IMG/VR virus record: IMGVR_UViG_2541047897_000007
Coordinates: 1 to 36,207 of that record
Source of the DNA: a virus
Taxonomy: Duplodnaviria; Heunggongvirae; Uroviricota; Caudoviricetes
DNA: 36,207 bases
Reading direction: 5' to 3' (one strand)
In this document: positions 1 through 36,207 of the stretch, piece after piece
How positions within the stretch are numbered: the stretch's first letter is position 1
How the letters are laid out: the number at the start of each line of letters is the position of its first letter
The notes under the pieces: generated by a model
Databases searched by the model: none
Seen by the model: only the letters and a program-made list of their open reading frames with translations
What the model was told of the DNA's origin: nothing
Made by a program: the position numbers and the translations under genes

Positions 1-1002
1 TTACCCTCTATTGTCAAAAGGGTTCAATTCAACAGCAGCCTCTAAATGACCTGGAGCAAAATGCGCATAACGCATAGTCATTTTTATATCGCTATGCCCC
101 AGTATTTTTTGCAACACAAGAATATTTCCGCCCCGCATCATAAAATGACTGGCAAACGTGTGACGTAGCACATGAGTTAATTGCCCATCAGGAAGCTCGA
201 TCTTCGCTCTCTTAATTGCAGCGTCAAAAGCCTCATAACATGGTGAAAATAGCGCTCCTCGTTTTTTGGGAAGCATAGCCTGCAATTGAGGTGAAATCGG
301 TACAGTGCGGTTCTTCTTTCCTTTAGTTTTAACAAATGTGATTCGACCGGGCAGTACTTGAGATTGCTTTAATCCTTCTGCTTCACTCCACCGAGCACCA
401 GTCGCAAGCCCAATACGGACAACAACCCCCAAATCTTTATTCCGTGACTCATCACACGCAATCAGAAGGCGTTCAATCTCATCTACATACAGAAACGCCA
501 GTTCCTTTTCTTCCTCACGAAACTTGCGAATACCAGTCAGGGGGTTTTCACCAGACCACTCCCCAAGGCGCTTCAGTTCGGCAAAAACAGCATGTAGATA
601 TGACTGCTCGCGATTAACGGTTGCTTCACTAAGTTTTTTCTTCCCCTTGGGATTCCATTCTCCTGATAGCCTTCTTTCCCGATAAGTGGCAAACATATTT
701 TTGTCAAACTGAGAAGCAAATGGATCTCCCAGCCTGGAACAAATCGCCTCAAGTTTGACTTTGCGCTCTGCACCAGAGGACAAGGTTTTACCGTACATCT
801 CAAACCAACGAGCAATCAACTCAGAAAGACGAGGACCAGAACCATCTTGAAACTCGTCTCCAACTCTACTATTCATTAAACGGCGCTCATAAGAGAGCGC
901 CTCACTTTTTGTCGCAAACTGTTTACGAATGCGTTTTCCCGATGCCCCGTAGGGATAACATTCGCAAAGCCATTTACCTGATGGAATCTTACGAACCGAC
1001 AT
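1..1002 (-). CDS. int: tyrosine-type site-specific integrase
   Basis: 333-aa ORF with stop at 1..3; C-terminal catalytic region HVLRHTFASHFMMRGG...RYAHF matches the tyrosine recombinase signature; sits at the prophage end in P2-like orientation. Confidence 0.9.
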   Translation of the reverse strand: MSVRKIPSGKWLCECYPYGASGKRIRKQFATKSEALSYERRLMNSRVGDEFQDGSGPRLSELIARWFEMYGKTLSSGAERKVKLEAICSRLGDPFASQFDKNMFATYRERRLSGEWNPKGKKKLSEATVNREQSYLHAVFAELKRLGEWSGENPLTGIRKFREEEKELAFLYVDEIERLLIACDESRNKDLGVVVRIGLATGARWSEAEGLKQSQVLPGRITFVKTKGKKNRTVPISPQLQAMLPKKRGALFSPCYEAFDAAIKRAKIELPDGQLTHVLRHTFASHFMMRGGNILVLQKILGHSDIKMTMRYAHFAPGHLEAAVELNPFDNRG

Positions 1003-1007
1003 TTTAG

Positions 1008-1355
1008 TTACTTATCACATAAATCAAATGCAGCCTTAGTGACATCCCCTAGGCTCTTTTTTAACCCTGGGGCGGCATCATTATCTAGCCAAAATGGATT
1101 ATTGTTATCTAACGGTAACGCACCAAATGTTTTACCTTTTATTCGAGCCAAACCTGTAAGTGCATATAACTTATTATCGTCAAAATTCATCACATAAGGA
1201 TTACCATCAAGACACTGTAATTGAACCTCATCAGTATTAAATGGCCATACCCCATTGAAACTCTCACGTTCAATAGTTTTAAAAGGCATTGCGACGGCGG
1301 AAAAAGAAAACATAGATAAAAAAGTAACTAATAGTTGAACCTTTTTTACTTTCAT
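1008..1355 (-). CDS. hypothetical secreted protein
   Basis: 115-aa ORF with N-terminal signal-peptide-like segment MKVKKVQLLVTFLSMFSFSAVA; two Cys residues; lies between int and the repressor operon. Confidence 0.55.
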   Translation of the reverse strand: MKVKKVQLLVTFLSMFSFSAVAMPFKTIERESFNGVWPFNTDEVQLQCLDGNPYVMNFDDNKLYALTGLARIKGKTFGALPLDNNNPFWLDNDAAPGLKKSLGDVTKAAFDLCDK

Positions 1356-1384
1356 ATCATTACCTCAATTTAGCTCAAGTAAGA

Positions 1385-2035
1385 TTACAAATTAAAAAAC
1401 GCCCTAGAAATGACACCGCCTACCAAAACCCCTACGCAGATAAAGAATATTATTTCTTTTGGATAAAGTCGGATTAATTCTGAAGCACGAAGTCGGACTT
1501 CTGGTAAGGTCGAACTCTCTGTGTGGCTTGATGCCGATTGTTGCTCTAACCACGACAATGCAGACTGTAACTGAGAACGAGTAAGATCGTTTAAACGTCC
1601 TGTACCGAAATTGATATGGCAATACCGCAGAAGTTTTTGTCGAAGTCCACAGTCTTCACTGTTACGTAGTAATAAACTTACAAGAGCCTTACAGGCATCA
1701 TGATCTTTACATCGCTCAAGCATTGCATGCAGAAAACTCTCCGCTGTTTTATATTGATTTACTGTCATATCATCAATACCAGCTACACCAATCTCCGCAT
1801 GTACTTTTTGCCAAATAATAAACGCTTCAGTATTGCTAGCTTCTGCAATAGCAGCAACCAAGCTATTCAGCTCCTTACGCTGAGCCTTAAGCAAAGGGCG
1901 ATCGTCATCATCATTATTCGAAGGGATTGCGATATTGACGGTATGAGAACCATCATATCGCTCTATCTGAATATTCTTTTCGTGAAAATCACGCCCAGCA
2001 ACGCGATTGTTTGAACCGTTTGAGTTGACGGCCAT
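1385..2035 (-). CDS. hypothetical protein with C-terminal transmembrane anchor
   Basis: 216-aa ORF; C-terminal hydrophobic helix IIFFICVGVLVGGVISRAFF; starts 15 bp after the repressor stop so probably co-transcribed; N-terminus shares the motif NNR[IV]AGRD[YF] with the repressor C-terminus. Confidence 0.55.
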   Translation of the reverse strand: MAVNSNGSNNRVAGRDFHEKNIQIERYDGSHTVNIAIPSNNDDDDRPLLKAQRKELNSLVAAIAEASNTEAFIIWQKVHAEIGVAGIDDMTVNQYKTAESFLHAMLERCKDHDACKALVSLLLRNSEDCGLRQKLLRYCHINFGTGRLNDLTRSQLQSALSWLEQQSASSHTESSTLPEVRLRASELIRLYPKEIIFFICVGVLVGGVISRAFFNL

Positions 2036-2050
2036 GTCACCTCCCTACTA

Positions 2051-2455
2051 TCACCTACCCTTAGTTTCGTTATAGTCACGACCAGCGATACGGTTATTAC
2101 CACCAGAAATATTTAACTCACGTCCTGATGGCTGAGTTTCCTTTTCACTGATCGCACCTTTTAAAGCCCCAATCACCGCGTTTTTCACATCTAACGAAGC
2201 TGCTCGAAAGCGAGTAATCAACTCCTGCTCATCATCGTTATAAGTTTCAGGTGAGTGAATTCCCAACACAACATACTGAACATCAAGGCCAAAACGAGAC
2301 AGCGCTGCCAAATACGCAGCATCAGGAAAGCTATCTCCTTTCTCATATCTAAGCTGAGTTAGCTTTTTGACTCCACCAATGTCGCTCATGGCAACTTGAC
2401 TAAGTCCCAATCTTTCCCTTTCCTCACGCAACCGCTGACCAATATCATTTTTCAT
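2051..2455 (-). CDS. HTH XRE-family transcriptional regulator, probable prophage repressor
   Basis: 134-aa ORF; helix-turn-helix LSQVAMSDIGGVKKLTQLRYEKG; divergent from the early operon with a promoter/operator-like region between them. Confidence 0.75.
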   Translation of the reverse strand: MKNDIGQRLREERERLGLSQVAMSDIGGVKKLTQLRYEKGDSFPDAAYLAALSRFGLDVQYVVLGIHSPETYNDDEQELITRFRAASLDVKNAVIGALKGAISEKETQPSGRELNISGGNNRIAGRDYNETKGR

Positions 2456-2530
2456 ACAAAAACCTTGACAGGTATCTTTTTTGATACCAAAATGATTTCA
2501 CGAGCTATTAGATGATCACAATATACCACT
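2456..2530. promoter_or_regulatory. divergent promoter/operator region between repressor and early operon
   Basis: TTGACA at 2465..2470, 17-bp spacer, CAAAAT at 2488..2493; the spacer carries the dyad ggtatc-N6-gatacc (2471..2488), a candidate operator. Confidence 0.45.
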
Positions 2531-2737
2531 ATGAAACAAGTTCTTCACGATACCAGATCACGCATTCCGCGTAACACCGCCACAGGTCCAAGACTGGCAC
2601 TTCGGCTGTCCCTCGAGGAGCGAGCCGTCATTGATGAAATGGCAGCTAAAGAACAACGCTCATCCTCTAACATGGCGCGCATGATCTTCCTTCGCGGCCT
2701 AGAGCTAACCCAGAAAGAACAAAACAAATCTTCCTGA
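2531..2737 (+). CDS. small early regulator, possibly ribbon-helix-helix (Cro/Apl-like candidate)
   Basis: 68-aa first ORF of the divergent early operon; RLSLEERAVIDEMAAKEQRSSSNMARMIFLRGLE resembles an RHH/Arc-like fold; no clear Shine-Dalgarno, so the start is uncertain. Confidence 0.45.
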   Translation: MKQVLHDTRSRIPRNTATGPRLALRLSLEERAVIDEMAAKEQRSSSNMARMIFLRGLELTQKEQNKSS

Positions 2738-2753
2738 TCAGGAGGCTAGTGGG

Positions 2754-2957
2754 ATGTCAGGTATAACCATCAATATCAATGTGAATGCCCCCTATGTATC
2801 CCTGCAGAAATATGCAGAGATAACAGGTATCCCTCTTAATACATGCAAAAAGATGTTGGCTGACGGTCGAATTATTATCCGCCCCAAACGCGCCAAAATG
2901 GAAAAGCCTGAAGTAAACCTTGTGGCGATGTTAAAAGACGCTTTGGCTAACAGCTAA
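2754..2957 (+). CDS. Cox-like excisionase / early DNA-binding regulator
   Basis: 67-aa ORF with AGGAGG 6 nt upstream; YVSLQKYAEITGIPLNTCKKMLADGRI resembles the HTH of P2 Cox as recalled from memory. Confidence 0.55.
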   Translation: MSGITININVNAPYVSLQKYAEITGIPLNTCKKMLADGRIIIRPKRAKMEKPEVNLVAMLKDALANS

Positions 2958-2978
2958 AACAATGAACAGAGCACCATC

Positions 2979-3329
2979 ATGAAAAAAAACGCTAATAATC
3001 CATACTCCAAATTTCGTAATGGCGTAGAACGCCATGTACACCACGTCGCTACCAGTGCATCACGTAGTAACAGTCGCTATAACCTGAACGAAACACACGC
3101 AACACCGGATGGCCACGCTGTAAAACAAATCGGCGAGCATACCTGGCTGATTGAGAAAGCTGGAATCGTGGTCCACAAATGCCCACGCAATCCGTTTACC
3201 GGAAACCGCATTTTTGCATTGAGCTGCGGAGACAATCACTTCGGACAGGATTTCACATTATACGAAGCACTTCGCACGGTTGATCGTCTGCTTCGCGGGC
3301 AAAGTTTTATTAAACAGGCTGATTTATAA
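2979..3329 (+). CDS. hypothetical early protein
   Basis: 116-aa ORF in the early operon; no recognisable motif. Confidence 0.45.
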   Translation: MKKNANNPYSKFRNGVERHVHHVATSASRSNSRYNLNETHATPDGHAVKQIGEHTWLIEKAGIVVHKCPRNPFTGNRIFALSCGDNHFGQDFTLYEALRTVDRLLRGQSFIKQADL

Positions 3330-3339
3330 CAGGTGCTTT

Positions 3340-3654
3340 ATGACCAAAGAGCATGCACAAGGTGTATTTATCCGTTTTATTGATTTTCGCGGTGAACTGT
3401 TATTACGCGCATCCGCTATTGATGGAGTGGCTCCGGCGGGTAAAAACGGAGCCGACGAAGCCACTTACGTTTATCTGAACGGCACGCGACTGCTTGTGGA
3501 ACTTCCGTACCAGACCGTACGAGAAATCATTAGTGAAGCTGAAAAGGCACGCCTGGCTAATGGCGTGAACCCTATATCGAAATTATTTGTATGGATTCAG
3601 AAACTGAAATTCAGAAAGCAGATTAAAGGGCGTTGCGATGGGCAAAGAATATAA
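3340..3654 (+). CDS. hypothetical early protein
   Basis: ATG at 3340 chosen over the upstream-extended ORF-track start at 3280 to avoid overlap with the preceding gene; 104 aa. Confidence 0.45.
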   Translation: MTKEHAQGVFIRFIDFRGELLLRASAIDGVAPAGKNGADEATYVYLNGTRLLVELPYQTVREIISEAEKARLANGVNPISKLFVWIQKLKFRKQIKGRCDGQRI

Positions 3655-3880
3655 AACTCTCATTAACAAAGCACTTGAGCGTTTTTATTTTCGCTTAAGT
3701 GCATCAGGCGCTCATGCTGAACGAGCAGCCCGTGACTCATTGACCAGGGCAATCCGGAGTCTGTATGACGTGGCTTTTTACGCTGATGATCTGGATGCAC
3801 TTAACGAACTTTCCGAGCTGATCTGTGCCGCAGAATGCGGGGAACATATTGAACCGTATAAGCTGGGAAATATTGCATGA
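3638..3880 (+). CDS. hypothetical early protein
   Basis: 80-aa ORF, start overlaps the upstream stop (translational coupling). Confidence 0.5.
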   Translation: MGKEYKTLINKALERFYFRLSASGAHAERAARDSLTRAIRSLYDVAFYADDLDALNELSELICAAECGEHIEPYKLGNIA

Positions 3881-3990
3881 GTATATTTATCTCATGGCTT
3901 GTTCTGATTATTTCGGTGGCCTGCGCCATTGGGATTATGCGAATTATTCATTCAGTAAAAAAGATTGAACGCTTTTTCACTGGTGAATAA
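3877..3990 (+). CDS. small hydrophobic peptide (37 aa), putative membrane peptide
   Basis: ATG overlaps the previous stop (atga); MSIFISWLVLIISVACAIGIM is a single predicted TM helix; below the ORF-track size cutoff and read by hand. Confidence 0.3.
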   Translation: MSIFISWLVLIISVACAIGIMRIIHSVKKIERFFTGE

Positions 3991-4083
3991 CGATACAAAT
4001 AAAGCATCAAATTAAATAAGAAAACGTGAAAACCATCCGTATTAACGGAGGTATTCGCACACGCAAATAACGGAGATACAAAA

Positions 4084-4494
4084 ATGCACGCAAAAGAAGA
4101 AGGTATCATCAGAGCACTGAAAGAAATTTCAAAGACAGAAAACGAAGTAGCGAAAAAAGCCGTGGCAAATGCACATATGGACGTCGCAACCCACACACTG
4201 ATAGTCGCAAGAGTCACGGCAGAAGCAGCCGAAATTATCGCAAAACAGGATGCTGAACTGGCGGTTCTCAGAACACAACCAGTCACCGGACTGGATTTGT
4301 CTAACACCGGACGCCTTATTTACACAATTGGCTCGGAGCTACAGCGATACACCATTATCGCCGGATTACAGGATAAATACCTGATCACTCCTCACCCCAT
4401 AAGGGAATCAGAAATTCTGACAAATCTCCGCCTGATAGAACGCTCTCAAGTTGTATTCATTGATGACGCGCAATGTGCCGTATTTAACGCATAG
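4084..4494 (+). CDS. hypothetical protein
   Basis: 136-aa ORF preceded by a 94-bp AT-rich gap and a GGAG RBS; may have its own promoter. Confidence 0.55.
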   Translation: MHAKEEGIIRALKEISKTENEVAKKAVANAHMDVATHTLIVARVTAEAAEIIAKQDAELAVLRTQPVTGLDLSNTGRLIYTIGSELQRYTIIAGLQDKYLITPHPIRESEILTNLRLIERSQVVFIDDAQCAVFNA

Positions 4495-4517
4495 GGTTAC
4501 TGGACAAAGGGGGCGCA

Positions 4518-4721
4518 ATGGCAATTAAGCATTTTCCCGTCGTTCGCTTTACCTCCAGAGGGCGCGAATACGAGGTCGACGAACGCCTGATTACCACTAT
4601 CGACAAACATCGTTCGGAAAAGGATGCACACCACATCTACCTCACTGACGGCACTTACTTCTGCGCCACCAACGTGGCGCGGGTGAATCTTATCCGACAG
4701 GTACAGGAGCCACGCAGATGA
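4518..4721 (+). CDS. hypothetical protein
   Basis: 67-aa ORF with RBS aaggggg. Confidence 0.5.
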   Translation: MAIKHFPVVRFTSRGREYEVDERLITTIDKHRSEKDAHHIYLTDGTYFCATNVARVNLIRQVQEPRR

Positions 4722-4984
4722 CCATTCTGGACTACATCGCTACTCATCCGGGGTGTAGCGGCGGAGAGATCGCCGCAGCACTGAATACCCCAACCACAGC
4801 CATTAATGCTGAGTTACGCCGACTTTGGCGCGGCGGCTTAGTCATCAGAACAAACCGCAGCACAGGTGGTCGCGCTCGCAAAACAGGAGGCCAGGCTTCT
4901 TACCACGTAAACCCGATGCTGTTCGGGTGTAGTAATCCACTTACTCACATGTTTAACCAGCTACTGAAGGAAGCCAGAGCATGA
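4718..4984 (+). CDS. hypothetical protein, possibly winged-helix DNA-binding
   Basis: 88-aa ORF with AGGAG RBS; ILDYIATHPGCSGGEIAAALNTPTTAINAELRRLWRGGLV resembles a winged-helix recognition unit. Confidence 0.5.
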   Translation: MTILDYIATHPGCSGGEIAAALNTPTTAINAELRRLWRGGLVIRTNRSTGGRARKTGGQASYHVNPMLFGCSNPLTHMFNQLLKEARA

Positions 4985-5281
4985 GCACCATCAACCACCA
5001 GAAGCTACGCGAACTGGCATTTGCCCTGCAACGAATGGCAACGCCTCAAAAATTACTGGCATTTCGCGCAATGCTCTCGCCGTCTGCTGTGCTGGCACTG
5101 CTGGATCAGCTGGAGCACGCCAGAACCACTGCTCCAGCCATTCGCCTCACGCTCCATCATGAAATCGCTGATTTCTGCGCAACGCTGGGGGGCACCTGGC
5201 GAACCGGAAACGCCGGAAGCAATGCAGCAAGAGCTGCTGCAACGCATCGATAACGTTTTTGATTTTTTTCTGAACCAGTAA
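4981..5281 (+). CDS. hypothetical protein whose reading frame is broken at a G6 homopolymer
   Basis: ORF 4981..5253 and overlapping ORF 5021..5281 both look protein-like; they join into one product of about 100 aa if the G run at 5187..5192 were one G shorter. Confidence 0.4.
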
Positions 5282-5402
5282 GAAACCAGAACATGCACAC
5301 ACAAAAAAACCGCTTGCCATGCCTCAATCGGTCAGGTTACATTTCCGCTGCACCTCATAAAACGGGTGCCGGGATTCTCAACCCGATACAGAGCAAAGCG
5401 CA

Positions 5403-5428
5403 TAACCGCGCAAGCGGTTTTTTTGTGC
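5403..5428 (+). terminator. candidate rho-independent terminator
   Basis: aaccgc-GCAA-gcggtt hairpin followed by ttttt; also forms one arm of an 18-nt perfect inverted repeat with 5299..5316. Confidence 0.35.
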
Positions 5429-5603
5429 GTACTGTATTGCCACGTCTTTTTCGCGTCAGAATTATGGCGGGGCGTACGGGGCCGACTTCGGTCGGGCCGG
5501 ATTCTTTGCTCTCCGGTGTTGAGAACCCTGTACGTCTCGCCACCCCGAGATTCTCAACTCTGGATGGTGAGTTATTTCTATCACCGAGCAAAGAGGCCAC
5601 ACC

Positions 5604-5834
5604 ATGGCAGACCGCAAACAGCACCGCGCTATCGCGGAGCGTCGTCACATCCAGACTGAAATCAACCGCAGACTTTCCCGCGCATCACGCGTCGCGCAAA
5701 TCATGCACATCAATATGCTGCATGAGCGCAGCCACGCACTATCAAACATTTATTCCGCCTCTGTTTTCAGCTATCTGGCGGATGATCTGCACGAGCTTCA
5801 ACAGCTCATCCAGCAGCAAAACAAACTCCATTAA
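5604..5834 (+). CDS. hypothetical protein
   Basis: 76-aa ORF with RBS agagg 8 nt upstream; basic N-terminal half. Confidence 0.5.
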   Translation: MADRKQHRAIAERRHIQTEINRRLSRASRVAQIMHINMLHERSHALSNIYSASVFSYLADDLHELQQLIQQQNKLH

Positions 5835-5906
5835 TTCCTGTTCCGGGCCTTTCCTGCACCTTGCGGCGGGAGGCCTTCGCACATCTGTAACAAGAGGATT
5901 GCCGCA

Positions 5907-6272
5907 ATGATTCTCGCCAACGACTTTCTTGAATACCTGCTCAACACAGAGCGTGATCTTGCCGCTCGCGTGCGTGATCGTTATGACATGTACCTGAAAT
6001 CCCTGCCTGTACCGCAGCTCGCTGACGGAAAGATTGTTATTGATGGTCGCTACATGATTGACAGCCACGAGGGAAATTACAGGCTTTCCCGCATTGAAGG
6101 TGGCACCCCGTCCGTTATTGGCATTTACCAGCGCCCATCCTCTGCAATCGTCGATGTGATTGCCGACAGCATCCGCATCACACATCGCCATGCCGACACA
6201 GAAGACACCGTGCTGGAAATTCAGCGGCTGGCTACAGTCTGCCGCGACACCCTGAATGGCATGACGAAGTAA
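5907..6272 (+). CDS. hypothetical protein
   Basis: 121-aa ORF with RBS agagga; immediately upstream of gene A. Confidence 0.55.
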   Translation: MILANDFLEYLLNTERDLAARVRDRYDMYLKSLPVPQLADGKIVIDGRYMIDSHEGNYRLSRIEGGTPSVIGIYQRPSSAIVDVIADSIRITHRHADTEDTVLEIQRLATVCRDTLNGMTK

Positions 6273-6278
6273 ATCACT

Positions 6279-9101
6279 ATGACGGCAGAGTACATCAGGG
6301 ACTGGCAACAACCGCGCCACGCAGTGGGGCGTGAAGGAACGGGGATCCCCGCTCCTGAATCCGCGCTTTCCTCCTGGCTGGATGCCTACCGGGTAGAGAA
6401 CGAGCGCCGCCAGGAAATGGCTGATGCGGCGTTCTCCGCCACGCCGCTGGGCAACCTGATTAATAAAAGCCTGGACGCACAGGAAAAACAGGACAAAACC
6501 ATCACACTGGCAGGAGACGCCAGAAAACAGGCACGCGGCGCAGTGGATGAAGCCATGACCTCGCTGCGCCTGCTGCCGTCCTATCTGCGCGATCCGCTTA
6601 TTCGCCACCTCTCCTTCCTGCGCAAAAAACAGGAAGCCGATCGCCGGAAAGGCAAAAAGAGCTGGCAGGCGGAACGCTATGCACGCGGAACCCTGCGCAA
6701 AATATTCGAACGTCTGGACCGCACCGATCACCGCTGGCTGACACCGGGTTATCGCTCCCTTGCCGGACGCGAACGCCTGGACGATTTGCTTTACCTGCCG
6801 CAGCTCAACAAACACCAGATACAGACGCTGGCCACCATGACGGCGGCGATGTTCAGCAGCACCTTCGAAAAACTCTGCGATGGCTTTGGCGCGACTGATG
6901 GCGAACTGACCATGGATGTAACGCTGAAGGCGTATCAGATGCTGGCCCGCATGGCGTTACACCTGCACGCCATGCCTCCACATTATGACGCACTGACAAC
7001 AGACAAAGACCGGAGGAACGAACCGGACACAGAGCTGCTGCCGGGCGCAATCCTTCGCCTGACCTGTGCGGAATGGTGGAAACGCAAACTGTGGCTGTTA
7101 CGTTGCGAGTGGAGAGAAGAACAACTCCGCGCCGCCTGTCTGGTTTCCAGAAAAACATCGCCCTATCTGAGCCAGGACGCGTTAAGCGAGTTTCGCGCAC
7201 AGCGCGAGAAAACACGCGATTTCCTGAAAAGTTTCATGCTGGAAAACGAAGACGGGTTCACGATTGATCTCGAGACAGTGTATTACGCGGGAGTAAGTAA
7301 CCCGGTTCACCGTAAGGCAGAAATGATGGCCACCATGAAGGGACTGGAACTTCTGGCCGAAGCCCGTGGCGACAGAGCGGTGTTTCTGACTGTCACCTGC
7401 CCGTCAAAATACCACGCAACAACGGAGAACGGTCATCCGAACCCCAAATGGAACGGGGCCACCATGCGCGACTCCAGCGATTACCTGGTTAACACGTTTT
7501 TTGCGGCGGTCCGCAAAAAACTGAACCGCGACGGCCTGCGCTGGTATGGCATCCGCACGGTGGAGCCTCACCATGACGGCACCGTGCACTGGCATATGAT
7601 GGTCTTTGCTCATCCGGAAGAAATCGACAGCATCGTGGCCATCACCCGCGATATTGCCATTCAGGAAGACCGCCACGAGCTGGGCAATGATATTACTCCG
7701 CGCTTTAAAGTGGAGTATGTCGACGGCTCAAAAGGCACACCAACCAGCTATATCGCGACCTACATCGGGAAAAACCTGGACAGCCGCGCCGTGGATGGCA
7801 TCGACCCGAAAACGGGCAAACCACGCGTTGACCACGAAACCGGAAAATCAATGGCCGAGAGCGTGGAGCGCGCCATCGGTTGGGCACGCCTTCACCGGGT
7901 CCGCCAGTTCCAGTTCTTTGGCATCCCCTCCCGTCAGGTGTGGCGTGAACTCCGCCGCCTTGCCAGCCAGATGGCACGCAACCCGGAAGGCCCGCAACGG
8001 CTGAAGGATGACGCAATGGATGCGGTACTCGCTGCCGCTGATGCCGGATGTTTTGCCACCTACATAGAGAAACAGGGCGGCGTACTTGTTCCACGCAAAG
8101 ACTACCTGATTCGCACCGCCTACGACCTCGCCGATGAGCTGAACGATTACGGCGAACAGAGTGTACAGATTTACGGGATCTGGTCACCACTCATCGGGGA
8201 ATCCTCCCGTGTGTGCACGCACCCGGATAACTGGAAGCTGGTAAGACGTAAACCGGAACAGGAAGGCAGCGCCCACGAAAATGGTTTTGACCTTCAGGGC
8301 GGCCCTGCCGCCCCTTGGACTCGTGGCAATAACTGTCCCCGTGTACAGGAAACGGACAACAACGGGACAGAACAGCCGGAAGAACGGCCAGCACCGTGGC
8401 CGCAGCTCCCTGACGGCGTTGAAGTGAACGAATGGATGCGCTCACTGAAACGGCACGAACGCCGGGCGCTGATGCGTTCGCTTCGTGACAAACAGGCAAA
8501 AAACAGCAGTGATGAAATGCAGAGCTGGACACAGAGCCGCAAACAGCAGCGGCCTTTGCCTGATAACCACGAATTACTCGCTAAAGAATGGCGGGAGTCT
8601 GCTGAATCTCTCGGCCTGCATATCGGTGAACAACAGATGCAGCACCTGTTACGGGGCGGCAGTCTGTACGTTGACGGCAGCATCATTGCACCGCAGGGAT
8701 TTGAAATTGTACGCAAACCGGATACCCGCCCGGACAGCCGAATCACGCAGCTCTGGCAGCGCCTGAGCCGTAATCACGGCGTAAGCAGCACGGAGATCCG
8801 CCATAACCCGGTCGCCAGCTATCTGGCGCAACTGGGGGCATCAGACCCTGAAGCCGCCGCACGCCTGGCATCCACACTTCAGCAGGACCAGAACACCATG
8901 AAAACACCCGTTACCGTGCTTTCTGACATGCTGCGCGCCATCCGCGACACAGAGCACGCACAGAGAATCAGTGAAACCACTGAACGCGCCCGCCGCAAAG
9001 CAGACCTGCTGCGGGGTGGCCTGACCATTGGAAACAAAAAACAGACAGAAACGGGATTCACAAATCCCGTAAATGAGCAAAAAACGCGCCGCGATATATG
9101 A
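6279..9101 (+). CDS. A: replication initiation endonuclease (P2 gpA-like, rolling-circle HUH nuclease)
   Basis: 940-aa ORF; HUH-type motif VHWHMMVFAH and tyrosine pair in SYIATYIGK; position after the early operon as in P2. Confidence 0.9.
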   Translation: MTAEYIRDWQQPRHAVGREGTGIPAPESALSSWLDAYRVENERRQEMADAAFSATPLGNLINKSLDAQEKQDKTITLAGDARKQARGAVDEAMTSLRLLPSYLRDPLIRHLSFLRKKQEADRRKGKKSWQAERYARGTLRKIFERLDRTDHRWLTPGYRSLAGRERLDDLLYLPQLNKHQIQTLATMTAAMFSSTFEKLCDGFGATDGELTMDVTLKAYQMLARMALHLHAMPPHYDALTTDKDRRNEPDTELLPGAILRLTCAEWWKRKLWLLRCEWREEQLRAACLVSRKTSPYLSQDALSEFRAQREKTRDFLKSFMLENEDGFTIDLETVYYAGVSNPVHRKAEMMATMKGLELLAEARGDRAVFLTVTCPSKYHATTENGHPNPKWNGATMRDSSDYLVNTFFAAVRKKLNRDGLRWYGIRTVEPHHDGTVHWHMMVFAHPEEIDSIVAITRDIAIQEDRHELGNDITPRFKVEYVDGSKGTPTSYIATYIGKNLDSRAVDGIDPKTGKPRVDHETGKSMAESVERAIGWARLHRVRQFQFFGIPSRQVWRELRRLASQMARNPEGPQRLKDDAMDAVLAAADAGCFATYIEKQGGVLVPRKDYLIRTAYDLADELNDYGEQSVQIYGIWSPLIGESSRVCTHPDNWKLVRRKPEQEGSAHENGFDLQGGPAAPWTRGNNCPRVQETDNNGTEQPEERPAPWPQLPDGVEVNEWMRSLKRHERRALMRSLRDKQAKNSSDEMQSWTQSRKQQRPLPDNHELLAKEWRESAESLGLHIGEQQMQHLLRGGSLYVDGSIIAPQGFEIVRKPDTRPDSRITQLWQRLSRNHGVSSTEIRHNPVASYLAQLGASDPEAAARLASTLQQDQNTMKTPVTVLSDMLRAIRDTEHAQRISETTERARRKADLLRGGLTIGNKKQTETGFTNPVNEQKTRRDI

Positions 9102-9146
9102 AGCGCGCATAAAACAGGCAAAAACGGGATTTCAGAATCCCGTAAA
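9049..9146. promoter_or_regulatory. two 25-bp dyad repeats, candidate centromere/operator for the downstream parMR-like operon
   Basis: aaacgggattcacaaatcccgtaaa (9049..9073) and aaacgggatttcagaatcccgtaaa (9122..9146), each an 8-bp-arm inverted repeat, spaced 73 bp; the first lies inside the 3' end of gene A. Confidence 0.4.
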
Positions 9147-9177
9147 CGATTAATTAATCAACATAAGGAAAAGCGAC

Positions 9178-10137
9178 ATGAAAATTTGTATCGATGACGG
9201 CTCCACCAACATCAAGCTGGCATGGACTGAGAACGGCGAACGCCGCAACGCCATCAGCCCAAACAGCTTCAAGTCGGAATGGTCTGCGCCGTTCGGTGGC
9301 ACGCAGCCCGCGAACTACATGCTTGATGGCGTGCGCTATGGTTTTGATCCGGTCAGCGATCGCTTTGTCCAGACGACCGACACGCAATACCAGTACAGCG
9401 ATGTGAATGTCATTGCCATTCATCACGCGCTGGTCAAATCAGGCATCACACCACAGGAAGTGGATGTGGTTGTCACCCTGCCACTGAGCGAATATTTCGA
9501 CACAAACGCACAGCCGGTCATGGCCAACATCAACCGCAAAAAAGCAAACGTCATGCGCCCGGTGGCGTACCAGAACGGAAAAGCATTCACTATCCGTAAC
9601 GTACGGGTTATGCCTGAATCCATTCCGGCTGGTTTTAAAGCACTGGCTGACATGAGTCCGTTTGAATCCCTGCTGATTGTGGATTTAGGCGGAACCACGC
9701 TGGATGTGGCAAAGGTTCAGGGACAACTGGCAGGTATCAGCCAGGTGTTTTGCGATCCACACGTAGGCGTTTCCCTGATGGCCGATGCCGTACTGTCGGT
9801 GATGGCCACTAACGGTATGCGTACCAGTCACCACATCGCCAATACCATTATCGAACATCGCCATGATGAAGCTTGGCTGCGCCAGCACATCCACAATGAC
9901 GCGCATTACGACAGCCTGATAGCGGTTATTCGTGAAAAGGAAGAAACACTGAAACAACGCGTGATCCGCGCGCTGGCGGGTTTTTCGGGTTACGGGCGGG
10001 TGATGGTTGTCGGTGGCGGGGCGGAGATTGTGGCACCCGCTATCCGCGAAGCCTGCGGAGTTAATGCGACTTTCATCGCGGACGGGGTGCCACAGTTTGC
10101 TCTGGTTAATGGGCTGTACGCAATGGACAAGGAGTAA
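9178..10137 (+). CDS. parM: ParM/StbA-like actin-type segregation ATPase
   Basis: 319-aa ORF; actin-fold motifs IDDGSTNIKL, IVDLGGTTLD and VVGGGAE; close match along its length to plasmid R1 ParM as recalled from memory. Confidence 0.85.
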   Translation: MKICIDDGSTNIKLAWTENGERRNAISPNSFKSEWSAPFGGTQPANYMLDGVRYGFDPVSDRFVQTTDTQYQYSDVNVIAIHHALVKSGITPQEVDVVVTLPLSEYFDTNAQPVMANINRKKANVMRPVAYQNGKAFTIRNVRVMPESIPAGFKALADMSPFESLLIVDLGGTTLDVAKVQGQLAGISQVFCDPHVGVSLMADAVLSVMATNGMRTSHHIANTIIEHRHDEAWLRQHIHNDAHYDSLIAVIREKEETLKQRVIRALAGFSGYGRVMVVGGGAEIVAPAIREACGVNATFIADGVPQFALVNGLYAMDKE

Positions 10138-10141
10138 ACCA

Positions 10142-10453
10142 ATGACGACACCAACCAGACGGATAAGTTTCTATCTGAAGCCCGCCGCCGTCAAGAACGA
10201 AGGCGAAGCATGCGCCTGGCTGGACAGCCTTACACCAGAAGCCCGCAAAAGTGGTCAACGTGTGGCTTTTCTGGCCGGACTGGCACTTATGAAAATTAAT
10301 CCGGCAGAGGCTTACCGACTGGCTGCATGGGCTGACGATGAAGCGTTATCCCTGACACAAACCAGGACAGAACGCCCCGTGTCACAGCCAGCACCAACCG
10401 CACAGATAACCAGTCAGATGGCCGGAAATATCCGGGCGTTATTTCCCGAATAA
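10142..10453 (+). CDS. parR: ParR-like centromere-binding adaptor (candidate)
   Basis: 103-aa product from the ATG at 10142 with AGGAG RBS; RRISFYLKP...AGLAL...LFPE resembles R1 ParR as recalled from memory; position directly after the parM-like gene. Confidence 0.55.
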   Translation: MTTPTRRISFYLKPAAVKNEGEACAWLDSLTPEARKSGQRVAFLAGLALMKINPAEAYRLAAWADDEALSLTQTRTERPVSQPAPTAQITSQMAGNIRALFPE

Positions 10454-10516
10454 CACAACATCAGGGCGCATCCGCCCTGATGACTTTAACCCGGGAACAT
10501 AAACAAGGGGGACACA

Positions 10517-10849
10517 ATGCAACACATTGACAGAGAAAAAGCGCAGCGACTGATTGAGCGGATGGAAGCGCTGGCGCAAGAAGAAAATGTCAACATCCAA
10601 AAAATAGCTGAATGTGGCCAGATAGTTCTTCGTCGTGAAAAAGACCTCAAACAACTGATGTCTGGCAAAACCAGCAAAACATGGGATTCAGGCGAGGAAA
10701 TGATTTATTGCAGCTTCTGCAATAAATCCCAGTACGAAGTCACAAAGGTGATTGCTGGACCGTCTGTTTACATCTGCAATGAGTGCGTGGATTTGTGCAA
10801 TGAAATTATCAGGAGAGAAGTGGCAGACAAAAAGGGAAAAAACACATGA
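10517..10849 (+). CDS. stand-alone ClpX-type C4 zinc-finger (ZBD) domain protein
   Basis: 110-aa ORF with strong RBS; C-terminal [38 protein letters not shown] is near-identical in pattern to the E. coli ClpX N-terminal zinc-binding domain, including the spacing of all four Cys; no AAA+ module follows. Confidence 0.75.
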
Positions 10850-11160
10850 ACAGAAAACAAAAACAAGAGTTGAAATACTTTTTACGTAAAGAAATTGCCA
10901 GGCTTGAAGATGCAGAATCACGATCATCAGAAATTCCGTTCGGAATGGATATCAACGACGCCCGTATGCTCCAGGCATACCGTATAGCTCAGGCTGCACT
11001 ACAGGCAAAACCGTCAGATGGACTGGTTAGAGCAGTACGTTTCTATGAACTGGTAAAGCGTGAGAATCCGCCAACCGAAACCGGAGCATGGAAAGACGCT
11101 GTTGACTGGGTGCTCAGAGAAGCTTGCCAGACTGTAAACATTGGTATCAAAGGAGAGTGA
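10846..11160 (+). CDS. hypothetical protein
   Basis: 104-aa ORF, start overlaps the upstream stop. Confidence 0.55.
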
Positions 11161-11162
11161 GA

Positions 11163-11654
11163 GTGCAGATTTCACCGGTTACTCTTCGTGTTGCGAAGGC
11201 ATTTATATCCAGACATCACCGACACAATAAACCCCCGGTGGGGCATAAATTCAGCATTGGTCTGAGAAATGATGCCGGAGAATTGATAGGTGTGGCGACA
11301 GCCGGTCGACCTGTTGCACGACATTTGGACGATGGATTAACGCTTGAAGTAAATCGCACATGTACCACAGGAGAACGCAACGCTAACAGCGCGCTTTATG
11401 GTGCTGTCTGGCGGGCAGCAAAAGCTATGGGTTATCAACGTTGTATTACGTACACCCGGGCAGATGAATCAGGAGCATCTCTTCGCGCAGCTGGTTTTGT
11501 TCGTGTGAAAGAGCTTCCTCCAAGAAAAAGCTGGGCGGAATCAAGCGTCGCCCTGCGGAGTAAACGCGATCCGGTCGGAAACGGTGGTGTTCCTCGTGTG
11601 CTCTGGGAAATCAGGAGAATGAGTACCACTGGCATTCGCATCAAAGGAGAGTGA
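11163..11654 (+). CDS. hypothetical protein (weak GNAT-like resemblance)
   Basis: GTG start at 11163 with AGGAG 6 nt upstream preferred over the overlapping ATG at 11124; 163 aa. Confidence 0.45.
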   Translation: MQISPVTLRVAKAFISRHHRHNKPPVGHKFSIGLRNDAGELIGVATAGRPVARHLDDGLTLEVNRTCTTGERNANSALYGAVWRAAKAMGYQRCITYTRADESGASLRAAGFVRVKELPPRKSWAESSVALRSKRDPVGNGGVPRVLWEIRRMSTTGIRIKGE

Positions 11655-11655
11655 T

Positions 11656-11919
11656 ATGGCAACTTTAACAAAAAAAGAACGGGCATGGTTGAATGAATTA
11701 CAGGACGTTCTTGATCGCTGCCCATCACCGAAAAAAATTGGTTTTTACACCATTGGCGATAAAAGCATTTACCTGTATGACCTGCGCCGCATGGATGAAA
11801 TCATGGAGGCTCTTGATAATCGTTCGTCAATGGATTGGTGTGTTGCTGTTCATGATATGAATGCAGGGTTTGATGAAAAGATTTTGTTCCCCTCATCAGT
11901 TGAAAGCACAGCAGGATAA
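11656..11919 (+). CDS. hypothetical protein
   Basis: 87-aa ORF starting 2 nt after the upstream stop, preceded by the same aaaggagagtga junction seen at 11149..11160. Confidence 0.55.
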   Translation: MATLTKKERAWLNELQDVLDRCPSPKKIGFYTIGDKSIYLYDLRRMDEIMEALDNRSSMDWCVAVHDMNAGFDEKILFPSSVESTAG

Positions 11920-11929
11920 GGACTAACAC

Positions 11930-12190
11930 ATGACAACTTTCACCGACAAAGAACTGATTAAAGAAATCAAAGAGCGCATAGGCAGCCTGGACGTTCGAGA
12001 CAATATTGAGCGCCGTGCTTATGAAATTGCACTGGCATCACTGGAAGCAGAGCCAGTAGCATGGATGCATGTAAATAACGGCATCGGAATACCAGCAATA
12101 ACAAGGAGTAAAGAGGTTGCAGAGAGTTGGTTATCAAAAGGCTGGTATGTCCAACCCTTGCATCTAGCCCAGCCTGCATCAAAGCTATAG
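11930..12190 (+). CDS. hypothetical protein
   Basis: 86-aa ORF with RBS aggact; last gene of the island. Confidence 0.55.
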   Translation: MTTFTDKELIKEIKERIGSLDVRDNIERRAYEIALASLEAEPVAWMHVNNGIGIPAITRSKEVAESWLSKGWYVQPLHLAQPASKL

Positions 12191-12200
12191 AAATGAGCCA

Positions 12201-12229
12201 AAACGCCCTCTTCCAGGGCGTTTATTTTA
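12201..12229 (+). terminator. rho-independent terminator ending the early/accessory operon
   Basis: aaacgccct-cttcc-agggcgttt hairpin followed by a T-rich tract. Confidence 0.55.
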
Positions 12230-12681
12230 ATGCACAATAGTGCACAAATTTGCACAATTTTTTTGAACGACTTTTTGCCCTTCCGGCCCCCGTGGCGGCT
12301 GGATCCGTCAAGGATCCGTGCGTGCACAAAAAAACGCGTTTTTTCTGCGCGCAGGTGACGGGGGAACAGCCCGCGTTTCAGGGGGTAAATAGCGTTCCCT
12401 TAACGATGTCGCAGCGACACGACAGAATGGCCGTATTTCTCACGCTGAGCGTGAAAAATACGTGAGGGATTCTGATTTGATGGGGTGAAAGGTAAGGCCG
12501 TCAAAATCGCACTGAGGCGGCGAGAACATGCAGTCAACGCGGTGGGATTGCGTAAGAGTCTGACCGTCGATGGTGGCGATAAACTGGAAGGCGTCGTGAA
12601 ATTATCTGACTGATACAGGAGCTGGAGAGTCGGGGCATAAATTTTTTATGCCCCGGCGAAGCAGCAGACAAGCGAAGCGCG

Positions 12682-13728
12682 TCAGGATGTGGGCTGGATG
12701 TCTAACAGTGCGTAAGGGTTAAAGCGGATCACCTCTTCGCCAAGCCAGTCATTGATGTGCTTCATGGCCTCCATGACGGGCATCAGCTCGTTAATTGCGT
12801 AAACCCGCGCGGCCTTCTCCACATCACCAAACGCACTTTTTTCACCCGGCATCGCCCCCATCAGTTGCGGCGGAACGCGGTGCGCAGCCAGCACATCATC
12901 ACGGGATGCCGCCTTAACATTCATGAACTCATCCTTTGCGGTGATCTGCTGGAACGGCAAAATTTGCACCCCCTCTTTGCCCCCGTTGGGCGCATGAATG
13001 AGCACGTTTTTAAACGCACCACCACCACGCGCACCCTGTAGCGTTTCTTTCAGGGAGTCCATGCTTTCGCGGTTTACCTGCGCTGCACCGATGTAGATGA
13101 TGCACCCGGCGTGGGATCCGTTGTCGTAGTACAGTTTTCTGAACATGTCCGCCGAATGAGACAGGCTGGCCGAGAGTAATGCGCCGAGATATTCCGGCAT
13201 GCCGTAGATTTCCTGATTAATATCCGGATTCATCAGGTGACACACTTTGCCTGGGCGAAACTGAAACGCATCCTTGCCATCCTGCACATACCACCATGAT
13301 TCAAGATCGCTTCCGCGTCGCATGTATTTCGCCAGTGCGTGCCGTAATTTAAGCGGTTCGCCGAGCATATTGCTCCGAAGCTCAAGGAATGCGTTACCGA
13401 ACACAAACCAGTCCAGCGCCAGCGCCGAGAAATCCTGCCGGGAAAGCAGCGGGTGCGGGATGTAGCAACCGAGTAATACATTGCGCTTAAAGTAAAGCGC
13501 AGACTGATGCCAGGACGTTTGCCGGGCAGCTCTTGCCAGACCGTACCAGTCCACCGGGGTTTCATACCACCGCCCGTTATCAGCACAGTACATATTGTCC
13601 AGCAGATCATGCCCGGTCAGGCGATAAGGACCATCAAATGTGAATGCACTGAGCGATGATTCTTTCCTGAGCGCATCAGCGAGATCAATGCGTGAACTCA
13701 TGCGCACTTTTTTATTTTTTCTGCTCAT
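12682..13728 (-). CDS. Q: portal protein (P2 gpQ-like)
   Basis: 348-aa ORF; size and position match P2 Q, paired with the terminase ATPase gene directly upstream. Confidence 0.85.
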   Translation of the reverse strand: MSRKNKKVRMSSRIDLADALRKESSLSAFTFDGPYRLTGHDLLDNMYCADNGRWYETPVDWYGLARAARQTSWHQSALYFKRNVLLGCYIPHPLLSRQDFSALALDWFVFGNAFLELRSNMLGEPLKLRHALAKYMRRGSDLESWWYVQDGKDAFQFRPGKVCHLMNPDINQEIYGMPEYLGALLSASLSHSADMFRKLYYDNGSHAGCIIYIGAAQVNRESMDSLKETLQGARGGGAFKNVLIHAPNGGKEGVQILPFQQITAKDEFMNVKAASRDDVLAAHRVPPQLMGAMPGEKSAFGDVEKAARVYAINELMPVMEAMKHINDWLGEEVIRFNPYALLDIQPTS

Positions 13729-15479
13729 CAGAACTCCATAACCGTGAAACGCTCGTTTTCTCCTTCGCCGCCAATCGGTTCGTTAATGACAGCAAGCATG
13801 GTTGCCCACGCAAGGTCGCCGTGGCTGATCCCCCTCGCGCGGTCCGTTTCGTAAGTGATAAAGCCGCCCGGTGTTTTCACCTTACGCACGGCGTTAAAGG
13901 CCGCGACCAGCTCGCGTTCGGCGCGATCGTATTCCCACCGCCCGGCACGCATTATTTGCAGCATTTTCAGTACCAGCGACCGTTTTGATGACAGCGTGAA
14001 GGTGTACGGAATAGCAGCAGGGAAAAAACGTTTCACTATCTGATAAACAGCCTCCCCGTTCCCGCCCGTCACATCAATGCCGATGTGTTCCACGTTGTAG
14101 CGATACGTGAACTCTTCAATGACTCTGGCCTGTTCTTCAAACTCCAGCCCCTGAACGCGTCGCGTCTCCACCGTTCGAAAACGGCCACCAGGAACAGCCG
14201 GAGGAACCACCACGGACACAGCGCCGCTGTCGCCGTTGCCACTGCTGCCGTTTGCGTCATACCCAATCCATACCGGACGATTCCCCATCGGGCGGGGAGC
14301 AAAAGGTTTCCAGTCTTTCCAGTCGTCGTATCCGTCAACACCGCAGCCAATCAGGATATTCAGGTTAAATGCCGATTCCCCTTCGCGAACAAACTCACAC
14401 ATATAGAGATTGAGGAACTCGTCTTCGGTATTTTCATCACGAATTTCGTCGATATCGGTGTGTTTCCAGCCGTGATTAACCACATCTTCCAGCGTGACAA
14501 TTTGCCGCCACGTCCGGTCAGGGCAGATAAGCCCGTTATGCAGCGTTTTCCAGTCCACAGAAAAACGCTGGCGTTTATGCGAGGCCTTTTTCTCGTTCCA
14601 GCGGTCGCCGTTCCAGTAGGCGTATGCCTCGTGCGTTTCGGTGGATGGCGTGGAGAAGTAGGTGCGCCGCAGTCCGCTGAGGGTTGCCATAGCGCCAGCC
14701 ACCTTGCGCAGTTCAGCAAAGCGACTGACCCAGAAAAATTCATCAAAATAAAAATTGCCCGTATAGGACTGTGCCGACGCAGCAGAAGTGCCGAGAAAAT
14801 GCAGCTCTGCGCCGTTGGAGAGGATGATTTTATCGCCCCCTTTCAGCTCCACATCAACTTCAGCTGCGGCCTTCTGAATAATGCTTTTAAACTGGAACGC
14901 CTGACGACGCGACGCAGACAAAAAAATCTGGTTACGCTGGTAAGGTTGCGCCACATCGTCACGCAGCGCCATCAGCAGTGCTTCCTGTGCAAAATACCAG
15001 GTCGCCCCAATCTGTCGGGATTTCAGGATCATCCTGTTACGTATCCCGGCTTCCCTGCAAAGGGTCAGGGAGTCAAACCAGCCCCGCTGATGCCACTCCA
15101 GCCTGCTGATGATTTTTTCCCGCAGTGCGGCAATCTGTTCCGGCGTGAAATGATTTTTGAGTTTTTTCGCCCGGCCTTTCTTTCCTGCGGCCATCACATC
15201 CGGCTGGCCATCATGTAGCTTTTTAAGCTGCCGGGTCAGCAGGTCTATTTCCTTAAAGTCACCGCCTGTTTTATTCTGTTTTTCAGTAAGCTGGATGAGG
15301 CGCGCATCGATGGACTGCGTGACACGCTGCACGGGTGGCGTTTCATCCCACTGGTCACGTTTTTTCCACGCATAAATCGTGTTCGGGTTTATTCCCATCA
15401 GACGTGATATTTCTGCGGGCGGATAACCCTGCCAGTAAAGTTGCCGCGCACGCTGGCGCACAAAAGCGTCCTGAATCAT
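13728..15479 (-). CDS. P: terminase large (ATPase) subunit (P2 gpP-like)
   Basis: 583-aa ORF upstream of Q on the same strand and divergent from the capsid operon; size matches P2 P. Confidence 0.85.
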   Translation of the reverse strand: MIQDAFVRQRARQLYWQGYPPAEISRLMGINPNTIYAWKKRDQWDETPPVQRVTQSIDARLIQLTEKQNKTGGDFKEIDLLTRQLKKLHDGQPDVMAAGKKGRAKKLKNHFTPEQIAALREKIISRLEWHQRGWFDSLTLCREAGIRNRMILKSRQIGATWYFAQEALLMALRDDVAQPYQRNQIFLSASRRQAFQFKSIIQKAAAEVDVELKGGDKIILSNGAELHFLGTSAASAQSYTGNFYFDEFFWVSRFAELRKVAGAMATLSGLRRTYFSTPSTETHEAYAYWNGDRWNEKKASHKRQRFSVDWKTLHNGLICPDRTWRQIVTLEDVVNHGWKHTDIDEIRDENTEDEFLNLYMCEFVREGESAFNLNILIGCGVDGYDDWKDWKPFAPRPMGNRPVWIGYDANGSSGNGDSGAVSVVVPPAVPGGRFRTVETRRVQGLEFEEQARVIEEFTYRYNVEHIGIDVTGGNGEAVYQIVKRFFPAAIPYTFTLSSKRSLVLKMLQIMRAGRWEYDRAERELVAAFNAVRKVKTPGGFITYETDRARGISHGDLAWATMLAVINEPIGGEGENERFTVMEF

Positions 15480-15632
15480 TGCTCCCCCTGAGTAATTACA
15501 GGAAGATTACCCGCGCGCGAAACCGTTCTCCTTAACCCCCTGTTCTGACCGTTTTCTTACAACAAAAGCCCTTTGTATCAGCCTGTTACGCTTTGCCATC
15601 ATGACTGAAGAACCAGTCAGAGGGGCAAAACT
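15480..15632. promoter_or_regulatory. divergent late promoter region (P-Q leftward, O-N-M-L rightward)
   Basis: 153-bp gap between divergent late operons, as for the P2 late promoters; no individual promoter elements were confidently assigned. Confidence 0.35.
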
Positions 15633-16469
15633 ATGGCTAATGAAAAAAAGACATCCCGCAAAAAGTTTCGCGTGGCTGTCTCCGGATCAACTGTTGATGG
15701 CCGTGAAATCAGTCCGGTGCATCTGCGTGAAGCCGCCGAGAACTTCAACCCGGATGTTTACGCTGCCCGCGTGAACGTTGAGCACTATCTCTCGCCATGC
15801 CCGTCAAGCGAATTTTCCGCAATGGGCGATGTCACCGCACTGAGTACGGAAGACATTACGGAAGGTCCGCTGGCCGGACGTACTGCGCTGTATGCAGAAA
15901 TCGAACCGACCGAGCGCATGAAGCAGCTTGTCGCGGACGGCAAGAAAATCTATTCCAGTATCGAACTGCACCCGCAGTTCTCCGTTAACGGGCGCGCCTA
16001 TCTGGTCGGGCTGGCGATGACCGACACCCCGGCAAGCCTGGGCACTGAGCGCCTGAAATTCACGGCACAGCAACGTCAGGCGGTGATGACGTTCAACAGT
16101 ATCCAGGGTGAAGCGCCGCTTATCTCCGAAGCCATCGAGTCTGAAATCATCGAAATGGCAGAACAACGCCAGGAAGAAGGCACCCAGTGGTTTAACCGCG
16201 TAATGGGGATTATTGGCCGTGGCCGCAAAGCGGATGACGCCAGTTTTTCCCGTATTCAGGAAGCGGTGGAAGGCGTCGCAACGTCACAGGCCGACATTAT
16301 CGACCGTTTTAATGTGCTGGAAACCCGCCATCAGCAGGACCGCCAGAAAATCACGTCACTGACCACAGAGCTGGCAGCACTGAAGGAAAAACTGCGCACG
16401 CAGGACGGCGATCCGCAGAACCGGTTCACCGCAACAGGTGCAGCCTCCGACCAGCTGGCTGACTTCTGA
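15633..16469 (+). CDS. O: capsid scaffolding protein (P2 gpO-like)
   Basis: 278-aa ORF, first gene of the capsid operon, size matches P2 O. Confidence 0.8.
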   Translation: MANEKKTSRKKFRVAVSGSTVDGREISPVHLREAAENFNPDVYAARVNVEHYLSPCPSSEFSAMGDVTALSTEDITEGPLAGRTALYAEIEPTERMKQLVADGKKIYSSIELHPQFSVNGRAYLVGLAMTDTPASLGTERLKFTAQQRQAVMTFNSIQGEAPLISEAIESEIIEMAEQRQEEGTQWFNRVMGIIGRGRKADDASFSRIQEAVEGVATSQADIIDRFNVLETRHQQDRQKITSLTTELAALKEKLRTQDGDPQNRFTATGAASDQLADF

Positions 16470-16492
16470 TAAGACAAAGGAGCAAATTTTTT

Positions 16493-17545
16493 ATGAATCT
16501 GGTGATGTCAGATATTACCCGCAACAAGCTGGGTTGCTATATGGCGCAGCAGGCGTCGCTTAATAATATTCCGGTTTCCGCACTGGTATCGCGATTTACC
16601 GTGGAACCCTCGGTGCAGCAGCGTTTTGAAAACGCCTCAAAGGAAAGCACCGAATTTACAAAAAGAATTAACGTGATCGGCGTGACCGACCAGAAAGGCG
16701 AAAAAATCCTCCTGGACACCACCGGGCCAATTGCACGCACGAATACCAGTTATGACGGCACAAAACGCCGTAACCCGAATAACGTGGTTGATCTGAAAAA
16801 CCGCAAATACCAGTGCGAACAGGTGAACTACGACACGTTTATTTCATATCCGCAGCTTGATGCCTGGGCGGCACATCCTGATTTTCAGTCCCGCATCAGC
16901 GCACAGATTGCCCGACAGGTGGCGCTTGACCGCATCATGATCGGTTTCAACGGCACGTCTCACGCGGATGAGTCCAACTTCAGCACCAACAAGCTGCTTC
17001 AGGACGTTAACGTGGGATGGCTGGAGCACATCAGAACCGACGCCAGCGAACGCGTTATGAATGACGTGACGCTGACCTCCCGCAACATGGACAACACCGT
17101 GGCGCACGCGGGTAAGTATGCGAACGCTGATGCACTGGTACAGGACGCGCGTTCATCCCTGCTGGATGAATGGCACAAGGAAGCTGACGACCTTGTGGTG
17201 ATTATGGGGCGCAACCTGTTTAACTCGCTGCGTCTGCCCGTGCTGAACAGCATCAGCGGCCAGAATCCCAATGCGGAATTACTTGCCGGGCAGCTCATCC
17301 TGTCATCGCGCACCATTGGCGGGCTGGGCGTGTTCCTTGCGCCGTTCTTCCCGGATGCAACGATGCTGATCACCTCATTCAACAACCTGTCGATTTACTG
17401 GCAGAAAGGTTCAATGCGTCGTCTGATGAAAGACGAACCGGAATACAACCGCATCGCCACCTACCAGTCCATCAATGACGCTTATGTCGTTGAAGACTAT
17501 GGCAAGTGCGCGATGGTCACTGGCCTGAAGTTCGCCGACAGCTAA
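16493..17545 (+). CDS. N: major capsid protein (P2 gpN-like)
   Basis: 350-aa ORF with strong RBS, synteny O-N-M-L. Confidence 0.85.
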   Translation: MNLVMSDITRNKLGCYMAQQASLNNIPVSALVSRFTVEPSVQQRFENASKESTEFTKRINVIGVTDQKGEKILLDTTGPIARTNTSYDGTKRRNPNNVVDLKNRKYQCEQVNYDTFISYPQLDAWAAHPDFQSRISAQIARQVALDRIMIGFNGTSHADESNFSTNKLLQDVNVGWLEHIRTDASERVMNDVTLTSRNMDNTVAHAGKYANADALVQDARSSLLDEWHKEADDLVVIMGRNLFNSLRLPVLNSISGQNPNAELLAGQLILSSRTIGGLGVFLAPFFPDATMLITSFNNLSIYWQKGSMRRLMKDEPEYNRIATYQSINDAYVVEDYGKCAMVTGLKFADS

Positions 17546-17590
17546 TCAACTCACGGCGGGCATCATGCCCGCCTGTAACGGAGAGAAAAA

Positions 17591-18391
17591 ATGATTACTC
17601 CTGCACAGCAACACTGGCAGAACGTGATGGCACAGCGCGCAGGCCGGGCGAATGAAGGCGTGGACCACGCCGCGCGTACCGCGCATGAAGAGGTGCTGTA
17701 TCGTCTGCGTCTGGCACAGGCCCGGCTTAAGGGCGTACAGGCCAGAAGCGCGAAAGCCGCCATCAAAAAAGAGTTGTTGCCGGACTTTTCCGGCTGGATT
17801 GAGGGAACGCTGGAGGCTGACGGCGGGCAGCAGGATGAAGTGATTGCCACGCTGATGGTGTGGGCGATTGACTGCGGCGATCTTCCGCTGGCGCTGCGTA
17901 TTGGTGCATATGTGGTCCGTCACAACCTCATCATGCCGGATAACTTTGGACGTACTGCCGCCACGGTACTGACCGAAGAAATCTGTAATCCGGTGCTGAC
18001 GCAGGCCGGGACGGATGCCGACGCGGATTTATCCGCCTTTATCGAACCACTGGACACACTTTGGGAAATTGTCGCCAACCAGGACATGCCGGACGAAGTG
18101 CGCGCCAAATTATGCAAGGCGTGTGCCTTTGCCCGTCGTGGCCTGACCGATGCAGACAGCATGGCCTCATCACTGAAGCTGCTGCGCGAAGCGATGCACC
18201 TGAACCCGAACGCAGGTGTGAAACGCGAGATTGCAACCCTTTCCCGCGCCCTGAAAAAAGCCGATTCCGCAGACGCATCAGAAGACGCCAGCGCACAGCA
18301 GGCGCAGGACGAAAGCAGCAAAAGTAAAAAGACAACGCGGAAACCTGCAACACGAAAAACCACCGCGACGCAGAAGGCGAAGCGCGGTTAA
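17591..18391 (+). CDS. M: terminase small/endonuclease subunit (P2 gpM-like)
   Basis: 266-aa ORF with basic C-terminal tail; synteny. Confidence 0.8.
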   Translation: MITPAQQHWQNVMAQRAGRANEGVDHAARTAHEEVLYRLRLAQARLKGVQARSAKAAIKKELLPDFSGWIEGTLEADGGQQDEVIATLMVWAIDCGDLPLALRIGAYVVRHNLIMPDNFGRTAATVLTEEICNPVLTQAGTDADADLSAFIEPLDTLWEIVANQDMPDEVRAKLCKACAFARRGLTDADSMASSLKLLREAMHLNPNAGVKREIATLSRALKKADSADASEDASAQQAQDESSKSKKTTRKPATRKTTATQKAKRG

Positions 18392-18408
18392 CGACTGACC
18401 CCGTCAGC

Positions 18409-18480
18409 GGGCGGCGTGCGCGGTGTTCCGGTTTGACTCCGTGACCGTTTACACCGCGCACCCACCGCCCGATTTTTTTC
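18409..18480 (+). terminator. rho-independent terminator after M
   Basis: long imperfect inverted repeat gggcggcgtgcgcggtg (18409..18425) / caccgcgcacccaccgccc (18452..18470) followed by T7 at 18473..18479. Confidence 0.55.
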
Positions 18481-18493
18481 AGGAGTGAACCCC

Positions 18494-18988
18494 ATGAGTA
18501 TGGTTGCCAGAACTGAACCAGGACCCGCAGAGGACGACATCACCGATACCGATGATGGCGACACTCGCATTTCAGCAGGTGCATTCTGGCCGGATATTGT
18601 GCTGCGCGAGCTGCGTCTGGCGGTACGACTGCCGGGCCGCGTGACCACCTCCCGCCTGCTGCATACTGCCACCGGGGCTGTGGCACACGTTACCCGCGAG
18701 CTGGAAGCATGGCAGCAGGAACAGCAGGCGGCTGGCCATCAGACGCTGGCCGATGTTCCGGCACCCGTAATTAACGGAGAAAGCGTCAATCTCTGGCACT
18801 GGCGCAATGCTGTTTATACCGCCACACGCGCCCTGATACTGGAGCGTTACCGCGATGCGGACACAACGGACAAGGGCGACCGCCGGGCGGACGCACTGGA
18901 TATACAGACATCGGATTTGTGGCGCGATGTGAGCTGGGCCATCTCTGACATTCTGTGCCGCCCGCGAATCTTTGCGGAGTTGTGCTGA
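18494..18988 (+). CDS. L: head completion/stabilisation protein (P2 gpL-like)
   Basis: ATG at 18494 with AGGAG RBS preferred over the ORF-track GTG at 18485; 164 aa; synteny. Confidence 0.75.
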   Translation: MSMVARTEPGPAEDDITDTDDGDTRISAGAFWPDIVLRELRLAVRLPGRVTTSRLLHTATGAVAHVTRELEAWQQEQQAAGHQTLADVPAPVINGESVNLWHWRNAVYTATRALILERYRDADTTDKGDRRADALDIQTSDLWRDVSWAISDILCRPRIFAELC

Positions 18989-19188
18989 TGAAAGTGAAGG
19001 CACTGGAAGGCGACACCGTGGATTCGCTCTGTTTCCGGTACTACGGCACGACGCAGGGCGTCACCGAAAAGGTGCTGGATGCCAACCCCGGACTCTGTCA
19101 GCAGGTATTTCTGGACGCCGGGCAGGAAGTGGAGATGCCGGAGCCGGAGAAGAAGAAACGAGAAATGATTCAGTTGTGGGGGGAGTAG
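18988..19188 (+). CDS. X: tail protein X (P2 gpX-like)
   Basis: 66-aa product from the ATG at 18988 overlapping the L stop; ALEGDTVDSLCFRYYGTTQGVTEKVLDANPGL matches P2 gpX as recalled. Confidence 0.75.
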   Translation: MKVKALEGDTVDSLCFRYYGTTQGVTEKVLDANPGLCQQVFLDAGQEVEMPEPEKKKREMIQLWGE

Positions 19189-19190
19189 CA

Positions 19191-19514
19191 GTGAGCACCA
19201 TTCAAACAGGGATCACAGAGCAGGTTATTGCATGGCTCTTTGACCACCTGCCAACGGTGTATGCAGTAGGCGCGGCGGTCAGCATTTCCGCGCTGATGAG
19301 TCTTTATGACGGACGAACACTGGTTCAGACCGTAACGGGATCGCTGGCGTGCGGCGTTCTTGCCATGGCCGTGGCCGGGTCGTTGCGCTTCTTCGGTTTT
19401 CCTGAAGATGCCGTGACGTTTATCGGCGCATCAATCGGTTTTATGGGGGCAGAGAAAGCACGCGACAAGGTTATTGCGGCCTTTAATCGCAGGGTGAAGG
19501 AGAAGGACGAATGA
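19191..19514 (+). CDS. Y: holin (P2 gpY-like)
   Basis: GTG start with GGGGAG RBS; about 107 aa with hydrophobic segments and a charged C-terminus; directly upstream of the endolysin. Confidence 0.6.
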   Translation: MSTIQTGITEQVIAWLFDHLPTVYAVGAAVSISALMSLYDGRTLVQTVTGSLACGVLAMAVAGSLRFFGFPEDAVTFIGASIGFMGAEKARDKVIAAFNRRVKEKDE

Positions 19515-19903
19515 GCAATACATTTAAATTCAGCAGCCGGAGCGAAAAGAATTTGCAGGGCGTAAATCCTGATCTGGTGAAAGTGACCCGACGGGCACTG
19601 GAAATCTCGGAAGTGGATTTTGGTATCACCGAAGGGTTGCGCAGCCGTTACCGCCAGAAGCAACTTGTGGCCACGGGTAAGAGCCAGACCATGAACAGCC
19701 GCCACCTTACGGGGCATGCCGTGGATGTTGTGGCTTATATCGGCAGCCAGGTGTCATGGGAATGGCCGCTGTACGAAAAAATCGCAGCAGCATTCAGACA
19801 GGCCAGCCGGGAACTGAATATTCCGGTGGAATGGGGCGGCGACTGGAAGACCCTGAAAGACGGACCGCATTTTCAGTTACCACACGGAGCCTATCCGGCA
19901 TGA
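19511..19903 (+). CDS. endolysin, peptidase M15-type (L-alanyl-D-glutamate endopeptidase family)
   Basis: 130-aa ORF; SRHLTGHAVD metal-binding motif typical of M15 peptidases; between holin and spanin genes. Confidence 0.75.
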   Translation: MSNTFKFSSRSEKNLQGVNPDLVKVTRRALEISEVDFGITEGLRSRYRQKQLVATGKSQTMNSRHLTGHAVDVVAYIGSQVSWEWPLYEKIAAAFRQASRELNIPVEWGGDWKTLKDGPHFQLPHGAYPA

Positions 19904-20307
19904 AGCTCTGGCCCACGCTGGGCGTCGCTTTCCTTCTGATTGCCGCATGGGGAACATCCATGCGTCTGTCGTGGTCGCTGGGCCGGGAGAACGCCAGAAA
20001 CGAAGCGCAGGCCAGCGCCCTGAAACGTACCGTCGACACCCTGAATATCATCAGCGCCGGGGTACAGGATATGCAGCAGGTGCTGGCGCAACTCCGCGTG
20101 GAAAATCAACAGCGAAATCAGGACGGAGAGGCCAGACGTGAACAGCTACGCAACGATATTGCAAAAGATGAATGCGCCCACGCTTTGCCTGACGCTCGTT
20201 TTACTGACAGGTTGCGCAGGCACGCAGAACGCGCCACGGCCAGCGCCGTCAGTCCGGCTTATACCGCAGACGCTGACCATACCGGTAACGCCTCCCCCCT
20301 TCCCTGA
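19900..20307 (+). CDS. lysB: inner-membrane spanin (Rz/LysB-like)
   Basis: ATG at 19900 overlapping the endolysin stop; N-terminal TM helix LWPTLGVAFLLIAAW followed by charged coiled-coil-like sequence. Confidence 0.65.
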   Translation: MKLWPTLGVAFLLIAAWGTSMRLSWSLGRENARNEAQASALKRTVDTLNIISAGVQDMQQVLAQLRVENQQRNQDGEARREQLRNDIAKDECAHALPDARFTDRLRRHAERATASAVSPAYTADADHTGNASPLP

Positions 20308-20458
20308 CACTCCCACATGGGGAAATCTCGGTATATGGGGCGACCGCCTTCTGGATGCACTGGAAACCTGTAACGCGGATAAACGGGCCATTGAATTACT
20401 GGAACAGCGCAGGCTGCAACGACTGAACAACGAGGATAACAACCATGCTGAAAACTGA
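20138..20458 (+). CDS. lysC: outer-membrane lipoprotein spanin (Rz1/LysC-like), out of frame within and beyond lysB
   Basis: lipobox LVLLTGC, Pro-rich mature region; the internal start at 20168 is an alternative. Confidence 0.55.
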   Translation: MNSYATILQKMNAPTLCLTLVLLTGCAGTQNAPRPAPSVRLIPQTLTIPVTPPPFPDTPTWGNLGIWGDRLLDALETCNADKRAIELLEQRRLQRLNNEDNNHAEN

Positions 20459-20912
20459 TTCCCTGCGTGAAGCCATGACCCGTTCATGCCGATGGTGTCA
20501 GGCCAACCCGGAAAAATTCACCATTTTCGTGGAGAGCGGCAACATTGAAACGACCGGAGAAACGCCCTCGTTTGTTTACCGCTATCAGATGGTGATGTTT
20601 GTCATGGATTACGCCGGGGAGCTGGACGACCTCACGCTGCCGCTACTGGCGTGGTTATCCGAAAATCAGCCACAGTTGTTGCTCAATCCGGAGCGTAATC
20701 AGGACATCAAATTTTCCGCCGTTATCAATGACGATGACAGCGCCGATCTCCTGTTTACGCTCCCCCTGCGGGAACGCGTTCGCATCACGCGCAACAGTCA
20801 GGGCACACCGCAGGCAGAACACCTGCCGGAGCCAAAACCCCGTCTGCCCTCTTCCGAAGGCGACTGGTCGCATGTATTCCAGGATGTGACGTGGGGTGAA
20901 AGCGATGGATAA
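20445..20912 (+). CDS. R: tail completion protein (P2 gpR-like)
   Basis: 155-aa ORF, size and position as P2 R. Confidence 0.75.
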   Translation: MLKTDSLREAMTRSCRWCQANPEKFTIFVESGNIETTGETPSFVYRYQMVMFVMDYAGELDDLTLPLLAWLSENQPQLLLNPERNQDIKFSAVINDDDSADLLFTLPLRERVRITRNSQGTPQAEHLPEPKPRLPSSEGDWSHVFQDVTWGESDG

Positions 20913-21540
20913 GGCATTCACCCGTGTGGATGAAACCTTTGAGGCCATCCGTGACAGCCTGAATCAGCAGGTCATCAATAACATCGCCAGAAAGCTGGCA
21001 CAGGATTTACGCCGCGCCCAGCAGGCACGTATCCGGTCACAGAAAGCGCCGGACGGGACCGCGTGGACACCTCGCAGACGCCGCGTAACCCGGATACAGG
21101 AGCGCATTCGCTTTATCTGGAATAACGAAGCACGCACGCTGAAAAACTGGCATCACGACACGGGGAAATACGGGCGAACCATTACCGGGTGGGATGAGGA
21201 TAAAAACAATATCCGCACGTTTTACCGGGATGACATCGACCGTTTTCTGGAAATACGCACCCGGCGCATCAACCAGGACAGCACAAAGCGCGTCCCCATG
21301 TTCGTAAAACTGCGCACCGCCCGCTACCTGAAAGCCCGTGCAGATGCTTCCGGTGTGACGGTGGGTTACAGCGGCGTGGCCGCACGTATTGCCCGCGTTC
21401 ATCAGTTCGGTGAGCGCGATCAGGTTGCGCCGGGCATTTTCACCGATTACCCGGTACGTGAGCTGCTGGGTATCAGCCAGGCAGATGAGCGCCTGATTTA
21501 TAACACGGTGCTGGGCCGGATTGCGGAGGCTGTACGGTGA
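20896..21540 (+). CDS. S: tail completion / virion morphogenesis protein (P2 gpS-like)
   Basis: ORF-track start is a GTG at 20896; the ATG at 20905 is an alternative; synteny. Confidence 0.7.
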   Translation: MKAMDKAFTRVDETFEAIRDSLNQQVINNIARKLAQDLRRAQQARIRSQKAPDGTAWTPRRRRVTRIQERIRFIWNNEARTLKNWHHDTGKYGRTITGWDEDKNNIRTFYRDDIDRFLEIRTRRINQDSTKRVPMFVKLRTARYLKARADASGVTVGYSGVAARIARVHQFGERDQVAPGIFTDYPVRELLGISQADERLIYNTVLGRIAEAVR

Positions 21541-22118
21541 GCGCAGAACTCATGCGACTGCTGAGCAATATCATCCGCACCGGGATCATCTCTGAAGTTG
21601 ATGAGAAGTCCTGGCGCGTGCGCGTTCGCAGCGGCGAACTGGAAACAGGATGGTTGCGCTGGAACACCACGCGCGCGGGAGCTTTCAATGTGTGGCTGCC
21701 GCCATCACCCGGCGAACAGGTGGTAATTGCCTGCATTGGCGGCAACCCGGAAACCGCCATGATAATTGGCAGCCTGTGGAGTGATGCCAATCCGGCACCC
21801 GGCAAAAGCCTGAAAGAAATCGTGGTCAGCGCGCCGGATGGCGCGGTGTTCAGCTACGACGCGGACGCAGGCGCACTGAGCGCCAGCGGCATGAAAACGG
21901 CCACTTTACAGGCATCCGTCAGCGTGACACTGGATACGCCCGTCGTGGAATGCACAGACCTTCTGAGAACGGCGACGCTTGACGTCACAAAAGGGGGAAA
22001 GATGAGCGGCAATATCACGCACAGCGGCGGCAATTTCACCTCAAACGGCATTACCGTGCATACGCATAAACACGGTGGCGTGAAAGGTGGCAGCGATTCG
22101 ACAGGAGGCCCGCAGTGA
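21537..22118 (+). CDS. V: baseplate spike/assembly protein V
   Basis: 193-aa ORF with Gly-rich C-terminus HSGGNFTSNGITVHTHKHGGVKGG; synteny V-W-J-I. Confidence 0.8.
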   Translation: MSAELMRLLSNIIRTGIISEVDEKSWRVRVRSGELETGWLRWNTTRAGAFNVWLPPSPGEQVVIACIGGNPETAMIIGSLWSDANPAPGKSLKEIVVSAPDGAVFSYDADAGALSASGMKTATLQASVSVTLDTPVVECTDLLRTATLDVTKGGKMSGNITHSGGNFTSNGITVHTHKHGGVKGGSDSTGGPQ

Positions 22119-22465
22119 CAACCCGCTACACAGGAATGAACCCGGACGGAACGGGAAACCTGAACGATATGGAGCACCTGAAACAGTCAGTCAGGGACAT
22201 CCTGACCACCCCGCTGGCAAGCCGGGTTATGCGACGGGAATATGGCAGCCTTGTGCCTGATTTGATTGACGAACCCATGAATAACACCACGCGTCTGCAA
22301 TGCATGAGTGCTGCCGTGATTGCGCTGACACGATGGGAACCCCGCATTGCCCTGGATGCCATCGACGTTGTCTGGAAAGCGGGAGGCCGCGCCGGGGTGA
22401 CGCTGTCGGGCACTGTCATGCAGACCATGCAGAATGTTGAATTAACCATCACGCTGAGGGAGTAA
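22115..22465 (+). CDS. W: baseplate protein W (gp25-like)
   Basis: 116-aa ORF, translationally coupled to V; synteny. Confidence 0.8.
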   Translation: MTTRYTGMNPDGTGNLNDMEHLKQSVRDILTTPLASRVMRREYGSLVPDLIDEPMNNTTRLQCMSAAVIALTRWEPRIALDAIDVVWKAGGRAGVTLSGTVMQTMQNVELTITLRE

Positions 22466-22468
22466 ATC

Positions 22469-23365
22469 ATGCCCGCCGTTGACCTTTCACAGTTACCGGA
22501 ACCCGCCATCATCGCGGAGCCTGACTTTGAGGCAATTCTGGCTGACACAAAGGCCATGATGATTGCGTCCTATCCTGCCGAACAGCGTGAAGCCGTCTCC
22601 GCCGCGCTGGAGCTGGAATCAGAACCCCTGAACGTTATCGCTCAAACCATGTCGTTTCGTGAAATGCTGTTACGCCAGCGGGTTAACGAGGGCGCACGCG
22701 CCTGCATGTTAAGCCACGGTTCAGGGACAGACCTGGACAACCTCGCGGGCAATATGAACACAAAGCGCCTGGTTATCACTCCGGCAACGGATACCACCGA
22801 CGCGGTGATGGAAAGCGACACATCGCTGAGACTGCGGGCGCAACGGGCGTATGACGGTCTGAGTGTTGCTGGCCCGTCAGGCGCATACGAGTATTTTGCA
22901 CGCAGCGCCAGCGGTCTGGTACGCGACGCGCGAGCCATCAGCCCGTCTCCGGCCAACGTGACGGTTTCCATTCTGTCCACTGAAGGCGACGGCACAGCAA
23001 CGGAGGCGTTGCTTAATACCGTTCGCGCCACTCTGAATGCAGAGGATACCCGCCCGGTGGCCGACCGCCTGACCGTACAGAGCGCCAGAATCGTGACATG
23101 GCGGCTGAATGCAAAACTGTACTTTTACCCCGGCCCGGAATCCGAACCTATTCTGGCCGCGGCTGAATCGTCGTTCAGGAAGTGGCTGGCTGAGCAGGGG
23201 CTTATCGGTCAGGACGTGGCGTTGTCCGCCATTGCTGCCGCACTGCATGTGCACGGTGTGCAACGCGTGGAGATAATCGAACCCACACAGAATATGGCCA
23301 TCAGCGACATACAGGCGGCGCGCTGTGAGTCATTCACCATCAGCGAAGGTGGACGCAATGAGTAA
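22469..23365 (+). CDS. J: baseplate assembly protein J
   Basis: 298-aa ORF; synteny and size. Confidence 0.8.
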   Translation: MPAVDLSQLPEPAIIAEPDFEAILADTKAMMIASYPAEQREAVSAALELESEPLNVIAQTMSFREMLLRQRVNEGARACMLSHGSGTDLDNLAGNMNTKRLVITPATDTTDAVMESDTSLRLRAQRAYDGLSVAGPSGAYEYFARSASGLVRDARAISPSPANVTVSILSTEGDGTATEALLNTVRATLNAEDTRPVADRLTVQSARIVTWRLNAKLYFYPGPESEPILAAAESSFRKWLAEQGLIGQDVALSAIAAALHVHGVQRVEIIEPTQNMAISDIQAARCESFTISEGGRNE

Positions 23366-23966
23366 TTCGTTGTTACCCCCATCAGCCAGCAATTTCATGC
23401 GTTGTGCCGAAGCCGTCGGAACACGCATTACAGACATTCCGGTAGACCTCAACACGTTGTGGTCGCCGGACACCTGCCCGGTGCATCTGCTGCCTTATCT
23501 CGCCTGGGCGTTTTCCGTTGACCGCTGGGATCGCAACTGGCCGGAAGAGACAAAGCGACAGGTGATTCGTGATGCATGGCTGATACACCGACACAAAGGG
23601 ACCATCAGCGCACTGCGAAGAGCCGTGGAGCCTCTCGGCTACCTGATTGAAGTAAAGGAGTGGTGGCAACTCAATGAGGAGCCTGGGACATTTCGCATTG
23701 TTGTCGGAGTACTTGATCAGGGCATCACCGATGAAATGCATCAGGAACTTGAACGCCTTATTGCGGATGCAAAACCAGTAAGTCGCCATCTGACAGGGCT
23801 GGCGATCAGTCTGAGTGTGAACGGAAAGATTTTCGTTGGTACGGGATGCTATCACGGCGATGCCCTGACGGTTTACCCCTACACCCCGGAGTCCATTATT
23901 GTCGAAGGGGATTATTTCTCTGCCCCGGCCATTCATTTAATTGATAATCTGAGAGTAAACGCATGA
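23358..23966 (+). CDS. I: baseplate/tail protein I
   Basis: ATG at 23358 preferred over the upstream ORF-track start; WSPDTCPVHLLPYLAWAFSVD matches the conserved P2 gpI N-terminal region as recalled. Confidence 0.8.
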   Translation: MSNSLLPPSASNFMRCAEAVGTRITDIPVDLNTLWSPDTCPVHLLPYLAWAFSVDRWDRNWPEETKRQVIRDAWLIHRHKGTISALRRAVEPLGYLIEVKEWWQLNEEPGTFRIVVGVLDQGITDEMHQELERLIADAKPVSRHLTGLAISLSVNGKIFVGTGCYHGDALTVYPYTPESIIVEGDYFSAPAIHLIDNLRVNA

Positions 23967-26134
23967 CAATGAAATACTACGCCATTCTGACTAATCAGGG
24001 CGCGGCACGACTGGCTAACGCGACGATGCTCGGCAGTAAGCTGAATCTGACGCAAATGGCCGTTGGTGATGCAAATGGTGTGTTACCAACACCAAACCCT
24101 GCACAAACAAAACTGATTAACCAGAAACGCATTGCACCGCTGAATCTTCTGAGTGTTGACCCTAACAATCAGAGCCAGATTATTGCGGAGCAAATTATCC
24201 CTGAAGACGAGGGAGGATTCTGGATCCGTGAGATTGGTCTTTATGATGATAAAGGTGTACTCATTGCGGTGGCAAACTGCCCGGAAACGTACAAACCGCA
24301 GTTGCAGGAAGGCAGTGGACGCACCCAGACTATCCGCATGATTCTGGTTGTCACGAACACCAAAGCCATCACGCTGAAAATCGACCCGTCTGTGGTTCTG
24401 GCAACCCGCAAATATGTGGATGATAAAATCTCAAAGCACGAGCAGTCACGACGTCACCCGGACGCCTCGCTGACCGCAAAAGGCTTTGTTCAACTTAGCA
24501 GCGCCACGGACAGTCAATCAGAAACTGAGGCTGCCACGCCGAAGGCTGTGAAAATCGCGTATGATCTGGCCCGGGGAAAATACACAGCCCAGGATGCAAC
24601 AACGACCCGTAAAGGGATCGTACAACTGAGCAGTGCCATCAACAGCACGTCTGAAACGCTGGCCGCCACACCAAAAGCCGTCAAGGCTGCATACGACCTT
24701 GCAGCTGGCAAGGCACCCGTCAGCCACACTCACCCGTGGAGTCAGATAACGGGAGTGCCTGCTGCCTCGCTGACGGCAAAAGGCACCGTACAACTGAGCA
24801 GTGCCACGGACAGTCAATCAGAAACTGAGGCTGCCACGCCGAAGGCTGTGAAAATCGCGTATGATCTGGCCCGGGGAAAATACACAGCCCAGGATGCAAC
24901 AACGACCCGTAAAGGGATCGTACAACTGAGCAGTGCCACCAACAGCACCTCTGAAACGCTGGCCGCCACACCAAAAGCCGTCAAGGCTGCATACGACCTT
25001 GCAGCCGGCAAGGCGCCCGTCAGCCACACTCACCCGTGGAGTCAGATAACGGGAGTGCCTGCTGCCTCGCTGACGGCAAAAGGCACCGTACAACTGAGCA
25101 GTGCCATCAACAGCACGTCTGAAACGCTGGCCGCCACACCGAAGGCCGTCAAGGCTGCATACGACCTTGCAGCCGGCAAGGCGCCCGTCAGCCACACTCA
25201 CCCGTGGAGTCAGATAACGGGAGTGCCTGCTGCCTCGCTGACGGCAAAAGGCACCGTACAATTGAGCAGTGCCATCAACAGCACGTCTGAAATACTGGCC
25301 GCCACACCGAAAGCGGTCAAGGCTGCATACGACCTTGCAGCTGGCAAGGCACCCGTCAGCCACACTCACCCGTGGAGTCAGATAACGGGAGTGCCTGCTG
25401 CCTCGCTGACGGCAAAAGGCACCGTACAATTGAGCAGTGCCATCAACAGCACGTCTGAAATACTGGCCGCCACACCGAAAGCGGTCAAGGCTGCATACGA
25501 TCTGGCAAACGGAAAACAACCGGCAGATGCCACGCTCACTGCTCTGGCAGGACTTGTCACTGCAGCAGATCGGTTGCCTTATTTTACCGGAGCAGACCGC
25601 GCAGCGCTGGCAACCCTTACAGCTATTGGTCGCGCTATTATCGCTAAGGGCAGTATAAAAGATGTCCTCAATTACCTTGGTTTGGGAGAAGGTTCTCCAG
25701 CTATTGGCGTTCCGTTCTTCTGGCCGTCCGCCGCAATGCCAGATACCGTAATCAAAAGCTGGTCCAGTATGGTGTTTTTGAAGTTCAACGGGGCGAAATT
25801 TTCTGCCTCTGATTACCCTGTGCTGGCAAAAGTGTTTCCTTCGCTGGTATTACCTGAAGCCCGCGGTGATTTCATTCGTATCTGGGATGACGGGCGAGGT
25901 GCAGACGGTGGTCGCAAATTATTAAGCTGGCAGGCAGCTACAAACTTTTCTCAGTTTGCCGGGAATATAGGCGGAGGTGCGGGACACGCAATTAATTTTC
26001 ATGATGGCATCGCCGGAAATCAGCCAGGATTTTCACGATTTAATTTCACCAGTAACTCTTTGGGTGATGGTGTGAATTTTGTTGCTGTCAGACCGCGAAA
26101 TATTGCATTTAACTTTCTGGTGAGGGCTAAATAA
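23963..26134 (+). CDS. H: tail fibre protein (P2 gpH-like) with internal tandem repeats and an invertible C-terminal segment
   Basis: 723-aa ORF; N-terminus MKYYAILTNQGAARLANA is gpH-like; internal 100-aa and 56-aa repeats; C-terminal 148 aa lie inside the invertible segment. Confidence 0.9.
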   Translation: MTMKYYAILTNQGAARLANATMLGSKLNLTQMAVGDANGVLPTPNPAQTKLINQKRIAPLNLLSVDPNNQSQIIAEQIIPEDEGGFWIREIGLYDDKGVLIAVANCPETYKPQLQEGSGRTQTIRMILVVTNTKAITLKIDPSVVLATRKYVDDKISKHEQSRRHPDASLTAKGFVQLSSATDSQSETEAATPKAVKIAYDLARGKYTAQDATTTRKGIVQLSSAINSTSETLAATPKAVKAAYDLAAGKAPVSHTHPWSQITGVPAASLTAKGTVQLSSATDSQSETEAATPKAVKIAYDLARGKYTAQDATTTRKGIVQLSSATNSTSETLAATPKAVKAAYDLAAGKAPVSHTHPWSQITGVPAASLTAKGTVQLSSAINSTSETLAATPKAVKAAYDLAAGKAPVSHTHPWSQITGVPAASLTAKGTVQLSSAINSTSEILAATPKAVKAAYDLAAGKAPVSHTHPWSQITGVPAASLTAKGTVQLSSAINSTSEILAATPKAVKAAYDLANGKQPADATLTALAGLVTAADRLPYFTGADRAALATLTAIGRAIIAKGSIKDVLNYLGLGEGSPAIGVPFFWPSAAMPDTVIKSWSSMVFLKFNGAKFSASDYPVLAKVFPSLVLPEARGDFIRIWDDGRGADGGRKLLSWQAATNFSQFAGNIGGGAGHAINFHDGIAGNQPGFSRFNFTSNSLGDGVNFVAVRPRNIAFNFLVRAK
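24461..25500 (+). repeat. in-frame tandem repeat array within H (2 x 300 bp, then 2 x 168 bp plus a partial unit)
   Basis: near-identical units starting at 24461, 24761, 25061, 25229 and 25397, encoding ASLTAKGTVQLSSA...HTHPWSQITGVPA. Confidence 0.85.
25665..25690. repeat. left crossover site of invertible segment (gix/hix-like), inside H
   Basis: ttggtttgggagaa at 25677..25690 is the exact reverse complement of ttctcccaaaccaa at 27501..27514; it encodes the LGLGE junction of H. Confidence 0.6.
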
Positions 26135-26727
26135 TGAAACCTGTTTTTGATGAAAATGGGCTGGCTACAGTGCCGGGCGATATGCGTTGTTTTTATTATG
26201 ATGCTGAAACATCTGAGTATACGGGCTGGTCTGATGAATATATTAATACTGGCGTAAGTATGCCCGCCTGTTCCACTGGTATTGACCCTGGCGAAAACAT
26301 TCCGGGAAGAGTGGCAGTATTTACAGGTAAGGGATGGAGCCTTGAAGAAGACCATCGCAATGAGACTGTTTACTCAATCGAAAATGGTGCTGCTGTTACA
26401 GTGGATTATATCGGTGCCATCAAAAACGGTTATGTCACGCTTTCACCGTTAACGCCATATGATAAATGGGATGGTGAGAAATGGGTGACAGATACTGAGG
26501 CACAACACGGTGCCGCAGTAGAAGCGGCAGAAGCACAGCGCCAGTCACTGATTGATGCTGCAATGGCCTCCATCAGTCTGATTCAGCTGAAATTACAGGC
26601 CGGGCGGAAGCTGACGCAGGCAGAAACCACCCGGCTTAACGCCGTGCTTGATTACATTGACGCGGTGACGACAACAGATACCAGCACCGCGCCGGATGTC
26701 ATCTGGCCTGAACTGCCGGAGGCGTAG
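26134..26727 (+). CDS. G: tail fibre assembly chaperone (P2 gpG-like)
   Basis: 197-aa ORF translationally coupled to H; conserved Tfa-like C-terminus LDYIDAVTTTDTSTAPDVIWPELP. Confidence 0.8.
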   Translation: MKPVFDENGLATVPGDMRCFYYDAETSEYTGWSDEYINTGVSMPACSTGIDPGENIPGRVAVFTGKGWSLEEDHRNETVYSIENGAAVTVDYIGAIKNGYVTLSPLTPYDKWDGEKWVTDTEAQHGAAVEAAEAQRQSLIDAAMASISLIQLKLQAGRKLTQAETTRLNAVLDYIDAVTTTDTSTAPDVIWPELPEA

Positions 26728-27139
26728 GCCATTCAATATCTGGCGCACCGGAAGTATCGACCAGTTCCAGTGCGTCCAGATAATCCAGCCACAAATTATA
26801 TTGCGCCAGTTCCTCACCTTTCAGACGACCAATAGCCGCTTTACCAGGCCATTGTTTACTGTTCATATAATCGTTGGCCTGATTAATCAGTTGCTGCTTT
26901 TCCTGTTCGGCTGCAGCAATCTGTTCCTCATGTGTTGGTGGTGGAATTTCAGACCATGCAGGAAAACCATTTTCTCCAGCGATACGGATTTTTCCTTTCG
27001 GCGGTAATCCGGAAAACTCAATATACACTTGCTCATCAACTTCAACAGCATCATCTGGCCATGAGTCAGCTTGTGTGTAATCCTCTTTCATCTCCAAGGG
27101 ATAGAAAGAGTTTGTCGTCGCGGAATATATGTAATTCAT
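26699..27139 (-). CDS. alternative tail fibre assembly chaperone (G'), inverted orientation
   Basis: 146-aa ORF on the opposite strand with Tfa-like C-terminus LDYLDALELVDTSGAPDIEWPTPP; convergent with and overlapping G, as in Mu G-segment / P1 C-segment architecture. Confidence 0.75.
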   Translation of the reverse strand: MNYIYSATTNSFYPLEMKEDYTQADSWPDDAVEVDEQVYIEFSGLPPKGKIRIAGENGFPAWSEIPPPTHEEQIAAAEQEKQQLINQANDYMNSKQWPGKAAIGRLKGEELAQYNLWLDYLDALELVDTSGAPDIEWPTPPAVQAR

Positions 27140-27161
27140 TTTTTCACTCCATATAGCTAAA

Positions 27162-27514
27162 TTAACAGCCTAACGCTAAAAATGAAGCGCCGAGGCCAGG
27201 AGTACTGGCTCTGGATATAAATTTAACCGGGTCGGAACTAAAACCTGCACAGGCAATATAACCAACAGCCCCGCTATCTGGTGTGTAGTCTTGTGAGACC
27301 AAAACACGCAGACATCTGTTTGGAAATGCAATCGGGAAATGGGTTACTACATCCTGTGCAATGCCTGGTGCGCCGATTGAGCCCCACTGAAGAATAAAAC
27401 CAGATGGTAATTTTTGATATCCAGTACCTGAAACAGAAAGCGTGAAGCTACCCATATCAGGTATCTGATTCGTCCCTGTCCCCACATTCCTTTTTGCCGC
27501 TTCTCCCAAACCAA
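27162..27514 (-). other. promoter-less alternative C-terminal coding segment of the tail fibre (H' variable part)
   Basis: minus-strand frame open from the right crossover site to a stop at 27162; encodes ...[10 protein letters not shown]..., matching the LGLGE junction in H; would fuse to H after inversion. Confidence 0.6.
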
Positions 27515-27526
27515 CGTTTTCGTTTT
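27501..27526. repeat. right crossover site of invertible segment (gix/hix-like)
   Basis: ttctcccaaaccaacgttttcg fits the Din-family crossover pattern (TTCTC..AAACC-NN-GGTTT) recalled from memory; 55 bp upstream of the invertase start. Confidence 0.6.
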
Positions 27527-27580
27527 TATCCCTACCTATACCAACTCTGTATTTTTCACGAAACAAAGAGGATGTTTTTT

Positions 27581-28180
27581 ATGCAAATTGGCTATATTCG
27601 TGTGTCAACAAACGACCAGAACACGGATTTACAACGCAATGCACTGAACTGCGCAGGATGTGAACTGATTTTTGAAGATAAAATCAGCGGAACGAAATCA
27701 ACCAGACCGGGATTGAAAAAACTGCTCAGAACGCTATCAGAAGGAGATACGCTGGTTGTCTGGAAGCTGGACAGACTGGGCAGAAGTATGAAACACCTGA
27801 TCACGCTTATTGAGGAATTGCGGGAAAAAGGTGTTAATTTCCGTAGTCTGACGGACAGCATTGACACGTCAACACCCATGGGGCGTTTCTTTTTTCACGT
27901 CATGGGGGCTTTAGCCGAAATGGAACGTGAATTAATTGTAGAACGTACACTGGCCGGGCTGGCAGCAGCACGCGCACAAGGACGCATTGGCGGACGTCGC
28001 CCGAAGTTGACAAAAGAACAACACGAGCAAATAGCAAGGCTGATTAAAAACGGTCATGACAGGAAACAACTGGCGATCATTTACGACATCGGCATATCGA
28101 CGATTTATCGTTATCACCCTGTAGGCGATATACAGGCTGAAGCAACAACTAGGCAGACTCAGGAAAATGAAAACCGCTAA
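27581..28180 (+). CDS. serine recombinase, DNA invertase of the Gin/Hin/Pin/Cin family
   Basis: 199-aa ORF; N-terminus MQIGYIRVSTNDQNTDLQRNAL with catalytic Ser, LVVWKLDRLGRSMKHL and C-terminal HTH; close to Gin as recalled. Confidence 0.9.
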   Translation: MQIGYIRVSTNDQNTDLQRNALNCAGCELIFEDKISGTKSTRPGLKKLLRTLSEGDTLVVWKLDRLGRSMKHLITLIEELREKGVNFRSLTDSIDTSTPMGRFFFHVMGALAEMERELIVERTLAGLAAARAQGRIGGRRPKLTKEQHEQIARLIKNGHDRKQLAIIYDIGISTIYRYHPVGDIQAEATTRQTQENENR

Positions 28181-28197
28181 TCTGACCATTAGCGGTT
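28171..28197. terminator. hairpin between convergent invertase and U genes (candidate bidirectional terminator)
   Basis: aaaccgctaat-ctgacc-attagcggttt, an 11-bp perfect stem overlapping the invertase stop. Confidence 0.4.
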
Positions 28198-28206
28198 TTG
28201 CGTTAA

Positions 28207-28701
28207 TCAAAACAGCCCTTTAACGGAGCTGGCCGCGCTGTTAAGGGATGATGTGACCTTATCTTTGAAGCCGGACAGCATATCACTGAACGATGAGGAT
28301 TGCAGGCGCTCCCGCAAATCCTCATCACAGCGTTCAAGGGTCAGTGAAAATTCTATCTTTTTCGCCTTACCGTAGCGATCAAACTCGGAACGGGTCGTAT
28401 TCGTTTCGGTCAGGACATACATGCCGTAAATCTGCCCGACACCATCAATCAGAGGCCAGGGGCGTCCTGTATATGCCTGCGTGGTCAGCAACGAAAGCGA
28501 CACTTCGCCACCTGTAATTTCAGGATAAAGCACGCCTGAAAGCACGATGCGATCATCACCTGCACCGATATACTGCCAGCTTGCTGAACGGTTAACGCGT
28601 TCATTTTTCACATGCCGCCAGCTTTTGCTTTGCTGTAACTGCTGATGCGGCAACGTGCGCAGCTCAAAAACAAACATGCCGTAGATCATCATCATGGCCA
28701 T
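28207..28701 (-). CDS. U: tail protein U (tail terminator, P2 gpU-like)
   Basis: 164-aa ORF directly downstream of the tape measure gene on the minus strand; size and position as P2 U. Confidence 0.75.
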   Translation of the reverse strand: MAMMMIYGMFVFELRTLPHQQLQQSKSWRHVKNERVNRSASWQYIGAGDDRIVLSGVLYPEITGGEVSLSLLTTQAYTGRPWPLIDGVGQIYGMYVLTETNTTRSEFDRYGKAKKIEFSLTLERCDEDLRERLQSSSFSDMLSGFKDKVTSSLNSAASSVKGLF

Positions 28702-28707
28702 GACTCC

Positions 28708-31700
28708 TCAATCTTTATCGTAAAAACTGCCACGCCCGGCACGGGCGCGCCGTTCCATTTCTGCCCTGACCATTTCACCGACCAGTTTCGCCAGTTCGCG
28801 GGGATTCTGCGTAACAACGTTATGCAGATGAACATGAATTTCACCACCAAATCCGGAGGCAACAGGCTCCCGGTTACGGGAAGTTACAGGAACTGATGCC
28901 ACTGGCGATCGTATGGCCTCCGCCACCGGGCGGGAGCTGGCCGCAACAACAGGGACCAGCGCCGGAGGCAGCGGAGCCGGGACCACGGGTGTGGTATTAA
29001 TTGCGGGGGCAGGCTTACTGACCTGCGCAATCTTCCGCTCCTGCCACTCCCCACCAGGGACCAGCGCCAGAGGCAGCGGAGCAGGGACCACGGGTGTGAT
29101 ATTAATTGCGGGGGCAGGCTTACTGACCTGCGCAATCTTCCGCTCCTGCCACTCCCCACCAGGGACCAGCGCCGGAGGCAGCGGAGCAGGGACCACGGGT
29201 GTGATATTAATTGCGGAGGCAGGCTTACTGACCTGCGCAATCTTCCGCTCCTGCCACTCCCCACCAGGGACCAGCGCCAGAGGCAGCGGAGCAGGGACCA
29301 CGGGTGTGATATTAATTGCGGGGGCAGGCTTACTGACCTGCGCAATCTTCCGCTCCTGCCACTCCCCACCAGGGACCAGCGCCAGAGGCAGCGGAGCAGG
29401 GACCACGGGTGTGATATTAATTGCGGGGGCAGGCTTACTGACCTGCGCAATCTTCCGCTCCTGCCACTCCCCACCAGGGACCAGCGCCGGAGGCAGCGGA
29501 GCAGGGACCACGGGTGTGATATTAATTGCGGAGGCAGGCTTACTGACCTGCGCAATCTTCCGCTCCTGCCACTCCCCACGAACGGCAAGTGCGCGGGGCA
29601 GGTTCTTAAAGACAATATCACCGGGGCCAATGCGTTTTTTCGTCTCATCAACCAGCTTACCTGTGTTATCAGCAATTTTGCTGAGTCTGCGTAGCGTACC
29701 GGTATTGCTGTCTGTGAGCGGTTTGTTGTCTTTGGGTTTATCGCCTCCGGTGCCATTGCCATTTTCCGCAGACTTCGGCGGATTGATTTTCGCAATGTCT
29801 CCCTGAAACAGAGCAACCTTGTCCTGAAGAATGGCCGCACGCTGTGCGTCTTCAATTTTCTTGCGCGCCCTTTCCGCTTCATCCGGAAGGACGCCAAGTT
29901 TTTCAAGTATCCACGCCAGCGTATCCAGTAGCATTTTTGCAGGTGTCAGAACAAGCTGTAACGCACCGCCAAGAACGTTACCGAATATCTCGCCAGCACT
30001 GGTACATTTATCCAGCGTTTCCTTGCTGGACTCCATCGGTGACAGCAGCGATTTAAACCAGTTAAAGACCTGAATAATCCCATCGCGCACGACATCAAAA
30101 ACAGGACCGAACCGTTCAAAGGTTTCGCGCAACGGAGCCAGTCGTTCCATAATCCCGTTGAACACCCCGATATAAAACGCCTTGATGGGTTCCCAGTATT
30201 TCCAGATGAGAACTGCCGCAGCCACAAACGCGGCAACAATCAATCCGACCGGACTGAACAGCGCCCCGATAGCGCCACCCAGCAACGAGATGGAACCTGT
30301 TACCATTCCCCATAGTGCTGGCAGCACCCTGACGACATTCATTGATCCTGTCAGGAGAGAAAAACCGAGACGTAACGTAGCCAGCTTCCCGTGAAGCACC
30401 CCAATAACCAGAGACAACGAACCAACCGTTGCTGTTGTCGCCAGCAGTGCGCCTCCCGCTATCAGTAACTGGCGCGTCAGTACCGGATGGGCCTGCGCCA
30501 GCGCCGTCACCTTTGAGACCACCCGCGTGAGCCACTGCGTGACAGAACGCAGCGGACCGTCAATCAGATCTGCAATGCGGATGCGCAACCCTTCCCATGC
30601 ACTGCCGAGTGATTTCAGATCGCCATCAAGGTTGTTGGCCATAACCTTTGCCGTGCGTTCAGCCTCACCGCGTGCGCCCTCAAGTTCTTTTCTCAGTTTG
30701 GGTAAGGAACCGTCACCCGCCGCATCAACGAGTGCCATAAACGATGTGAAAGCCTCTTCCCCGGCGATGTCCTTAAAGAAGGATACCCGGTCAACTTCCC
30801 CGTATTTGCGGGTGGCTTTATAAAGGTCAGCCAGCAGATCTTCCATCGGGCGCATTTTGCCCCCGGCATCCGAGACGGACACGCCCAGCTCTTTCAGAGC
30901 TTCTGCCGCCGCCTTTGGCGGTGATGCCAGACGAGCCAGGCTGGCACGCATTGCCGTCCCGGCATCACTCCCTCTGATGCCCATATTCGCCAGCACGCCC
31001 GCCATCGCTGCGGCCTGCTCCAGCGATATCCCCAGCTTACCCGCCACCGGACCGGCATATTTCATGGTTTCGCCCAGTGCGCGAAGGTCAGTGTTGGTAC
31101 GGGTAAACGCTGCGGTGAGTGTGTCTCCGACCCGGTCCATCTGGTCAGCAGAAAGGCCGAACTGCGTCAGGATATTTGAGCCAATATCTGCCGTCTCGCC
31201 GAGATCCATACCGCCAGCCGTTGCCATGCTCAGTACGCCGGGAAGCGCAGCCTGAATGGCCTGCGGAGTGAAGCCTGCCATTGCAAGAAATGCCTGCCCA
31301 CTGGCGGCATCGCCTGCGGTGAACTGCGTTTCAGAGCCAAGTTTTAACGCCTGCTCACGCAGCGCCTTAAACTGCGGGCTGTTTTTGTCGATTCGCGTCA
31401 GTGCCTGAACGCGGGACATCTCTTTCCCGAACCCGATCGCAGGCTGCAAAAAACGCCCGGCAGCATAGCCGCCAGCCGCTGCCGCACCAATTGCCAGCGC
31501 ACCACCTGTTTTCAGTTTTCCTGCTGTTTCCTGCGCGCGCGAATACCGCTCACGCGCACGCGTTACACGCGCAAGCGCCTGCTGTTCGCGTTCAAGCTGA
31601 TTGTTGTACTGTTCGGTGCGTCTGATGGCCTGCTGGATGGTGTTATCGCTGCCTGTCAGGGAAATGCCGTGGCGTTTCAGCTCTCCGCCAAGCTCCCGCA

Positions 31701-32076
31701 TTTTCTGAATTTCCCGTGTGCGCGATTCATTCAGGCGTTCAAGCCGGGTGCTTAACTGCTGCATCAGCTTTTGTTGTTTTTCGCTGAGCACTGTACCCGT
31801 GCGTTGTAACTGATTAAGGGCGTTAAGCTGGCGTCGTGCTTTCACGATGCCAGCATCCGCTTTACTGACAGCGTCACGGGCGCGCTCAAATGAACGCGCC
31901 TGACGCTCGAGATTTTTGATCGCCCCCTGCGTTCGCTGGATGGAGTCACCAAACTGCCCCATCAGGCGGCGGGCGTTTTCGGCAGGCCGGGTCAGCCTGT
32001 CAACGGCGCTGAAAGCGACCCGGATATCAAGAGTCTTCATTGTCTGCATTCCCGCTGCGAAGTGCCGCCCGCTCAC
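28708..32076 (-). CDS. T: tail tape measure protein (P2 gpT-like) with proline-rich tandem repeats
   Basis: 1122-aa ORF; Ala/Gly-rich helical N-terminal two thirds with hydrophobic segments; follows the E/E' frameshift genes; six 35-aa repeats near the C-terminus. Confidence 0.85.
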   Translation of the reverse strand: MSGRHFAAGMQTMKTLDIRVAFSAVDRLTRPAENARRLMGQFGDSIQRTQGAIKNLERQARSFERARDAVSKADAGIVKARRQLNALNQLQRTGTVLSEKQQKLMQQLSTRLERLNESRTREIQKMRELGGELKRHGISLTGSDNTIQQAIRRTEQYNNQLEREQQALARVTRARERYSRAQETAGKLKTGGALAIGAAAAGGYAAGRFLQPAIGFGKEMSRVQALTRIDKNSPQFKALREQALKLGSETQFTAGDAASGQAFLAMAGFTPQAIQAALPGVLSMATAGGMDLGETADIGSNILTQFGLSADQMDRVGDTLTAAFTRTNTDLRALGETMKYAGPVAGKLGISLEQAAAMAGVLANMGIRGSDAGTAMRASLARLASPPKAAAEALKELGVSVSDAGGKMRPMEDLLADLYKATRKYGEVDRVSFFKDIAGEEAFTSFMALVDAAGDGSLPKLRKELEGARGEAERTAKVMANNLDGDLKSLGSAWEGLRIRIADLIDGPLRSVTQWLTRVVSKVTALAQAHPVLTRQLLIAGGALLATTATVGSLSLVIGVLHGKLATLRLGFSLLTGSMNVVRVLPALWGMVTGSISLLGGAIGALFSPVGLIVAAFVAAAVLIWKYWEPIKAFYIGVFNGIMERLAPLRETFERFGPVFDVVRDGIIQVFNWFKSLLSPMESSKETLDKCTSAGEIFGNVLGGALQLVLTPAKMLLDTLAWILEKLGVLPDEAERARKKIEDAQRAAILQDKVALFQGDIAKINPPKSAENGNGTGGDKPKDNKPLTDSNTGTLRRLSKIADNTGKLVDETKKRIGPGDIVFKNLPRALAVRGEWQERKIAQVSKPASAINITPVVPAPLPPALVPGGEWQERKIAQVSKPAPAINITPVVPAPLPLALVPGGEWQERKIAQVSKPAPAINITPVVPAPLPLALVPGGEWQERKIAQVSKPASAINITPVVPAPLPPALVPGGEWQERKIAQVSKPAPAINITPVVPAPLPLALVPGGEWQERKIAQVSKPAPAINTTPVVPAPLPPALVPVVAASSRPVAEAIRSPVASVPVTSRNREPVASGFGGEIHVHLHNVVTQNPRELAKLVGEMVRAEMERRARAGRGSFYDKD
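28953..29578 (-). repeat. six tandem 105-bp in-frame repeats inside T
   Basis: period of exactly 105 bp (marker ggct at 29012, 29117, 29222 ...), encoding GEWQERKIAQVSKPA[SP]AINITPVVPAPLP[PL]ALVPG. Confidence 0.85.
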
Positions 32077-32556
32077 GCCAGCTAACCACTTCGCCGGGCG
32101 TCATCATGAAGATTTCAGCGGGCGACCAGTTAAAAATAACGGCAATATCTGCCACAAAGTCTTCTATGTGCTCAAAGCACACAACCGTGATCAGGCTTCC
32201 GTCGCCTGTTCGTTCTTCCCGCCAGAGTCCGCACCGCTCAAAAAATTTACGGCAACCACACATAACTGAATAAAGTCACGGGATGCCATTTTTTTGATCG
32301 TCACTTCATCCAGTCGCGGTGATGTCACGCGTGACAGCAGCGTAAACATGGATTCCGCTTTCAGATTCAGCACATCAGACAACGACAAATCTCGCAGAGA
32401 TCCAGCCTGCTCAATAGCTCCGGTGATCTCCACATACGTGATTTTTTCGCCGCCTCGCTCAATTGGTTGGGTAAGTTTTACGCCACGCTCACTGGTTTCT
32501 TTCACAGTGTCAGTAACTACCGTGTTTTCGGTATCGATGTTTTTCGTCTCTTTCAT
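32027..32556 (-). CDS. tail assembly chaperone E+E' made by programmed -1 frameshift
   Basis: the -1 frame is open from the slippery site to a stop at 32027 and overlaps the start of T, as in P2. Confidence 0.65.
32191..32556 (-). CDS. E: tail assembly chaperone E (P2 gpE-like)
   Basis: 121-aa ORF with AGGAG RBS; contains a T6G slippery heptamer near its 3' end. Confidence 0.75.
   Translation of the reverse strand: MKETKNIDTENTVVTDTVKETSERGVKLTQPIERGGEKITYVEITGAIEQAGSLRDLSLSDVLNLKAESMFTLLSRVTSPRLDEVTIKKMASRDFIQLCVVAVNFLSGADSGGKNEQATEA
32239..32245 (-). other. programmed -1 ribosomal frameshift slippery heptamer TTTTTTG
   Basis: minus strand gta aat ttt ttg agc in the E frame becomes aaa ttt ttt gag cgg in the -1 frame, which continues as FFERCGLWREER... 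Confidence 0.65.
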
Positions 32557-32610
32557 CAGGAAACTCCTTTCAGTCAGAGGCGACGCACTGCGCCGCCTGC
32601 ATATTACTTA

Positions 32611-33123
32611 TCAGCCAAGCCCAAGCGCGGAACGGATACGGTCAGGCACAATGTCCTTGCCGTCCTTCCGGTAAATGAAGTTCAGCAGGTCAATCTCCCA
32701 CAACGGGCGATCGTTAACACTCAGCTTGTAGTAGGTGTTTTTAATGGCGTAAGTGTGTGATGTGGCTTCGCCCTGTTTGGCTTCCCCCATATCAATTTCC
32801 GTCACACGTCCGCGCATCTCGATTTCATACAGATCGCTTTCTGCATCGGTGTAGTATTCACCCGCAAAACGCAGCAGCGTGCCGTCAATCGTGCCGCCAT
32901 ATTTAAGGAACAGCGCACGAACAGCTCCCCCCATAACAAAACTCGCATCAAGCGCGGAGTCGTCCAGACCGAGATCAATACTTACCGCCCCCATCATGCC
33001 ACCACCACGATAGCTGTCGGTTTTGCGCGTCAGTTTGGGCGGCGTGACGGATGTCACTTTACCCACTTCGTTTTCACCATCCACAAACAACGTAAAAAAG
33101 CGAAGATGTTTTGGTACAGCCAT
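32611..33123 (-). CDS. FII: tail tube protein (P2 gpFII-like)
   Basis: 170-aa ORF between sheath and E genes; size as P2 FII. Confidence 0.8.
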   Translation of the reverse strand: MAVPKHLRFFTLFVDGENEVGKVTSVTPPKLTRKTDSYRGGGMMGAVSIDLGLDDSALDASFVMGGAVRALFLKYGGTIDGTLLRFAGEYYTDAESDLYEIEMRGRVTEIDMGEAKQGEATSHTYAIKNTYYKLSVNDRPLWEIDLLNFIYRKDGKDIVPDRIRSALGLG

Positions 33124-34307
33124 CAGGCACCTCCCAGCACCGCAAATGCGGGACCAAAGAATTCATCAGTAAACGTCTGGTAAAGCTCCATGTCTTCCAG
33201 TGGCGGAACGGGCGTATATTTGTAGCGAATACGCACACGTCCCTGACGTAAATTCGTGGTGCCGTTATCCACCACGTCATACCAGCACTCCGCACCAATC
33301 AGTTTCCCGGCAGTAACCAGCGAATCCAGTTTTGCCCTGATGGCACTGATAACATCCTTCACGTTCGCAGGCGTCAGTGGACTGTCGATGGTTTCAAACT
33401 GCGCTTCCGCAATTGAATCAGCCAGCACCTGTGCGGTTCGGGTATACACCTCAAAGATGTAGGCGTTCGTTTCCGGTGTGCGGTTGCCCCAGAAGCGGAA
33501 CCCGTTGCGACGAATAATGGTCGTGATTTCTTTGTTGTTGAGGCTGTTGGCATCGCTGTCTTCGGCCTGCAACGACCAGAACACATGCCTCGACATCCCC
33601 AGCACATTTTTAACCGGAACGTTGGACAGTGATTTGTGCCATCCCTGCTCATGGTCAATGTACGCACGAAGGCCGCACGCATAGGCAGGCGCGGGGAACG
33701 TTTCGTTTTTGCCACTTTTCGGGTTGTAGGCGATGAAGTCCGGCCATAAGAGCATCACCTCACGTTCGTTGAATTTCTGGCGGTAGGTAATCGCCTCAGC
33801 CATCGTGTTACAGCCGTGACATGAGGCATACACAAACGCGCGCAGTTTACCCGCAATCACGCACAGGGATTTTGTTACCGCCTCCGTGTCCAGCTCCGGC
33901 GCGGCCAGAATACGCGGACGGTATCCGATGCTTTCATCCTGCTCTGCAACAAGCAGCGCATACATCCCCGTATAGCTGCCGTCAGATTCAGAACCACCGA
34001 TAACCAGTTGATCCTGCGTCTTTCCGTCTTCTTCTTTGTGTTCAGCCACGCGAACGACGATCACCTTTGTGCTCACCTGGTCTGCGATGGCCTTAAGCGC
34101 ACGATAAAGCGTCCCCGTTGTCCCGCATTTTCCCAGCACGTCATTGACGCGGGTCAGCAGTGTGGGCTTGTTCAGCGGGAACAGCTTCGCGTCCGCATCA
34201 TCCGCCGTTGCCACGATACCGATAACGCTGGAATCAACATCGTTAATCGCTGTTACCAGGTCGGTACTTTCCGTAACACGGGCACCATGAAAACGAGTTT
34301 CACTCAT
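33123..34307 (-). CDS. FI: contractile tail sheath protein (P2 gpFI-like)
   Basis: 394-aa ORF, first gene of the tail operon; size as P2 FI. Confidence 0.85.
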   Translation of the reverse strand: MSETRFHGARVTESTDLVTAINDVDSSVIGIVATADDADAKLFPLNKPTLLTRVNDVLGKCGTTGTLYRALKAIADQVSTKVIVVRVAEHKEEDGKTQDQLVIGGSESDGSYTGMYALLVAEQDESIGYRPRILAAPELDTEAVTKSLCVIAGKLRAFVYASCHGCNTMAEAITYRQKFNEREVMLLWPDFIAYNPKSGKNETFPAPAYACGLRAYIDHEQGWHKSLSNVPVKNVLGMSRHVFWSLQAEDSDANSLNNKEITTIIRRNGFRFWGNRTPETNAYIFEVYTRTAQVLADSIAEAQFETIDSPLTPANVKDVISAIRAKLDSLVTAGKLIGAECWYDVVDNGTTNLRQGRVRIRYKYTPVPPLEDMELYQTFTDEFFGPAFAVLGGA

Positions 34308-34464
34308 AGCTTCAGCCCCTTGTATCCGTTAAATGATTCGGCAACAATCATCACCCACCACGCGCGTAATCTCACCCCTGCGCCGTTCTCCCGCCACGGC
34401 GACAACAAAAAGCAGTAACCCCCTCCGCACGCACATGCGACCATGCCGCACAGGGAGGGAGCAG

Positions 34465-35574
34465 ATGACCGACACCACCATGCAATTGCTCAGTCAGGGC
34501 ACAGACCCCGTAAAAATGCCGGATTTTGATATTCTCGCGGAGGGTAAAACGCTGTCAGGCGTGGCAGAGCGCCTGATGAGCCTGTCACTGACCGACAACC
34601 GGGGATTTGACGCGGACCAGCTCACCATCACGCTGGATGATGCGGATGGTCAGTTGCAGCTACCGCCACGGGGCGCGCGCCTGACGGTTCTCATTGGCTG
34701 GAAAGGAGAACCGCTGACAGAAAAAGGCACTTACATTGTTGATGAAATCGCTCACGAAGGACCGCCGGACAGGCTGACTGTTTCAGCCAGAAGCGCAGAT
34801 TTTCGGGATGAATTTAACGTTAAACGTGAGGTGTCCTGGCATGATGTGACCGTTGAGCGTGTGGTATCCGCCATCGCTCATCGGTATGGTCTGAAACCGC
34901 AAATCAGCGAAATGCTGATGGATATCGAAATCGACCACGCCGACCAGACCGAAGAAAGCGACATGTCCTTTCTTACGCGCATGGCGGAAATGCTGGGCGC
35001 AATCACCACGGTAAAAAGCGGTAATCTGTTATTCATTATGCCCGGTGGTGGCGTGAACGCACAGGGCCAGCCGTTGCCATCGTTCGCCATCACACGCAGC
35101 AGCGGCGATCGCCATCAGTTCCGCATTGCTGACCGCGAGGCGTATACGGGGGTACGCGCTTACTGGCTTGATCTTAATTACGGGAAAAAGAAAAAAGTCA
35201 GCGTGAAACGCCGTAAACCGCCAAAACCGAAAAAAGAGAAAAGCAGCAGCCGTGAAGGTGATTATATGGAAGGCGCGGAAGGCAATGTGTTTGTGTTACG
35301 CAAGACTTATCAGAACGAGCAGGCAGCAAGACGCGCAGCGGCGGCAAAGTGGCAACAACTACAACGCGGAGCCGCATCATTCTCCATCACGCTGGCACGT
35401 GGACGAGCAGAACTCTACCCCGAAATGCATGGCACGGTAACAGGCTTTAAAAGCGAGATTGATAATCAGGACTGGATTATTGCGAAAGCCGAGCACACCA
35501 TTGATAACAGCGGCTTTACCACGCAGCTTGAGCTTGAGGCAAAAATCCCGGAATGGATAGCGGAAACAGAGTGA
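34465..35574 (+). CDS. D: tail protein D (late control gene D family)
   Basis: 369-aa product from the ATG at 34465 (GGGAGGGAG RBS); lies immediately upstream of ogr as in P2; a KKKK/basic patch follows in the C-terminal half. Confidence 0.75.
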   Translation: MTDTTMQLLSQGTDPVKMPDFDILAEGKTLSGVAERLMSLSLTDNRGFDADQLTITLDDADGQLQLPPRGARLTVLIGWKGEPLTEKGTYIVDEIAHEGPPDRLTVSARSADFRDEFNVKREVSWHDVTVERVVSAIAHRYGLKPQISEMLMDIEIDHADQTEESDMSFLTRMAEMLGAITTVKSGNLLFIMPGGGVNAQGQPLPSFAITRSSGDRHQFRIADREAYTGVRAYWLDLNYGKKKKVSVKRRKPPKPKKEKSSSREGDYMEGAEGNVFVLRKTYQNEQAARRAAAAKWQQLQRGAASFSITLARGRAELYPEMHGTVTGFKSEIDNQDWIIAKAEHTIDNSGFTTQLELEAKIPEWIAETE

Positions 35575-35616
35575 GCAACTTAGAATAGCGGCAGCACCAC
35601 GTTAAAGGAGGTCGCT

Positions 35617-35877
35617 ATGTTCCGTTGTCCGCTTTGTGGCGCATCTGCCCGTATCCGCACCAGTCGTCCGGAAAATGATTCAAACACCGTGCGGCAAAAG
35701 TATTACCAGTGTAACAACCTGGAATGCGGCGTATGCTTCTCAACACTGGAAGCTTTCCATAAATTCACATCGAAACACGCCTCCGGCGTTCACTCATCAG
35801 AAGGTATCCCGTGGCATGAGCTGCCAGCTTCACACAGGGGAAACAATCAGATGAGTTTGCCTTTACCTCAGAATTAA
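35617..35877 (+). CDS. ogr: Ogr/Delta-family zinc-finger late transcription activator
   Basis: 86-aa ORF; MFRCPLCGASARIRTSR...YYQCNNLECGVCFSTLEAF has the C-x2-C...C-x4-C zinc-finger pattern and matches P2 Ogr as recalled. Confidence 0.85.
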   Translation: MFRCPLCGASARIRTSRPENDSNTVRQKYYQCNNLECGVCFSTLEAFHKFTSKHASGVHSSEGIPWHELPASHRGNNQMSLPLPQN

Positions 35878-36066
35878 CAGGCAGAATTGCCGGAGTAACA
35901 AAAAAGCGATAGATTACGTGCGGGTGCCTTTCGGCTGATGGTCGGAGGGAATACCCGAAGGCCGGATGTGGAAAGGCCCCGGAAAACATTTCTGTTTAAC
36001 CGAGGCCCTAACCCGTCAACCTAGCAAGTGATAGGTTAGCGCCTCTCCAACAAAGGAGCAAGCGCT

Positions 36067-36207
36067 ATGTCGCAAAAATCGCTTACGGCCATCACGTTCT
36101 GCGTGACGGTAATCCTCATCATCTGGATGCTGCACGGTTCGCTGTGTGAAATACGGATGAGCTTCTGGGGAGCGGAGTTTGCGGCGTTCTTACAGTGTAA
36201 GCAGTAA
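36067..36207 (+). CDS. hok: Hok/Gef-family type I toxin (small membrane peptide)
   Basis: 46-aa ORF read by hand; TM helix LTAITFCVTVILIIWML followed by GSLCEIR...EFAAF, matching the Hok signature SLCEIR...EVAAF as recalled; hairpin-rich leader upstream. Confidence 0.6.
   Translation: MSQKSLTAITFCVTVILIIWMLHGSLCEIRMSFWGAEFAAFLQCKQ

Follow-up and report, generated by a model that had tools for sequence, protein, structure and literature searches.

Temperate phages of Escherichia coli encode a small protein in which a zinc-binding domain (ZBD) of the ClpX type follows a helical hairpin and stands without an ATPase motor. The gene is analyzed here in a 36,207-nucleotide stretch of phage DNA (the window), which comes from an E. 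coli phage that is temperate and P88-like (Xuanwuvirus, P2-like). We tentatively interpret the protein as a free mimic of the ClpX N-domain that would act as a selective competitor for N-domain clients, a reading in which doubt still slightly outweighs confidence. The gene is already catalogued (PF06689, phrog_6797) and is uncharacterized as far as the literature was searched.

From position 9000 to position 12500, the window shares 97% identity with phages PhiR44_2 and P88, and a prophage of strain UTI89 has the same gene order with 99.4% identity. The positions of the ZBD gene, its domains, and its neighbors are listed in Table 1. Similarity to P88-like phages that lack the ZBD gene stops exactly at the stop codon of stbB, indicating that a cargo module begins near position 10454, with the perfect hairpin that follows stbB. 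No run of T follows this hairpin on the plus strand, so that it does not obviously serve as a terminator; it could mark a boundary of recombination or act in RNA stability. The first 86 nucleotides of the module are apparently kept on their own in about 70 E. coli genomes, as estimated from a 40-row sample. No promoter-like or terminator-like site was found on the plus strand between stbB and the ZBD gene, and a terminator-like hairpin is positioned at 12201-12223, after the last gene of the array, which points to co-transcription of the ZBD gene with the genes that precede it. The overlapping stop and start codons at the end of the ZBD gene suggest, as judged from the sequence, its translational coupling to whichever gene comes next.

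Two direct repeats of 42 nucleotides (9035-9076 and 9108-9149), 81% identical and 73 nucleotides apart, straddle the stop codon of gpA just upstream of parM. Each repeat holds the palindrome ACGGGATT-N4-AATCCCGT. The repeats could form a parC-like centromere and an operator on which the StbB/ParR-type protein acts, and may also provide a promoter expressing parM, stbB, and the ZBD gene in lysogens. Two genes downstream of the ZBD gene, positions 11163-11654 encode a protein of the XF1762 family (NF045478, E=1e-60), which has a weak match to Pfam Mom and a match to phrog_1384, 'Mom-like DNA modification protein', and is followed by two small open reading frames. As part of the array, it is a candidate for a role in DNA modification or anti-restriction. 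The region of approximately 11015-12057 is shared, at 94-97% identity, with the Ea22/EaA regions of lambdoid and Stx phages, and the small open reading frames at 10846-11160 and 11930-12190 both match phrog_660, an Ea22-region family of unknown function.

Table 1. Features of the hairpin-ZBD gene, its surroundings in the window, Doc/Phd pairs beside it in other loci (positions in those loci), and conservation of ClpX docking residues in the family
Feature	Position	Strand	Details
gpA replication endonuclease	6279-9101		PF05840; upstream of ZBD ORF
ParM/StbA ATPase (parM)	9178-10137		upstream of ZBD ORF
Plasmid_stab_B protein (stbB)	ends 10453		directly upstream of ZBD module
Perfect hairpin, CATCAGGGCG-GATG-CGCCCTGATG	10459-10482	.	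10-bp stem, 4-nt loop; right after stbB stop codon
Shine-Dalgarno-like AGGGGGA	10506-10512	+	4 nt before ATG of ZBD ORF; read from sequence
Hairpin-linker-ZBD ORF	10517-10849	+	ATG start, 110 aa plus stop; phrog_6797; PGAP 'ClpX C4-type zinc finger protein'
N-terminal helical hairpin, residues 6-48	10532-10660	+	predicted helices 6-23 and 27-48; AlphaFold2 pLDDT 85-96
Linker, residues 49-61	10661-10699	+	predicted disordered, pLDDT ~43; length and sequence vary across family
ClpX-type C4 ZBD, residues 62-101	10700-10819	+	
Zinc-ligand codon C65	10709-10711	+	
Zinc-ligand codon C68	10718-10720	+	
Zinc-ligand codon C87	10775-10777	+	
Zinc-ligand codon C90	10784-10786	+	
Charged C-terminal tail, residues 102-110	10820-10846	+	varies by allele: ADKKGKNT vs TDHEEKTHE
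ATGA stop/start overlap	10846-10849	+	ZBD ORF with 104-aa ORF 10846-11160
Doc/Phd beside hairpin-ZBD gene, L010	4501-5754		E. coli C3 prophage
Doc/Phd beside hairpin-ZBD gene, L037, L039, L040, L042			
Doc/Phd beside hairpin-ZBD gene, L082	2825-4372		
ClpX F16			family: invariant, 21/21
ClpX I46			family: I, V or F
ClpX L13			family: always aliphatic (L/I/V)
ClpX I29			family: kept in 20/21
ClpX A30			family: kept in 20/21
ClpX K27			family: K/R in 17/21
ClpX L12			family: usually T; M in window
ClpX H23			family: Y, H or T; Y in window

The Pfam model zf-C4_ClpX (PF06689) matches residues 64-99 of the phage protein over model positions 2-38 of 39, with an E-value of 2.7e-18 and a score of 66 bits, where the gathering threshold is 27. 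An earlier note on this DNA, made from the sequence alone, described the domain as matching the N-terminal domain of host ClpX almost residue for residue. The description is fair for the core (62-100), in which 30 of the 39 residues are identical to those of K-12 ClpX (77%). The pairwise alignment with E. coli ClpX that the note suggested pairs residues 52-104 with ClpX residues 2-54 and contains 34 identities in 53 positions (64%, BLASTP E=6e-23). All four cysteines are present, as had been claimed, and retain the CxxC-18-CxxC spacing of ClpX C15/C18/C37/C40; they are invariant in all 21 family sequences. The significant sequence matches in the PDB are to ClpX ZBDs or ClpX chains only (1ovx, E=1.8e-20), and the next, non-ClpX, match has an E-value of 0.79. 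The similarity is specific to ClpX but not to the ClpX of the host, since E. coli ClpX is matched no less closely by the ZBDs of bona fide ClpX proteins from distant bacteria.

The remainder of ClpX is missing from the phage protein, in agreement with the earlier description of a ZBD without an AAA+ ATPase. The open reading frame ends with a stop at codon 111 and has no Pfam AAA match, and thus no AAA+ module, no Walker A/B ATPase module, and no ClpP-docking IGF loop. The equivalog models of full ClpX (TIGR00382 / NF003745) failed: TIGR00382 scored 50 bits against a cutoff of 370.75, over model positions 6-52 only. Searches of the open reading frame with Pfam and NCBIfam identified nothing besides the ZBD, and no match to Ogr/Delta (PF04606) or to a DNA-binding family.

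The structure of the protein was predicted by AlphaFold2 from an alignment of 17 sequences, with a mean pLDDT of 76.7. The model places two helices and a disordered linker (residues 49-60) in front of the ZBD, which bears out the claim that a helical N-terminus is fused to the domain. In Foldseek comparisons, the predicted ZBD superimposes onto the ClpX ZBD structures 2ds5, 2ds6, 2ds7, and 2ds8 with root-mean-square deviations of 0.6-0.8 Å over 38-41 residues, and the target-normalized TM-scores of 0.86-0.91 refer to the predicted model only. The modeled ZBD thus has the treble-clef fold of 1OVX and 2DS5. Foldseek searches of the PDB and BFVD gave no informative structural match for the hairpin, as the ZBD part alone was matched.

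The nucleotide sequence of the gene differs considerably from that of host clpX. Only 11 of the 30 ClpX-identical core residues share the codon of K-12 clpX, and third codon positions are identical in 15 of 39 cases. The Nei-Gojobori comparison of the core with K-12 clpX gives pS=1.0 and pN=0.18. When the gene was used as a megablast query against 5,426 complete E. coli genomes, clpX itself was never matched. Recent capture from host clpX is ruled out by the saturation of synonymous sites and the lack of megablast-level similarity. The saturation of synonymous sites, together with the retention of the protein sequence, indicates long purifying selection on the ClpX-like surface. This protein-level constraint favors a ClpX-specific surface over a generic zinc ribbon, the alternative that the earlier note had set against its own reading. 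Between P88-type and D6-type homologues the dN/dS of the ZBD is approximately 0.33, and in the hairpin, synonymous sites are saturated with a pN of 0.38. Truncated or frameshifted copies of the gene exist (P0009, P0014, P0017, L083, and L085) and are compatible with the gene being a decaying, functionless fragment of captured clpX. This explanation can hardly be upheld, as subfamilies sharing 36-50% identity, on many phage backbones, all retain an intact two-domain open reading frame, dN is well below dS, the zinc ligands are invariant, and the ribosome-binding site is strong.

The residues by which ClpX binds its clients are known in part. F16 and I46 of ClpX form a hydrophobic side pocket for trigger factor, which overlaps with the lambda O site and with the region bound by SspB and RssB (PMC7804408). 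The antitoxin MqsA is recognized via the ClpX N-domain, with chemical-shift changes at D3, K4, L13, K27, I29, and A30, and its recognition is weakened by the ClpX substitutions L12S, L13A/D, and H23A (PMC8808172). H23 of ClpX is also implicated in binding of the SspB tail. The positions equivalent to ClpX L13, K27, I29, A30, F17, and I47 are I63, K77, I79, A80, F67, and I97 in the phage protein. ClpX L12 is replaced by M62 in the window, and by threonine in most relatives, and H23 is replaced by Y73. Conservation of the pocket was mapped in 21 distinct family sequences (Table 1).

Several positions differ from ClpX systematically, namely L11T/M, G18N, H22Y, R25T, D37N, and D45E in the numbering that omits the initiator methionine. 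In D6-type relatives, ClpX L42 is changed to D, V, or A, and P31/S32 to DA, DN, or ED. A sub-clade of P88-type alleles (L023-L026, L029, L031, and L032, which are IMG/VR prophage contigs) carries the substitution Y85C, within PSVCICNEC, which adds a fifth cysteine beside the third zinc ligand. The position corresponds to ClpX Y34 in the Met-less numbering and is occupied by F, W, or N in other relatives. The changes at L12, H23, Y85, and P31/S32/L42 indicate that the surface is not a perfect copy of that of ClpX, and the range of clients may be narrower or different.

The protein is a full-length member of phrog_6797, a family of unknown function (E=4.6e-57; residues 1-106 align with positions 5-107 of the 107-position profile). 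The gene was found by megablast in 112 of the 5,426 complete E. coli genomes (~2%), including the uropathogenic strain UTI89. A profile of the hairpin alone, used in an exhaustive search of 1.84 billion representative proteins, gave 16 matches. They are hairpin-ZBD proteins, as seen in the full-length ones inspected, or truncations, except for a weak repetitive match to a protein of 1,176 residues (P0130). Neither this search nor a word-based search with the N-terminal 59 residues identified another architecture or a remote family. As nearly all of the hairpin matches are hairpin-ZBD proteins or truncations, the architecture is fixed and the family narrow.

Homologues that are 36-68% identical were found in further P2-like prophages whose gpA and portal genes differ; there, the gene is the last one on the plus strand after gpA and before the Ogr/Delta or portal gene, sometimes as the sole cargo. 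In at least six different P2-like backbones the gene closes the gpA operon, and a separate Ogr_Delta gene adjoins it in related prophages. The P1-like phage D6 and the ~108-kb records PhiR41_1 and CMS-2020a have homologues with 48-50% identity, which are positioned in accessory arrays of the Ea22/EaA type. The record MT838126 ('Bacteriophage sp.') was considered as a distant full-length relative and rejected, as it is a bacterial tig-clpP-clpX fragment. Members of the family are often misnamed 'carboxylate--amine ligase' (P88 YP_009113062.1, D6 YP_009914770.1, and many E. coli NR entries), a name for which Pfam, NCBIfam, and fold searches give no support in the form of a ligase domain.

Other short phage proteins with ClpX-type ZBDs are represented by phrog_12435, phrog_5259, and the 65-residue 'Clp protease' of Pseudomonas phage PP9W2, and tblastn matches to the ZBD are present in Caulobacter phage Cr30 (81491-81649) and in gp258 of Bacillus phage G, both known from the match alone. 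All of them resemble the family studied here in having a phage-encoded ZBD-like domain without an ATPase. They differ in lacking the hairpin domain (for Cr30 and phage G, as far as the tblastn match extends) and in their far greater divergence (31-44% identity), and they too are uncharacterized. Judging from these sequences, free ZBDs may be a recurrent phage invention.

The genes surrounding the ZBD gene were clustered for 70 loci. The downstream gene belongs to cluster c6 in 27 loci, is Ea22-like (c0) in 25, belongs to c24 in six, and is Doc in four; the upstream genes vary too. An obligate partner gene is rejected on these grounds, as the downstream genes fall into several unrelated clusters. 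In D6-type loci, Ea22-like genes are positioned on both sides of the ZBD gene. Modular coiled-coil accessory genes of the Ea22 type seem to be its usual company. The occurrence on unrelated backbones with no fixed partner gene makes a host component, or else a generic one, the most likely target rather than a phage-specific one.

This distribution bears on the proposal that the zinc ribbon was co-opted outside the network of ClpX clients, for example as a module by which a phage or Ea22-type protein dimerizes or binds a partner, or as a small regulator of the early/partition operon. Such a role is conceivable but rather unlikely. It would accord with the stand-alone PF06689 proteins that carry other appended regions in non-phage contexts (P0038, P0040, P0061, and P0109), with the loss of ClpX L12 and H23, and with the usual translational coupling of the gene to a downstream accessory gene, often an Ea22-like one. 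However, the flanking genes on both sides are not conserved, and the same module is found on unrelated phage backbones. The conserved positions extend beyond the fold core to solvent-exposed docking residues, and the searches of Ogr/Delta and DNA-binding families were negative.

A Doc/Phd toxin-antitoxin pair adjoins the hairpin-ZBD gene in 18 of the 112 carrier genomes, in convergent orientation. A Doc/Phd pair is also found, independently and in divergent orientation, alongside a relative that shares 36% identity, on another P2-like backbone; between the two arrangements, the Doc proteins are 58% and the Phd proteins 28% identical. Obligate linkage to Phd/Doc was considered and rejected, because the window and many of the backbones lack the pair. 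In D6, genes for HumD (UmuD'-like) and Phd/Doc are positioned 6-8 kb downstream of the homologue on the same strand (L093 39452-41108; D6 85452-87108), and in PhiR41_1 (108 kb) a UmuD gene is 3.5 kb downstream of its homologue. UmuD' of E. coli and Phd of P1 are ClpXP clients.

The decoy may alternatively serve in conflicts between mobile elements, for exclusion or anti-addiction, by blocking the ClpX-dependent remodeling of Mu transpososomes, which would exclude Mu-like phages, or by stabilizing ClpXP-labile antitoxins (Phd, MqsA-type) so as to blunt toxin-antitoxin-based abortive infection or post-segregational killing. The slot between gpA and gpQ, in which the gene resides, is the anti-phage hotspot of Rousset et al., whose supplement lists a 'StbA + Plasmid_stab_B + zf-C4_ClpX' cassette (PMC9122126). 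The two independent Doc/Phd associations point in the same direction, as do the recognition of MqsA through the N-domain and the citation of P1 Phd as a ClpXP substrate in PMC4963847. Nevertheless, we regard this role as improbable. No defense model of PADLOC-DB 2.0 matched the ZBD open reading frame or the four downstream ones at E≤0.01, and most carriers, like the window, lack Doc/Phd, including backbones in which the ZBD gene is the sole cargo. Furthermore, the gene points in the same direction as the early lytic operon instead of being a separate cassette expressed in lysogens.

The reading of the protein as a free N-domain mimic is built on the behavior of ClpX itself. Deletion of the ZBD from ClpX abolishes the RssB-mediated breakdown of sigma-S but spares ssrA substrates, and the purified free ZBD, supplied in trans, inhibits RssB-mediated sigma-S turnover in vitro (PMC7226468). 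The phage ZBD would fold around zinc and dimerize like the isolated ClpX ZBD, and the hairpin could provide a second interface for self-association, with oligomerization or avidity as its conjectured role. The protein would then compete with the N-domains of the ClpX hexamer for the docking adaptors RssB and SspB, and also for N-domain-dependent substrates such as initiators of the lambda O type, MuA, UmuD', and unfolded antitoxins, for example MqsA. The predicted outcome is a selective inhibition of ClpXP and ClpX. The timing that we infer is set by co-transcription with the gpA-parM-stbB early and partition genes. A decoy must reach concentrations comparable to those of its clients, and the expression level, like the timing, is one that we infer. 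The simple decoy model leaves the conserved hairpin unexplained.

The hairpin would have a role if the phage protein acted as a poison or retargeting subunit. In ClpX, the N-domains normally form three dimers per hexamer. The phage ZBD would heterodimerize with these N-domains and tether the hairpin to them, thereby blocking the function of the N-domain or recruiting new cargo bound to the hairpin. The target would then be ClpX, and the clients would not be titrated. The near identity to ClpX of the segment comprising the helix and beta-hairpin is consistent with this mechanism, and cargo binding would supply a function for the conserved extra domain. However, ClpX ZBD dimers were reportedly found to be very stable by Wojtyra et al. 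in 2003, which makes an exchange into pre-assembled ClpX doubtful. The D6-type changes at L42 and P31/S32 would also be odd if the exact dimer interface of ClpX were required. We consider such a role as a poison or retargeting subunit unlikely.

Comparison with known systems delimits the proposed decoy. The phage ZBD shares with ClpX the Pfam domain, the zinc ligands and their spacing, 77% of the core residues, the predicted fold to within 0.6-0.8 Å, and most of the pocket residues. In contrast to ClpX, it lacks the AAA+ ring, follows a helical hairpin of 48 residues, and is encoded by a gene whose synonymous sites are saturated. One of the closest functional parallels is the isolated ClpX ZBD supplied in trans, which is likewise motor-less and, by competing, inhibits the degradation of sigma-S that depends on RssB (Micevski et al. 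2020, PMC7226468). However, that ZBD is a laboratory construct of a host protein, whereas the phage version is a natural gene product with an additional domain and a putative activity. [quoted passage not shown] Unlike the phage protein, ClpC2 is described there as chromosomal, of a different Clp family and fold, and with an antibiotic as the known ligand. The anti-adaptors IraD, IraM, and IraP are, in the accessible portions of the corresponding reports, also small proteins that selectively stabilize a ClpXP substrate by interfering with its adaptor (PMC6546054, PMC10844676, PMC4428439). In those same portions, they differ in binding RssB, do not mimic ClpX, and bear no sequence or fold relation to the phage protein.

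Modulation of host proteolysis by phages has precedents beyond ClpX. Phages encode several modulators of host AAA+ proteases: PinA of T4 and Gp4.5 of T7 act against Lon, RexB of lambda against ClpP-dependent degradation, and Gp53 of SPO1 on ClpC. These proteins resemble the proposed decoy in being means by which a phage tunes host proteolysis. None of the four is known to copy the protease's own recognition domain.

The literature searched contains no characterized phage or stand-alone ClpX ZBD protein and no study of such a protein. No functional test of the zf-C4_ClpX cassette was found there either; the cassette appears solely as an entry in the supplement of PMC9122126. It is possible, although more doubtful than the decoy activity as such, that temperate enterobacterial phages (P2-like, the P1-like D6, and the ~108-kb records) carry a dedicated mimic of the ClpX recognition domain that reprograms the specificity of ClpXP by titrating N-domain-dependent adaptors and substrates. 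The effects could include stabilized sigma-S, replication initiators, and antitoxins, as well as blocked remodeling of Mu-type transpososomes, and the hairpin would give multivalency or a second target. Such a mimic would be the first decoy in nature by which phages turn a copy of a protease's recognition domain to their own use.

ClpXP controls sigma-S, UmuD' and with it SOS mutagenesis, the response to envelope stress, proteins of cell division, a number of antitoxins, and phage proteins including lambda O and MuA; for many of these, docking to the ClpX N-domain is required. If the phage protein proves inert towards ClpX clients, the finding shrinks to an uncharacterized small zinc-ribbon protein of phages. 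Decoy activity, if real, would be notable, and it is readily testable. A mobile, free-standing copy of the N-domain would be a selective route by which prophages rewire host proteolysis and stress physiology, and it may also interfere with rivals such as Mu-like phages, toxin-antitoxin-based abortive infection, and plasmid addiction. The protein would furthermore be a ready genetic tool for separating the N-domain-dependent from the pore-dependent functions of ClpXP in vivo. Roughly 2% of the complete E. coli genomes, that of uropathogenic UTI89 among them, contain the gene, so that an influence on RpoS or on the tolerance of stress, if there is one, would matter for pathogen biology.

Follow-up and report, generated by a model that had tools for sequence, protein, structure and literature searches.

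The 15-nt string ATCAAAGGAGAGTGA, which occurs twice in the 36,207-nucleotide stretch of viral DNA analyzed here (the window), can be identified by sequence comparison as the conserved 3′ end of genes of the ea22 family, present here in two copies and comprising the last four codons, a Shine-Dalgarno sequence, and the stop codon. It is probable, in our judgment, that this ea22 tail is a tail/Shine-Dalgarno/stop boundary element enabling in-register cassette exchange. The block ends the upstream ORF (…GIRIKGE) and supplies both the Shine-Dalgarno sequence and the stop codon 1-2 nt before the next start, which could lead to translational coupling. Many genes that have nothing else in common end in it, in early accessory operons of prophages of the lambdoid, P22-like, and P88-like (Peduoviridae) types. 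A crossover inside the block would leave both ORFs and the downstream translation intact, so that cassettes could be gained, lost, and replaced precisely there. In the window, an XF1762 gene that has acquired an Ea22 tail lies between a 104-aa Ea22-type gene and an 87-aa gene, giving two copies of the block 494 nt apart.

The DNA of the window belongs to a P88-like prophage (Xuanwuvirus, Peduoviridae), and E. coli UTI89 and NU14 carry a near-identical one. Its + strand carries a replication gene (6279-9101), followed by a ParM-like gene and a Plasmid_stab_B gene, and the gene for a ClpX zinc-finger protein (10517-10849) comes directly before the 104-aa gene (10846..11160) in order. From there onward, the + strand order is the 104-aa gene, the 163-aa gene of the XF1762 family (Mom-like and GNAT-related; 11163..11654, with a GTG start), the 87-aa gene (11656..11919; phrog_1714), an 86-aa ORF (11930..12190), and a terminator; the portal gene lies on the opposite strand. 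The terminator-like hairpin with a T-run (12201..12223, + strand) closes the accessory operon and is its sole convincing terminator. On the + strand within the 163-aa cassette, neither a promoter nor a terminator was found beyond weak pattern matches.

The C-terminal ~47 residues of the 104-aa protein constitute a variant of the Ea22-family C-terminal domain (…AVRFYE.VKRENPP…VNIGIKGE), and this block is found joined to PF13935 Ead_Ea22 N-termini in other phages. The protein matches the profiles phrog_660 (1.5e-27) and phrog_26213 (1.5e-28) and has no Pfam match. The Ead_Ea22 N-terminal/coiled-coil profile PF13935 matches neither the 104-aa nor the 163-aa protein; proteins elsewhere that carry the C-terminal block of the 104-aa protein or the tail match it at 2e-27 to 8e-36. 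By these profile matches, the two genes of the window share just the C-terminal block or the tail with the Ead/Ea22-like family and are not members of it.

The two exact copies of ATCAAAGGAGAGTGA lie on the + strand at 11146-11160 and 11640-11654, and no third copy was found in the window, even when up to two mismatches were allowed. Shuffled controls gave a mean of 0.02 matches, and two or more matches occurred in none of 100 shuffles. Extended upstream, junction copy 1 (ATTGGTATCAAAGGAGAGTGA, 11140-11160; ATTGGT-ATCAAAGGAGAGTGA) and junction copy 2 (ATTCGCATCAAAGGAGAGTGA, 11634-11654; ATTCGC-ATCAAAGGAGAGTGA) are identical at 19 of 21 positions, with a looser similarity of 78% over 37 nt and a spacing of 494 nt. 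Both copies form the in-frame 3′ ends of ORFs, …VNIGIKGE* of the 104-aa ORF, in which copy 1 encodes IGIKGE, and …TGIRIKGE* of the 163-aa ORF. The GTG at 11163 starts 2 nt past the TGA of copy 1, and the ATG at 11656 starts 1 nt past that of copy 2. The earlier note on this DNA had reported the string at these positions and two neighboring ORFs that end in IKGE and hand off to the next start in the same manner; the matches prove exact and the handoff is as described. The two copies are different alleles (VNIG-IKGE versus TGIR-IKGE) and are unrelated further upstream.

Each copy contains AAAGGAG, which sits 6-7 nt upstream of the next start codon and is a strong Shine-Dalgarno sequence, its duplex with the 16S 3′ end having an energy of -9.1 kcal/mol. 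The window junctions thus have the layout expected of translational coupling, with a predicted Shine-Dalgarno sequence within the upstream ORF end and the stop and start codons a few nucleotides apart, suggesting that the Shine-Dalgarno sequence in the tail may drive coupled translation of the following gene. No inverted repeat, hairpin, or attC site was found at either copy, and an Rfam search of 10400-12700 at E≤1 for structured RNA gave no match.

The identity of the string was provided by phage lambda, whose ea22 gene (NC_001416, 29847-30395, complement) ends …gctggcattcgcATCAAAGGAGAGTGA, so that the 15-mer is literally its 3′ end. An exact-match scan of IMG/VR for the 15-mer, which took in 120 contigs, together with further loci gave at least 133 junctions, a sample that is biased to exact matches and in which the counts overstate independent events owing to the high redundancy among the E. 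coli prophages of IMG/VR. At least 125 of these are real junctions, which end Ead/Ea22-like genes (113), XF1762 genes (11), and an HNH-AP2 endonuclease gene (1), and the other eight probably match by chance, most of them lying in unrelated contigs. Conservation spans 15-27 nt, (GCY GGC ATT CGC) ATC AAA GGA GAG TGA, which translates to AGIRIKGE*; across these junctions the block measures 24-27 nt. Across the 125 junctions it is flanked by at least nine unrelated sequences or C-terminal domains on the 5′ side and by more than 20 gene clusters on the 3′ side, and an ATG or GTG stands 1-2 nt past the TGA in 123 of them. When contigs were scanned for taxonomic range, most matches fell in tiny or ~48.5-kb contigs of unrelated taxa, which are probably lambda DNA contamination.

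A second sample was blind to the tail and consisted of 80 Ea22-like genes picked by N-terminal homology to lambda Ea22. The exact 15-mer ends 35 of the 80, and near variants end about four more; Ea22-array loci number more than 590 in IMG/VR. The last five codons of Ea22-like genes show almost no synonymous change and the C-terminal domains before them are unrelated, from which it could be deduced that conservation acts at the nucleotide level. The slot can also be viewed from its downstream side, where the 87-aa gene forms the conserved right flank. Across 80 loci, at least five different gene ends, mostly terminating AAAGGAGAGTGAtATG, stand before this gene; these are Ea22-like …HGKGE* ends (26), DUF4014 ends (27), XF1762-type tails (16), and lambda-type ends (~10).

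The 163-aa gene can be placed in the XF1762 family with confidence on the basis of its profile matches. Its protein scores 203.7 bits (1e-60) over residues 3-136 against the XF1762 equivalog model NF045478 of NCBIfam, for which the cut-off is 50, and it matches phrog_1384, 'Mom-like DNA modification protein', at 1.2e-41 over residues 1-128. Against the Pfam Mom family PF25680 it reaches 22.1 bits compared to a gathering cut-off of 27.1, with profile positions 3-126 of 202 aligned, and some of its close homologues have a precomputed PF25680 match. A Mom-like DNA-modification function is best regarded as putative. The conserved core of the gene (~11163-11618) ends in …RVLWEIRR and is followed by the tail MSTTGIRIKGE (11619-11654). 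About 110 XF1762 homologues share the core up to …GNGGV.RVLWEIR(R) and diverge beyond it; most of them end 1-4 residues past the core (RRGL, RRMK, RA), and Ea22-like tails occur in few. In a neighbor-joining tree of the core, built with no bootstrap, the members with Ea22-type tails stand at five or more places amid tail-less kin, and each tail is different.

The last ~27 nt of the 163-aa gene (11628..11654, + strand), which include junction copy 2 and are followed by the ATG at 11656, are Ea22-derived, given that the homology of Salmonella phage VSe13 to the window begins at 11628. In VSe13 an Ead/Ea22-like gene is located directly before the 87-aa gene, and ggcattcgcATCAAAGGAGAGTGAtatggcaac is identical in both. 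The last 8-11 codons of the 163-aa gene can accordingly be recognized as a borrowed Ea22 tail that is foreign to the XF1762 family.

Two other P88-like prophages (L228 and L229) provide the empty site. In these, the 87-aa gene directly follows the 104-aa gene with one junction, …attggcATCAAAGGAGAGTGAtATG… / …attggcATCAAAGGAGAGTGAtATGgcaac…, the flanks are ~96% identical to those of the window, and precisely the unit at 11161..11654 (+ strand), that is, 494 bp made up of the XF1762 gene and one junction copy, is missing. L228 can be aligned to window positions 9346-11160 and again to 11633-11923, in each case with 96-97% identity, and the 22 nt of L228 that both alignments cover are precisely the repeat; this overlap is compatible with recombination inside the block. 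The 494-bp unit contains neither a transposase nor an integrase, XF1762 being its sole ORF. In addition, an artificial empty-site query was run against 5,426 E. coli genomes and gave no direct 104-aa/87-aa join among the 40 matches listed, all of which had inserts (total spans of 1074, 995-996, or 1022 nt); 11 further records with at least 80% coverage fell outside those 40.

P88-like prophages are 96-97% identical to the window in the flanks up to 11155-11160 and from 11633-11652, and the middle is variable. Compared to the window, the homology of P88, L125, L126/L127, and L228 ends at 11155-11160 and resumes at 11633-11652, giving five independent arrangements. The slot holds XF1762 in the window and PhiR44_2, a 65-aa gene with DUF4014 in L125, an Ea22-like gene in L227 (146 aa) with related copies in L126/L127, a 95-aa gene in L212 and L213, a 69-aa gene in L230-L233, and nothing in L228 and L229; in P88 and L215-L222 a deletion fuses the 104-aa ORF to the last eight codons of the 86-aa ORF. 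The 86-aa ORF is itself the N-terminal fragment of an Ea22-like gene (…IALASLEAEP…; phrog_5117, phrog_660), and over 11930-12057 it matches the start of the first-slot Ea22-like gene of L126/L127, at its 5′ end, with 93.8% identity. It marks a second variable slot at ~11924-12215, where the homology of PhiR44_2 and L126 stops at 11923 and restarts at 12216.

Because at least five other cassettes occupy the first slot in sister prophages, the aligned sequences characterize it as a generic exchange point and not as the trace of one event. The earlier note had taken the repeat for a possible scar left by the insertion of the 163-aa gene together with a copy of the junction. What holds is the cassette with its own junction copy; its tail does not belong to the XF1762 family and is the same as that of Ea22 genes. 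Both checks suggested in the note also came out in favor of a cassette: relatives that lack the gene do have a single junction, and the same string lies at many other cargo boundaries, at the ends of Ea22-like, XF1762, and HNH-AP2 genes. What falls away is a scar made by the insertion, since the repeat pre-exists as the 3′ end of the ea22 family. A crossover within the 15-mer yields an identical product for insertion or deletion, so the junction sequence reads the same for either direction, and the 494-bp difference could equally be explained by deletion between the repeats. The cassette may nonetheless have been gained in the lineage of the window rather than lost in the sister lineages.

The same architecture is found with other tail sequences in other genera. 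In prophages of Enterobacter, Salmonella, and Klebsiella (L251-L257, the genus attribution of which rests on source names), XF1762 stands downstream of Ea22-like genes with the same local tail on both sides, namely GGCATCAAATTGCAGATCGAGGGGGAGTGA (30 nt) in Enterobacter, GGCATCCAGGTTATCGAAGGAGAAG (25 nt) in Salmonella, and GCCGCTGGCATCAAGGTGGAGG (22 nt) in Klebsiella. Each local tail is itself commonly found at the ends of Ea22-like genes, many in number, whose domains are diverse and which are followed by diverse genes; the Klebsiella-type tail, for instance, occurs at at least 121 junctions with 73 distinct upstream 24-mers and 35 downstream clusters. The tail peptides, GIRIKGE, GIKVEAE, GIKLQIEGE, and GIQVIEGEGQ, retain a common pattern across the genera, and GCTGGCATC is kept at synonymous sites. 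From these comparisons, the order of Ea22 tail, cargo, and same tail can be considered a general architecture, with concerted evolution of the tail inside each phage population.

How the tail came to mark the joints can be explained in more than one way. According to an established proposal, lambdoid mosaicism results from exchange at short, conserved sequences in the flanks (PMC2327257, PMC3029335), and phage single-strand-annealing recombinases tolerate short or diverged homology, with RecET acting on 5-13 bp at low frequency (PMC2327257). The block may likewise act as short homology for RecA or for Red/RecT-type recombinases, rather than just surviving selection. Several points weigh against this explanation. 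Breakpoints at gene ends are also expected from selection on random illegitimate joints, and exchange driven by homology alone gives no simple account of the same local tail flanking XF1762 in four genera. P88-like phages are not known to encode a Red-like recombinase. The exact block of 15-27 nt is also no longer than the homology minimum of Red-beta, ~30 bp (PMC3945230).

The first of these points can be developed into a full alternative, which we regard as rather unlikely. Illegitimate joints would form anywhere, those at gene ends with a ribosome-binding site would survive, and the tail would reflect common descent of ea22 and the constraint on the ribosome-binding site rather than a substrate of recombination. 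Some joints in the operon do lack shared sequence, namely the right joint of P88 at 12164, the 5′ breakpoint of the Kapi1 XF1762 gene at 11193, within the gene, and the junction of DUF4014 to the 87-aa gene, which ends …aaggaaaacTGAtATG; most mosaic boundaries are likewise without conserved sequences (PMC3029335, PMC2327257). However, the last five codons are near-invariant at synonymous sites beside wholly unrelated C-terminal domains, the flank alignments at the empty site overlap by exactly the repeat, and the tail is grafted at the same position onto the non-Ea22 XF1762 and HNH-AP2 genes. Crossovers within the block, as proposed in the boundary-element explanation, would account for these three features more readily.

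It is also improbable that the peptide itself is what has been maintained. The tail would then be a portable C-terminal tag (AGI-x-hydrophobic-x…E-G-E, strand-like) for a shared partner, assembly, or turnover, of which XF1762 and HNH proteins need the local version. Such a role would fit tails that vary by host genus yet keep a common pattern, the local tail of XF1762 in four genera, and the presence of the ClpX zinc-finger protein gene in the same arrays. However, most XF1762 homologues are tail-less, indicating that the enzyme does not need the tail; ends rich in K, E, and G are what purine-rich Shine-Dalgarno sequences translate to; and the conservation of GCTGGCATC across genera extends to synonymous sites. 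The NMR paper on the C-terminal domain of lambda Ea22 (PMC10834534) makes no mention of the last residues in the passages searched. A wider form of the idea, which we hold to be doubtful to the same degree, is that the Ea22 tail marks a gene as a member of an 'Ea22 array', serving either as a signal dedicated to cassette exchange and specific to the host lineage or as a C-terminal peptide tag that can be moved between proteins. If true, acquisition of the local tail would have brought unrelated enzymes (XF1762/Mom-like and HNH-AP2) into the array again and again, and this would explain why the same 22-30-nt local tail brackets XF1762 in E. coli, Klebsiella, Enterobacter, and Salmonella, though the tails differ by genus.

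Insertion by a dedicated enzyme, with the repeats as a target-site duplication or as att- or attC-like sites, is highly improbable. Direct repeats bracket the cassette, an empty site exists, and the pattern recurs with different repeat sequences in four genera. Yet lambda ea22 and hundreds of genes that have no cassette next to them already end in the repeat, the two copies are different alleles with neither terminal inverted repeats nor a junction hairpin, the 494-bp unit has no transposase or integrase, and no Rfam match was found. The target-site duplication of a transposon was rejected in view of the missing inverted repeats and transposase, the wide occurrence of the repeat, and the allelic nature of its copies. 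Coincidence, in which two genes independently came to end in a strong Shine-Dalgarno sequence and TGA, is contradicted. In its favor, 10 of the 15 nt (AAAGGAG, TGA) are functionally constrained; against it, the chance expectation is 0.02, the identity runs on upstream (ATT.G.), and the match between the tail of XF1762 and those of Ea22 genes extends over 27 nt, whereas XF1762 homologues elsewhere end differently.

Among known systems, the boundary or 'linker' sequences at lambdoid module junctions are the closest to the boundary element proposed here. They reportedly go back to the modular theory of Susskind and Botstein and were described by Clark et al. in 2001 for HK620. The idea of short conserved boundary sequences at such junctions is summarized in PMC3029335 and PMC2327257. 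The ea22 tail is likewise short and conserved at a gene boundary between flanks that are unrelated on both sides, the mosaic breakpoints of close relatives coincide with it, and two copies bracket the indel; on these sequence features it can be counted as a linker. Unlike linker sequences, it is part of the coding sequence at a gene end, where it also provides the Shine-Dalgarno sequence and the stop; it goes with a single gene family, ea22, and has host-genus-specific versions; and it occurs also outside lambdoid phages, in a P2-family (P88-like) prophage. It offers a clean natural example, with many instances, for an old debate, whether mosaic joints form at short boundary sequences or anywhere and are then filtered by selection. 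A single element of 15-27 nt marks hundreds of junctions in phages of different families, lambdoid and P22-like ones as well as a P2-family prophage. It is a convenient substrate for direct tests of short-homology exchange, and in the annotation of E. coli prophages it can serve as a practical marker of cassette slots.

The mosaic organization of the Ead_Ea22 family (PF13935), with mosaicism of its C-terminal domain, has been described (PMC10834534). Most junctions agree with it in that their upstream proteins have PF13935 N-termini and swapped C-terminal domains. The window differs in that its 104-aa protein has the Ea22-type C-terminal block only and its 163-aa protein belongs to an unrelated enzyme family merely wearing the tail. 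The passages of PMC10834534 searched do not mention a constant tail, no description of one was found in the passages searched elsewhere in the literature, and XF1762 was not mentioned in that literature.

In the moron concept of Hendrix and Juhala, an accessory gene brings its own promoter and terminator. The 163-aa cassette is similar in being an accessory gene that is present or absent between conserved neighbors in otherwise similar prophages, but it lacks a promoter and terminator of its own and is apparently translationally coupled in an operon; a classical moron was rejected in the absence of any convincing internal promoter or terminator on the + strand of the cassette. Integron gene cassettes (attC x attI) also form arrays of promoter-less cassettes, each ending in a recognizable repeat. 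The repeats described here are coding sequence, with neither an integron integrase nor an imperfect-palindrome attC, and an integron cassette was rejected because neither an attC palindrome nor an IntI integrase was found in 9000-14000. For the cargo gene itself, the closest systems are phage Mu Mom and the XF1762 family; it scores far above the XF1762_fam cut-off and matches the PHROG 'Mom-like DNA modification protein', but it falls below the Pfam Mom gathering score, its 163 aa compare to a Pfam profile of 202 positions, and its activity is putative.

The class of phage boundary or linker sequences is already known, as is the mosaic nature of the ea22 family (PMC10834534). In the literature searched, four points appear not to have been described: that the tail is constant, that it bounds cassettes in a prophage of the P2 family, that XF1762 and HNH genes have had it grafted onto them, and that it has genus-specific covarying versions. 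Collectively, we can conclude that the repeat is real and represents an ordinary case of a phage mosaic boundary sequence rather than a new kind of system.

The XF1762 gene, a 163-aa Mom-like cargo gene at 11163-11654 (+) in the first variable slot, is also bracketed in prophages of other genera by the Ea22 tail, the 3′ end shared by ea22-family genes that comprises the last codons, the Shine-Dalgarno sequence, and the stop. In Klebsiella, Salmonella, and Enterobacter prophages (L251-L257, for which the genus is taken from source names only, and L347 6130-6650), a local Ea22 tail is found on both sides of the gene with 22-30 nt of exact identity, and the sequence of this local tail varies by genus. 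The identity of both flanking tail copies within a lineage is not accounted for by simple exchange. In some of these prophages, XF1762 has defence or modification genes as neighbours: KwaA/KwaB (Kiwa) adjoin it in Klebsiella prophages (L251-L253 3296-4881), and a 664-aa DNA methylase gene lies two genes downstream in Salmonella (L254 3248-5242). The cargo itself appears dispensable, as suggested by the frameshifted XF1762 copy in L208, an otherwise identical prophage in which the ORF ends after 35 aa.

The junction that ends the 104-aa gene, which is the tail copy at 11146-11160 in the window, is altered in several relatives. Phage P88 (L001 3147-3185) and L215-L222 carry a fusion of the 104-aa ORF; P88 is devoid of the counterpart of window 11157-12163, and its 104-aa ORF continues across ATCAAAGGAGAc and finishes with the final 8 codons (LAQPASKL*) of the 86-aa ORF, which makes a fusion of 112 aa. 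In L125 (1801-1836), L214, and L223-L226, the junction stop codon is lost, the sequence reading ATCAAGGGAGGGGGA or GAGGGA, and the 104-aa homologue, extended by 8 or 37 codons, overlaps the gene that follows.

Both ends of XF1762 vary as well. The start codon is GTG (11163) in the window versus ATG in the relative PhiR44_2 and most other relatives. The protein record from UTI89 (P0001, 165 aa) starts at an upstream in-frame GTG at 11157, overlapping the stop of the 104-aa gene. In Kapi1-type phages (L003 1940-2000; L102), the first 10 codons differ and are of Klebsiella/Enterobacter type (MVISPITLKAAQ...), and the breakpoint falls within XF1762, at window position 11193. Ahead of the gene lies a tail in degenerate form, gctggcatcaaggag(t/g)ag. 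At the C-terminus, distant XF1762 proteins (P0058, P0074, P0103, P0105, P0040, P0056, and P0081) end in ...WEIR-AAG, RRAA, RCAG, or RVAGHN. Judged from these sequences, the XF1762 family may natively end in 'R-A-A-G', and such an ending may have been the source of microhomology with the 'RAAGI...' tail of Ea22.

The 86-aa ORF (11930-12190) is a fragment from the N-terminal part of an Ea22-like gene; over its first 128 nt it shares 93.8% identity with the Ea22-like gene in the first slot of L126/L127 (146 aa in L227). Because homology of the window to PhiR44_2, L126, and L228 stops at 11923 and restarts at 12216, the interval 11924-12215 constitutes a second variable slot.

Matches to the lambda-type tail motif in tiny (~1 kb) or ~48.4-48.5-kb contigs (L474-L513), from assemblies of Streptococcus, Streptomyces, Pseudomonas, Shewanella, Bacillus, and others, most likely stem from lambda DNA that contaminated GTDB representative genomes. 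L124 contains a second non-Ea22 gene with an Ea22 tail, a free-standing gene for an HNH-AP2 endonuclease that ends in ...HGVAGIRIKGE*; a nuclease within Ea22 arrays could be a source of double-strand breaks for exchange. In two unclassified IMG/VR contigs (L077 and L010), the gene directly after an Ea22 tail encodes a homologue of the window's 110-aa ClpX zinc-finger protein (10517-10849). Because of this arrangement, everything from the ClpX zinc-finger gene through the 86-aa ORF looks like a block that a P2-family prophage imported from the lambdoid exo-xis-type gene pool.

Follow-up and report, generated by a model that had tools for sequence, protein, structure and literature searches.

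Gene H and its surroundings

The window (the whole 36,207-nt stretch of DNA that was analysed) carries a tail fibre gene, H, which begins with a P2-type N-terminal domain and continues into consecutive copies of a known fibre repeat. The gene and its N-terminal domain are placed as follows.

23963-26134, plus strand: tail fibre gene H, 723 aa, from the open reading frame list, its translation, and matches to PF12571 and, seven times, to PF03406
23963-24412, plus strand: N-terminal P2-type fibre domain, residues 1-150, full-length match to PF12571 'tail-collar fibre protein' (E 9e-62)

Gene H is flanked upstream by P2 gene I (PF09684) and downstream by a tail fibre assembly gene (PF02413), and beyond H the window also encodes a tape measure (PF10145) and gpD (PF05954). 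Near-identical relatives are annotated with the whole P2 late-gene order, V-W-J-I-H-G and then the tail genes. The original prediction had called the gene tail fibre gene H, and this assignment is supported by the PF12571 and PF03406 matches, by the PF09684 and PF02413 neighbours and by the gene order common to the relatives. An identical 723-aa protein is already public as 'tail fiber protein' of Escherichia coli UMEA 3193-1 (WP_021563457.1/EQX76110.1), and the UniRef100 cluster of the 723-aa protein is labelled n=27 E. coli. The accessory region of the window resembles phages P88 and PhiR44_2 with 97% identity which, together with the P2-type tail module, places the window within the P2 group as P88-like. 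A PADLOC scan of the accessory genes in the window for defence systems found none.

A tandem array of seven repeats in H

Tandem Repeats Finder, run on the whole window, reported two arrays, one at 24464-25106 with a period of 300 (2.1 copies, 96% matches, no indels, score 1209) and one at 24911-25507 with a period of 168 (3.6 copies, 96%, score 1068). The array scores beyond chance. Both arrays lie in frame within a single open reading frame, that of gene H. A gap-free repeat search gave the same registers, with the long unit spaced 300, 168 and 168, and a 101-nt core alternating between spacings of 132 and 168. At the protein level, PF03406 (Phage_fiber_2, 'Phage tail fibre repeat') matched seven stretches of H with 427.7 bits against the Pfam cut-off of 22, and these copies follow one another in tandem with a spacing of 44 or 56 residues. 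They are arranged as A B A B B B B, where A is 44 aa and B is 56 aa; the B unit carries the SHTHPW motif and, compared with A, an extra APVSHTHPWSQITGVPA segment. The 300-nt unit is composed of one A and one B, two diverged copies of a single protein repeat of ~40 aa (A and B share ~58-60% DNA identity), and thus the array counts seven protein repeats. The units map as follows, all on the plus strand.

24464-24763: first 300-nt unit, composed of A1 (24464-24595, 44 aa) and B1 (24596-24763, 56 aa)
24764-25063: second 300-nt unit, composed of A2 (24764-24895) and B2 (24896-25063), 96% identical to the first
25064-25231: 168-nt unit B3, missing in the six-repeat relative L001
25232-25399: 168-nt unit B4, missing in the five-repeat relatives L002-L004
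25400-25507: partial unit B5, with which the run of seven PF03406 repeats ends, from the unit map and Tandem Repeats Finder

Near-identical tandem repeats within H, as originally proposed, were therefore found by both repeat searches; the earlier layout of two 300-bp units, two 168-bp units and one partial unit matches this map, and the earlier coordinates (24461-25500) were off by a few bases only. Units of the same flavour are 94-98% identical in DNA. The pairwise identities are 125/132 for A1 and A2, 164/168 for B1 and B2, 161/168 for B3 and B4 and 153/168 for B1 and B3. The DNA likeness between B5 and B4 stops at ~25501, with unique sequence beyond, and the protein repeat runs on. Unit sizes of 132, 168 and 300 nt are all multiples of three which, combined with the high identity between units, means that misaligned recombination would shift whole units and leave the frame intact.

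Alleles on near-identical backbones differ by whole units

Comparison with related prophages revealed an allelic series, in which relatives with four, five and six repeats have flanks 99.4-99.8% identical to those of the window (97.8-98.1% upstream in L002-L004) and differ from it by exact 168- or 300-nt units.

Window: H of 723 aa, seven repeats, the longest allele of the series
L001: H of 667 aa, six repeats, 99.8% identical upstream (7377 nt) and 99.7% downstream (4186 nt), exactly one 168-nt unit fewer
L002-L004: H of 611 aa, five repeats, 97.8-98.1% identical upstream and 99.7% downstream, two 168-nt units fewer
L086: H of 567 aa, four repeats, flanks 99.6% identical, 468 nt fewer

Two of these relatives, L003 with five repeats and L086 with four, both lie on chromosome-sized contigs, showing that copy-number variation is real in this lineage. 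The repeat counts of related prophages thus run through four, five, six and seven on near-identical backbones, and P2-type H genes as a whole span two to seven repeats, in agreement with the earlier suggestion that the copy number is unstable.

Next, the sequences of the individual units were compared between alleles. An in-register copying analysis showed that B3 equals nt 1-43 of A2 joined to nt 44-168 of an L001-type B1, with zero mismatches. Similarly, B4 equals nt 1-101 of B5 joined to a B1/B2-type tail (nt 102-168, the last 67 nt), again with zero mismatches, which is the composition expected if B5 and B2 had undergone one unequal crossover. B1 and B2 of the window correspond to B1 and B2 of L001 with their 3' parts exchanged. 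No private substitution was present in B3, B4 or the rearranged B1 and B2, every base being found in sister units, indicating that the alleles arose from one another by recombination and not by point mutation. The array thus seems to vary through unequal homologous recombination (unequal crossing-over) combined with gene conversion. A simple scheme of one unequal crossover per step was rejected, as more than one event is needed to account for B3, given where it lies and what it is made of, and for the exchanged 3' parts of B1 and B2. For the window and its relatives, the unit mosaics yielded neither the order of events nor the direction, expansion or deletion, of each step. The original prediction that the array is recent or homogenized by recombination is in line with both the exact-unit differences on near-identical backbones and the mosaic nature of B3 and B4.

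Copy-number range and spread of the repeat module

To place the seven copies in context, we surveyed the best 120 database relatives of H, 49 of which share the P2-type N-terminus. Among these 49 proteins, three repeats were present in one, four in 19, five in 26, six in two and seven in one; because more repeats give a higher score, the list is skewed to long arrays. P2-type H genes at IMG/VR loci carried two to five repeats. Another P2-type H with seven repeats (P0079) was found on a 4.9-Mb contig. Thus the seven copies in the window mark the upper end of the range for P2-type genes, and are not unique.

The same alternation of 44 and 56 residues was also observed among the best 120 relatives in fibres with unrelated N-termini, which have six to 15 repeats: eight to 15 on plasmid contigs of 92-118 kb and six to 11 in other chromosomal prophages. 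In strain CD306, for example, a different prophage near ybaP/ushA carries a 730-aa fibre gene with an unrelated N-terminus whose array DNA is 95% identical over ~1.2 kb. Array matches were detected in 1,683 of 5,426 complete E. coli genomes, in up to 18 places per genome. The shared spacing and array DNA in otherwise unrelated fibres suggest that the module is common to different phage types, either by descent or by exchange.

Assembly artefact and import from another prophage

One explanation of the long array is an error of assembly, in which the true number of repeats would be five or six and a short-read assembler would have walked the repeat graph again, producing chimeric units. Several observations are compatible with this. 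The seven-unit array was absent from the 5,426 complete E. coli genomes, in which the best matches had 95-96% identity and were shorter by 168 or 468 nt, and the six- and seven-unit alleles of the window's own series were encountered only in draft-level records (a 47-kb contig and a 958-kb contig). Some IMG/VR contigs, L009, L025 and L028 among the P2-type genes, stop inside the array, showing that it breaks assemblies, and the exact mosaics B3 and B4 could also be the product of a mis-traversed graph. In addition, the tape-measure gene contains a second over-long array of exactly identical 105-nt units (six copies at 28950-29579, 98% matches) that is likewise unmatched in complete genomes; there are three copies in close relatives and one in most complete genomes. 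However, the identical 723-aa protein exists as a RefSeq non-redundant entry with the UniRef100 label of 27 E. coli, and the reading frame is unbroken. Furthermore, the different seven-repeat H on the 4.9-Mb contig shows that seven repeats are not implausible, and the four- and five-repeat alleles on chromosome-sized contigs prove genuine variation. We regard an artefactual copy number as improbable and, even if the assembler had over-expanded the array, the repeat family and the real difference between four and five repeats would stand.

Import of the extra units by recombination from the fibre gene of another prophage in the same cell would fit the occurrence of array DNA in unrelated fibre genes (CD306, the 1,683 genomes and the plasmid-contig fibres), but B3, B4 and the rearranged B1 and B2 are fully explained as exact mosaics of L001 units with zero foreign substitutions, and the best non-P2 arrays are 4-5% divergent, so that this source was rejected as very improbable.

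An invertible tip cassette downstream of the array

The array ends upstream of a segment with the features of an invertible cassette.

25665-25690: left 26-bp crossover site, in H at the NYLGLGE codons, TCCTCAATTACC TT GGTTTGGGAGAA, inverted repeat
26134-26727, plus strand: assembly gene for the expressed tip, PF02413 (E 1e-26)
26699-27139, minus strand: alternative assembly gene, currently silent and in mirror image, PF02413 (E 1e-38)
27162-27500, minus strand: alternative C-terminal tip of H, Gp53-like_C, PF21882 (E 1.5e-15)
27501-27526: right 26-bp crossover site, TTCTCCCAAACC AA CGTTTTCGTTTT
27581-28180, plus strand: serine DNA invertase, 199 aa, N-terminus MQIGYIRVST, PF00239 (E 4e-51) and PF02796 (HTH_7, E 2e-12)

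The two sites are inverted relative to each other and have TTCTCCCAAACC-AA in common; they resemble the consensus quoted in Table 3 of PMC4134206. The left site forms the boundary of the constant, array-holding part of H. The 199-aa invertase gene is also called in the relatives. When inversion was simulated at the central dinucleotides, H remained in frame, giving a protein of 688 aa with the Gp53-like_C tip, followed by an assembly gene of 146 aa. Both orientations occur in nature, as positions 25677-26886 of the window align in reverse with positions 10493-9284 of L084 (96.4%), and this inverted alignment begins at 25677, the site centre (central dinucleotide). In two other relatives (L085 and L087) the whole cassette has been swapped for another, with breakpoints at both sites and homology resuming at 27500-27501. 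The array is therefore part of the constant region of a fibre gene that is switched by an invertase, and this architecture has already been published. The original prediction had recognized neither this setting nor the long-known repeat family, and had not noticed that the 300-nt unit is a pair of diverged repeats.

Possible role of the repeats in the fibre shaft

Taken together, our results make it very probable that the seven PF03406 repeats belong to the constant, putative shaft part of H in a P2-like (P88-like) E. coli prophage, and that the units change by recombination. The array is positioned between the N-terminal PF12571 domain and the C-terminal tip. With the baseplate-attachment domain on one side and the receptor-binding tip on the other, the array probably contributes to a trimeric fibre shaft, one structural module per unit, and it is on this position that the proposed lengthening of the shaft by the array rests. 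If each unit is one shaft module, copy number would set fibre length and leave receptor specificity untouched; specificity would be set separately by the downstream invertible C-terminal cassette.

In the fibre of phage T4, His-x-His motifs of gp37 bind metal ions on the trimer axis. By analogy, the SHTHPW motif of the B units, with its His-x-His, may likewise hold a metal ion on the trimer axis. A sequence search of the PDB returned a sole match, to a single repeat of Mu fibre protein S (residues 111-150; 5YVQ/8JU3/9KI1). An AlphaFold2 model of the H monomer, from a 40-sequence alignment, had a mean pLDDT of 37, with values of 60-88 over residues 1-110, below 50 from residue 133 on and 20-40 over the array, so that the N-terminal domain is the only confidently modelled part of H; the native fibre is expected to be trimeric. 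The structure and function of Pf2 have been described as poorly known (PMC3368898).

A more far-reaching idea is that repeat copy number is a selected and fast 'length dial', matching the reach of the fibre to the thickness of the O-antigen or capsule independently of the tip, with tail length adjusted at the same time through the 105-nt array of the tape measure. The window, with seven and six copies respectively, the maxima seen, would then be a long-reach variant. We consider this improbable. A joint expansion of the H and tape-measure arrays was rejected as a rule, as their counts do not go together across loci. In P0079/L084, seven H repeats are accompanied by a 935-aa tape measure with one copy, in P0036/L086 four H repeats by a 1005-aa tape measure with three copies, and L001 and L002 differ in H repeats with the same number of tape-measure copies.

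Comparison with known fibre systems

All seven units match the family PF03406, known from lambda Stf, P2 gpH and Mu fibre protein S, and nothing essential is different; one unit of the window aligns to residues 111-150 of the Mu protein. The origin of the repeat has been traced to lambda stf (PMC3368898). Compared with most P2-type genes, the window has seven copies against mostly four or five (among the best 120 relatives), and the DNA of its units is unusually similar. In the side tail fibres of related EHEC prophages, collagen-like and coiled-coil segments vary in length by whole periods, multiples of three or seven residues (PMC3368898). The principle of a shaft whose length varies with the number of units is the same, whereas the period differs, Gly-X-Y triplets or heptads in those fibres and 44- or 56-aa PF03406 repeats here.

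The fibre loci of the E. coli EC958 prophages Phi1, Phi2 and Phi4 show the same architecture as the window, as far as described in the available excerpts of PMC4134206, which contain nothing on repeat copy number. The tips of the EC958 fibres have Collar domains according to the same excerpts, whereas in the window the expressed tip has no Pfam match and the silent tip is Gp53-like_C. The window also resembles the Mu G, P1 C and e14 P switches (Gin/Cin/Pin) in having a serine invertase, 26-bp inverted sites at the boundary between the constant and variable parts, and alternative tip and chaperone genes in mirror image. Unlike the Mu and P1 switches, the host element here is a P2-like prophage, and the likeness concerns the context of the array and not the array itself.

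Among the papers searched for PF03406 there were descriptions of the family and of the architecture, and no study of copy-number variation. The array is an ordinary and already-known feature: the repeat family has long been curated, the gene architecture has been published, and the copy number of this fibre-repeat module changes by ordinary unequal recombination. Its significance beyond annotation hygiene is slight. It does provide an example of fibre genes that gain or lose whole in-frame units in prophages that are otherwise identical and, since arrays of this kind interrupt or mislead short-read assembly, the lengths of fibre genes taken from draft genomes call for caution. Were copy number to alter fibre length and adsorption to hosts with different surface layers, it would form a second axis of host-range evolution beside the invertible tip; the fibres of P2-type phages and tailocins could then also be engineered to a chosen length in a simple way.

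Selection on the sense frame and antisense open frames

Most differences between units lie at the third codon position of the sense frame, and most are synonymous. The ratio of synonymous to non-synonymous codon changes is 4:1 between A1 and A2 and 5:1 between B3 and B4. This bias indicates purifying selection on the sense frame. The array is also spanned by a long open frame on the opposite strand.

24821-25849, minus strand: antisense stop-to-stop open frame of 343 codons, which includes the listed 233-aa open reading frame 24818-25519; by-product of the repeat

The antisense translation is a repeat rich in Cys, Arg and Gly. The frame has 343, 287 and 231 codons in the seven-, six- and five-repeat alleles respectively, so that exactly 56 antisense codons are lost with each repeat lost, as expected if the frame is a by-product of the array. 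This regular loss of 56 codons per unit, together with the mostly synonymous differences at sense third positions, agrees with the original view that the antisense open reading frames across the array are artefacts of the repeats.

The invertible fibre segment

Positions 25665-28180 of the window form an invertible tail-fibre host-range switch, with the following components:

25665-25690, left 26-bp inverted crossover site, inside the tail fibre gene H
27501-27526, right 26-bp inverted crossover site
minus strand, alternative tip and alternative assembly genes of the switch
27581-28180, serine invertase of the switch

Alignment with relative loci revealed that the segment lies in the reverse orientation in L084 compared with the window, and that in two others (L085 and L087) a different cassette replaces that of the window, with breakpoints at exactly both crossover sites. 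No invertase gene was called at 10530-11186 of L084, the relative with the inverted segment, and the DNA there aligned with the invertase region of the window at 96% identity. The L084 invertase may be a pseudogene, in which case the switch would be locked in that relative.

A second repeat array, in the tape-measure gene

A second near-perfect tandem array was found in the tape-measure gene:

28708-32076, minus strand, tape-measure ORF (1110 aa from its probable start at 32040)
28950-29579, in this minus-strand gene, 6.0 copies of a 105-nt (35-aa) unit, 98% matches

The units of the array follow one another as a b c b b c. In relatives whose flanks were 99.4-99.8% identical to those of the window, the array had three copies (a b c; 1005-aa tape measure), most complete E. 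coli genomes had a single copy (935-aa tape measure), and none of the complete E. coli genomes searched had six. Tail length is set by the length of the tape measure; the window phage is thus predicted to have a longer tail, unless the six-copy array is an assembly artefact. When copy numbers were compared across relatives, no co-variation was found between this array and the PF03406 array of H.

Many IMG/VR viral contigs (L009, L022, L023, L025, L027, L028, L031, L038 and L043) broke off within the PF03406 array of their own fibre gene, with the ORF cut at the right end. The array is evidently a frequent break point for short-read assemblies.

Accessory genes

One further region of the window was analysed:

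9178-11654, accessory region flanked by replication gene A and the portal gene

It encodes a ParM-like actin (PF06406 and PF21523), a small ClpX-type zinc-finger protein and a 176-aa protein with a sub-threshold Mom-like match; PADLOC gave no match to defence systems in this region. Phages PhiR44_2 and P88 were 97% identical to it, and their counterpart is annotated with ParM and a partition protein.

In L004, one close relative, an additional 625-aa gene (582-2459) is present as an insertion that separates the lysis genes from gene R. This gene, missing in the window and L001-L003, encodes PF03629 SASA, DUF1737 and DUF6645 domains.

Follow-up and report, generated by a model that had tools for sequence, protein, structure and literature searches.

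Tail-fibre operon of a P2-type Escherichia coli prophage with a very probable two-state Pin/Cin/Gin-type inversion switch

Site-specific inversion of tail-fibre segments is an ordinary, textbook mechanism, familiar since the work on Mu, P1 and e14; the switch described here is not new biology. In e14, a cryptic prophage of E. coli K-12 (stfP-tfaP-tfaE-stfE'-pinE), a constant fibre part is followed by an Sv module, a chaperone, an inverted chaperone, an inverted Sv' module and an invertase gene that reads away from them. The P1 C segment and the Mu G segment share the mechanism class and the Sc-Sv/Sv', U/U' logic. Published long-read and PCR work has already demonstrated such switching in E. 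coli P2-like prophages. Two- and four-state switching of P2-like prophages in EPEC E2348/69 was found by sequencing and PCR, and both orientations occurred together in cultures for two EPEC P2-like prophages as well as for e14 (PMC4272514, among whose references a Fels-2 Fin invertase precedent appears). Orientations also coexist in three EC958 prophages (Phi1, Phi2 and Phi4), and both were seen for Phi2 in PacBio reads (PMC4134206). P2 itself carries H and G followed by fun(Z) and has no invertase. The initial annotation of the present locus was therefore right that P2 lacks the switch, but not in taking the switch as a distinguishing mark of this element, since annotations of phages P88 and 500465-2 show this layout too, and it is widespread among E. 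coli.

The whole stretch of DNA that we analysed (the window; positions 1 to 36,207 of IMG/VR record IMGVR_UViG_2541047897_000007) is a complete P2-type E. coli prophage (Peduoviridae, P88/Gemsvirus-like). It contains the P2-type structural genes for portal (Q), terminase (P), scaffold (O) and capsid (N), the baseplate and fibre genes V-W-J-I-H and the tail genes FI-FII-E-T-U-D, and Pfam Tail_P2_I and Phage_P2_GpU were both matched. A database prophage, L001, is 98-99.7% identical to the window, and its RefSeq annotation backs the P2-type structural set. The structural gene order is also found in P88 (Xuanwuvirus) and 500465-2 (Gemsvirus), which have the same overall layout of H, G, G', H' and 'DNA invertase' and the same minus-strand U-T-E-FII-FI block; P88 has a Mu-like cassette and an invertase 81.5% identical to that of the window. 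The tail modules of EC958 Phi2 and of strain SCU-105 differ from the window in being arranged D-V-W-J-I-H. The FI-FII-E-T-U block is inverted relative to P2, and we rejected it as a product of the invertase: no crossover site lies on its flanks, and its arrangement is kept in P88, 500465-2 and L001. Between the convergent invertase and gpU genes lies a terminator-like hairpin with a 12-bp stem (28170-28199).

The switch locus consists of a 1,834-bp cassette (25679-27512) with Sv and U on the plus strand and U' and Sv' on the minus strand, so that the two alternative fibre C-termini and two chaperones first annotated between the sites are indeed there. Upstream of the cassette lies Hc, the constant part of the tail-fibre gene H (plus strand, 23963-25678, up to the crossover dinucleotide; complete ORF 23963-26134), which comprises an N-terminal collar-fibre domain and seven Phage_fiber_2 repeats (Pfam matches of H: Phage_tail_fib, 9e-62; Phage_fiber_2, 2e-131 in seven stretches). 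The expressed variable C-terminus Sv (plus strand, 25679-26134; 151 aa counted from GLGE) is in frame with Hc; among PHROG tail-fibre families it matches the C-terminal ends (phrog_3100, 3e-52, profile positions 211-381 of 382). The co-oriented gene for the assembly chaperone U, the equivalent of P2 G (plus strand, 26134-26727; Pfam Caudo_TAP, 1e-26; phrog_105, 7e-84), begins within the H stop (TAATG). On the minus strand, the silent alternative C-terminus Sv' (27162-27512; Pfam Gp53-like_C, 1.5e-15) likewise corresponds to the C-terminal ends of fibre families in PHROG and lacks a start within the segment. It is followed by the alternative chaperone U' (26699-27139; Caudo_TAP, 1e-38; phrog_188, 1e-66), each C-terminal module thus preceding its own Caudo_TAP chaperone. 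A consensus scan of 27100-27700 found no sigma-70-like promoter leading into Sv' from outside the segment, in agreement with the earlier description of this module as promoter-less. Judged by their domain matches, the two tips appear to have unrelated folds, tail-collar-fibre-like for Sv and gp53-like_C for Sv'. When the cassette was flipped in silico, H stayed in frame and went from 723 aa to 688 aa with the Sv' module at its end. Intact Hc-Sv' fusions of this kind are found in strains 1439 and SCU-105, and across isolates the silent ORFs of Sv' and U' have stayed intact, with 97-99% conservation.

Gene order and orientation are those of e14, and the 29-nt overlap between the 3' ends of U and U' is common to both loci. 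The chaperones resemble those of e14, with 63.5% identity between U and TfaE and 60% between U' and TfaP. The C-terminal modules, however, are just 29-41% identical (41% for Sv and StfE) and the outer half-sites differ; moreover, e14, a lambdoid element, is defective and has a short stub of a fibre, whereas in the window the switch belongs to a 723-aa H in a P2-type prophage that appears complete. In Mu the invertase gene has the same position relative to the segment as in the window. The segments of Mu (~3 kb) and P1 (~4.2 kb) are larger and have different Sv and U families, both phages are unrelated to P2 as hosts of the switch, and in P1, unlike the window, cin reads towards the segment and long inverted repeats flank it.

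The cassette is bounded by two 26-bp crossover sites in inverted orientation, which have the same core and the half-site GGTTTGGGAGAA in common. The left site, TCCTCAATTACC TT GGTTTGGGAGAA, occupies 25665-25690 (plus strand; core TT at 25677-25678) and lies, as first annotated, inside H; the right site, TTCTCCCAAACC AA CGTTTTCGTTTT, occupies 27501-27526 (plus strand; core AA at 27513-27514). An exact inverted repeat of 14 nt had been reported here. It was found in place, TTGGTTTGGGAGAA at 25677-25690 pairing with its own reverse complement at 27501-27514, but the exact repeat is 15 nt long (25677-25691 and 27500-27514) and reaches 18 nt with one mismatch. The reported distance of 55 bp to the invertase holds if counted from the end of the annotated interval and not from the end of the repeat: from the end of the right site to the ATG at 27581 there are 54 nt, and from the end of the 14-nt repeat 66 nt. 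Both junctions encode GLGE, as had been noted, because the half-site itself reads GGT TTG GGA GAA.

At least one exact 15-nt inverted repeat appeared in about half of mononucleotide shuffles of 36 kb, and the exact repeat by itself is not beyond chance. The match to an invertase site is. When every 26-mer of the window was scored against the invertase crossover consensus TTCTCNNAAACCNNGGTTTNNGAGAA, the left site (17/20) and the right site (15/20) were the top two, followed by a 26-mer at 4415 with 14/20; the 12-mer GGTTTGGGAGAA has exactly two copies in the window, mutually inverted. A shufflon-like multi-inversion system was rejected, as the full scan of every 26-mer and every half-site in the window yielded no crossover sites beyond these two; one of the EPEC prophages has three. 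The left site shares its inner half-site and its TT core exactly with e14 pix. The left site is identical in SCU-105 and one base off the 5' site of EC958 Phi2 (PMC4134206 Table 3). The right site, which we compared with e14 pixR (TTCTCCCAAACCAACGTTTATGAAAA), has an outer half (AAAACGAAAACG) that matches the consensus poorly. In other genomes, homology to Hc ends at the crossover site. By sequence, the sites are of the pix/cix type (TT core, as in P1 cix) and not of the Mu gix (TC core) or Hin type. The original reading is upheld in essence, with all the structural elements that it named in place, and its label 'Gin/Hin-type' needs only a minor correction as to the sites; the enzyme does belong to the Gin/Cin/Pin family of serine recombinases.

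The invertase gene (plus strand, 27581-28180) encodes a 199-aa serine DNA invertase of the Pin/Gin/Cin family and reads away from the segment, like Mu gin. The protein is full length, with Pfam Resolvase (2.4e-51) and HTH_7 (1.4e-12) domains, and does not differ from the L001 enzyme WP_001673187.1 (100% identity). Over residues 1-182 it aligns to Gin chain 4m6f at E 3e-91, with MQIGYIRVSTNDQ and in it the catalytic Ser9 conserved, and the Gin crystal-structure chain 3uj3 is matched at the same E-value. Identity is 82.5% to e14 PinE, 76% to Gin and 74% to Cin, while gamma-delta/Tn3 resolvases were matched with E-values of just 1e-31 to 1e-26. Taking enzyme and sites together, e14 Pin/pix and P1 Cin/cix are the closest systems by sequence comparison. 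The consensus scan of 27100-27700 recognised no promoter for the invertase, nor did inspection by eye reveal a convincing -35/-10 pair for it or for Sv'. The 5' end of the gene holds a putative Fis-dependent recombinational enhancer (plus strand, 27599-27670, gene nt 19-90), 95 bp from the right site. This stretch forms a gap-free alignment with the annotated enhancer of P1 cin (78% identity) and contains Fis-consensus-like 15-mers at 27602-27616 and 27651-27665 (gene nt 22-36 and 71-85). Among eight invertase genes, synonymous-site identity was 0.75 in codons 1-12 and 0.70 in codons 25-36, against 0.27-0.57 elsewhere, a weak signal. Alignment and synonymous-site signal together are no more than suggestive of an enhancer at this position.

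Comparison of isolates provides strong evidence that the segment inverts. Both orientations of the same or a near-identical switch occur in nature with breakpoints at the sites. The prophages L002 (strain Eco_23-3511) and L007 (strain 1439) share one invertase protein, WP_001673187.1, and their flanks (3.5 and 3.7 kb) are 100% identical; between these flanks, a stretch of 1,837 bp has opposite orientations in the two (99.9% identity), and the breakpoints fall in the repeats. In SCU-105 the whole cassette of the window (25677-27517, 97.7%) lies inverted behind a collinear Hc, the breakpoints falling exactly at the crossover sites. In RIVM strains that are isogenic in the compared region, the sole difference is that a 92.6%-identical cassette beside pinE is inverted. 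Across 5,426 E. coli genomes, at a coverage of at least 80%, the Sv'-site-invertase junction was found in 92 and the Sv-site-invertase junction in 55.

With the sites, frames, domains, intact invertase and both natural orientations directly established, we consider it very probable that the tail-fibre operon of this P2-type prophage carries a site-specific inversion switch of the Pin/Cin/Gin type with two states. In this switch, the invertase would bind both 26-bp sites and, by analogy with Gin, Hin and Cin, would be activated by a Fis-bound enhancer in its own 5' coding region. It would then cut both sites at the central TT/AA, rotate the strands and rejoin them, turning the 1,834-bp cassette around. 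In the present orientation, Hc-Sv (723 aa) and chaperone U would be expressed; after inversion, Hc-Sv' (688 aa, with the gp53-like tip) and chaperone U' would take their place. Since transcription of H starts outside the cassette, only the module facing Hc would be expressed. We infer the dependence on Fis and the enhancer from the related systems, and any rate of switching would likewise be inferred.

It is unlikely, in our estimation, that another resident enzyme acting in trans (e14 Pin, or a Mu- or P1-like invertase), and not the product of the adjacent gene, carries out most of the inversion. That reading builds on the cross-reactivity of enzymes and sites within the family, and it gains from the identity of the inner half-site to e14 pix, from the 74-84% mutual identity of Cin/Gin/Pin family invertases, from EC958 Phi4, which inverts despite a truncated invertase of its own (PMC4134206), and from the number of matching places in E. 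coli genomes (median 2, up to 16). The adjacent invertase, however, is intact, 100% conserved among relatives and canonically placed, with the enhancer-like stretch close to the right site, and action in trans would supplement its action in cis rather than replace it.

We regard it as very unlikely that the architecture is a frozen relic, in which the prophage of the window no longer flips and the minus-strand modules are silent fossils, for example with the invertase unexpressed or the degenerate outer half-site unbound. The weak outer half of the right site and the unrecognised invertase promoter would fit such a relic, as would the orientation of the closest relatives: the four database prophages that are at least 99% identical across the right junction all share that of the window. 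Among the 5,426 genomes, the best matches to the flipped right junction were 87-94% identical and none exceeded 94.6%, that one being in two pieces; the exact flipped state of cassette plus invertase is therefore absent from this set. An assembly, however, reports only the majority orientation. L002 and L007 have opposite orientations with the same invertase protein and the same sites, L008 shows one more recombination event with them, and the conservation of the intact silent ORFs also speaks against fossils. A chance repeat beside minus-strand ORFs left over from an ancient duplication or a horizontal insertion, without any recombination, can be dismissed: although repeats of this length are common in shuffled windows, these two beat all other 26-mers of the window on the crossover consensus, lie in frame at the Hc/Sv junction beside an invertase, and are the exact breakpoints of natural inversions, which refutes it.

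A two-state switch means that a lysogen population would release phage with two receptor-binding tips, and host-range predictions made from a single assembly orientation would therefore be incomplete. Judging from the unrelated tip folds and the precedent of Mu and P1, exchange of the tip would alter host range, and it probably changes which bacteria the phage attaches to. The invertase may also act in trans on other invertible segments of the same cell. In the output of annotation pipelines, the silent module, and at times also the active fibre, is mislabelled.

An aberrant inversion was found in strain S1-CHI-01-A, in one assembly only (GCF_036884535.1, 4569700-4571550). Here a quasi-site inside Sv, GCGGTGATTTCA TT CGTATCTGGGAT (25863-25888, plus strand), which matches the consensus at just 7/20 positions, had undergone reciprocal exchange with the right site exactly at the TT common to both. 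The resulting H is an in-frame chimera of 642 aa with the order Hc-GLGE-66 aa of Sv-GLGE-Sv'. From this single example we suggest tentatively, with the balance against it, that from time to time the invertase joins a crossover site to very poor quasi-sites within the fibre gene, and that in nature such events create new in-frame chimeric fibres and switches locked by direct repeats. If so, the invertase would diversify fibres besides toggling them.

In current annotation, PGAP names Sv' as a free-standing 'gp53-like domain-containing protein' and flags the intact fusions as pseudogenes.

Two 26-bp invertase crossover sites, whose core is an inverted repeat with its left copy inside the tail-fibre gene H, bound the segment at 25665-25690 (left, TCCTCAATTACC TT GGTTTGGGAGAA) and 27501-27526 (right, read on the other strand, AAAACGAAAACG TT GGTTTGGGAGAA). 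The repeat had been described as 14 nt in length; it is present, but the exact match is 15 nt (25677-25691 and 27500-27514), extending to 18 nt if one mismatch is allowed. By itself, an inverted repeat of 15 nt could well arise by chance in 36 kb: about half of shuffles contained at least one. The left and right sites match the consensus TTCTCNNAAACCNNGGTTTNNGAGAA at 17 and 15 of 20 positions, respectively, and are the top two matches among the 26-mers of the window, in which no copies of the 12-mer half-site were found beyond these two sites. Both junctions encode GLGE, as the initial annotation had stated, because the half-site GGT TTG GGA GAA translates as G-L-G-E in each fibre frame. Comparison with the e14 pix sites (CTCTCGAAAACC TT GGTTTGGGAGAA and TTTTCATAAACG TT GGTTTGGGAGAA), the P1 cix site (...CC TT GGTTTAAGAGAA) and the Mu gix site (TTATCCAAAACC TC GGTTTACAGGAA) leads us to assign the window's sites, by their sequence, to the TT-core pix/cix type and not to the gix type. 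The 5' site of EC958 Phi2 (TCCTCAATTACCTTGGTTTAGGAGAA) is one base off the window's left site (PMC4134206).

Between the sites, the expressed C-terminus Sv (25679-26134) completes the 723-aa H and aligns with the C-terminal ends of PHROG families of tail-collar fibres. It is followed by the chaperone gene U (26134-26727), the equivalent of P2 G, whose start lies on the H stop codon (TAATG). On the minus strand, U' (26699-27139) and the silent C-terminus Sv' (27162-27512, with a gp53-like C-terminal domain) mirror U and Sv; both U and U' are Caudo_TAP chaperones. Flipping 25679-27512 in silico gave an open 688-aa H (...NYLGLGE joined to AAKRNVG...) with Sv' at its end. The alternative C-terminus had been called promoter-less, in agreement with a promoter scan that recognised no sigma-70-like promoter reading into Sv' from the invertase side, and the free-standing 'gp53-like domain-containing protein' ORF annotated by PGAP is the Sv' frame continuing past the site. 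The cassette proteins are e14-like (U 63.5% identical to TfaE, U' 60% to TfaP, Sv 41% to StfE). The convergent U and U' overlap at their 3' ends by 29 nt (26699-26727), as do e14 tfaP and tfaE.

With the repeat, sites, invertase and both fibre frames in place, the switch noticed initially is confirmed, and its reading as invertible is supported by related isolates that carry the cassette in opposite orientations. Strains Eco_23-3511 and 1439 encode an identical invertase protein and have flanks of 3.5 and 3.7 kb at 100% identity, around an inverted 1,837-bp middle of 99.9% identity; the alignments overlap in the repeats only, and H is intact in both states of the pair (619 aa with Sv, 588 aa with Sv'). 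SCU-105 carries the complete cassette of the window (25677-27517) at 97.7% identity in inverted orientation, behind a collinear constant part of H (Hc); its left site is identical to the window's, and the annotation there treats the Hc-Sv' fusion as an intact tail-fibre protein. Two RIVM isolates differ solely by an inverted, 92.6%-identical cassette adjoining pinE, with 4 kb on each side 100% identical. Across 5,426 complete genomes (coverage at least 80%), the Sv'-site-invertase junction was found in 92 and the Sv-site-invertase junction in 55. All four prophages with at least 99% identity at the right junction have the window's orientation, and the window's exact combination of cassette and invertase was not found in the flipped state among the 5,426. 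Judged from these sequences, switching in this particular lysogen is very likely.

This kind of switch was known before, and the prophage family in which it lies had already been sequenced. In single cultures, both orientations have been found together for e14 and, in EPEC E2348/69, for a pair of P2-like prophages, of which one has two states and the other, with three repeats, has four (PMC4272514), and PacBio reads show both orientations for three prophages of EC958, for which the 26-bp sites are tabulated (PMC4134206). P2 itself had been said to lack the switch, and its record indeed shows H, G, a terminator, fun(Z) and FI without an invertase; such fibre switches are common in other Peduoviridae and are not a novelty.

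The invertase (27581-28180, 199 aa) has a resolvase catalytic domain and HTH_7. Over residues 1-182 it aligns at E 3e-91 to chains of Gin crystal structures, and Ser9 is present. The protein is 100% identical to WP_001673187.1 of the ST69 prophage, 84% to pinE of the RIVM strains, 82.5% to e14 PinE, 76% to Mu Gin and 74% to P1 Cin. In the P1 record, cin nt 19-90 are annotated as the enhancer of inversion, and window 27599-27670 aligns to this stretch without gaps at 78% identity; we infer a putative enhancer there. Fis-consensus-like 15-mers occur at nt 22-36 and 71-85 of the invertase gene; gin and pinE conserve both, cin only the downstream one. In a small sample of eight invertase genes that are not independent, synonymous-position identity within invariant codons was 0.75 over codons 1-12, 0.70 over codons 25-36 and 0.27-0.57 elsewhere, a pattern that fits two constrained DNA sites with a free spacer between. 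The right crossover point and the centre of the proximal Fis-like motif are ~95 bp apart, a spacing compatible with the minimal enhancer-to-site distance in Hin and Gin.

Homology to other genomes repeatedly begins or ends exactly at the crossover sites (query 475-2320 in one comparison corresponds to window 25674-27519; in another, query 1-313 ends at the site), which shows the cassette to be a mobile module that is passed among P1-like plasmids and prophages unrelated to each other. Site-bounded matches (25674-27519) at 92-98% identity lie in unrelated backbones: EC958-Phi2 type, pinE-linked defective prophages and P1-like plasmids of ~92-97 kb.

A different exchange was seen in strain S1-CHI-01-A (NZ_CP145668.1), which carries the ST69 prophage with 99.9%-identical flanks and an inversion of 1,640 bp only (positions 6487-6512 and 8124-8149 of its locus, L008). 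The partners were the right site and a quasi-site inside Sv (GCGGTGATTTCA TT CGTATCTGGGAT, window 25863-25888) that matches 7 of 20 consensus positions, a score equalled or bettered by thousands of window 26-mers. The exchange is reciprocal, falls precisely on the TT that both share, and leaves the two good half-sites in direct orientation. Its product is an open, in-frame 642-aa chimeric H (Hc-GLGE-66 aa of Sv-GLGE-Sv'), which PGAP labels as pseudogene fragments although it is intact. The event resembles the 'quasi-site' inversions of Cin (Iida & Hiestand-Nauer 1987, as cited in PMC4134206). The junction occurs in one genome only among the 5,426, and a mis-assembly retains some residual probability.

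The window is a P2-type prophage, with the integrase at its left end followed by Q-P (minus strand), O-N-M-L, lysis genes, R-S, V-W-J-I-H-G, the invertase, U-T-E-FII-FI (minus strand) and D. The E. coli ST69 prophage (NZ_CP102488) is 98-99.7% identical over the region with matching annotation, and phages P88 (Xuanwuvirus) and 500465-2 (Gemsvirus) share the layout, with a 'DNA invertase' annotated after the fibre cassette. Whereas P2 has the order FI-FII-E-T-U-D, the window's FI-FII-E-T-U block (28207-34307, minus strand) is inverted, on the strand opposite to H and D, and D (34333-35574, plus strand) is separated from the tail operon. P88, 500465-2 and the ST69 prophage keep this arrangement; no invertase-type site flanking the block was found in the window. 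Related prophages have an annotated hok/gef-family toxin gene just past ogr (19799-19939 in the ST69 locus, L001; 16946-17086 in the P88 locus, L003). Within H, 24464-25507 contains near-perfect long tandem repeats (96% matches; a 300-nt unit x 2.1 and a 168-nt unit x 3.6) encoding Phage_fiber_2 units, and copy number varies among near-identical prophages (H of 723 aa in the window, 611 aa in ST69, 501 aa in 500465-2). The tape-measure gene (28708-32076, minus strand) contains a 105-nt unit x 6.0 (98% identity, 28950-29579) encoding the 35-aa repeat GGEWQERKIAQVSKPAPAINITPVVPAPLPxALVP; its product, 1,122 aa long in the window, has 1,005 aa in the prophages of ST69, 1439 and S1-CHI-01-A, so that the tail-length ruler varies in length among close relatives.

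What the first reader, a model, noticed from the sequence alone, without database searches (positions are those of the whole stretch)
28207..34464. Tail gene block FI-FII-E-T-U is on the opposite strand from P2 convention
In P2 as I recall it, FI, FII, E, E+E', T, U and D form one operon on the same strand as V..G and ogr. Here D and ogr are on the plus strand but FI through U are on the minus strand, which implies an inversion of about 6.1 kb with one end next to the invertase gene. D would then be separated from its operon and need its own promoter in the 158-bp FI/D gap. No clear inverted repeats were seen at the block ends, though a weak crossover-like ttctcccgcc lies at about 34395.
Basis: partly seen in the sequence, partly recalled or inferred. 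Interest (0 to 1): 0.5.

Follow-up and report, generated by a model that had tools for sequence, protein, structure and literature searches.

The report
Ancient fixed tail-gene inversion, P88-like prophage
The tail genes FI to U do run opposite to phage P2's order here, but this is the normal inherited layout of a large, already sequenced group of P2-like phages (P88 and relatives), not a fresh inversion, an invertase product or an assembly error.

Summary
U, T, E/E', FII and FI (28207-34307) lie on the minus strand; D and ogr lie on the plus strand. In P2, 186, SopEPhi and phiCTX all of these genes share one strand.

The arrangement is not anomalous:
- Viable phages P88, PhiSM, 500465-2, 3LV2017, SEN5 and KSP20 have the same layout.
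- The FI/D junction occurs at >=95% identity in 1,379 of 5,426 complete E. coli genomes.
- Of 90 loci examined, 70 are inverted, from about 27 Enterobacterales genera. They form one clade in both the D and FI trees (100/100 bootstrap).

The neighbouring invertase is unrelated to the block. Its only two crossover sites (25674-25690 and 27501-27517) flank the H/G tail-fibre cassette. Only 10 of 66 inverted loci have an invertase beside U.

The 157-bp FI/D gap carries a GTTCT-N12-ACAAC dyad (34385-34406), which matches the P2 Ogr-site consensus. -10 elements sit 48.5 nt to each side of its centre. Both the dyad and the -10 elements are conserved across the clade, and the window's P/O gap has the same design. 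One activator site probably drives divergent pF and pD promoters; this step is inferred, not shown.

Verdict: ordinary and already represented in databases; low interest.

The parts
25674..27517 (.). Invertible tail-fibre cassette: the H C-terminus and G in one orientation, and G' (26699-27139) and the H' C-terminus (27162-27566) in the other. It is bounded by crossover sites TTCTCCCAAACCAAGGT (25674-25690, -) and TTCTCCCAAACCAACGT (27501-27517, +). This is the invertase's real substrate.
   Evidence: The inverted repeat is 18 nt and 94% complementary (I9). These are the only two matches in the window at up to 3 mismatches, against 0.09 expected by chance.
27581..28180 (+). Serine DNA invertase of the Hin/Gin/Cin/Pin type.
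   Evidence: Pfam Resolvase (3.8e-51) plus HTH_7. PHROG 125, DNA invertase, 2e-100. The start codon was read.
28170..28199 (.). Bidirectional intrinsic terminator between the convergent invertase and U genes. The stem AAAACCGCTAAT...ATTAGCGGTTTT has an A-run on one side and a T-run on the other.
   Evidence: Terminator scan. Hairpin of -14.1 kcal/mol followed by a T-rich tail, starting 8 nt after the U stop codon. Sequence read.
28207..28701 (-). gpU tail protein, the last gene of the inverted F operon.
   Evidence: Pfam Phage_P2_GpU, 5e-39.
28708..32040 (-). gpT tape measure protein. It contains six tandem 105-bp (35-aa) repeats at 28950-29579.
   Evidence: PHROG 28 and Pfam PhageMin_Tail. 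ATG at 32040. TRF finds period 105, 6.0 copies, 98% matches.
32027..32556 (-). gpE (32191-32556) and the E+E' -1 frameshift product, which ends at 32027. The slippery heptamer T TTT TTG lies at 32239-32245.
   Evidence: PHROG 103. Pfam Phage_P2_GpE in the -1 frame. Reading frames read directly.
32611..33123 (-). gpFII tail tube protein.
   Evidence: Pfam Phage_tube, 5.5e-46.
33123..34307 (-). gpFI tail sheath protein, the first gene of the leftward operon.
   Evidence: PHROG 23, 8e-126. Pfam sheath domains.
34308..34464 (.). FI/D divergent control region. The dyad GTTCTCCCGCCACGGCGACAAC lies at 34385-34406 (centre 34395.5). The leftward -10 is GATGAT (plus-strand 34347-34352). The rightward extended -10 is TG-c-GACCAT (34436-34444). 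The D Shine-Dalgarno GGGAGGGAG lies at 34453-34461. Predicted transcription starts are about 34340 (pF, leftward) and about 34451 (pD, rightward).
   Evidence: This is one of only two exact GTTST-N12-ASAAC matches in the window; the other is in the P/O gap. The dyad is conserved at the same position in relatives. The -10 positions are invariant or nearly invariant across 60 distinct relatives. Shuffle control.
34465..35574 (+). gpD, the baseplate hub or 'late control D' protein. It is uncoupled from U and has its own ribosome-binding site.
   Evidence: Pfam Phage_GPD and PHROG 52. The short start is supported by the P88 annotation and by the conserved Shine-Dalgarno and ATG in relatives.
35617..35877 (+). 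ogr/delta-type zinc-finger late activator with a CX2C-X24-CX4C motif.
   Evidence: Pfam Ogr_Delta, 52.4 bits against a cut-off of 26.3. Translation.
15542..15563 (.). For comparison: the same dyad, GTTCTGACCGTTTTCTTACAAC, in the middle of the P/O divergent late-gene gap (15480-15632).
   Evidence: The P2 record annotates a single activator site shared by pP and pO.

Best explanation
The window is a P88-like (Xuanwuvirus/Gemsvirus-type) P2-family prophage. Its FI-FII-E/E'-T-U block has the orientation that a large enterobacterial clade of Peduoviridae inherited from one old inversion of the P2-type F operon.

The breakpoints lie upstream of pF and exactly at the U/D boundary. As a result the block now converges on the V-G/tail-fibre operon and ends at a bidirectional terminator (28170-28199). 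The old pF control region abuts D.

I infer that the single dyad-symmetric Ogr-binding site in the 157-bp FI/D gap activates two divergent late promoters. pF runs leftward into FI-U. A new pD runs rightward into D and probably ogr. This matches the way the P2 record annotates one activator site serving the divergent pP and pO promoters.

The neighbouring serine invertase only flips the 1.8-kb H/G tail-fibre cassette. It occupies the variable cargo slot between G and the tail block.

What is shown: the gene layout, its distribution, monophyly of the inverted group, the invertase's own crossover sites, and conservation of the motifs. What is inferred: the direction of change (canonical to inverted), Ogr dependence, and the transcription start points.
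For: Layout and identities.

Canonical order: P2, 186, SopEPhi, phiCTX.

Same inverted layout in annotated phages:
- P88 and 500465-2, at 93-96% nucleotide identity across the region.
- Klebsiella 3LV2017 and ST16-OXA48phi5.4.
- Salmonella SEN5.
- Serratia KSP20.
- An E. coli relative that carries an acetyltransferase in place of the invertase.

Frequency: the FI/D junction is found at >=95% identity in 1,379 of 5,426 complete E. coli genomes. In 1,109 of them it covers at least 80% of the query, and most of the rest still span the gap.

Survey of 80 loci from species-representative genomes, plus phage records:
- 70 are inverted and 20 canonical.
- Every D protein at >=61% identity to the window's D is in an inverted locus. 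Every D at <=54% is in a canonical locus.
- The inverted group is monophyletic in both the D and FI NJ trees, 100/100 bootstrap, rooted on phiCTX.

Invertase:
- Only two crossover sites exist, both around the H/G cassette.
- An invertase sits beside U in only 10 of 66 inverted loci.

Promoter model:
- The only two exact GTTST-N12-ASAAC sites in the window are the centres of the P/O and FI/D gaps.
- The gap length is conserved, with a median of 154 bp.
- The dyad lies 78-88 bp from the FI ATG and 67-80 bp from the D ATG in most loci.
- 85% of 66 distinct gaps have a site with <=2 mismatches, against 4.7% of shuffles; 44% have <=1 mismatch, against 0.3%.
- Aligned on the dyad, the A2/A5/T6 positions of a leftward -10, and TG plus A2/T6 of a rightward extended -10, are the most conserved flanking positions. 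Each lies 48.5 nt from the dyad centre, which places the site near -55 for both promoters.
- P2 late promoters are Ogr-dependent and carry TGT-N12-ACA (PMC3931495).
- The P2 record annotates one activator site for both pO and pP.

Viability: P88 and PhiSM are inducible or spontaneously active phages (PMC6456863).
Against: - No transcript mapping or binding data exist for this clade, so the promoter model rests on motif position and conservation alone.
- The window's dyad is TCT-N12-ACA, a 5/6 match to the consensus. Both -10 hexamers are weak, as expected for activator-dependent promoters.
- The predicted pD leader is only about 14 nt.
- About 10 of 70 gaps score 3-4 mismatches, or their best-scoring site falls off the conserved position (Xenorhabdus and Photorhabdus loci).
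- The polarity of the change rests on one distant outgroup (phiCTX) and on NJ trees. phiCTX FI is much closer to the canonical group than to the inverted group (68% against 51%), so the root is not secure.
- Only the best 80 of 433 genomic relatives were examined.
- I found no paper that describes the inversion. 'Already known' therefore rests on deposited, annotated genomes rather than on a published statement.
Confidence: 0.85

Rival explanations
1. The FI-U block is an active invertible segment, or a recent product of the adjacent serine invertase. It would then switch between the P2-like and inverted orientations.
For: An invertase gene ends 27 bp from the U stop codon. TTCTCCC at 34387-34393 resembles the start of the crossover site.
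Against: - No inverted repeat links the block ends.
- A 17-nt crossover-site pattern with 3 mismatches finds only the two sites around the H/G cassette.
- The TTCTCCC string is part of the Ogr-type dyad and is not conserved in relatives, which have GTTGTGACC..., GGTCTGAC... and similar.
- 56 of 66 inverted loci have no invertase beside U.
- Essentially all of about 1,380 E. coli copies span the same FI/D junction.
- From general knowledge: Hin/Gin/Cin/Pin enzymes need paired 26-bp sites in inverted orientation plus an enhancer.
Confidence: 0.02
2. The arrangement is an assembly error or reflects population heterogeneity in the source genome.
For: None beyond the difference from P2.
Against: - Identical junctions occur in independently sequenced isolated phages.
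- They also occur in more than 1,100 complete E. coli genomes.
- The layout is found in about 27 genera.
- Both junctions have coherent functional signals: a terminator at one end and a promoter region at the other.
Confidence: 0.01
3. The inverted layout arose several times independently, or it is the ancestral state and the P2/186 order is the derived one.
For: - With only two reciprocally monophyletic groups, polarity depends on the outgroup.
- phiCTX FI is closer to the canonical group (68%) than to the inverted group (51%). It may therefore not be a true outgroup for FI.
Against: - The inverted group is monophyletic at 100/100 bootstrap in two genes on either side of the breakpoint, which argues against recurrence.
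- The canonical order is found in Pseudomonas phiCTX as well as in P2, 186 and SopEPhi.
- U and D overlap by 1-4 nt in all four canonical phages, which suggests translational coupling. In the inverted clade, D has its own Shine-Dalgarno sequence and a variable N-terminus.
Confidence: 0.1
4. D is not expressed from an Ogr-dependent promoter that shares the pF dyad. It would instead use an ordinary sigma-70 promoter, or a start within the longer ORF that begins at 34333.
For: - The ORF is open from an ATG at 34333, and some records annotate that long form: 500465-2 and KSP20.
- The dyad matches the consensus at only 5/6 positions.
- No experimental data are available.
Against: - No sigma-70 consensus promoter was found on the plus strand of the gap.
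- The long ORF would overlap the dyad and the pF region. PHROG and tblastn homology begins only at or after the short start.
- The Shine-Dalgarno plus ATG of the short form, and the TGn extended -10 located 48.5 nt from the dyad centre, are conserved in 60 distinct relatives.
- The window's P/O gap has the same geometry.
Confidence: 0.2

Closest known systems
Escherichia phage P88 (Xuanwuvirus), phage 500465-2 (Gemsvirus), Citrobacter phage PhiSM, E. coli O157 Sakai prophage Sp13
   Same: 93-96% nucleotide identity across 26000-36207. The layout is identical: invertase (+), U-T-E'-E-FII-FI (-), D (+), ogr (+), then hok. The FI/D gap is the same apart from 1-2 substitutions.
   Different: The window's T gene has six copies of a 105-bp unit instead of one. 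500465-2 has an extra 1-kb ORF between D and ogr. The tail-fibre cassettes differ.
Bacteriophage P2 F operon (pF-FI-FII-E-E'-T-U-D, then ogr), and its equivalents in 186, SopEPhi and phiCTX
   Same: Same gene set in the same internal order. Same E/E' -1 frameshift and same Ogr/Delta-type activator. The late-promoter dyad is of the TGT-N12-ACA type.
   Different: FI-U is inverted relative to D and ogr. D is no longer the last, overlapping cistron after U; it has its own ribosome-binding site and a presumed promoter. D proteins are about 52% identical to P2 gpD.
P2 pP/pO divergent late promoters, which share one activator-binding site
   Same: A single dyad sits in the middle of a gap of about 155 bp between divergent late genes, with -10 elements about 48 nt to each side, so that the site lies near -55 for both. 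The window's own P/O gap carries the same GTTCT-N12-ACAAC dyad.
   Different: Here the second such unit drives FI and D, a pairing that does not exist in P2. Function has not been tested.
Din-family invertible tail-fibre segments (Mu G/Gin, P1 C/Cin, e14 P/Pin)
   Same: The 25674-27517 cassette has a Hin/Gin-type serine invertase, paired inverted crossover sites, and alternative H C-termini with their G chaperones.
   Different: This system is adjacent to the FI-U block but does not include it.

Membership tests
P2-like (Peduoviridae) contractile-tail module | Presence of sheath FI, tube FII, E with a -1 frameshift E', tape measure T, U, hub D, and an Ogr/Delta zinc-finger activator | tested here: met
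   Pfam and PHROG hits for every gene. Slippery T TTT TTG and the E' frame read directly. Ogr CX2C...CX4C motif.
P2-like (Peduoviridae) contractile-tail module | The P2 gene order, with FI..U, D and ogr co-oriented in one operon | tested here: not met
   FI-U are on the minus strand and D and ogr on the plus strand. P2, 186, SopEPhi and phiCTX are all co-oriented. This order is a property of some genera, not of the family as a whole.
P88-like lineage (Xuanwuvirus/Gemsvirus and the wider clade with inverted FI-U) | High nucleotide identity to P88 and 500465-2 across the tail region | tested here: met
   93.6-96.7% identity over 79-94% of 26000-36207. 98-99% identity at the FI/D junction.
P88-like lineage (Xuanwuvirus/Gemsvirus and the wider clade with inverted FI-U) | FI divergent from D across a gap of about 150 bp, and D and FI proteins that fall inside the inverted clade | tested here: met
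   (100/100 bootstrap).
Din-family (Hin/Gin/Cin/Pin) invertible segment, applied to the FI-U block | A pair of roughly 26-bp crossover sites in inverted orientation at the two ends of the segment | tested here: not met
   No inverted repeat at 28181-28206 versus 34308-34464. No further crossover-like site at up to 3 of 17 mismatches.
Din-family (Hin/Gin/Cin/Pin) invertible segment, applied to the FI-U block | Both orientations found among close relatives | tested here: not met
   Nearly all of about 1,380 E. coli copies span the same FI/D junction. 0 of 70 members of the clade are re-inverted.
Din-family invertible segment, applied to the H/G cassette 25674-27517 | Serine invertase, paired inverted crossover sites, and alternative tail-fibre C-termini with chaperones | tested here: met
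   The recombinational enhancer and actual switching were not tested.
Ogr/Delta-dependent P2 late promoter | A TGT-N12-ACA dyad centred near -55 | tested here: inconclusive
   The window has TCT-N12-ACA (5/6) inside GTTCT-N12-ACAAC. Relatives have perfect TGT-N12-ACA at the same place. The -10 elements lie 48.5 nt from the centre on both sides. The consensus is taken from PMC3931495.
Ogr/Delta-dependent P2 late promoter | Transcription start and dependence on the activator | not testable with these tools
   This needs RNA 5'-end mapping and an ogr knockout or reporter assays.

The most novel reading that the evidence does not exclude
The inversion was viable in a single step because the pF activator site is dyad-symmetric. 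Once flipped against D, the same Ogr site could activate a rightward promoter, which replaced the U-D coupling. This would create a second pP/pO-like bidirectional late control unit, one that now marks a very large enterobacterial clade of Peduoviridae. It would also put D-ogr under direct Ogr positive feedback. I found no description of this in the papers searched.
Probability: 0.55. Interest if true: 0.3.

Novelty: already known. Interest (0 to 1): 0.15.

Why it matters
It matters mainly as a correction. Gene order in P2-like phages is not uniform, so a departure from the P2 map should not be read as a rearrangement, an invertase product or a mis-assembly.

The orientation of FI-U relative to D is a clean, easily scored character. 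It separates a very common enterobacterial lineage (P88, Sp13, 3LV2017, SEN5 and KSP20 types, present in about a quarter of complete E. coli genomes) from the P2, 186 and Fels-2-like lineages.

The conserved dyad with mirror-image -10 elements gives a concrete, testable prediction for how D and ogr are expressed in that lineage.

Tried and rejected
- Exact TGT-N12-ACA search of the window. It gave 3 hits, fewer than chance, and none in the late-gene gaps. The wider GTTST-N12-ASAAC form was needed.
- I recalled Fels-2/SopEPhi as sharing the inverted layout. That was wrong: SopEPhi is canonical.
- Sigma-70 consensus scan of the FI/D gap. It found no plus-strand promoter, as expected for activator-dependent promoters.
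- Conservation of a terminator after U across the clade. Only 25 of 63 distinct downstream sequences pass a crude hairpin-plus-T-run test. The terminator claim is therefore made for the window and its close relatives only.
- Literature searches for an explicit description of the inversion, covering P88, Xuanwuvirus, P2-like with inversion, and xnp1/xenorhabdicin. Nothing relevant was found. Morales-Soto & Forst 2011 (PMC3133312) is not held.

Full report
**1. What is there**

The window is a complete P2-family prophage. It starts with the integrase (1-1002, minus strand) and ends with ogr and a hok-type gene.

- a serine DNA invertase (27581-28180, +);
- gpU (28207-28701, -);
- the tape measure gpT (28708-32040, -);
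- gpE (32191-32556, -), with its -1 frameshift extension E' ending at 32027. The slippery T TTT TTG lies at 32239-32245;
- the tube protein gpFII (32611-33123, -);
- the sheath protein gpFI (33123-34307, -);
- gpD (34465-35574, +);
- an Ogr/Delta zinc-finger activator (35617-35877, +).

FI to U run leftward, D and ogr run rightward, and a 157-bp gap separates the FI and D start codons.

**2. Comparison with the reference phages**

The annotated P2 record has FI, FII, E, E+E', T, U, D and ogr on one strand. It shows a single activator site and start point for the 'F operon' and one terminator after ogr. Phage 186, Salmonella SopEPhi and Pseudomonas phiCTX have the same order. Relative to these phages the block is inverted. 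One breakpoint lies upstream of pF. The other lies exactly at the U/D boundary; in all four reference records U and D overlap by 1-4 nt.

**3. It is not an anomaly**

A megablast of 26000-36207 finds the same region at 93-97% identity in several phages: Escherichia phages P88, 500465-2, P884B11, 520873, 503458, PhiR44_2 and Chuche, and Citrobacter phage PhiSM.

The annotations of P88 and 500465-2 show exactly the window's layout: invertase (+), U-T-E'-E-FII-FI (-), D (+).

A more sensitive search with the FI/D junction finds it as a single junction-spanning match in much more distant phages. Their annotations show the same divergent FI/D arrangement:
- Klebsiella 3LV2017 (Reginaelenavirus);
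- Klebsiella ST16-OXA48phi5.4 (Reipivirus);
- Salmonella SEN5 (Senquatrovirus);
- Serratia KSP20.

None of these four has an invertase next to U.

Among 5,426 complete E. coli genomes, 1,379 carry the FI/D junction at >=95% identity. In 1,109 of them the match covers at least 80% of the 1.2-kb query. Most of the remainder are O157:H7-type copies that still span the gap but have a truncated D.

P88 is inducible and lytic, and PhiSM is spontaneously active (PMC6456863; PMC5285337). The arrangement is therefore functional.

**4. One old event**

I aligned six D proteins and used the alignment to fetch 80 loci from species-representative bacterial genomes. tblastn with the window's and P2's tail proteins classified every locus. 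Including the window and the phage records, 70 are inverted and 20 canonical.

The split is clean. Every D protein at >=61% identity to the window's D sits in an inverted locus, and every D at <=54% identity sits in a canonical one.

The inverted loci come from about 27 genera of Enterobacterales:
- Salmonella, Klebsiella, Enterobacter, Citrobacter, Kosakonia
- Serratia, Erwinia, Pantoea, Pectobacterium, Brenneria, Symbiopectobacterium
- Edwardsiella, Hafnia, Yersinia, Providencia, Morganella
- Xenorhabdus, Photorhabdus and others

In NJ trees of D and of FI, two genes on opposite sides of the breakpoint, the inverted group is monophyletic in 100 of 100 bootstrap replicates when rooted on phiCTX.

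With phiCTX, P2, 186 and SopEPhi all canonical, the simplest reading is a single canonical-to-inverted change on the stem of this clade. The polarity is less secure than the monophyly. phiCTX FI is clearly closer to the canonical group (68% against 51%), and I sampled only one distant outgroup.

**5. The invertase is a bystander**

The only significant inverted repeat near the invertase is the 18-nt pair at 25674-25691 and 27500-27517. A 17-nt pattern taken from it finds just these two sites in the window, even with three mismatches allowed; 0.09 matches are expected by chance.

The two sites bracket a typical host-range switch of the Mu G / P1 C / e14 P kind. It contains the C-terminal part of H and G in one orientation, and a second G and H C-terminus in the other.

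No repeat links the ends of the FI-U block.

It lies inside the promoter dyad described in section 6, and relatives have different bases there.

Only 10 of 66 inverted loci that retain U have an invertase beside it. A close E. coli relative has a serine acetyltransferase in that position instead. Homology among E. coli copies breaks right at the U stop codon.

The invertase thus sits in the variable cargo slot between the tail-fibre genes and the tail block. P2 has Z/fun in the same slot, and SopEPhi has the sopE cassette and an invertase fragment.

**6. How the inverted layout is probably expressed**

*The U end.* The convergent invertase and U genes are separated by a hairpin at 28170-28199. 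It has an 11-12 bp stem, an A-run on one side and a T-run on the other, and a free energy of -14.1 kcal/mol. It looks like a bidirectional intrinsic terminator. This holds for the window and its close relatives. Only 25 of 63 distinct sequences across the clade pass a crude terminator test.

*The FI/D end, in the window.* The gap contains GTTCTCCCGCCACGGCGACAAC (34385-34406). The pattern GTTST-N12-ASAAC has only two exact matches in the 36-kb window. The other is GTTCTGACCGTTTTCTTACAAC, in the middle of the P/O gap. P/O is the other pair of divergent late genes. P2 late promoters are Ogr-dependent and carry TGT-N12-ACA (PMC3931495). The P2 record annotates one activator site for both pP and pO, about 55 nt from each start point.

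*The FI/D end, across the inverted clade.*
- The gap length is conserved, with a median of 154 bp.
- The best GTTGT-N12-ACAAC match lies 78-88 bp from the FI ATG and 67-80 bp from the D ATG in most loci.
- The spacer sequence varies freely.
- 85% of 66 distinct gaps have a site with <=2 mismatches, and 44% have <=1. The corresponding figures for shuffled gaps are 4.7% and 0.3%.

*Flanking positions.* When 60 distinct gaps are stacked on the dyad without gaps, two sets of flanking positions are the most conserved:
- A, T and T at -48, -47 and -44. On the FI strand these are A2, A5 and T6 of a -10 hexamer, GATGAT in the window (34347-34352).
- TG at +41/+42, with A at +45 and T at +49. Together these form an extended -10, TG-c-GACCAT in the window (34436-44).

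Both T6 positions lie 48.5 nt from the dyad centre. Assuming the usual 7-nt spacing from T6 of the -10 to the start point, the site lies at about -55 for a leftward start near 34340 and a rightward start near 34451.

*Support for the short D start.* A conserved Shine-Dalgarno sequence and ATG follow the rightward -10. This supports 34465 as the D start, rather than the longer ORF from 34333 that some records annotate.

I therefore infer one Ogr site driving divergent pF and pD. None of this has been tested experimentally. The window's left half-site is TCT rather than TGT, and about ten gaps, mostly from Xenorhabdus and Photorhabdus, fit less well.

**7. Alternatives considered**

- An active invertible segment, and a mis-assembly, are both effectively excluded (sections 3 and 5).
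- Recurrent inversion is excluded by the monophyly of the inverted group (section 4).
- The reverse polarity, with the inverted layout ancestral, cannot be excluded rigorously.
- D expression from some other promoter remains possible, at about 0.2.

**8. Novelty and score**

The arrangement is present in deposited, annotated genomes of isolated phages and in a quarter of complete E. coli genomes. As a feature it is already known, although none of the papers I could search comments on it.

The modestly new points are the clade-wide survey, the single-origin result and the bidirectional-promoter prediction. Interest is low, at 0.15.

Noticed in passing
window 28950-29579 (inside gpT, minus strand): Six tandem copies of a 105-bp (35-aa, in-frame) unit, 98% alike. 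P88 and nearly all of about 1,370 E. coli genomes with this gene have a single copy. The window's 1,051-bp stretch maps onto about 525 bp in those genomes. The tape measure is therefore about 175 aa longer (1,110 against 935 aa), which predicts a longer tail if the repeat is real.
   Followed up: partly
window 36068-36207 (+), leader region about 35900-36060: A 46-aa Hok/Gef-family toxin gene (MSQKSLTAITFCVTVILIIWMLHG...) sits just after ogr and ends exactly at the window's last base. P88, 500465-2 and E. coli relatives annotate the same gene as MokW-like or Hok/Gef.
   Followed up: partly
window 32239-32245 (minus strand): A T TTT TTG slippery heptamer in gpE leads by a -1 shift into the GpE-family E' frame, which ends at 32027 and overlaps the T start at 32040. 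This is the conserved tail-chaperone frameshift.
   Followed up: partly
window 20445-21540: The S-like and V-like ORFs overlap (20445-20912 and 20896-21540). There is no intergenic gap and no exact dyad site, so this lineage may lack a separate pV promoter. The O operon may run on through V-G.
   Followed up: no
window 27548-27565: One of only three exact TGT-N12-ACA matches in the window (TGTATTTTTCACGAAACA) lies 16 nt upstream of the invertase ATG, between the crossover site and the gene. It could be chance.
   Followed up: no
L012 (NZ_JBQPOM010000071.1, labelled Vagococcus sp. WN89Y): A contig assigned to a Gram-positive Vagococcus carries this prophage's tail region, with D 98% identical to the window's D. 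This is most likely contamination or mislabelling of the assembly.
   Followed up: no
Phage records NC_049344.1 (520873) and NC_049341.1 (503458); L048, L020, L082: Several relatives have insertions in this region. IS100 (IS21 family) lies under the tape-measure match in phages 520873 and 503458. The FI/D gap is 845 bp in L048 and 252 bp in L082. In L020 the strongest FI match is shifted by roughly 600 bp towards D.
   Followed up: no
E. coli O157:H7 genomes (e.g. NC_002695.2, prophage Sp13): O157:H7 copies match the FI/D query only to position 933, and there is a second match elsewhere in the record. D is therefore interrupted or truncated. Sakai annotates pseudogenes there, which fits a defective prophage.
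   Followed up: no
L002 12155-13177 (phage 500465-2): A 1-kb minus-strand ORF of unknown function is inserted between D and ogr. The window has only 42 bp there. This looks like another small cargo slot.
   Followed up: no

Follow-up and report, generated by a model that had tools for sequence, protein, structure and literature searches.

The window, meaning the whole stretch of 36,207 nucleotides that was analyzed, represents a complete P2-family prophage of the P88 type (Xuanwuvirus) from Escherichia coli UMEA 3193-1, and its tail tape measure protein (TMP) gene carries, near its end, six head-to-tail copies of a 105-bp unit that is single in almost all relatives. We consider it probable (roughly 0.7) that this array arose by a recent, lineage-specific, in-frame tandem amplification and that it forms a disordered spacer near the C-terminal anchor of the TMP. 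The copy number of the array is polymorphic. The kind of event is ordinary, and its place is unusual.

A P2-type tape measure gene in a complete prophage

The prophage is integrated at pgsA/tRNA-Leu and encodes an integrase, gpA, portal, terminase, capsid, baseplate, sheath, tube, T, U, D, and ogr; all of its structural genes are intact. Its assignment to Xuanwuvirus is based on the collinearity of the tail module with that of P88 and on 90 to 95.5% identity of the TMP gene to 13 Xuanwuvirus/P88-like records. The tail fibre gene of this prophage is 112 aa longer than that of a close relative, an extension due to repeats of its own. None of the papers found in the literature mentions strain UMEA 3193-1, and those that name Xuanwuvirus are silent on repeat expansion in the TMP. 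The relevant part of the tail operon is as follows.

28207..28695, minus strand: gpU homologue (tube initiator), directly downstream of T (PF06995, Phage_P2_GpU)
28708..32076, minus strand: tail tape measure protein gene, P2 gpT homologue of the P88 type (ORF listing, PF10145, TIGR01760, P2 gpT similarity)
32027..32556, minus strand: tail assembly chaperone genes, upstream of T (called genes, PF06528; arrangement common to relatives)
32191-32556, minus strand: E-like ORF, within the chaperone genes
32027-32182, minus strand: GpE-family (E') ORF, overlapping the TMP start

Judged by its sequence, the ORF at 28708-32076 is a phage tail TMP of the P2 gpT type with a TP901-family core, as the original prediction had proposed. 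Three types of data support this assignment. (i) Residues 240 to 439 match PF10145 (E = 9e-58; 195.8 bits, cut-off 33.2), and the protein also matches TIGR01760 (E = 4e-87; 292.4 bits, cut-off 28.8). (ii) BLASTP aligned query residues 87 to 723 with P2 gpT (34% identity over 639 columns; E = 5e-91). (iii) According to the called genes and their Pfam labels, the gene is found in the P2 tail-operon order E/E'-T-U, with gpU and gpD after it, and the order E/E'-T-U is also annotated in P88, ST69, and P2. The length of 1122 aa given initially holds for the ORF that starts at an upstream GTG, whereas the database protein, WP_021563458.1, which starts at the annotated ATG at 32040 and was located as an exact match in GCA_000460695.1, has 1110 aa. 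The protein is indeed longer than P2 gpT (NP_046782.1; 815 aa), and the single-copy TMP of the P88 type has 935 aa.

The array consists of three unit types in frame

28948..29577, minus strand: tandem array of six 105-bp (35-aa) units, in codon register (Tandem Repeats Finder; unit-by-unit comparison; AlphaFold2)
29577, 29472, 29367, 29262, 29157, 29052, minus strand: unit starts in the array, head-to-tail

The array covers 630 bp, or 210 aa (residues 834 to 1043 of the 1122-aa ORF), and is in frame with the TMP gene. Tandem Repeats Finder placed it at 28950-29579, with a period of 105, 6.0 copies, 98% matches, no indels, and a score of 1211; such an array does not arise by chance. The six units had been described as perfect repeats, which they are not: unit-by-unit comparison distinguished three types in the order A-B-B-A-B-C, and the 35-aa unit quoted at the time matches none of the six exactly. 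Units 2, 3, and 5 (type B) are identical to one another, units 1 and 4 (type A) are identical to each other and differ from B by 2 nt, and unit 6 (type C) is 4 nt away from A and 4 nt away from B. Residue 30 of the unit is Leu in three of the six copies and Pro in the other three, and residue 16 is Ser in two of the six; Thr at residue 20 is present only in the last unit, the final residue of which is Val and not Gly. With the exception of that at position 75, all point differences among the unit types are non-synonymous. Every unit contains one Trp and opens with the residues GEWQE, which continue a conserved motif located upstream. The junction 29-mer of the array is CTGGTCCCTGGTGGGGAGTGGCAGGAGCG, and the octamer at the unit junction is CCTGGTGG. 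Two ORFs that run across the array, 28884-29906 (minus strand) and 28913-29806 (plus strand), are by-products of the stop-free repeat and not genes. Since single-copy relatives already possess one unit, the net gain is five units, or 175 aa (19% over the 935-aa norm), rather than the 210 residues announced before.

The array lies in a predicted disordered spacer

29578..29634, minus strand: conserved motif RIGPGDIVFKNLPRALAVR, adjoining the array upstream (nearly all columns invariant in the alignment)
28855..28947, minus strand: remainder of the variable spacer outside the repeats, VAASSRPVAEAIRSPVASVPVTSRNREPVAS (partly conserved in the alignment, PVVAA.S.PV; low pLDDT)
28711..28854, minus strand: conserved C-terminal module GFGGEIHVHLHNVVTQNPRELAKLVGEMVRAEMERRARAGRGSFYDKD (conserved across genera; predicted helix)

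The motif upstream of the array, given as RIGPGDIVFKNLPRALAVRGEWQE, is nearly invariant in homologues of E. coli, Salmonella, Klebsiella, and Symbiopectobacterium. Proline accounts for 20.5% of the residues in the array as opposed to 3.4% in the rest of the TMP. In the AlphaFold2 model, the array has pLDDT values of 29 to 41 (<50) and a C-terminal helix is predicted at model residues 380 to 403 with pLDDT values of 78 to 85; this is a monomer model from a 16-sequence alignment with a mean pLDDT of 44.6, whereas virions contain the TMP as a trimer or hexamer within the tube. The secondary structure prediction suggested as a check gave none across the array, which is thus predicted to sit in a variable, intrinsically disordered, proline-rich spacer, compatible with the extended linker that had been envisaged. 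The other proposal, a domain with another role, found no backing: there was no trustworthy Pfam match on the unit or on the C-terminal third of the TMP, and a sequence search of the PDB retrieved only 9g8s, which matches query residues 45 to 503 in the N-terminal half, with no solved structure over the array region. A CC_BshC match of 12 residues was below the curated cut-off and was dismissed.

The window TMP and P2 gpT are homologous over approximately 640 residues (34% identity), occupy the same position in the tail operon, and have a low-complexity, poorly conserved stretch before the C terminus. P2 gpT differs in that it contains neither the GDIVFKN...GEWQE motif nor the repeat, and the region past the shared core amounts to ~92 aa in P2, compared to 212 aa in P88 and 387 aa in the window. 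The C-terminal region of P2 gpT is resolved on the spike; a cryo-EM preprint places the C terminus of the P2 TMP on the tail spike, gpV (10.64898/2026.09.14.750843). The conserved C-terminal module may be the counterpart of these P2 helices on gpV; its BLASTP alignment with the P2 C terminus is weak and not significant.

Alleles with one, two, three, four, and six copies

Clusters at 90% identity hide copy-number alleles, and the exact look-up of predicted alleles was used instead. In agreement with the initial expectation of an unstable copy number, alleles of 1, 2, 3, 4, and 6 copies were found in an almost identical protein background. (i) A single 105-bp unit is present in the 935-aa TMP of P88 (YP_009113088.1; Xuanwuvirus, Peduoviridae), as compared to six in the 1110-aa protein of the window. 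Both genes share 94.6% nucleotide identity, the same flanking motif and C-terminal module, and the same order of sheath, tube, E, E', T, U, invertase, and fibre cassette. All 13 related phage records span 2838 to 2844 bp against the 3369-bp query and therefore also have one copy. (ii) Two copies were detected as A-C' on five contigs, where C' denotes a terminal unit that lacks the Thr change, and as A-C on one contig, in both cases by exact look-up of predicted proteins; a two-copy array is also present on one metagenome contig. (iii) The three-copy allele A-B-C (WP_042033848.1; L002/P0241; ST69 and other E. coli) was found on 166 contigs and, in the Q153 background of the window, on another 18 contigs. 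Outside the array, the window TMP is one residue (Q153R) away from this protein, and both are built from unit types A, B, and C. The three-copy prophage occupies two chromosomal sites, one next to raiA and the other, in one carrier, the same pgsA/tRNA-Leu site as in the window. Its gpD is intact; the truncation suggested by the annotation is not real, as tblastn aligned 369/369 residues in one frame. (iv) The four-copy allele A-B-B-C is on one contig of another E. coli assembly (WP_306164123.1). (v) The six-copy allele is on a single contig of one draft assembly from 2013 (GCA_000460695.1), whereas the three-copy allele is in five complete genomes in addition to the 166 contigs. A five-copy intermediate was not found among the unit orders looked up.

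The multi-copy alleles are rare natural length variants of a well-known protein. The TMP is carried by 1375 of 5426 complete E. coli genomes, and a unit-unit junction was present in 5 of these 1375; each of the five has two junctions and therefore three copies. The comparison of T length and repeat count among relatives proposed originally thus gave a variable copy number and, at the same time, rarity of the multi-copy state. The junction was absent from 50,697 phage records and, as was to be expected with a single E. coli representative, from a set of one genome per species. No tandem repeat was present at the array region in 131 related loci, of which 51 came from species representatives and 80 from IMG/VR contigs; the homologue alignment for finding these loci was rebuilt without P2, as the version with P2 was too divergent. 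The stretch between the GDIVFKN motif and the stop codon measures 304 aa in the window versus 101 to 138 aa in nearly all measurable relatives. Searches of a large protein database returned only partial proteins of <580 aa, all single-copy, with the C-terminal 330 aa as the query, and with the full TMP only cluster representatives of 921 to 942 aa were listed.

Proposed origin of the expansion

The amplified 105-bp segment comprises GEWQE, the last five residues of the conserved motif, plus most of the proline-rich disordered spacer that is predicted to join the helical TMP body to the conserved C-terminal helix. We propose that an illegitimate duplication may have generated a 105-bp direct repeat and that unequal homologous recombination or replication slippage would then have changed the copy number stepwise, with the allelic series 1, 2, 3, 4, and 6 as the outcome. 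Two unequal exchanges are enough to turn the common three-copy A-B-C into the order A-B-B-A-B-C, without any new point mutation. This order is not (A-B-C)x2, and duplication of a three-unit block was rejected. Since 105 is divisible by 3, every allele stays in register and retains the two conserved flanks. A phase-variable (contingency) locus was rejected for the same reason, as units of 35 whole codons leave all alleles in frame and with the same C terminus. The additional chain would sit in the tube lumen at its baseplate-proximal end.

Possible consequences for tail length

TMPs are textbook molecular rulers, but most tests of the principle used helical segments in non-contractile tails. 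TMP length sets tail length, and tandem repeats contribute to it (PMC5099701, PMC3271669, PMC13585406). In the siphophage TMPs of TP901-1, mycobacteriophages, and lambda gpH, in-frame tandem duplication or loss alters TMP length, and tail length follows (PMC5099701, PMC3271669). The TMP studied here resembles them in that the number of in-frame units differs among relatives. The siphophage repeats, in contrast, are helical, often with an 11-residue aromatic periodicity, and located in the ruler body, whereas the unit of the window has 20% Pro, is predicted to be unstructured, is next to the C-terminal anchor, and belongs to a phage with a contractile tail; with no predicted secondary structure, it is not a helical aromatic ruler repeat. 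Myovirus TMPs are reported to be typically devoid of tandem repeats (PMC13585406).

A lengthening of the tail by the expanded array is plausible, in the range of ~6 to 29 nm. The gain would be ~26 to 29 nm if residues of the array contributed to the ruler as much as all others, 9 to 15 nm at the rate derived from P88 versus pro147, and at least ~6 nm from packing volume alone. The tails of P88 (935-aa TMP) and pro147 (815-aa TMP) measure 137 to 140 nm and 130 to 131 nm, respectively (PMC5285337). The P88 TMP exceeds those of pro147 and P2 by 120 aa, an excess that is wholly C-terminal, yet the tail is only ~6 to 10 nm longer. This points to a less than proportional contribution of the C-terminal region, so that the spacer may be stowed in part rather than serve as a ruler.

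It is accordingly conceivable, albeit doubtful, that the expansion is real and either has no effect on the virion, with the chain stowed in the hub or lumen, or is harmful, with tail assembly disabled in a prophage no longer under selection. Apart from the P88 data, helical TMP chains are estimated to fill only ~20 to 40% of the tube lumen, the bore of which is taken from general knowledge as 4 nm, and the scarcity of multi-copy alleles (5/1375) together with the bounded length of the region (101 to 138 aa) suggests purifying selection on length. On the other hand, the three-copy allele has persisted and spread over 166 + 18 contigs, two protein backgrounds, and two integration sites, the structural genes of the window are intact, and the 525 to 1050 extra residues per tail would need at least 5.6 to 11 nm of lumen at full packing. 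Given its occurrence at two chromosomal sites, the three-copy TMP at least, and possibly multi-copy TMPs in general, would still work.

Number of copies in UMEA 3193-1

The amplification as such is represented by several alleles, but the exact count of six is provisional and comes from one draft assembly, GCA_000460695.1, presumably a Broad Institute Illumina/ALLPATHS draft. We regard it as unlikely that the true number differs (e.g., 3 or 4) as a result of a repeat loop traversed too often or of two similar prophages that were merged. Such an artefact would be in line with the confinement of the six-copy protein to one contig, the lack of more than three copies in any of the 5426 complete E. 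coli genomes or 50,697 phage records, and the missing five-copy intermediate among the orders looked up. Furthermore, units A and B recur, and the count may not be resolvable from short reads; one IMG/VR contig breaks off within the array, indicating that assemblers struggle here; related strains have up to 5 to 6 places matching the TMP gene as a source of cross-talk; and another gene of this prophage, that for the tail fibre, is likewise lengthened (112 aa) through repeats of its own. However, the assembled sequence has B-to-B and B-to-A junctions that a three-copy A-B-C array cannot supply, and given these junctions and a single locus, six units would be the minimum path. The B-to-B junction was seen independently in the four-copy WP_306164123.1, and the two exchanges proposed above would suffice to derive the six-copy order from A-B-C with no new mutation.

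Significance of the allelic series

That the proline-rich unit is a functional module with a copy number selected for tuning, be it a rod aiding the ejected TMP across the periplasm or a binder of an envelope component, is highly improbable: the C-terminal end of the TMP exits first and nearly all unit-type differences (all but position 75) change the protein, but no Pfam domain matches, the spacer shows no sequence conservation from genus to genus and differs in length by only ~37 aa among other species, repeats occur in 0/131 related loci, and 210 aa in extended form (~65 nm) would far exceed the width of the periplasm.

Under the preferred reading, a recent amplification within a disordered spacer, these alleles, which are near-isogenic and differ by a single residue outside the array, add 35, 70, 105, or 175 residues of a proline-rich and probably unstructured chain near the baseplate anchor of a contractile tail. 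The tails of the corresponding lysogens could show whether such segments count as ruler, which bears on the length engineering of tailocins and phages. A bolder interpretation, to which we give little credence, is that, among P2-family phages from extraintestinal E. coli, the number of spacer copies acts as a natural, heritable dial that sets either tail length or how far the ejected TMP reaches, with the 1-2-3-4-6 series as a standing polymorphism subject to selection. If this were true, selection might act, e.g., against thick capsule or O-antigen layers, and a ready set of alleles would be at hand for testing non-helical TMP segments in a contractile-tail ruler. The data also hold a warning for annotation and clustering: all alleles fall into one 90%-identity cluster with a single-copy representative, and the copy-number variation is therefore invisible in clustered databases.

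Tape measure gene and prophage setting

The repeat array lies near the 3' end of an ORF that, by its matches, encodes a tail tape measure protein (TMP): it matches PF10145 (E=9e-58) and TIGR01760 (E=4e-87), falls in PHROG tape measure families, and aligns with P2 gpT at 34% identity over ~640 residues (E=5e-91).

28708-32076, minus strand, TMP ORF, 1122 aa from GTG
28948-29577, minus strand, array in codon register, within the TMP ORF

The TMP start is ambiguous (32017-32076, minus strand): the longest ORF, from GTG 32076, encodes 1122 aa, and databases use ATG 32040 (1110 aa). A TMP start overlapping the end of the E' ORF (here ATG 32040 and E' at 32027-32182) is common to P2 and the window. 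Exact protein look-up identified the 1110-aa form as WP_021563458.1 (scaffold KE701963.1, GCA_000460695.1, E. coli UMEA 3193-1). The E/E' chaperone pair precedes the TMP gene, which is followed by gpU, an invertase-controlled tail fibre cassette, and baseplate genes; the remaining genes encode integrase, gpA, ParM, portal, terminase, scaffold, capsid, and small terminase. Judged by this gene inventory, the window is a complete P2-family prophage. Its TMP gene is 90-95.5% identical to those of P88 and other Xuanwuvirus records.

Unit structure of the array

Tandem Repeats Finder reported the array at 28950-29579 (period 105, 6.0 copies, 98% matches, 0 indels, score 1211). Split unit by unit, it comprises three types: (i) type B, units 2, 3, and 5, mutually identical; (ii) type A, units 1 and 4, mutually identical and distinguished from B by 2 nt (Pro16Ser and Leu30Pro, with B as reference); and (iii) type C, unit 6, which differs from A and from B by 4 nt each and terminates in GTT (Val), like the single-copy gene. 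The original prediction of six perfect 105-bp repeats in the tape measure gene was thus right, for the assembled sequence, as to number, period, and gene, but the units, in the order A-B-B-A-B-C, are near-identical rather than perfect. This order also rules out a doubled three-unit block. Long ORFs cross the array in other frames (28884-29906, minus strand, 340 aa; 28913-29806, plus strand, 297 aa) solely because the repeated unit lacks a stop codon there; nothing points to genes.

Every unit-unit junction creates CCTGGTGG, which matches the Chi octamer GCTGGTGG at 7 of 8 positions:

29051-29058, 29156-29163, 29261-29268, 29366-29373, and 29471-29478, minus strand, CCTGGTGG at junctions

These are five of its six occurrences in the window, where 1.15 are expected by chance and canonical Chi is absent. 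Single-copy genes lack CCTGGTGG at the array site.

Copy number in relatives

In the 13 related phage records, the matching stretch covers 2838-2844 bp compared with 3369 bp for the query, a shortfall of ~525 bp, or five units; by this measure all carry one unit. The TMP gene is present in 1375 of 5426 complete E. coli genomes. An 80-bp probe with a unit-unit junction at its midpoint, searched at an E-value cut-off strict enough to exclude half matches, matched only 5 of these 5426 genomes, at two junctions apiece and hence three copies, and none of 50,697 phage records. The three-copy arrays read A-B-C and share the unit-specific substitutions of the window. A junction 29-mer retrieved one metagenome contig with two copies and one 7.8-kb IMG/VR contig (UViG_3300000357_000121) that breaks off within the array. 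In the latter (positions 1-150), the array begins with unit A and the sequence stops after 38 bases of the second unit, a typical assembly break in a repeat; multi-copy alleles are thus probably under-counted in short-read data.

Because copy-number alleles were masked by a 935-aa representative in a clustered protein database, the proteins that other unit orders would encode were constructed and looked up by exact sequence.

TMP alleles by unit order (C', terminal unit without the Thr change; R153 and Q153, backgrounds differing at residue 153)
Copies; unit order; contigs
2; A-C'; 5
2; A-C; 1
3; A-B-C, R153 background; 166
3; A-B-C, Q153 background of the window; 18
4; A-B-B-C (WP_306164123.1); 1
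6; A-B-B-A-B-C (window); 1

The same look-up returned neither A-B-A-B-C nor A-B-B-B-C in either background, nor A-B-B-C in Q153 or A-B-B-A-B-C in R153. Outside the array, the TMP of the window and the common three-copy TMP differ at one residue (Q153R). Alleles with 2, 3, 4, and 6 copies, besides single-copy relatives, bear out the suggestion that the array is prone to copy-number change, and the proposed comparison across related prophages yielded one unit in the phage records and three in only 5 of the complete genomes.

The six-copy allele is found on one draft contig, and the recurrence of units A and B means that short reads cannot trivially settle their order or count. It is nevertheless unlikely that the count of six is wrong, since an A-B-C array could not produce the B-to-B and B-to-A junctions, no path shorter than six units passes through all junction types present, and B-to-B occurs independently in the four-copy protein.

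Probable origin and possible spread

Microhomology to the single-copy flanks is not obvious at the junction CCCTG|GTGGGGAG, and the 105-bp segment was therefore probably first duplicated illegitimately. The resulting direct repeats would then permit unequal recombination or slippage. A-B-C would become A-B-A-B-C through an exchange in which the arrays are misaligned by two units and the crossover falls within the first 45 nt of a unit; a further exchange, misaligned by one unit, would yield A-B-B-A-B-C. This route would require no new substitutions.

Three-copy prophages are 98-99% identical to the window elsewhere and 99.65-99.8% identical just downstream of the array (25247-29264 for the prophage encoding WP_042033848.1; 27500-29264 for another). 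They occupy two chromosomal sites, one adjoining raiA and the other at pgsA/tRNA-Gly-Cys-Leu, the site of the window. Taken together, these data suggest that infection or recombination has transferred a multi-copy TMP and that such a protein still permits a functional phage; gpD is intact in the three-copy relatives.

Position in the protein and predicted structure

P2 gpT aligned only to TMP residues 87-723, so the 120 residues that the P88-type TMP has in addition are all C-terminal. Salmonella, Klebsiella, and Symbiopectobacterium homologues share the nearly invariant motif RIGPGDIVFKNLPRALAVRGEWQE, followed by a poorly conserved Pro/Ala/Val-rich spacer and a conserved end (GEIHVHLH...PRELA...R.GRGSF.D.D). 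The repeat unit begins at the G of GEWQE and takes in most of the spacer. No tandem repeat was found at the corresponding region in 51 species-representative genome loci and 80 IMG/VR loci. Where it could be gauged, nearly all relatives have 101-138 aa between the GDIVFKN motif and the stop codon. This interval is 129 aa for one copy, rises to 164 for two and 199 for three, and reaches 304 in the window.

AlphaFold2, given the C-terminal 410 residues and a 16-sequence alignment, predicted helices upstream of the array, no secondary structure over the entire array and the following spacer (pLDDT 29-41), and a confident helix at the extreme C terminus (pLDDT 78-85). Proline content is 20.5% in the array versus 3.4% elsewhere in the TMP. 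The secondary-structure prediction originally proposed is consistent with a Pro-rich extended linker; no evidence was found for the other option, a separate domain function of the array. In a cryo-EM preprint on P2 (10.64898/2026.09.14.750843), the TMP C-terminal region was modelled as three helices resting on the gpV spike, which by analogy would place the array in the baseplate-proximal end of the tube lumen, immediately above the anchor.

Length-changing tandem repeats are known mainly from siphophage TMPs, in helical segments, whereas that of the window lies in a disordered Pro-rich spacer; myovirus TMPs typically lack them, according to a survey (PMC13585406). The array is thus a familiar type of event in an atypical place, beside a contractile-tail C-terminal anchor, and is accompanied by a natural allele series. 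Phase variation is ruled out because the units are whole codons.

Likely effect on tail length

For helical TMP segments, there is good support for the ruler rule (PMC5099701, PMC3271669, PMC13585406). Tails of 137-140 nm for P88 and 130-131 nm for pro147 were measured in one paper (PMC5285337), and their TMPs have 935 and 815 aa, respectively. The P88 TMP is 15% longer, but its tail only ~5-7%, or 0.5-0.8 A per extra C-terminal residue. All of these residues fall in the C-terminal region, which may therefore contribute less to tail length than does the helical ruler body. The packing estimate assumes a tube bore of 4 nm.

Predicted gain in tail length from 175 extra aa
Basis; gain
Proportional ruler, 1.5-1.66 A per residue; 26-29 nm
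P88 versus pro147 rate, 0.5-0.8 A per residue; 9-15 nm
Packing volume, 4-nm bore, trimer to hexamer, full packing; at least 5.6-11 nm

From these three estimates we expect a longer tail in this prophage, by an uncertain amount.

Other loci in the window

9178-10137, plus strand, ParM-type plasmid segregation ATPase (PF06406 and PF21523)
26134-26727, plus strand, and 26699-27139, minus strand, two opposed tail fibre assembly genes of the invertible cassette
27162-27566, minus strand, alternative gp53-like fibre C terminus, on the opposite strand of the cassette
27581-28180, plus strand, serine invertase of the cassette
34465-35574, gpD, and 35617-35877, ogr, both before the toxin gene
36067-36207, plus strand, Hok/Gef-family toxin gene at the right edge, ending with the window

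In relatives, the ParM gene adjoins a partitioning/stability gene, a setting that hints at a plasmid-like maintenance module. The invertible tail-fibre cassette (26134-28180) is of the Mu G/P1 C type. The tail fibre gene (23963-26134, plus strand) has tandem repeats of its own at 24464-25507 (period 300, 2.1 copies; period 168, 3.6 copies; 96% matches). Its product has 723 aa in the window and 611 aa in an ST69 relative, a difference of 112 aa, exactly two 56-aa units; it is therefore a second structural gene that either varies in repeat number or is likewise hard to assemble.

Follow-up and report, generated by a model that had tools for sequence, protein, structure and literature searches.

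A probable hok/sok-type toxin-antitoxin module without mok, carried as accessory cargo by a P88-like prophage

The stretch of DNA analyzed here (the window, 36,207 nucleotides) ends in a small toxin gene that very probably belongs to a functional type I toxin-antitoxin module of the hok/sok type, which a P88-like prophage carries as accessory cargo. A sequence-only reading had proposed a Hok/Gef type I toxin gene directly downstream of ogr, and the protein family, the homology of the leader, a Sok-like antisense gene, and a box able to pair the two ends of the mRNA all agree with it. The finding is correct but ordinary, the module being already annotated and catalogued. It therefore carries little weight as a discovery (the gene is named by PGAP and listed in a hok catalogue), and it invites the question of how such a module might serve a P2-like prophage. 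Of all features of the locus, only the lack of mok seems to us to deserve follow-up.

The toxin gene occupies the last 141 bases of the window, running from an ATG start to a TAA stop, and encodes a peptide of 46 amino acids (MSQKSLTAITFCVTVILIIWMLHGSLCEIRMSFWGAEFAAFLQCKQ). Judged by sequence comparison, its match to the Hok/Gef family is far beyond chance. Pfam HOK_GEF (PF01848) scores 30.1 bits (E 3.7e-7) against a curated gathering cut-off of 22 bits and aligns residues 7-44 with profile positions 5-42 of 42; PHROG 251 matches at E 2.5e-23, and the NCBIfam HokA and Hok models give sub-threshold matches. The “MokW-like” label found in phage records is simply the name of PHROG 251. The RefSeq product beneath 100%-identical DNA is WP_000078920.1, which PGAP names “Hok/Gef family protein”. 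The Hok signature after a transmembrane helix that had been described in this 46-aa ORF is confirmed: the SLCEIR and EFAAF motifs both come C-terminal to the hydrophobic stretch. Residues 6-22 (LTAITFCVTVILIIWML) have a mean Kyte-Doolittle value of 2.58, versus 2.66 for Hok R1, and the peptide has the single N-terminal hydrophobic helix and the size near 50 aa of Hok peptides. It aligns end to end with Hok R1, PndA, HokB, HokC, HokE, and HokW, keeping the Cys/Thr and LCE motifs. The residues found in >80% of Hok peptides are, in logo numbering, M1, C16, T18, L30, C31, E32, and E41 (Escalera-Maurer et al., bioRxiv 10.1101/2025.08.07.668861); in our alignment with nine Hok proteins, M1, C12, T14, L26, C27, E28, and E37 of the window peptide are all kept.

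Relatives of the 46-aa peptide were sought by tblastn against phage and plasmid collections, and the locus was aligned with eight relatives and with the RefSeq hokB/mokB/sokB and hokC/mokC/sokC loci of K-12. The gene preceding ogr is gpD, and the ogr stop is separated from the hok ATG by 189 bp, which accords with the 190-bp leader given earlier. The -10 element of the putative hok promoter (Table 1) aligns with TATAAT in hokC, TAGGAT in hokB, and TAAATT in phage 933W, each 7-8 nt before a conserved GCGGGTGCC. A consensus promoter scan flagged neither the hok nor the Sok promoter within the locus; both promoters are therefore placed by homology only. The leader matches Rfam model RF01794 over its full length (model 1-157, window 35922..36077; 47.3 bits, E 2.1e-9), a score that lies below the gathering score of 59 and so below the threshold for Rfam membership. 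This is the only meaningful Rfam match in the region, and it is correctly placed; the model is named “sok”, yet it covers the sense-strand hok leader. A hairpin at the ribosome-binding site (RBS) recurs in single-sequence and consensus folds, and the consensus fold also keeps a hairpin at the 5' end. The conserved helices of the leader pair 35923-35932 with 35971-35980 and 36002-36018 with 36029-36045. The inverted repeat noted previously does exist (gcctttcgg, 35926-35934; ccgaaggc, 35955-35962), but its arms pair only with a one-base bulge and do not form a conserved helix.

Table 1. Positions of the features of the hok locus, in window coordinates or, beyond the window end, in coordinates of the RM12581 sequence L003
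Feature	Position	Strand	Basis or remark
ogr, late-gene activator	35617..35877	+	PF04606 Ogr_Delta, 52.4 bits
Putative hok promoter	-35 TTGCCG 35887-35892; 18-nt spacer; -10 TAGATT 35911-35916	+	Read from the sequence
hok mRNA 5' leader, ~147 nt	35920..36066	+	Rfam match; alignment of hokB and hokC leaders
5'-end box GGGUGCCUU, tac-like	35922..35930	+	Exact complement of the 3' box AAGGCACCC
Predicted Sok-like antisense RNA, antitoxin, ~60 nt	35966..36025	-	sokB and sokC ends projected through the alignment
Putative Sok promoter	36033..36061 (-35 TTGCTC 36061-36056; 17-nt spacer; -10 TAACCT 36038-36033)	-	Inferred
hok Shine-Dalgarno AAGGAG	36053..36058	+	8 nt before the ATG; local hairpin with CUCC
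hok CDS, 46 codons, Hok cluster 72	36067..36207	+	PF01848 above cut-off; PGAP name
3' box AAGGCACCC	L003 5708-5716 (RM12581), 61-69 nt past the window end	+	Complementary to the mRNA 5' end
GC-rich terminator with T run	L003 5735-5762 (RM12581)	+	Terminator scan; downstream of the 3' box

Homology and predicted structure point to a cis-encoded Sok with its own promoter and a terminal hairpin. The leader had been likened to the hok mRNA and sok antisense region, and a Sok-like RNA indeed lies at the homologous place: the minus strand of the leader aligns with the annotated sokB and sokC, and the projected ends coincide with theirs, at -42 and -101 relative to the hok start. The predicted RNA has a 5' tail left single-stranded and folds into a strong hairpin (-28.8 kcal/mol, z = -3.3). 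Comparison of the aligned loci reveals compensatory changes in this hairpin, along with G-U pairs that read as A-C mismatches on the sense strand. Because such pairs are possible only on the antisense strand and are accompanied by compensatory changes, the antisense strand itself appears to be under selection. An antisense promoter, which the sequence-only reading had named as something to look for, can be read from the minus strand as TTGCTC-17-TAACCT; it would place the Sok start near 36025, and it occupies the position homologous to the Sok promoter of R1. At this promoter AGGTTAGCG is invariant in 9/9 subfamily loci, and the -35 element of 933W is TTGACT.

The region between the two genes offers a further observation. 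A consensus scan of the plus strand (RM12581 L003 5250-5900) listed no terminator-like site between the ogr stop and hok, the hok terminator being the first. Across window positions 35878-35920, where no terminator-like site is listed, ogr transcripts could thus enter hok and collide with the convergent Sok promoter. Such read-through might tie toxin expression to prophage induction.

The window ends at the stop codon, as had been pointed out, with TAA as its last three bases and the downstream context missing; rightward extension in identical genomes supplied a 3' box and a terminator. Downstream sequence was taken from RM12581 (L003, in which a coordinate equals the window coordinate minus 30559), whose identity to the window extends back to 35484. 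The last 648 window bases are 100% identical in many Shiga-toxin-producing E. coli (STEC) genomes, and the 3' features are those of genomes identical over these last 648 bases tested, the window's own right flank being unseen. In the minimum-energy fold of the resulting 410-nt transcript the 5' end is closed on the 3' box (z = -6.6), and 0/100 shuffles fold as well. The same closure is predicted in four relatives, and upon 3' truncation the 5' end is predicted to refold into the local hairpin of the Rfam model in all five loci. The box is kept where the sequence flanking it diverges between loci: six subfamily loci and hokB all have GCACCC in their 3' UTR, extended to GGCACCC in hokB and in five of the six. 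As the core pairs are invariant, covariation gives no evidence for the end pairing. These results match the long-range 5'-3' pairing of the tac/fbi type upstream of a terminator; for hok mRNA, such end pairing is the canonical mechanism (PMC1635323). In a simple accessibility model of five loci, the mean unpaired probability of the RBS was 0.36-0.45 in full-length, 3'-truncated, and Sok-masked RNAs, so that neither truncation nor masking by Sok made the site more open.

The locus departs from the classical arrangement in the lack of mok. In R1, hokB, and hokC, mok starts ~57 nt before hok, where the window reads GAGGCCC-TAA-CCC; we attribute the conservation of GAGGCC at this place to its being part of the Sok hairpin. 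The overlapping mok-like frame that the sequence-only reading had suggested seeking was not found: in none of the three frames does the stretch free of stops that leads into the hok ATG hold an ATG, GTG, TTG, CTG, ATT, ATC, or ATA. Our search script recovered mokC (-57) and mokB (-58) as positive controls. A canonical start upstream of hok is likewise absent in five other intact relatives, except for a GTG at -5 in pB39V; both IncI plasmid loci have a near-cognate ATA at -17. Because no mok frame was found, we assign the protein to the Hok family but class the locus as a hok/sok-like one that lacks mok.

Other short reading frames in the leader were considered as substitutes for mok and rejected. 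Two upstream ORFs, of 21 codons (35966..36031) and 28 codons (35938..36024), stop 36-43 nt short of hok, and in the IncI plasmid loci only ATG-TAG is left of the 21-codon one. Conservation of a three-codon GTG uORF at 36029 does not extend to 933W. We found no paper on mok-less hok loci, and the existing hok catalogue, restricted to the CDS, leaves mok, Sok, and mRNA structure aside (bioRxiv 10.1101/2025.08.07.668861).

In a locus with no mok, Sok cannot act by blocking mok translation. We tentatively propose, as a possibility that we hold to be somewhat doubtful, that cluster 72 (P88-like prophages, Stx phages, and IncI-gamma/K plasmids) is a natural mok-less hok/sok lineage in which the toxin is translated from its own RBS. 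The Sok-like RNA, 42-101 nt upstream, would repress by RNase III-type decay, by blocking a ribosome standby site, or by blocking the activating refold, and ogr read-through could override Sok at induction and so time Hok to lysis. A mok-less subfamily that is common would be a convenient natural case of Sok-type antisense action without translational coupling.

By homology with R1 hok/sok, these features can be assembled into a working model. The sequence shows that the protein belongs to the Hok family, how the locus is built, that a phage carries it, and that mok is missing; that the two RNAs are transcribed, that the mRNA is processed, and that the phage gains from the module are inferred. 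A weak promoter just after ogr would yield a stable hok mRNA of ~410 nt, which would be inert because its 5' end (GGGUGCCUU) is locked on the 3' box (AAGGCACCC) and its RBS is held in a local hairpin. Slow 3' trimming would free the lock and let the 5' end refold into its local hairpin. A short-lived Sok-like RNA of ~60 nt, made 42-101 nt upstream of the start, would pair with the leader and prevent Hok synthesis for as long as it is made; with no mok to act on, it would presumably work by duplex-triggered decay or by blocking the refold that activates the mRNA. The 46-aa peptide would be made once the supply of antisense RNA stops, be it because the prophage is lost, because transcription is shut off, or because of read-through and interference at induction; it would then insert in the inner membrane via its single helix and kill or lyse the cell.

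The lack of mok also raises the question of whether the toxin is made at all. The peptide could be an intact relic, never translated since the coupling to mok was lost, and it would then be carried along silently, as several hok loci of K-12 are. None of the intact members examined has mok, the RBS is predicted to lie in a hairpin in every modeled state, and some relatives are plainly pseudogenes (the E. albertii plasmid, p388808, and Stx2_481), all of which would fit this reading. We nevertheless regard it as improbable, since the promoter, 5' box, Sok hairpin, Sok -10 element, Shine-Dalgarno sequence, and 3' box are conserved among loci whose peptides are only 48-76% identical, and these conserved loci span phages, plasmids, and chromosomes. 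Moreover, the ORF keeps every family-conserved residue, 79 records match a 648-bp query covering ogr and hok (window 35560-36207) with an identity of 99% or more, and an antitoxin kept beside a silent toxin would be unexpected.

For a functional module, the most likely benefit to the phage is retention of the prophage or help with lysis at induction. The same module could instead serve mainly in abortive infection or exclusion, killing the lysogen once host transcription has been shut off by another, incoming phage. According to the summary given in PMC8621323, R1 hok/sok on a high-copy plasmid lowers the plating and plaque size of T4, and the cargo in the slot adjoining the module varies, being in phage Chuche a com/methyltransferase pair among others. 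However, hokW-sokW, the sole phage-borne hok studied in depth, aided the release of its own phage (PMC8621323). We therefore consider a main role in exclusion unlikely, yet deserving of some weight, and retain retention or lysis as the preferred reading.

It had been left undecided whether the module is cargo at the att-proximal end or the phage had integrated at a chromosomal hok locus. The first of these stands: the analysis settles the module as phage cargo rather than a host locus at the integration site, besides supplying its 3' regulatory half. The position in phage records, together with an att repeat to the right of hok, identifies the module as att-proximal phage cargo. P88-like phage records (Chuche, P88) have the order D - ogr - hok - variable genes - int. 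We mapped the att sites in RM11626-C1, as the left end of RM12581 is not collinear with the window; in RM11626-C1 the int end and the hok end are both 100% identical to the window. The att direct repeat (L005 3254-3377 and L006 2453-2576; the hok stop is at L006 1510) is exact over a 107-bp core, reaches ~125 bp if one mismatch is allowed, and spans the 3' half of the tRNA-Leu gene leuZ. In this genome attL lies 107 bp beyond the int stop and attR 943 bp beyond the hok stop. It is precisely at the att repeat that the right flank again becomes homologous to other phage records. From int to hok, the best-matching genomes, RM11626-C1 included, are 180 bp shorter than the window. By sequence comparison, then, the module is placed as cargo of a P88-like (Xuanwuvirus, P2-like, Peduoviridae) prophage, in a slot between ogr and attP.

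That the hok locus is chromosomal, with the phage integrated in or beside it so that the module belongs to the host, is hardly credible in light of this map. It would account for hok being the last gene of the window, at the end where attR is expected, and for a second, truncated hok leader further right, near leuZ. Against it, Chuche and P88 carry the module with its ~120-nt 3' UTR between ogr and int, and the att direct repeat lies 0.94 kb beyond hok rather than in or next to it. In addition, the ogr+hok query matches up to nine places per genome, versus one place per genome for int, from which we conclude that the ogr+hok piece resides on mobile elements.

Beyond the module the phages diverge. 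Sequence sharing with P88 and Chuche stops ~120 nt past the hok stop, at the end of the hok 3' UTR, and the region from the hok terminator to attP is fully different among P88-like phages (Chuche L001 4650-6130, P88 L002 3651-4396, RM12581 L003 5649-6590). It holds com and a DNA methyltransferase gene in Chuche, another hypothetical gene in P88, and a 93-aa ORF in the STEC prophage. This Cys-rich ORF (L003 5838-6119, minus strand, between hok and attR) has a signal-peptide-like N-terminus and corresponds to WP_071529678.1 and phrog_27544, with no Pfam or NCBIfam family. Between it and attR, ~0.7 kb right of the window end, lies the second, truncated hok promoter and leader of ~105 nt (L003 6352-6455 = L006 2214-2317), which runs from the -10 box to GAGGCCCTA and has neither a hok ORF nor a Sok promoter. 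Its local alignment score is 55, versus 18.5 +/- 2 for shuffles, and it suggests an older hok locus cut by cargo exchange. The ~820 bp containing the 93-aa ORF and the leader remnant had no match in the phage collection, in which only the last 60 bases (the att region) matched.

The window itself starts exactly on the integrase stop codon (1-1002, minus strand) and ends exactly on the hok stop (36205-36207). It looks to have been cut at the gene-call boundaries of a prophage prediction, with the att sites and the hok 3' UTR falling outside. Beside int, on the minus strand at 1008-2035, are genes for a DUF2511 protein (115 aa) and a 216-aa protein without significant family. In P2-like phages this position is that of the repressor side of the immunity region, and RefSeq has a helix-turn-helix protein nearby.

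The module is common in E. coli: ogr and hok occur in one piece in 1158 of 5426 complete genomes (~21%). Related genes of 45-46 aa lie downstream of lom in Stx phages of the 933W/Sp5 type and near ykgM in a 260-kb record listed by PLSDB as a plasmid. In 933W (NC_000924.1 45509-45879; L007 2350-2720), we observed a complete hok/sok-like module of the same 46-aa subfamily just downstream of lom, with a 76% identical peptide, the same leader, and the 3' box GGCACCC. It is distinct from hokW and unannotated in the RefSeq 933W record and in many Stx-phage records. IncI-gamma/K conjugative plasmids (L010, L011; 701-838) encode a 45-aa subfamily member, 87-91% identical, upstream of trbA. This site is presumably where the IncI pnd locus lies. 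As these plasmids carry the same subfamily, one hok lineage is common to plasmids, lambdoid phages, and P2-like phages. Our literature search found nothing specific on hok in P2-like phages or in P88.

Compared with known systems, the locus resembles hok/mok/sok of R1 in several respects: the toxin has one helix and both the C..T and the LCE motif, the leader is long and structured, an antisense RNA of ~60 nt lies in cis equally far from the start codon, the 5' and 3' ends pair, and a hairpin holds the RBS. It differs in peptide sequence (~28% identity) and length (46 versus 52 aa), in lacking mok, in the sub-gathering RF01794 score, and in its carrier, a prophage versus a plasmid. The leaders of K-12 hokB and hokC are collinear with that of the window from the -10 box through the 5' GCGGGTGCC, GGCCCCG, CCGAGGCC, and the Sok hairpin to the Shine-Dalgarno sequence; however, they have mok ATGs at -57/-58, where the window has TAA and CCC codons, and their peptides are only ~22% identical to the window peptide. 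The hokW-sokW locus of Stx2 phage Sp5 is phage borne like the window module, and it has been shown to work as a type I system, switched on when the prophage is induced and increasing the release of phage (Takada et al. 2021, PMC8621323). The window gene is not hokW, since none of the loci contains the hokW primer sequence and HokW, a 51-aa protein with 30% identity to the window peptide, falls in the HokD cluster (35_712); the closer Stx-phage relative is the separate 46-aa gene downstream of lom (76% identical).

The nearest comparison is the protein itself, as cluster 72, WP_000078920.1, and P88 gp52 (100% by tblastn) are the same protein as the window Hok. The preprint catalogue lists this group as the high-abundance cluster 72 and reports hok to be enriched in prophages (Escalera-Maurer et al., bioRxiv 10.1101/2025.08.07.668861, 2026 preprint). 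Peptide 72_1621, cloned and tested there, differs from the window peptide only by V15A, and 72_1589 was tested as well; toxicity is reported for the tested cluster-72 members, and the only peptides named as non-toxic (19_179, 60_1482, and 69_1540) belong to other clusters (bioRxiv 10.1101/2025.08.07.668861). In P88-like phages hok follows ogr as it does in the window, and nothing of substance differs between them.
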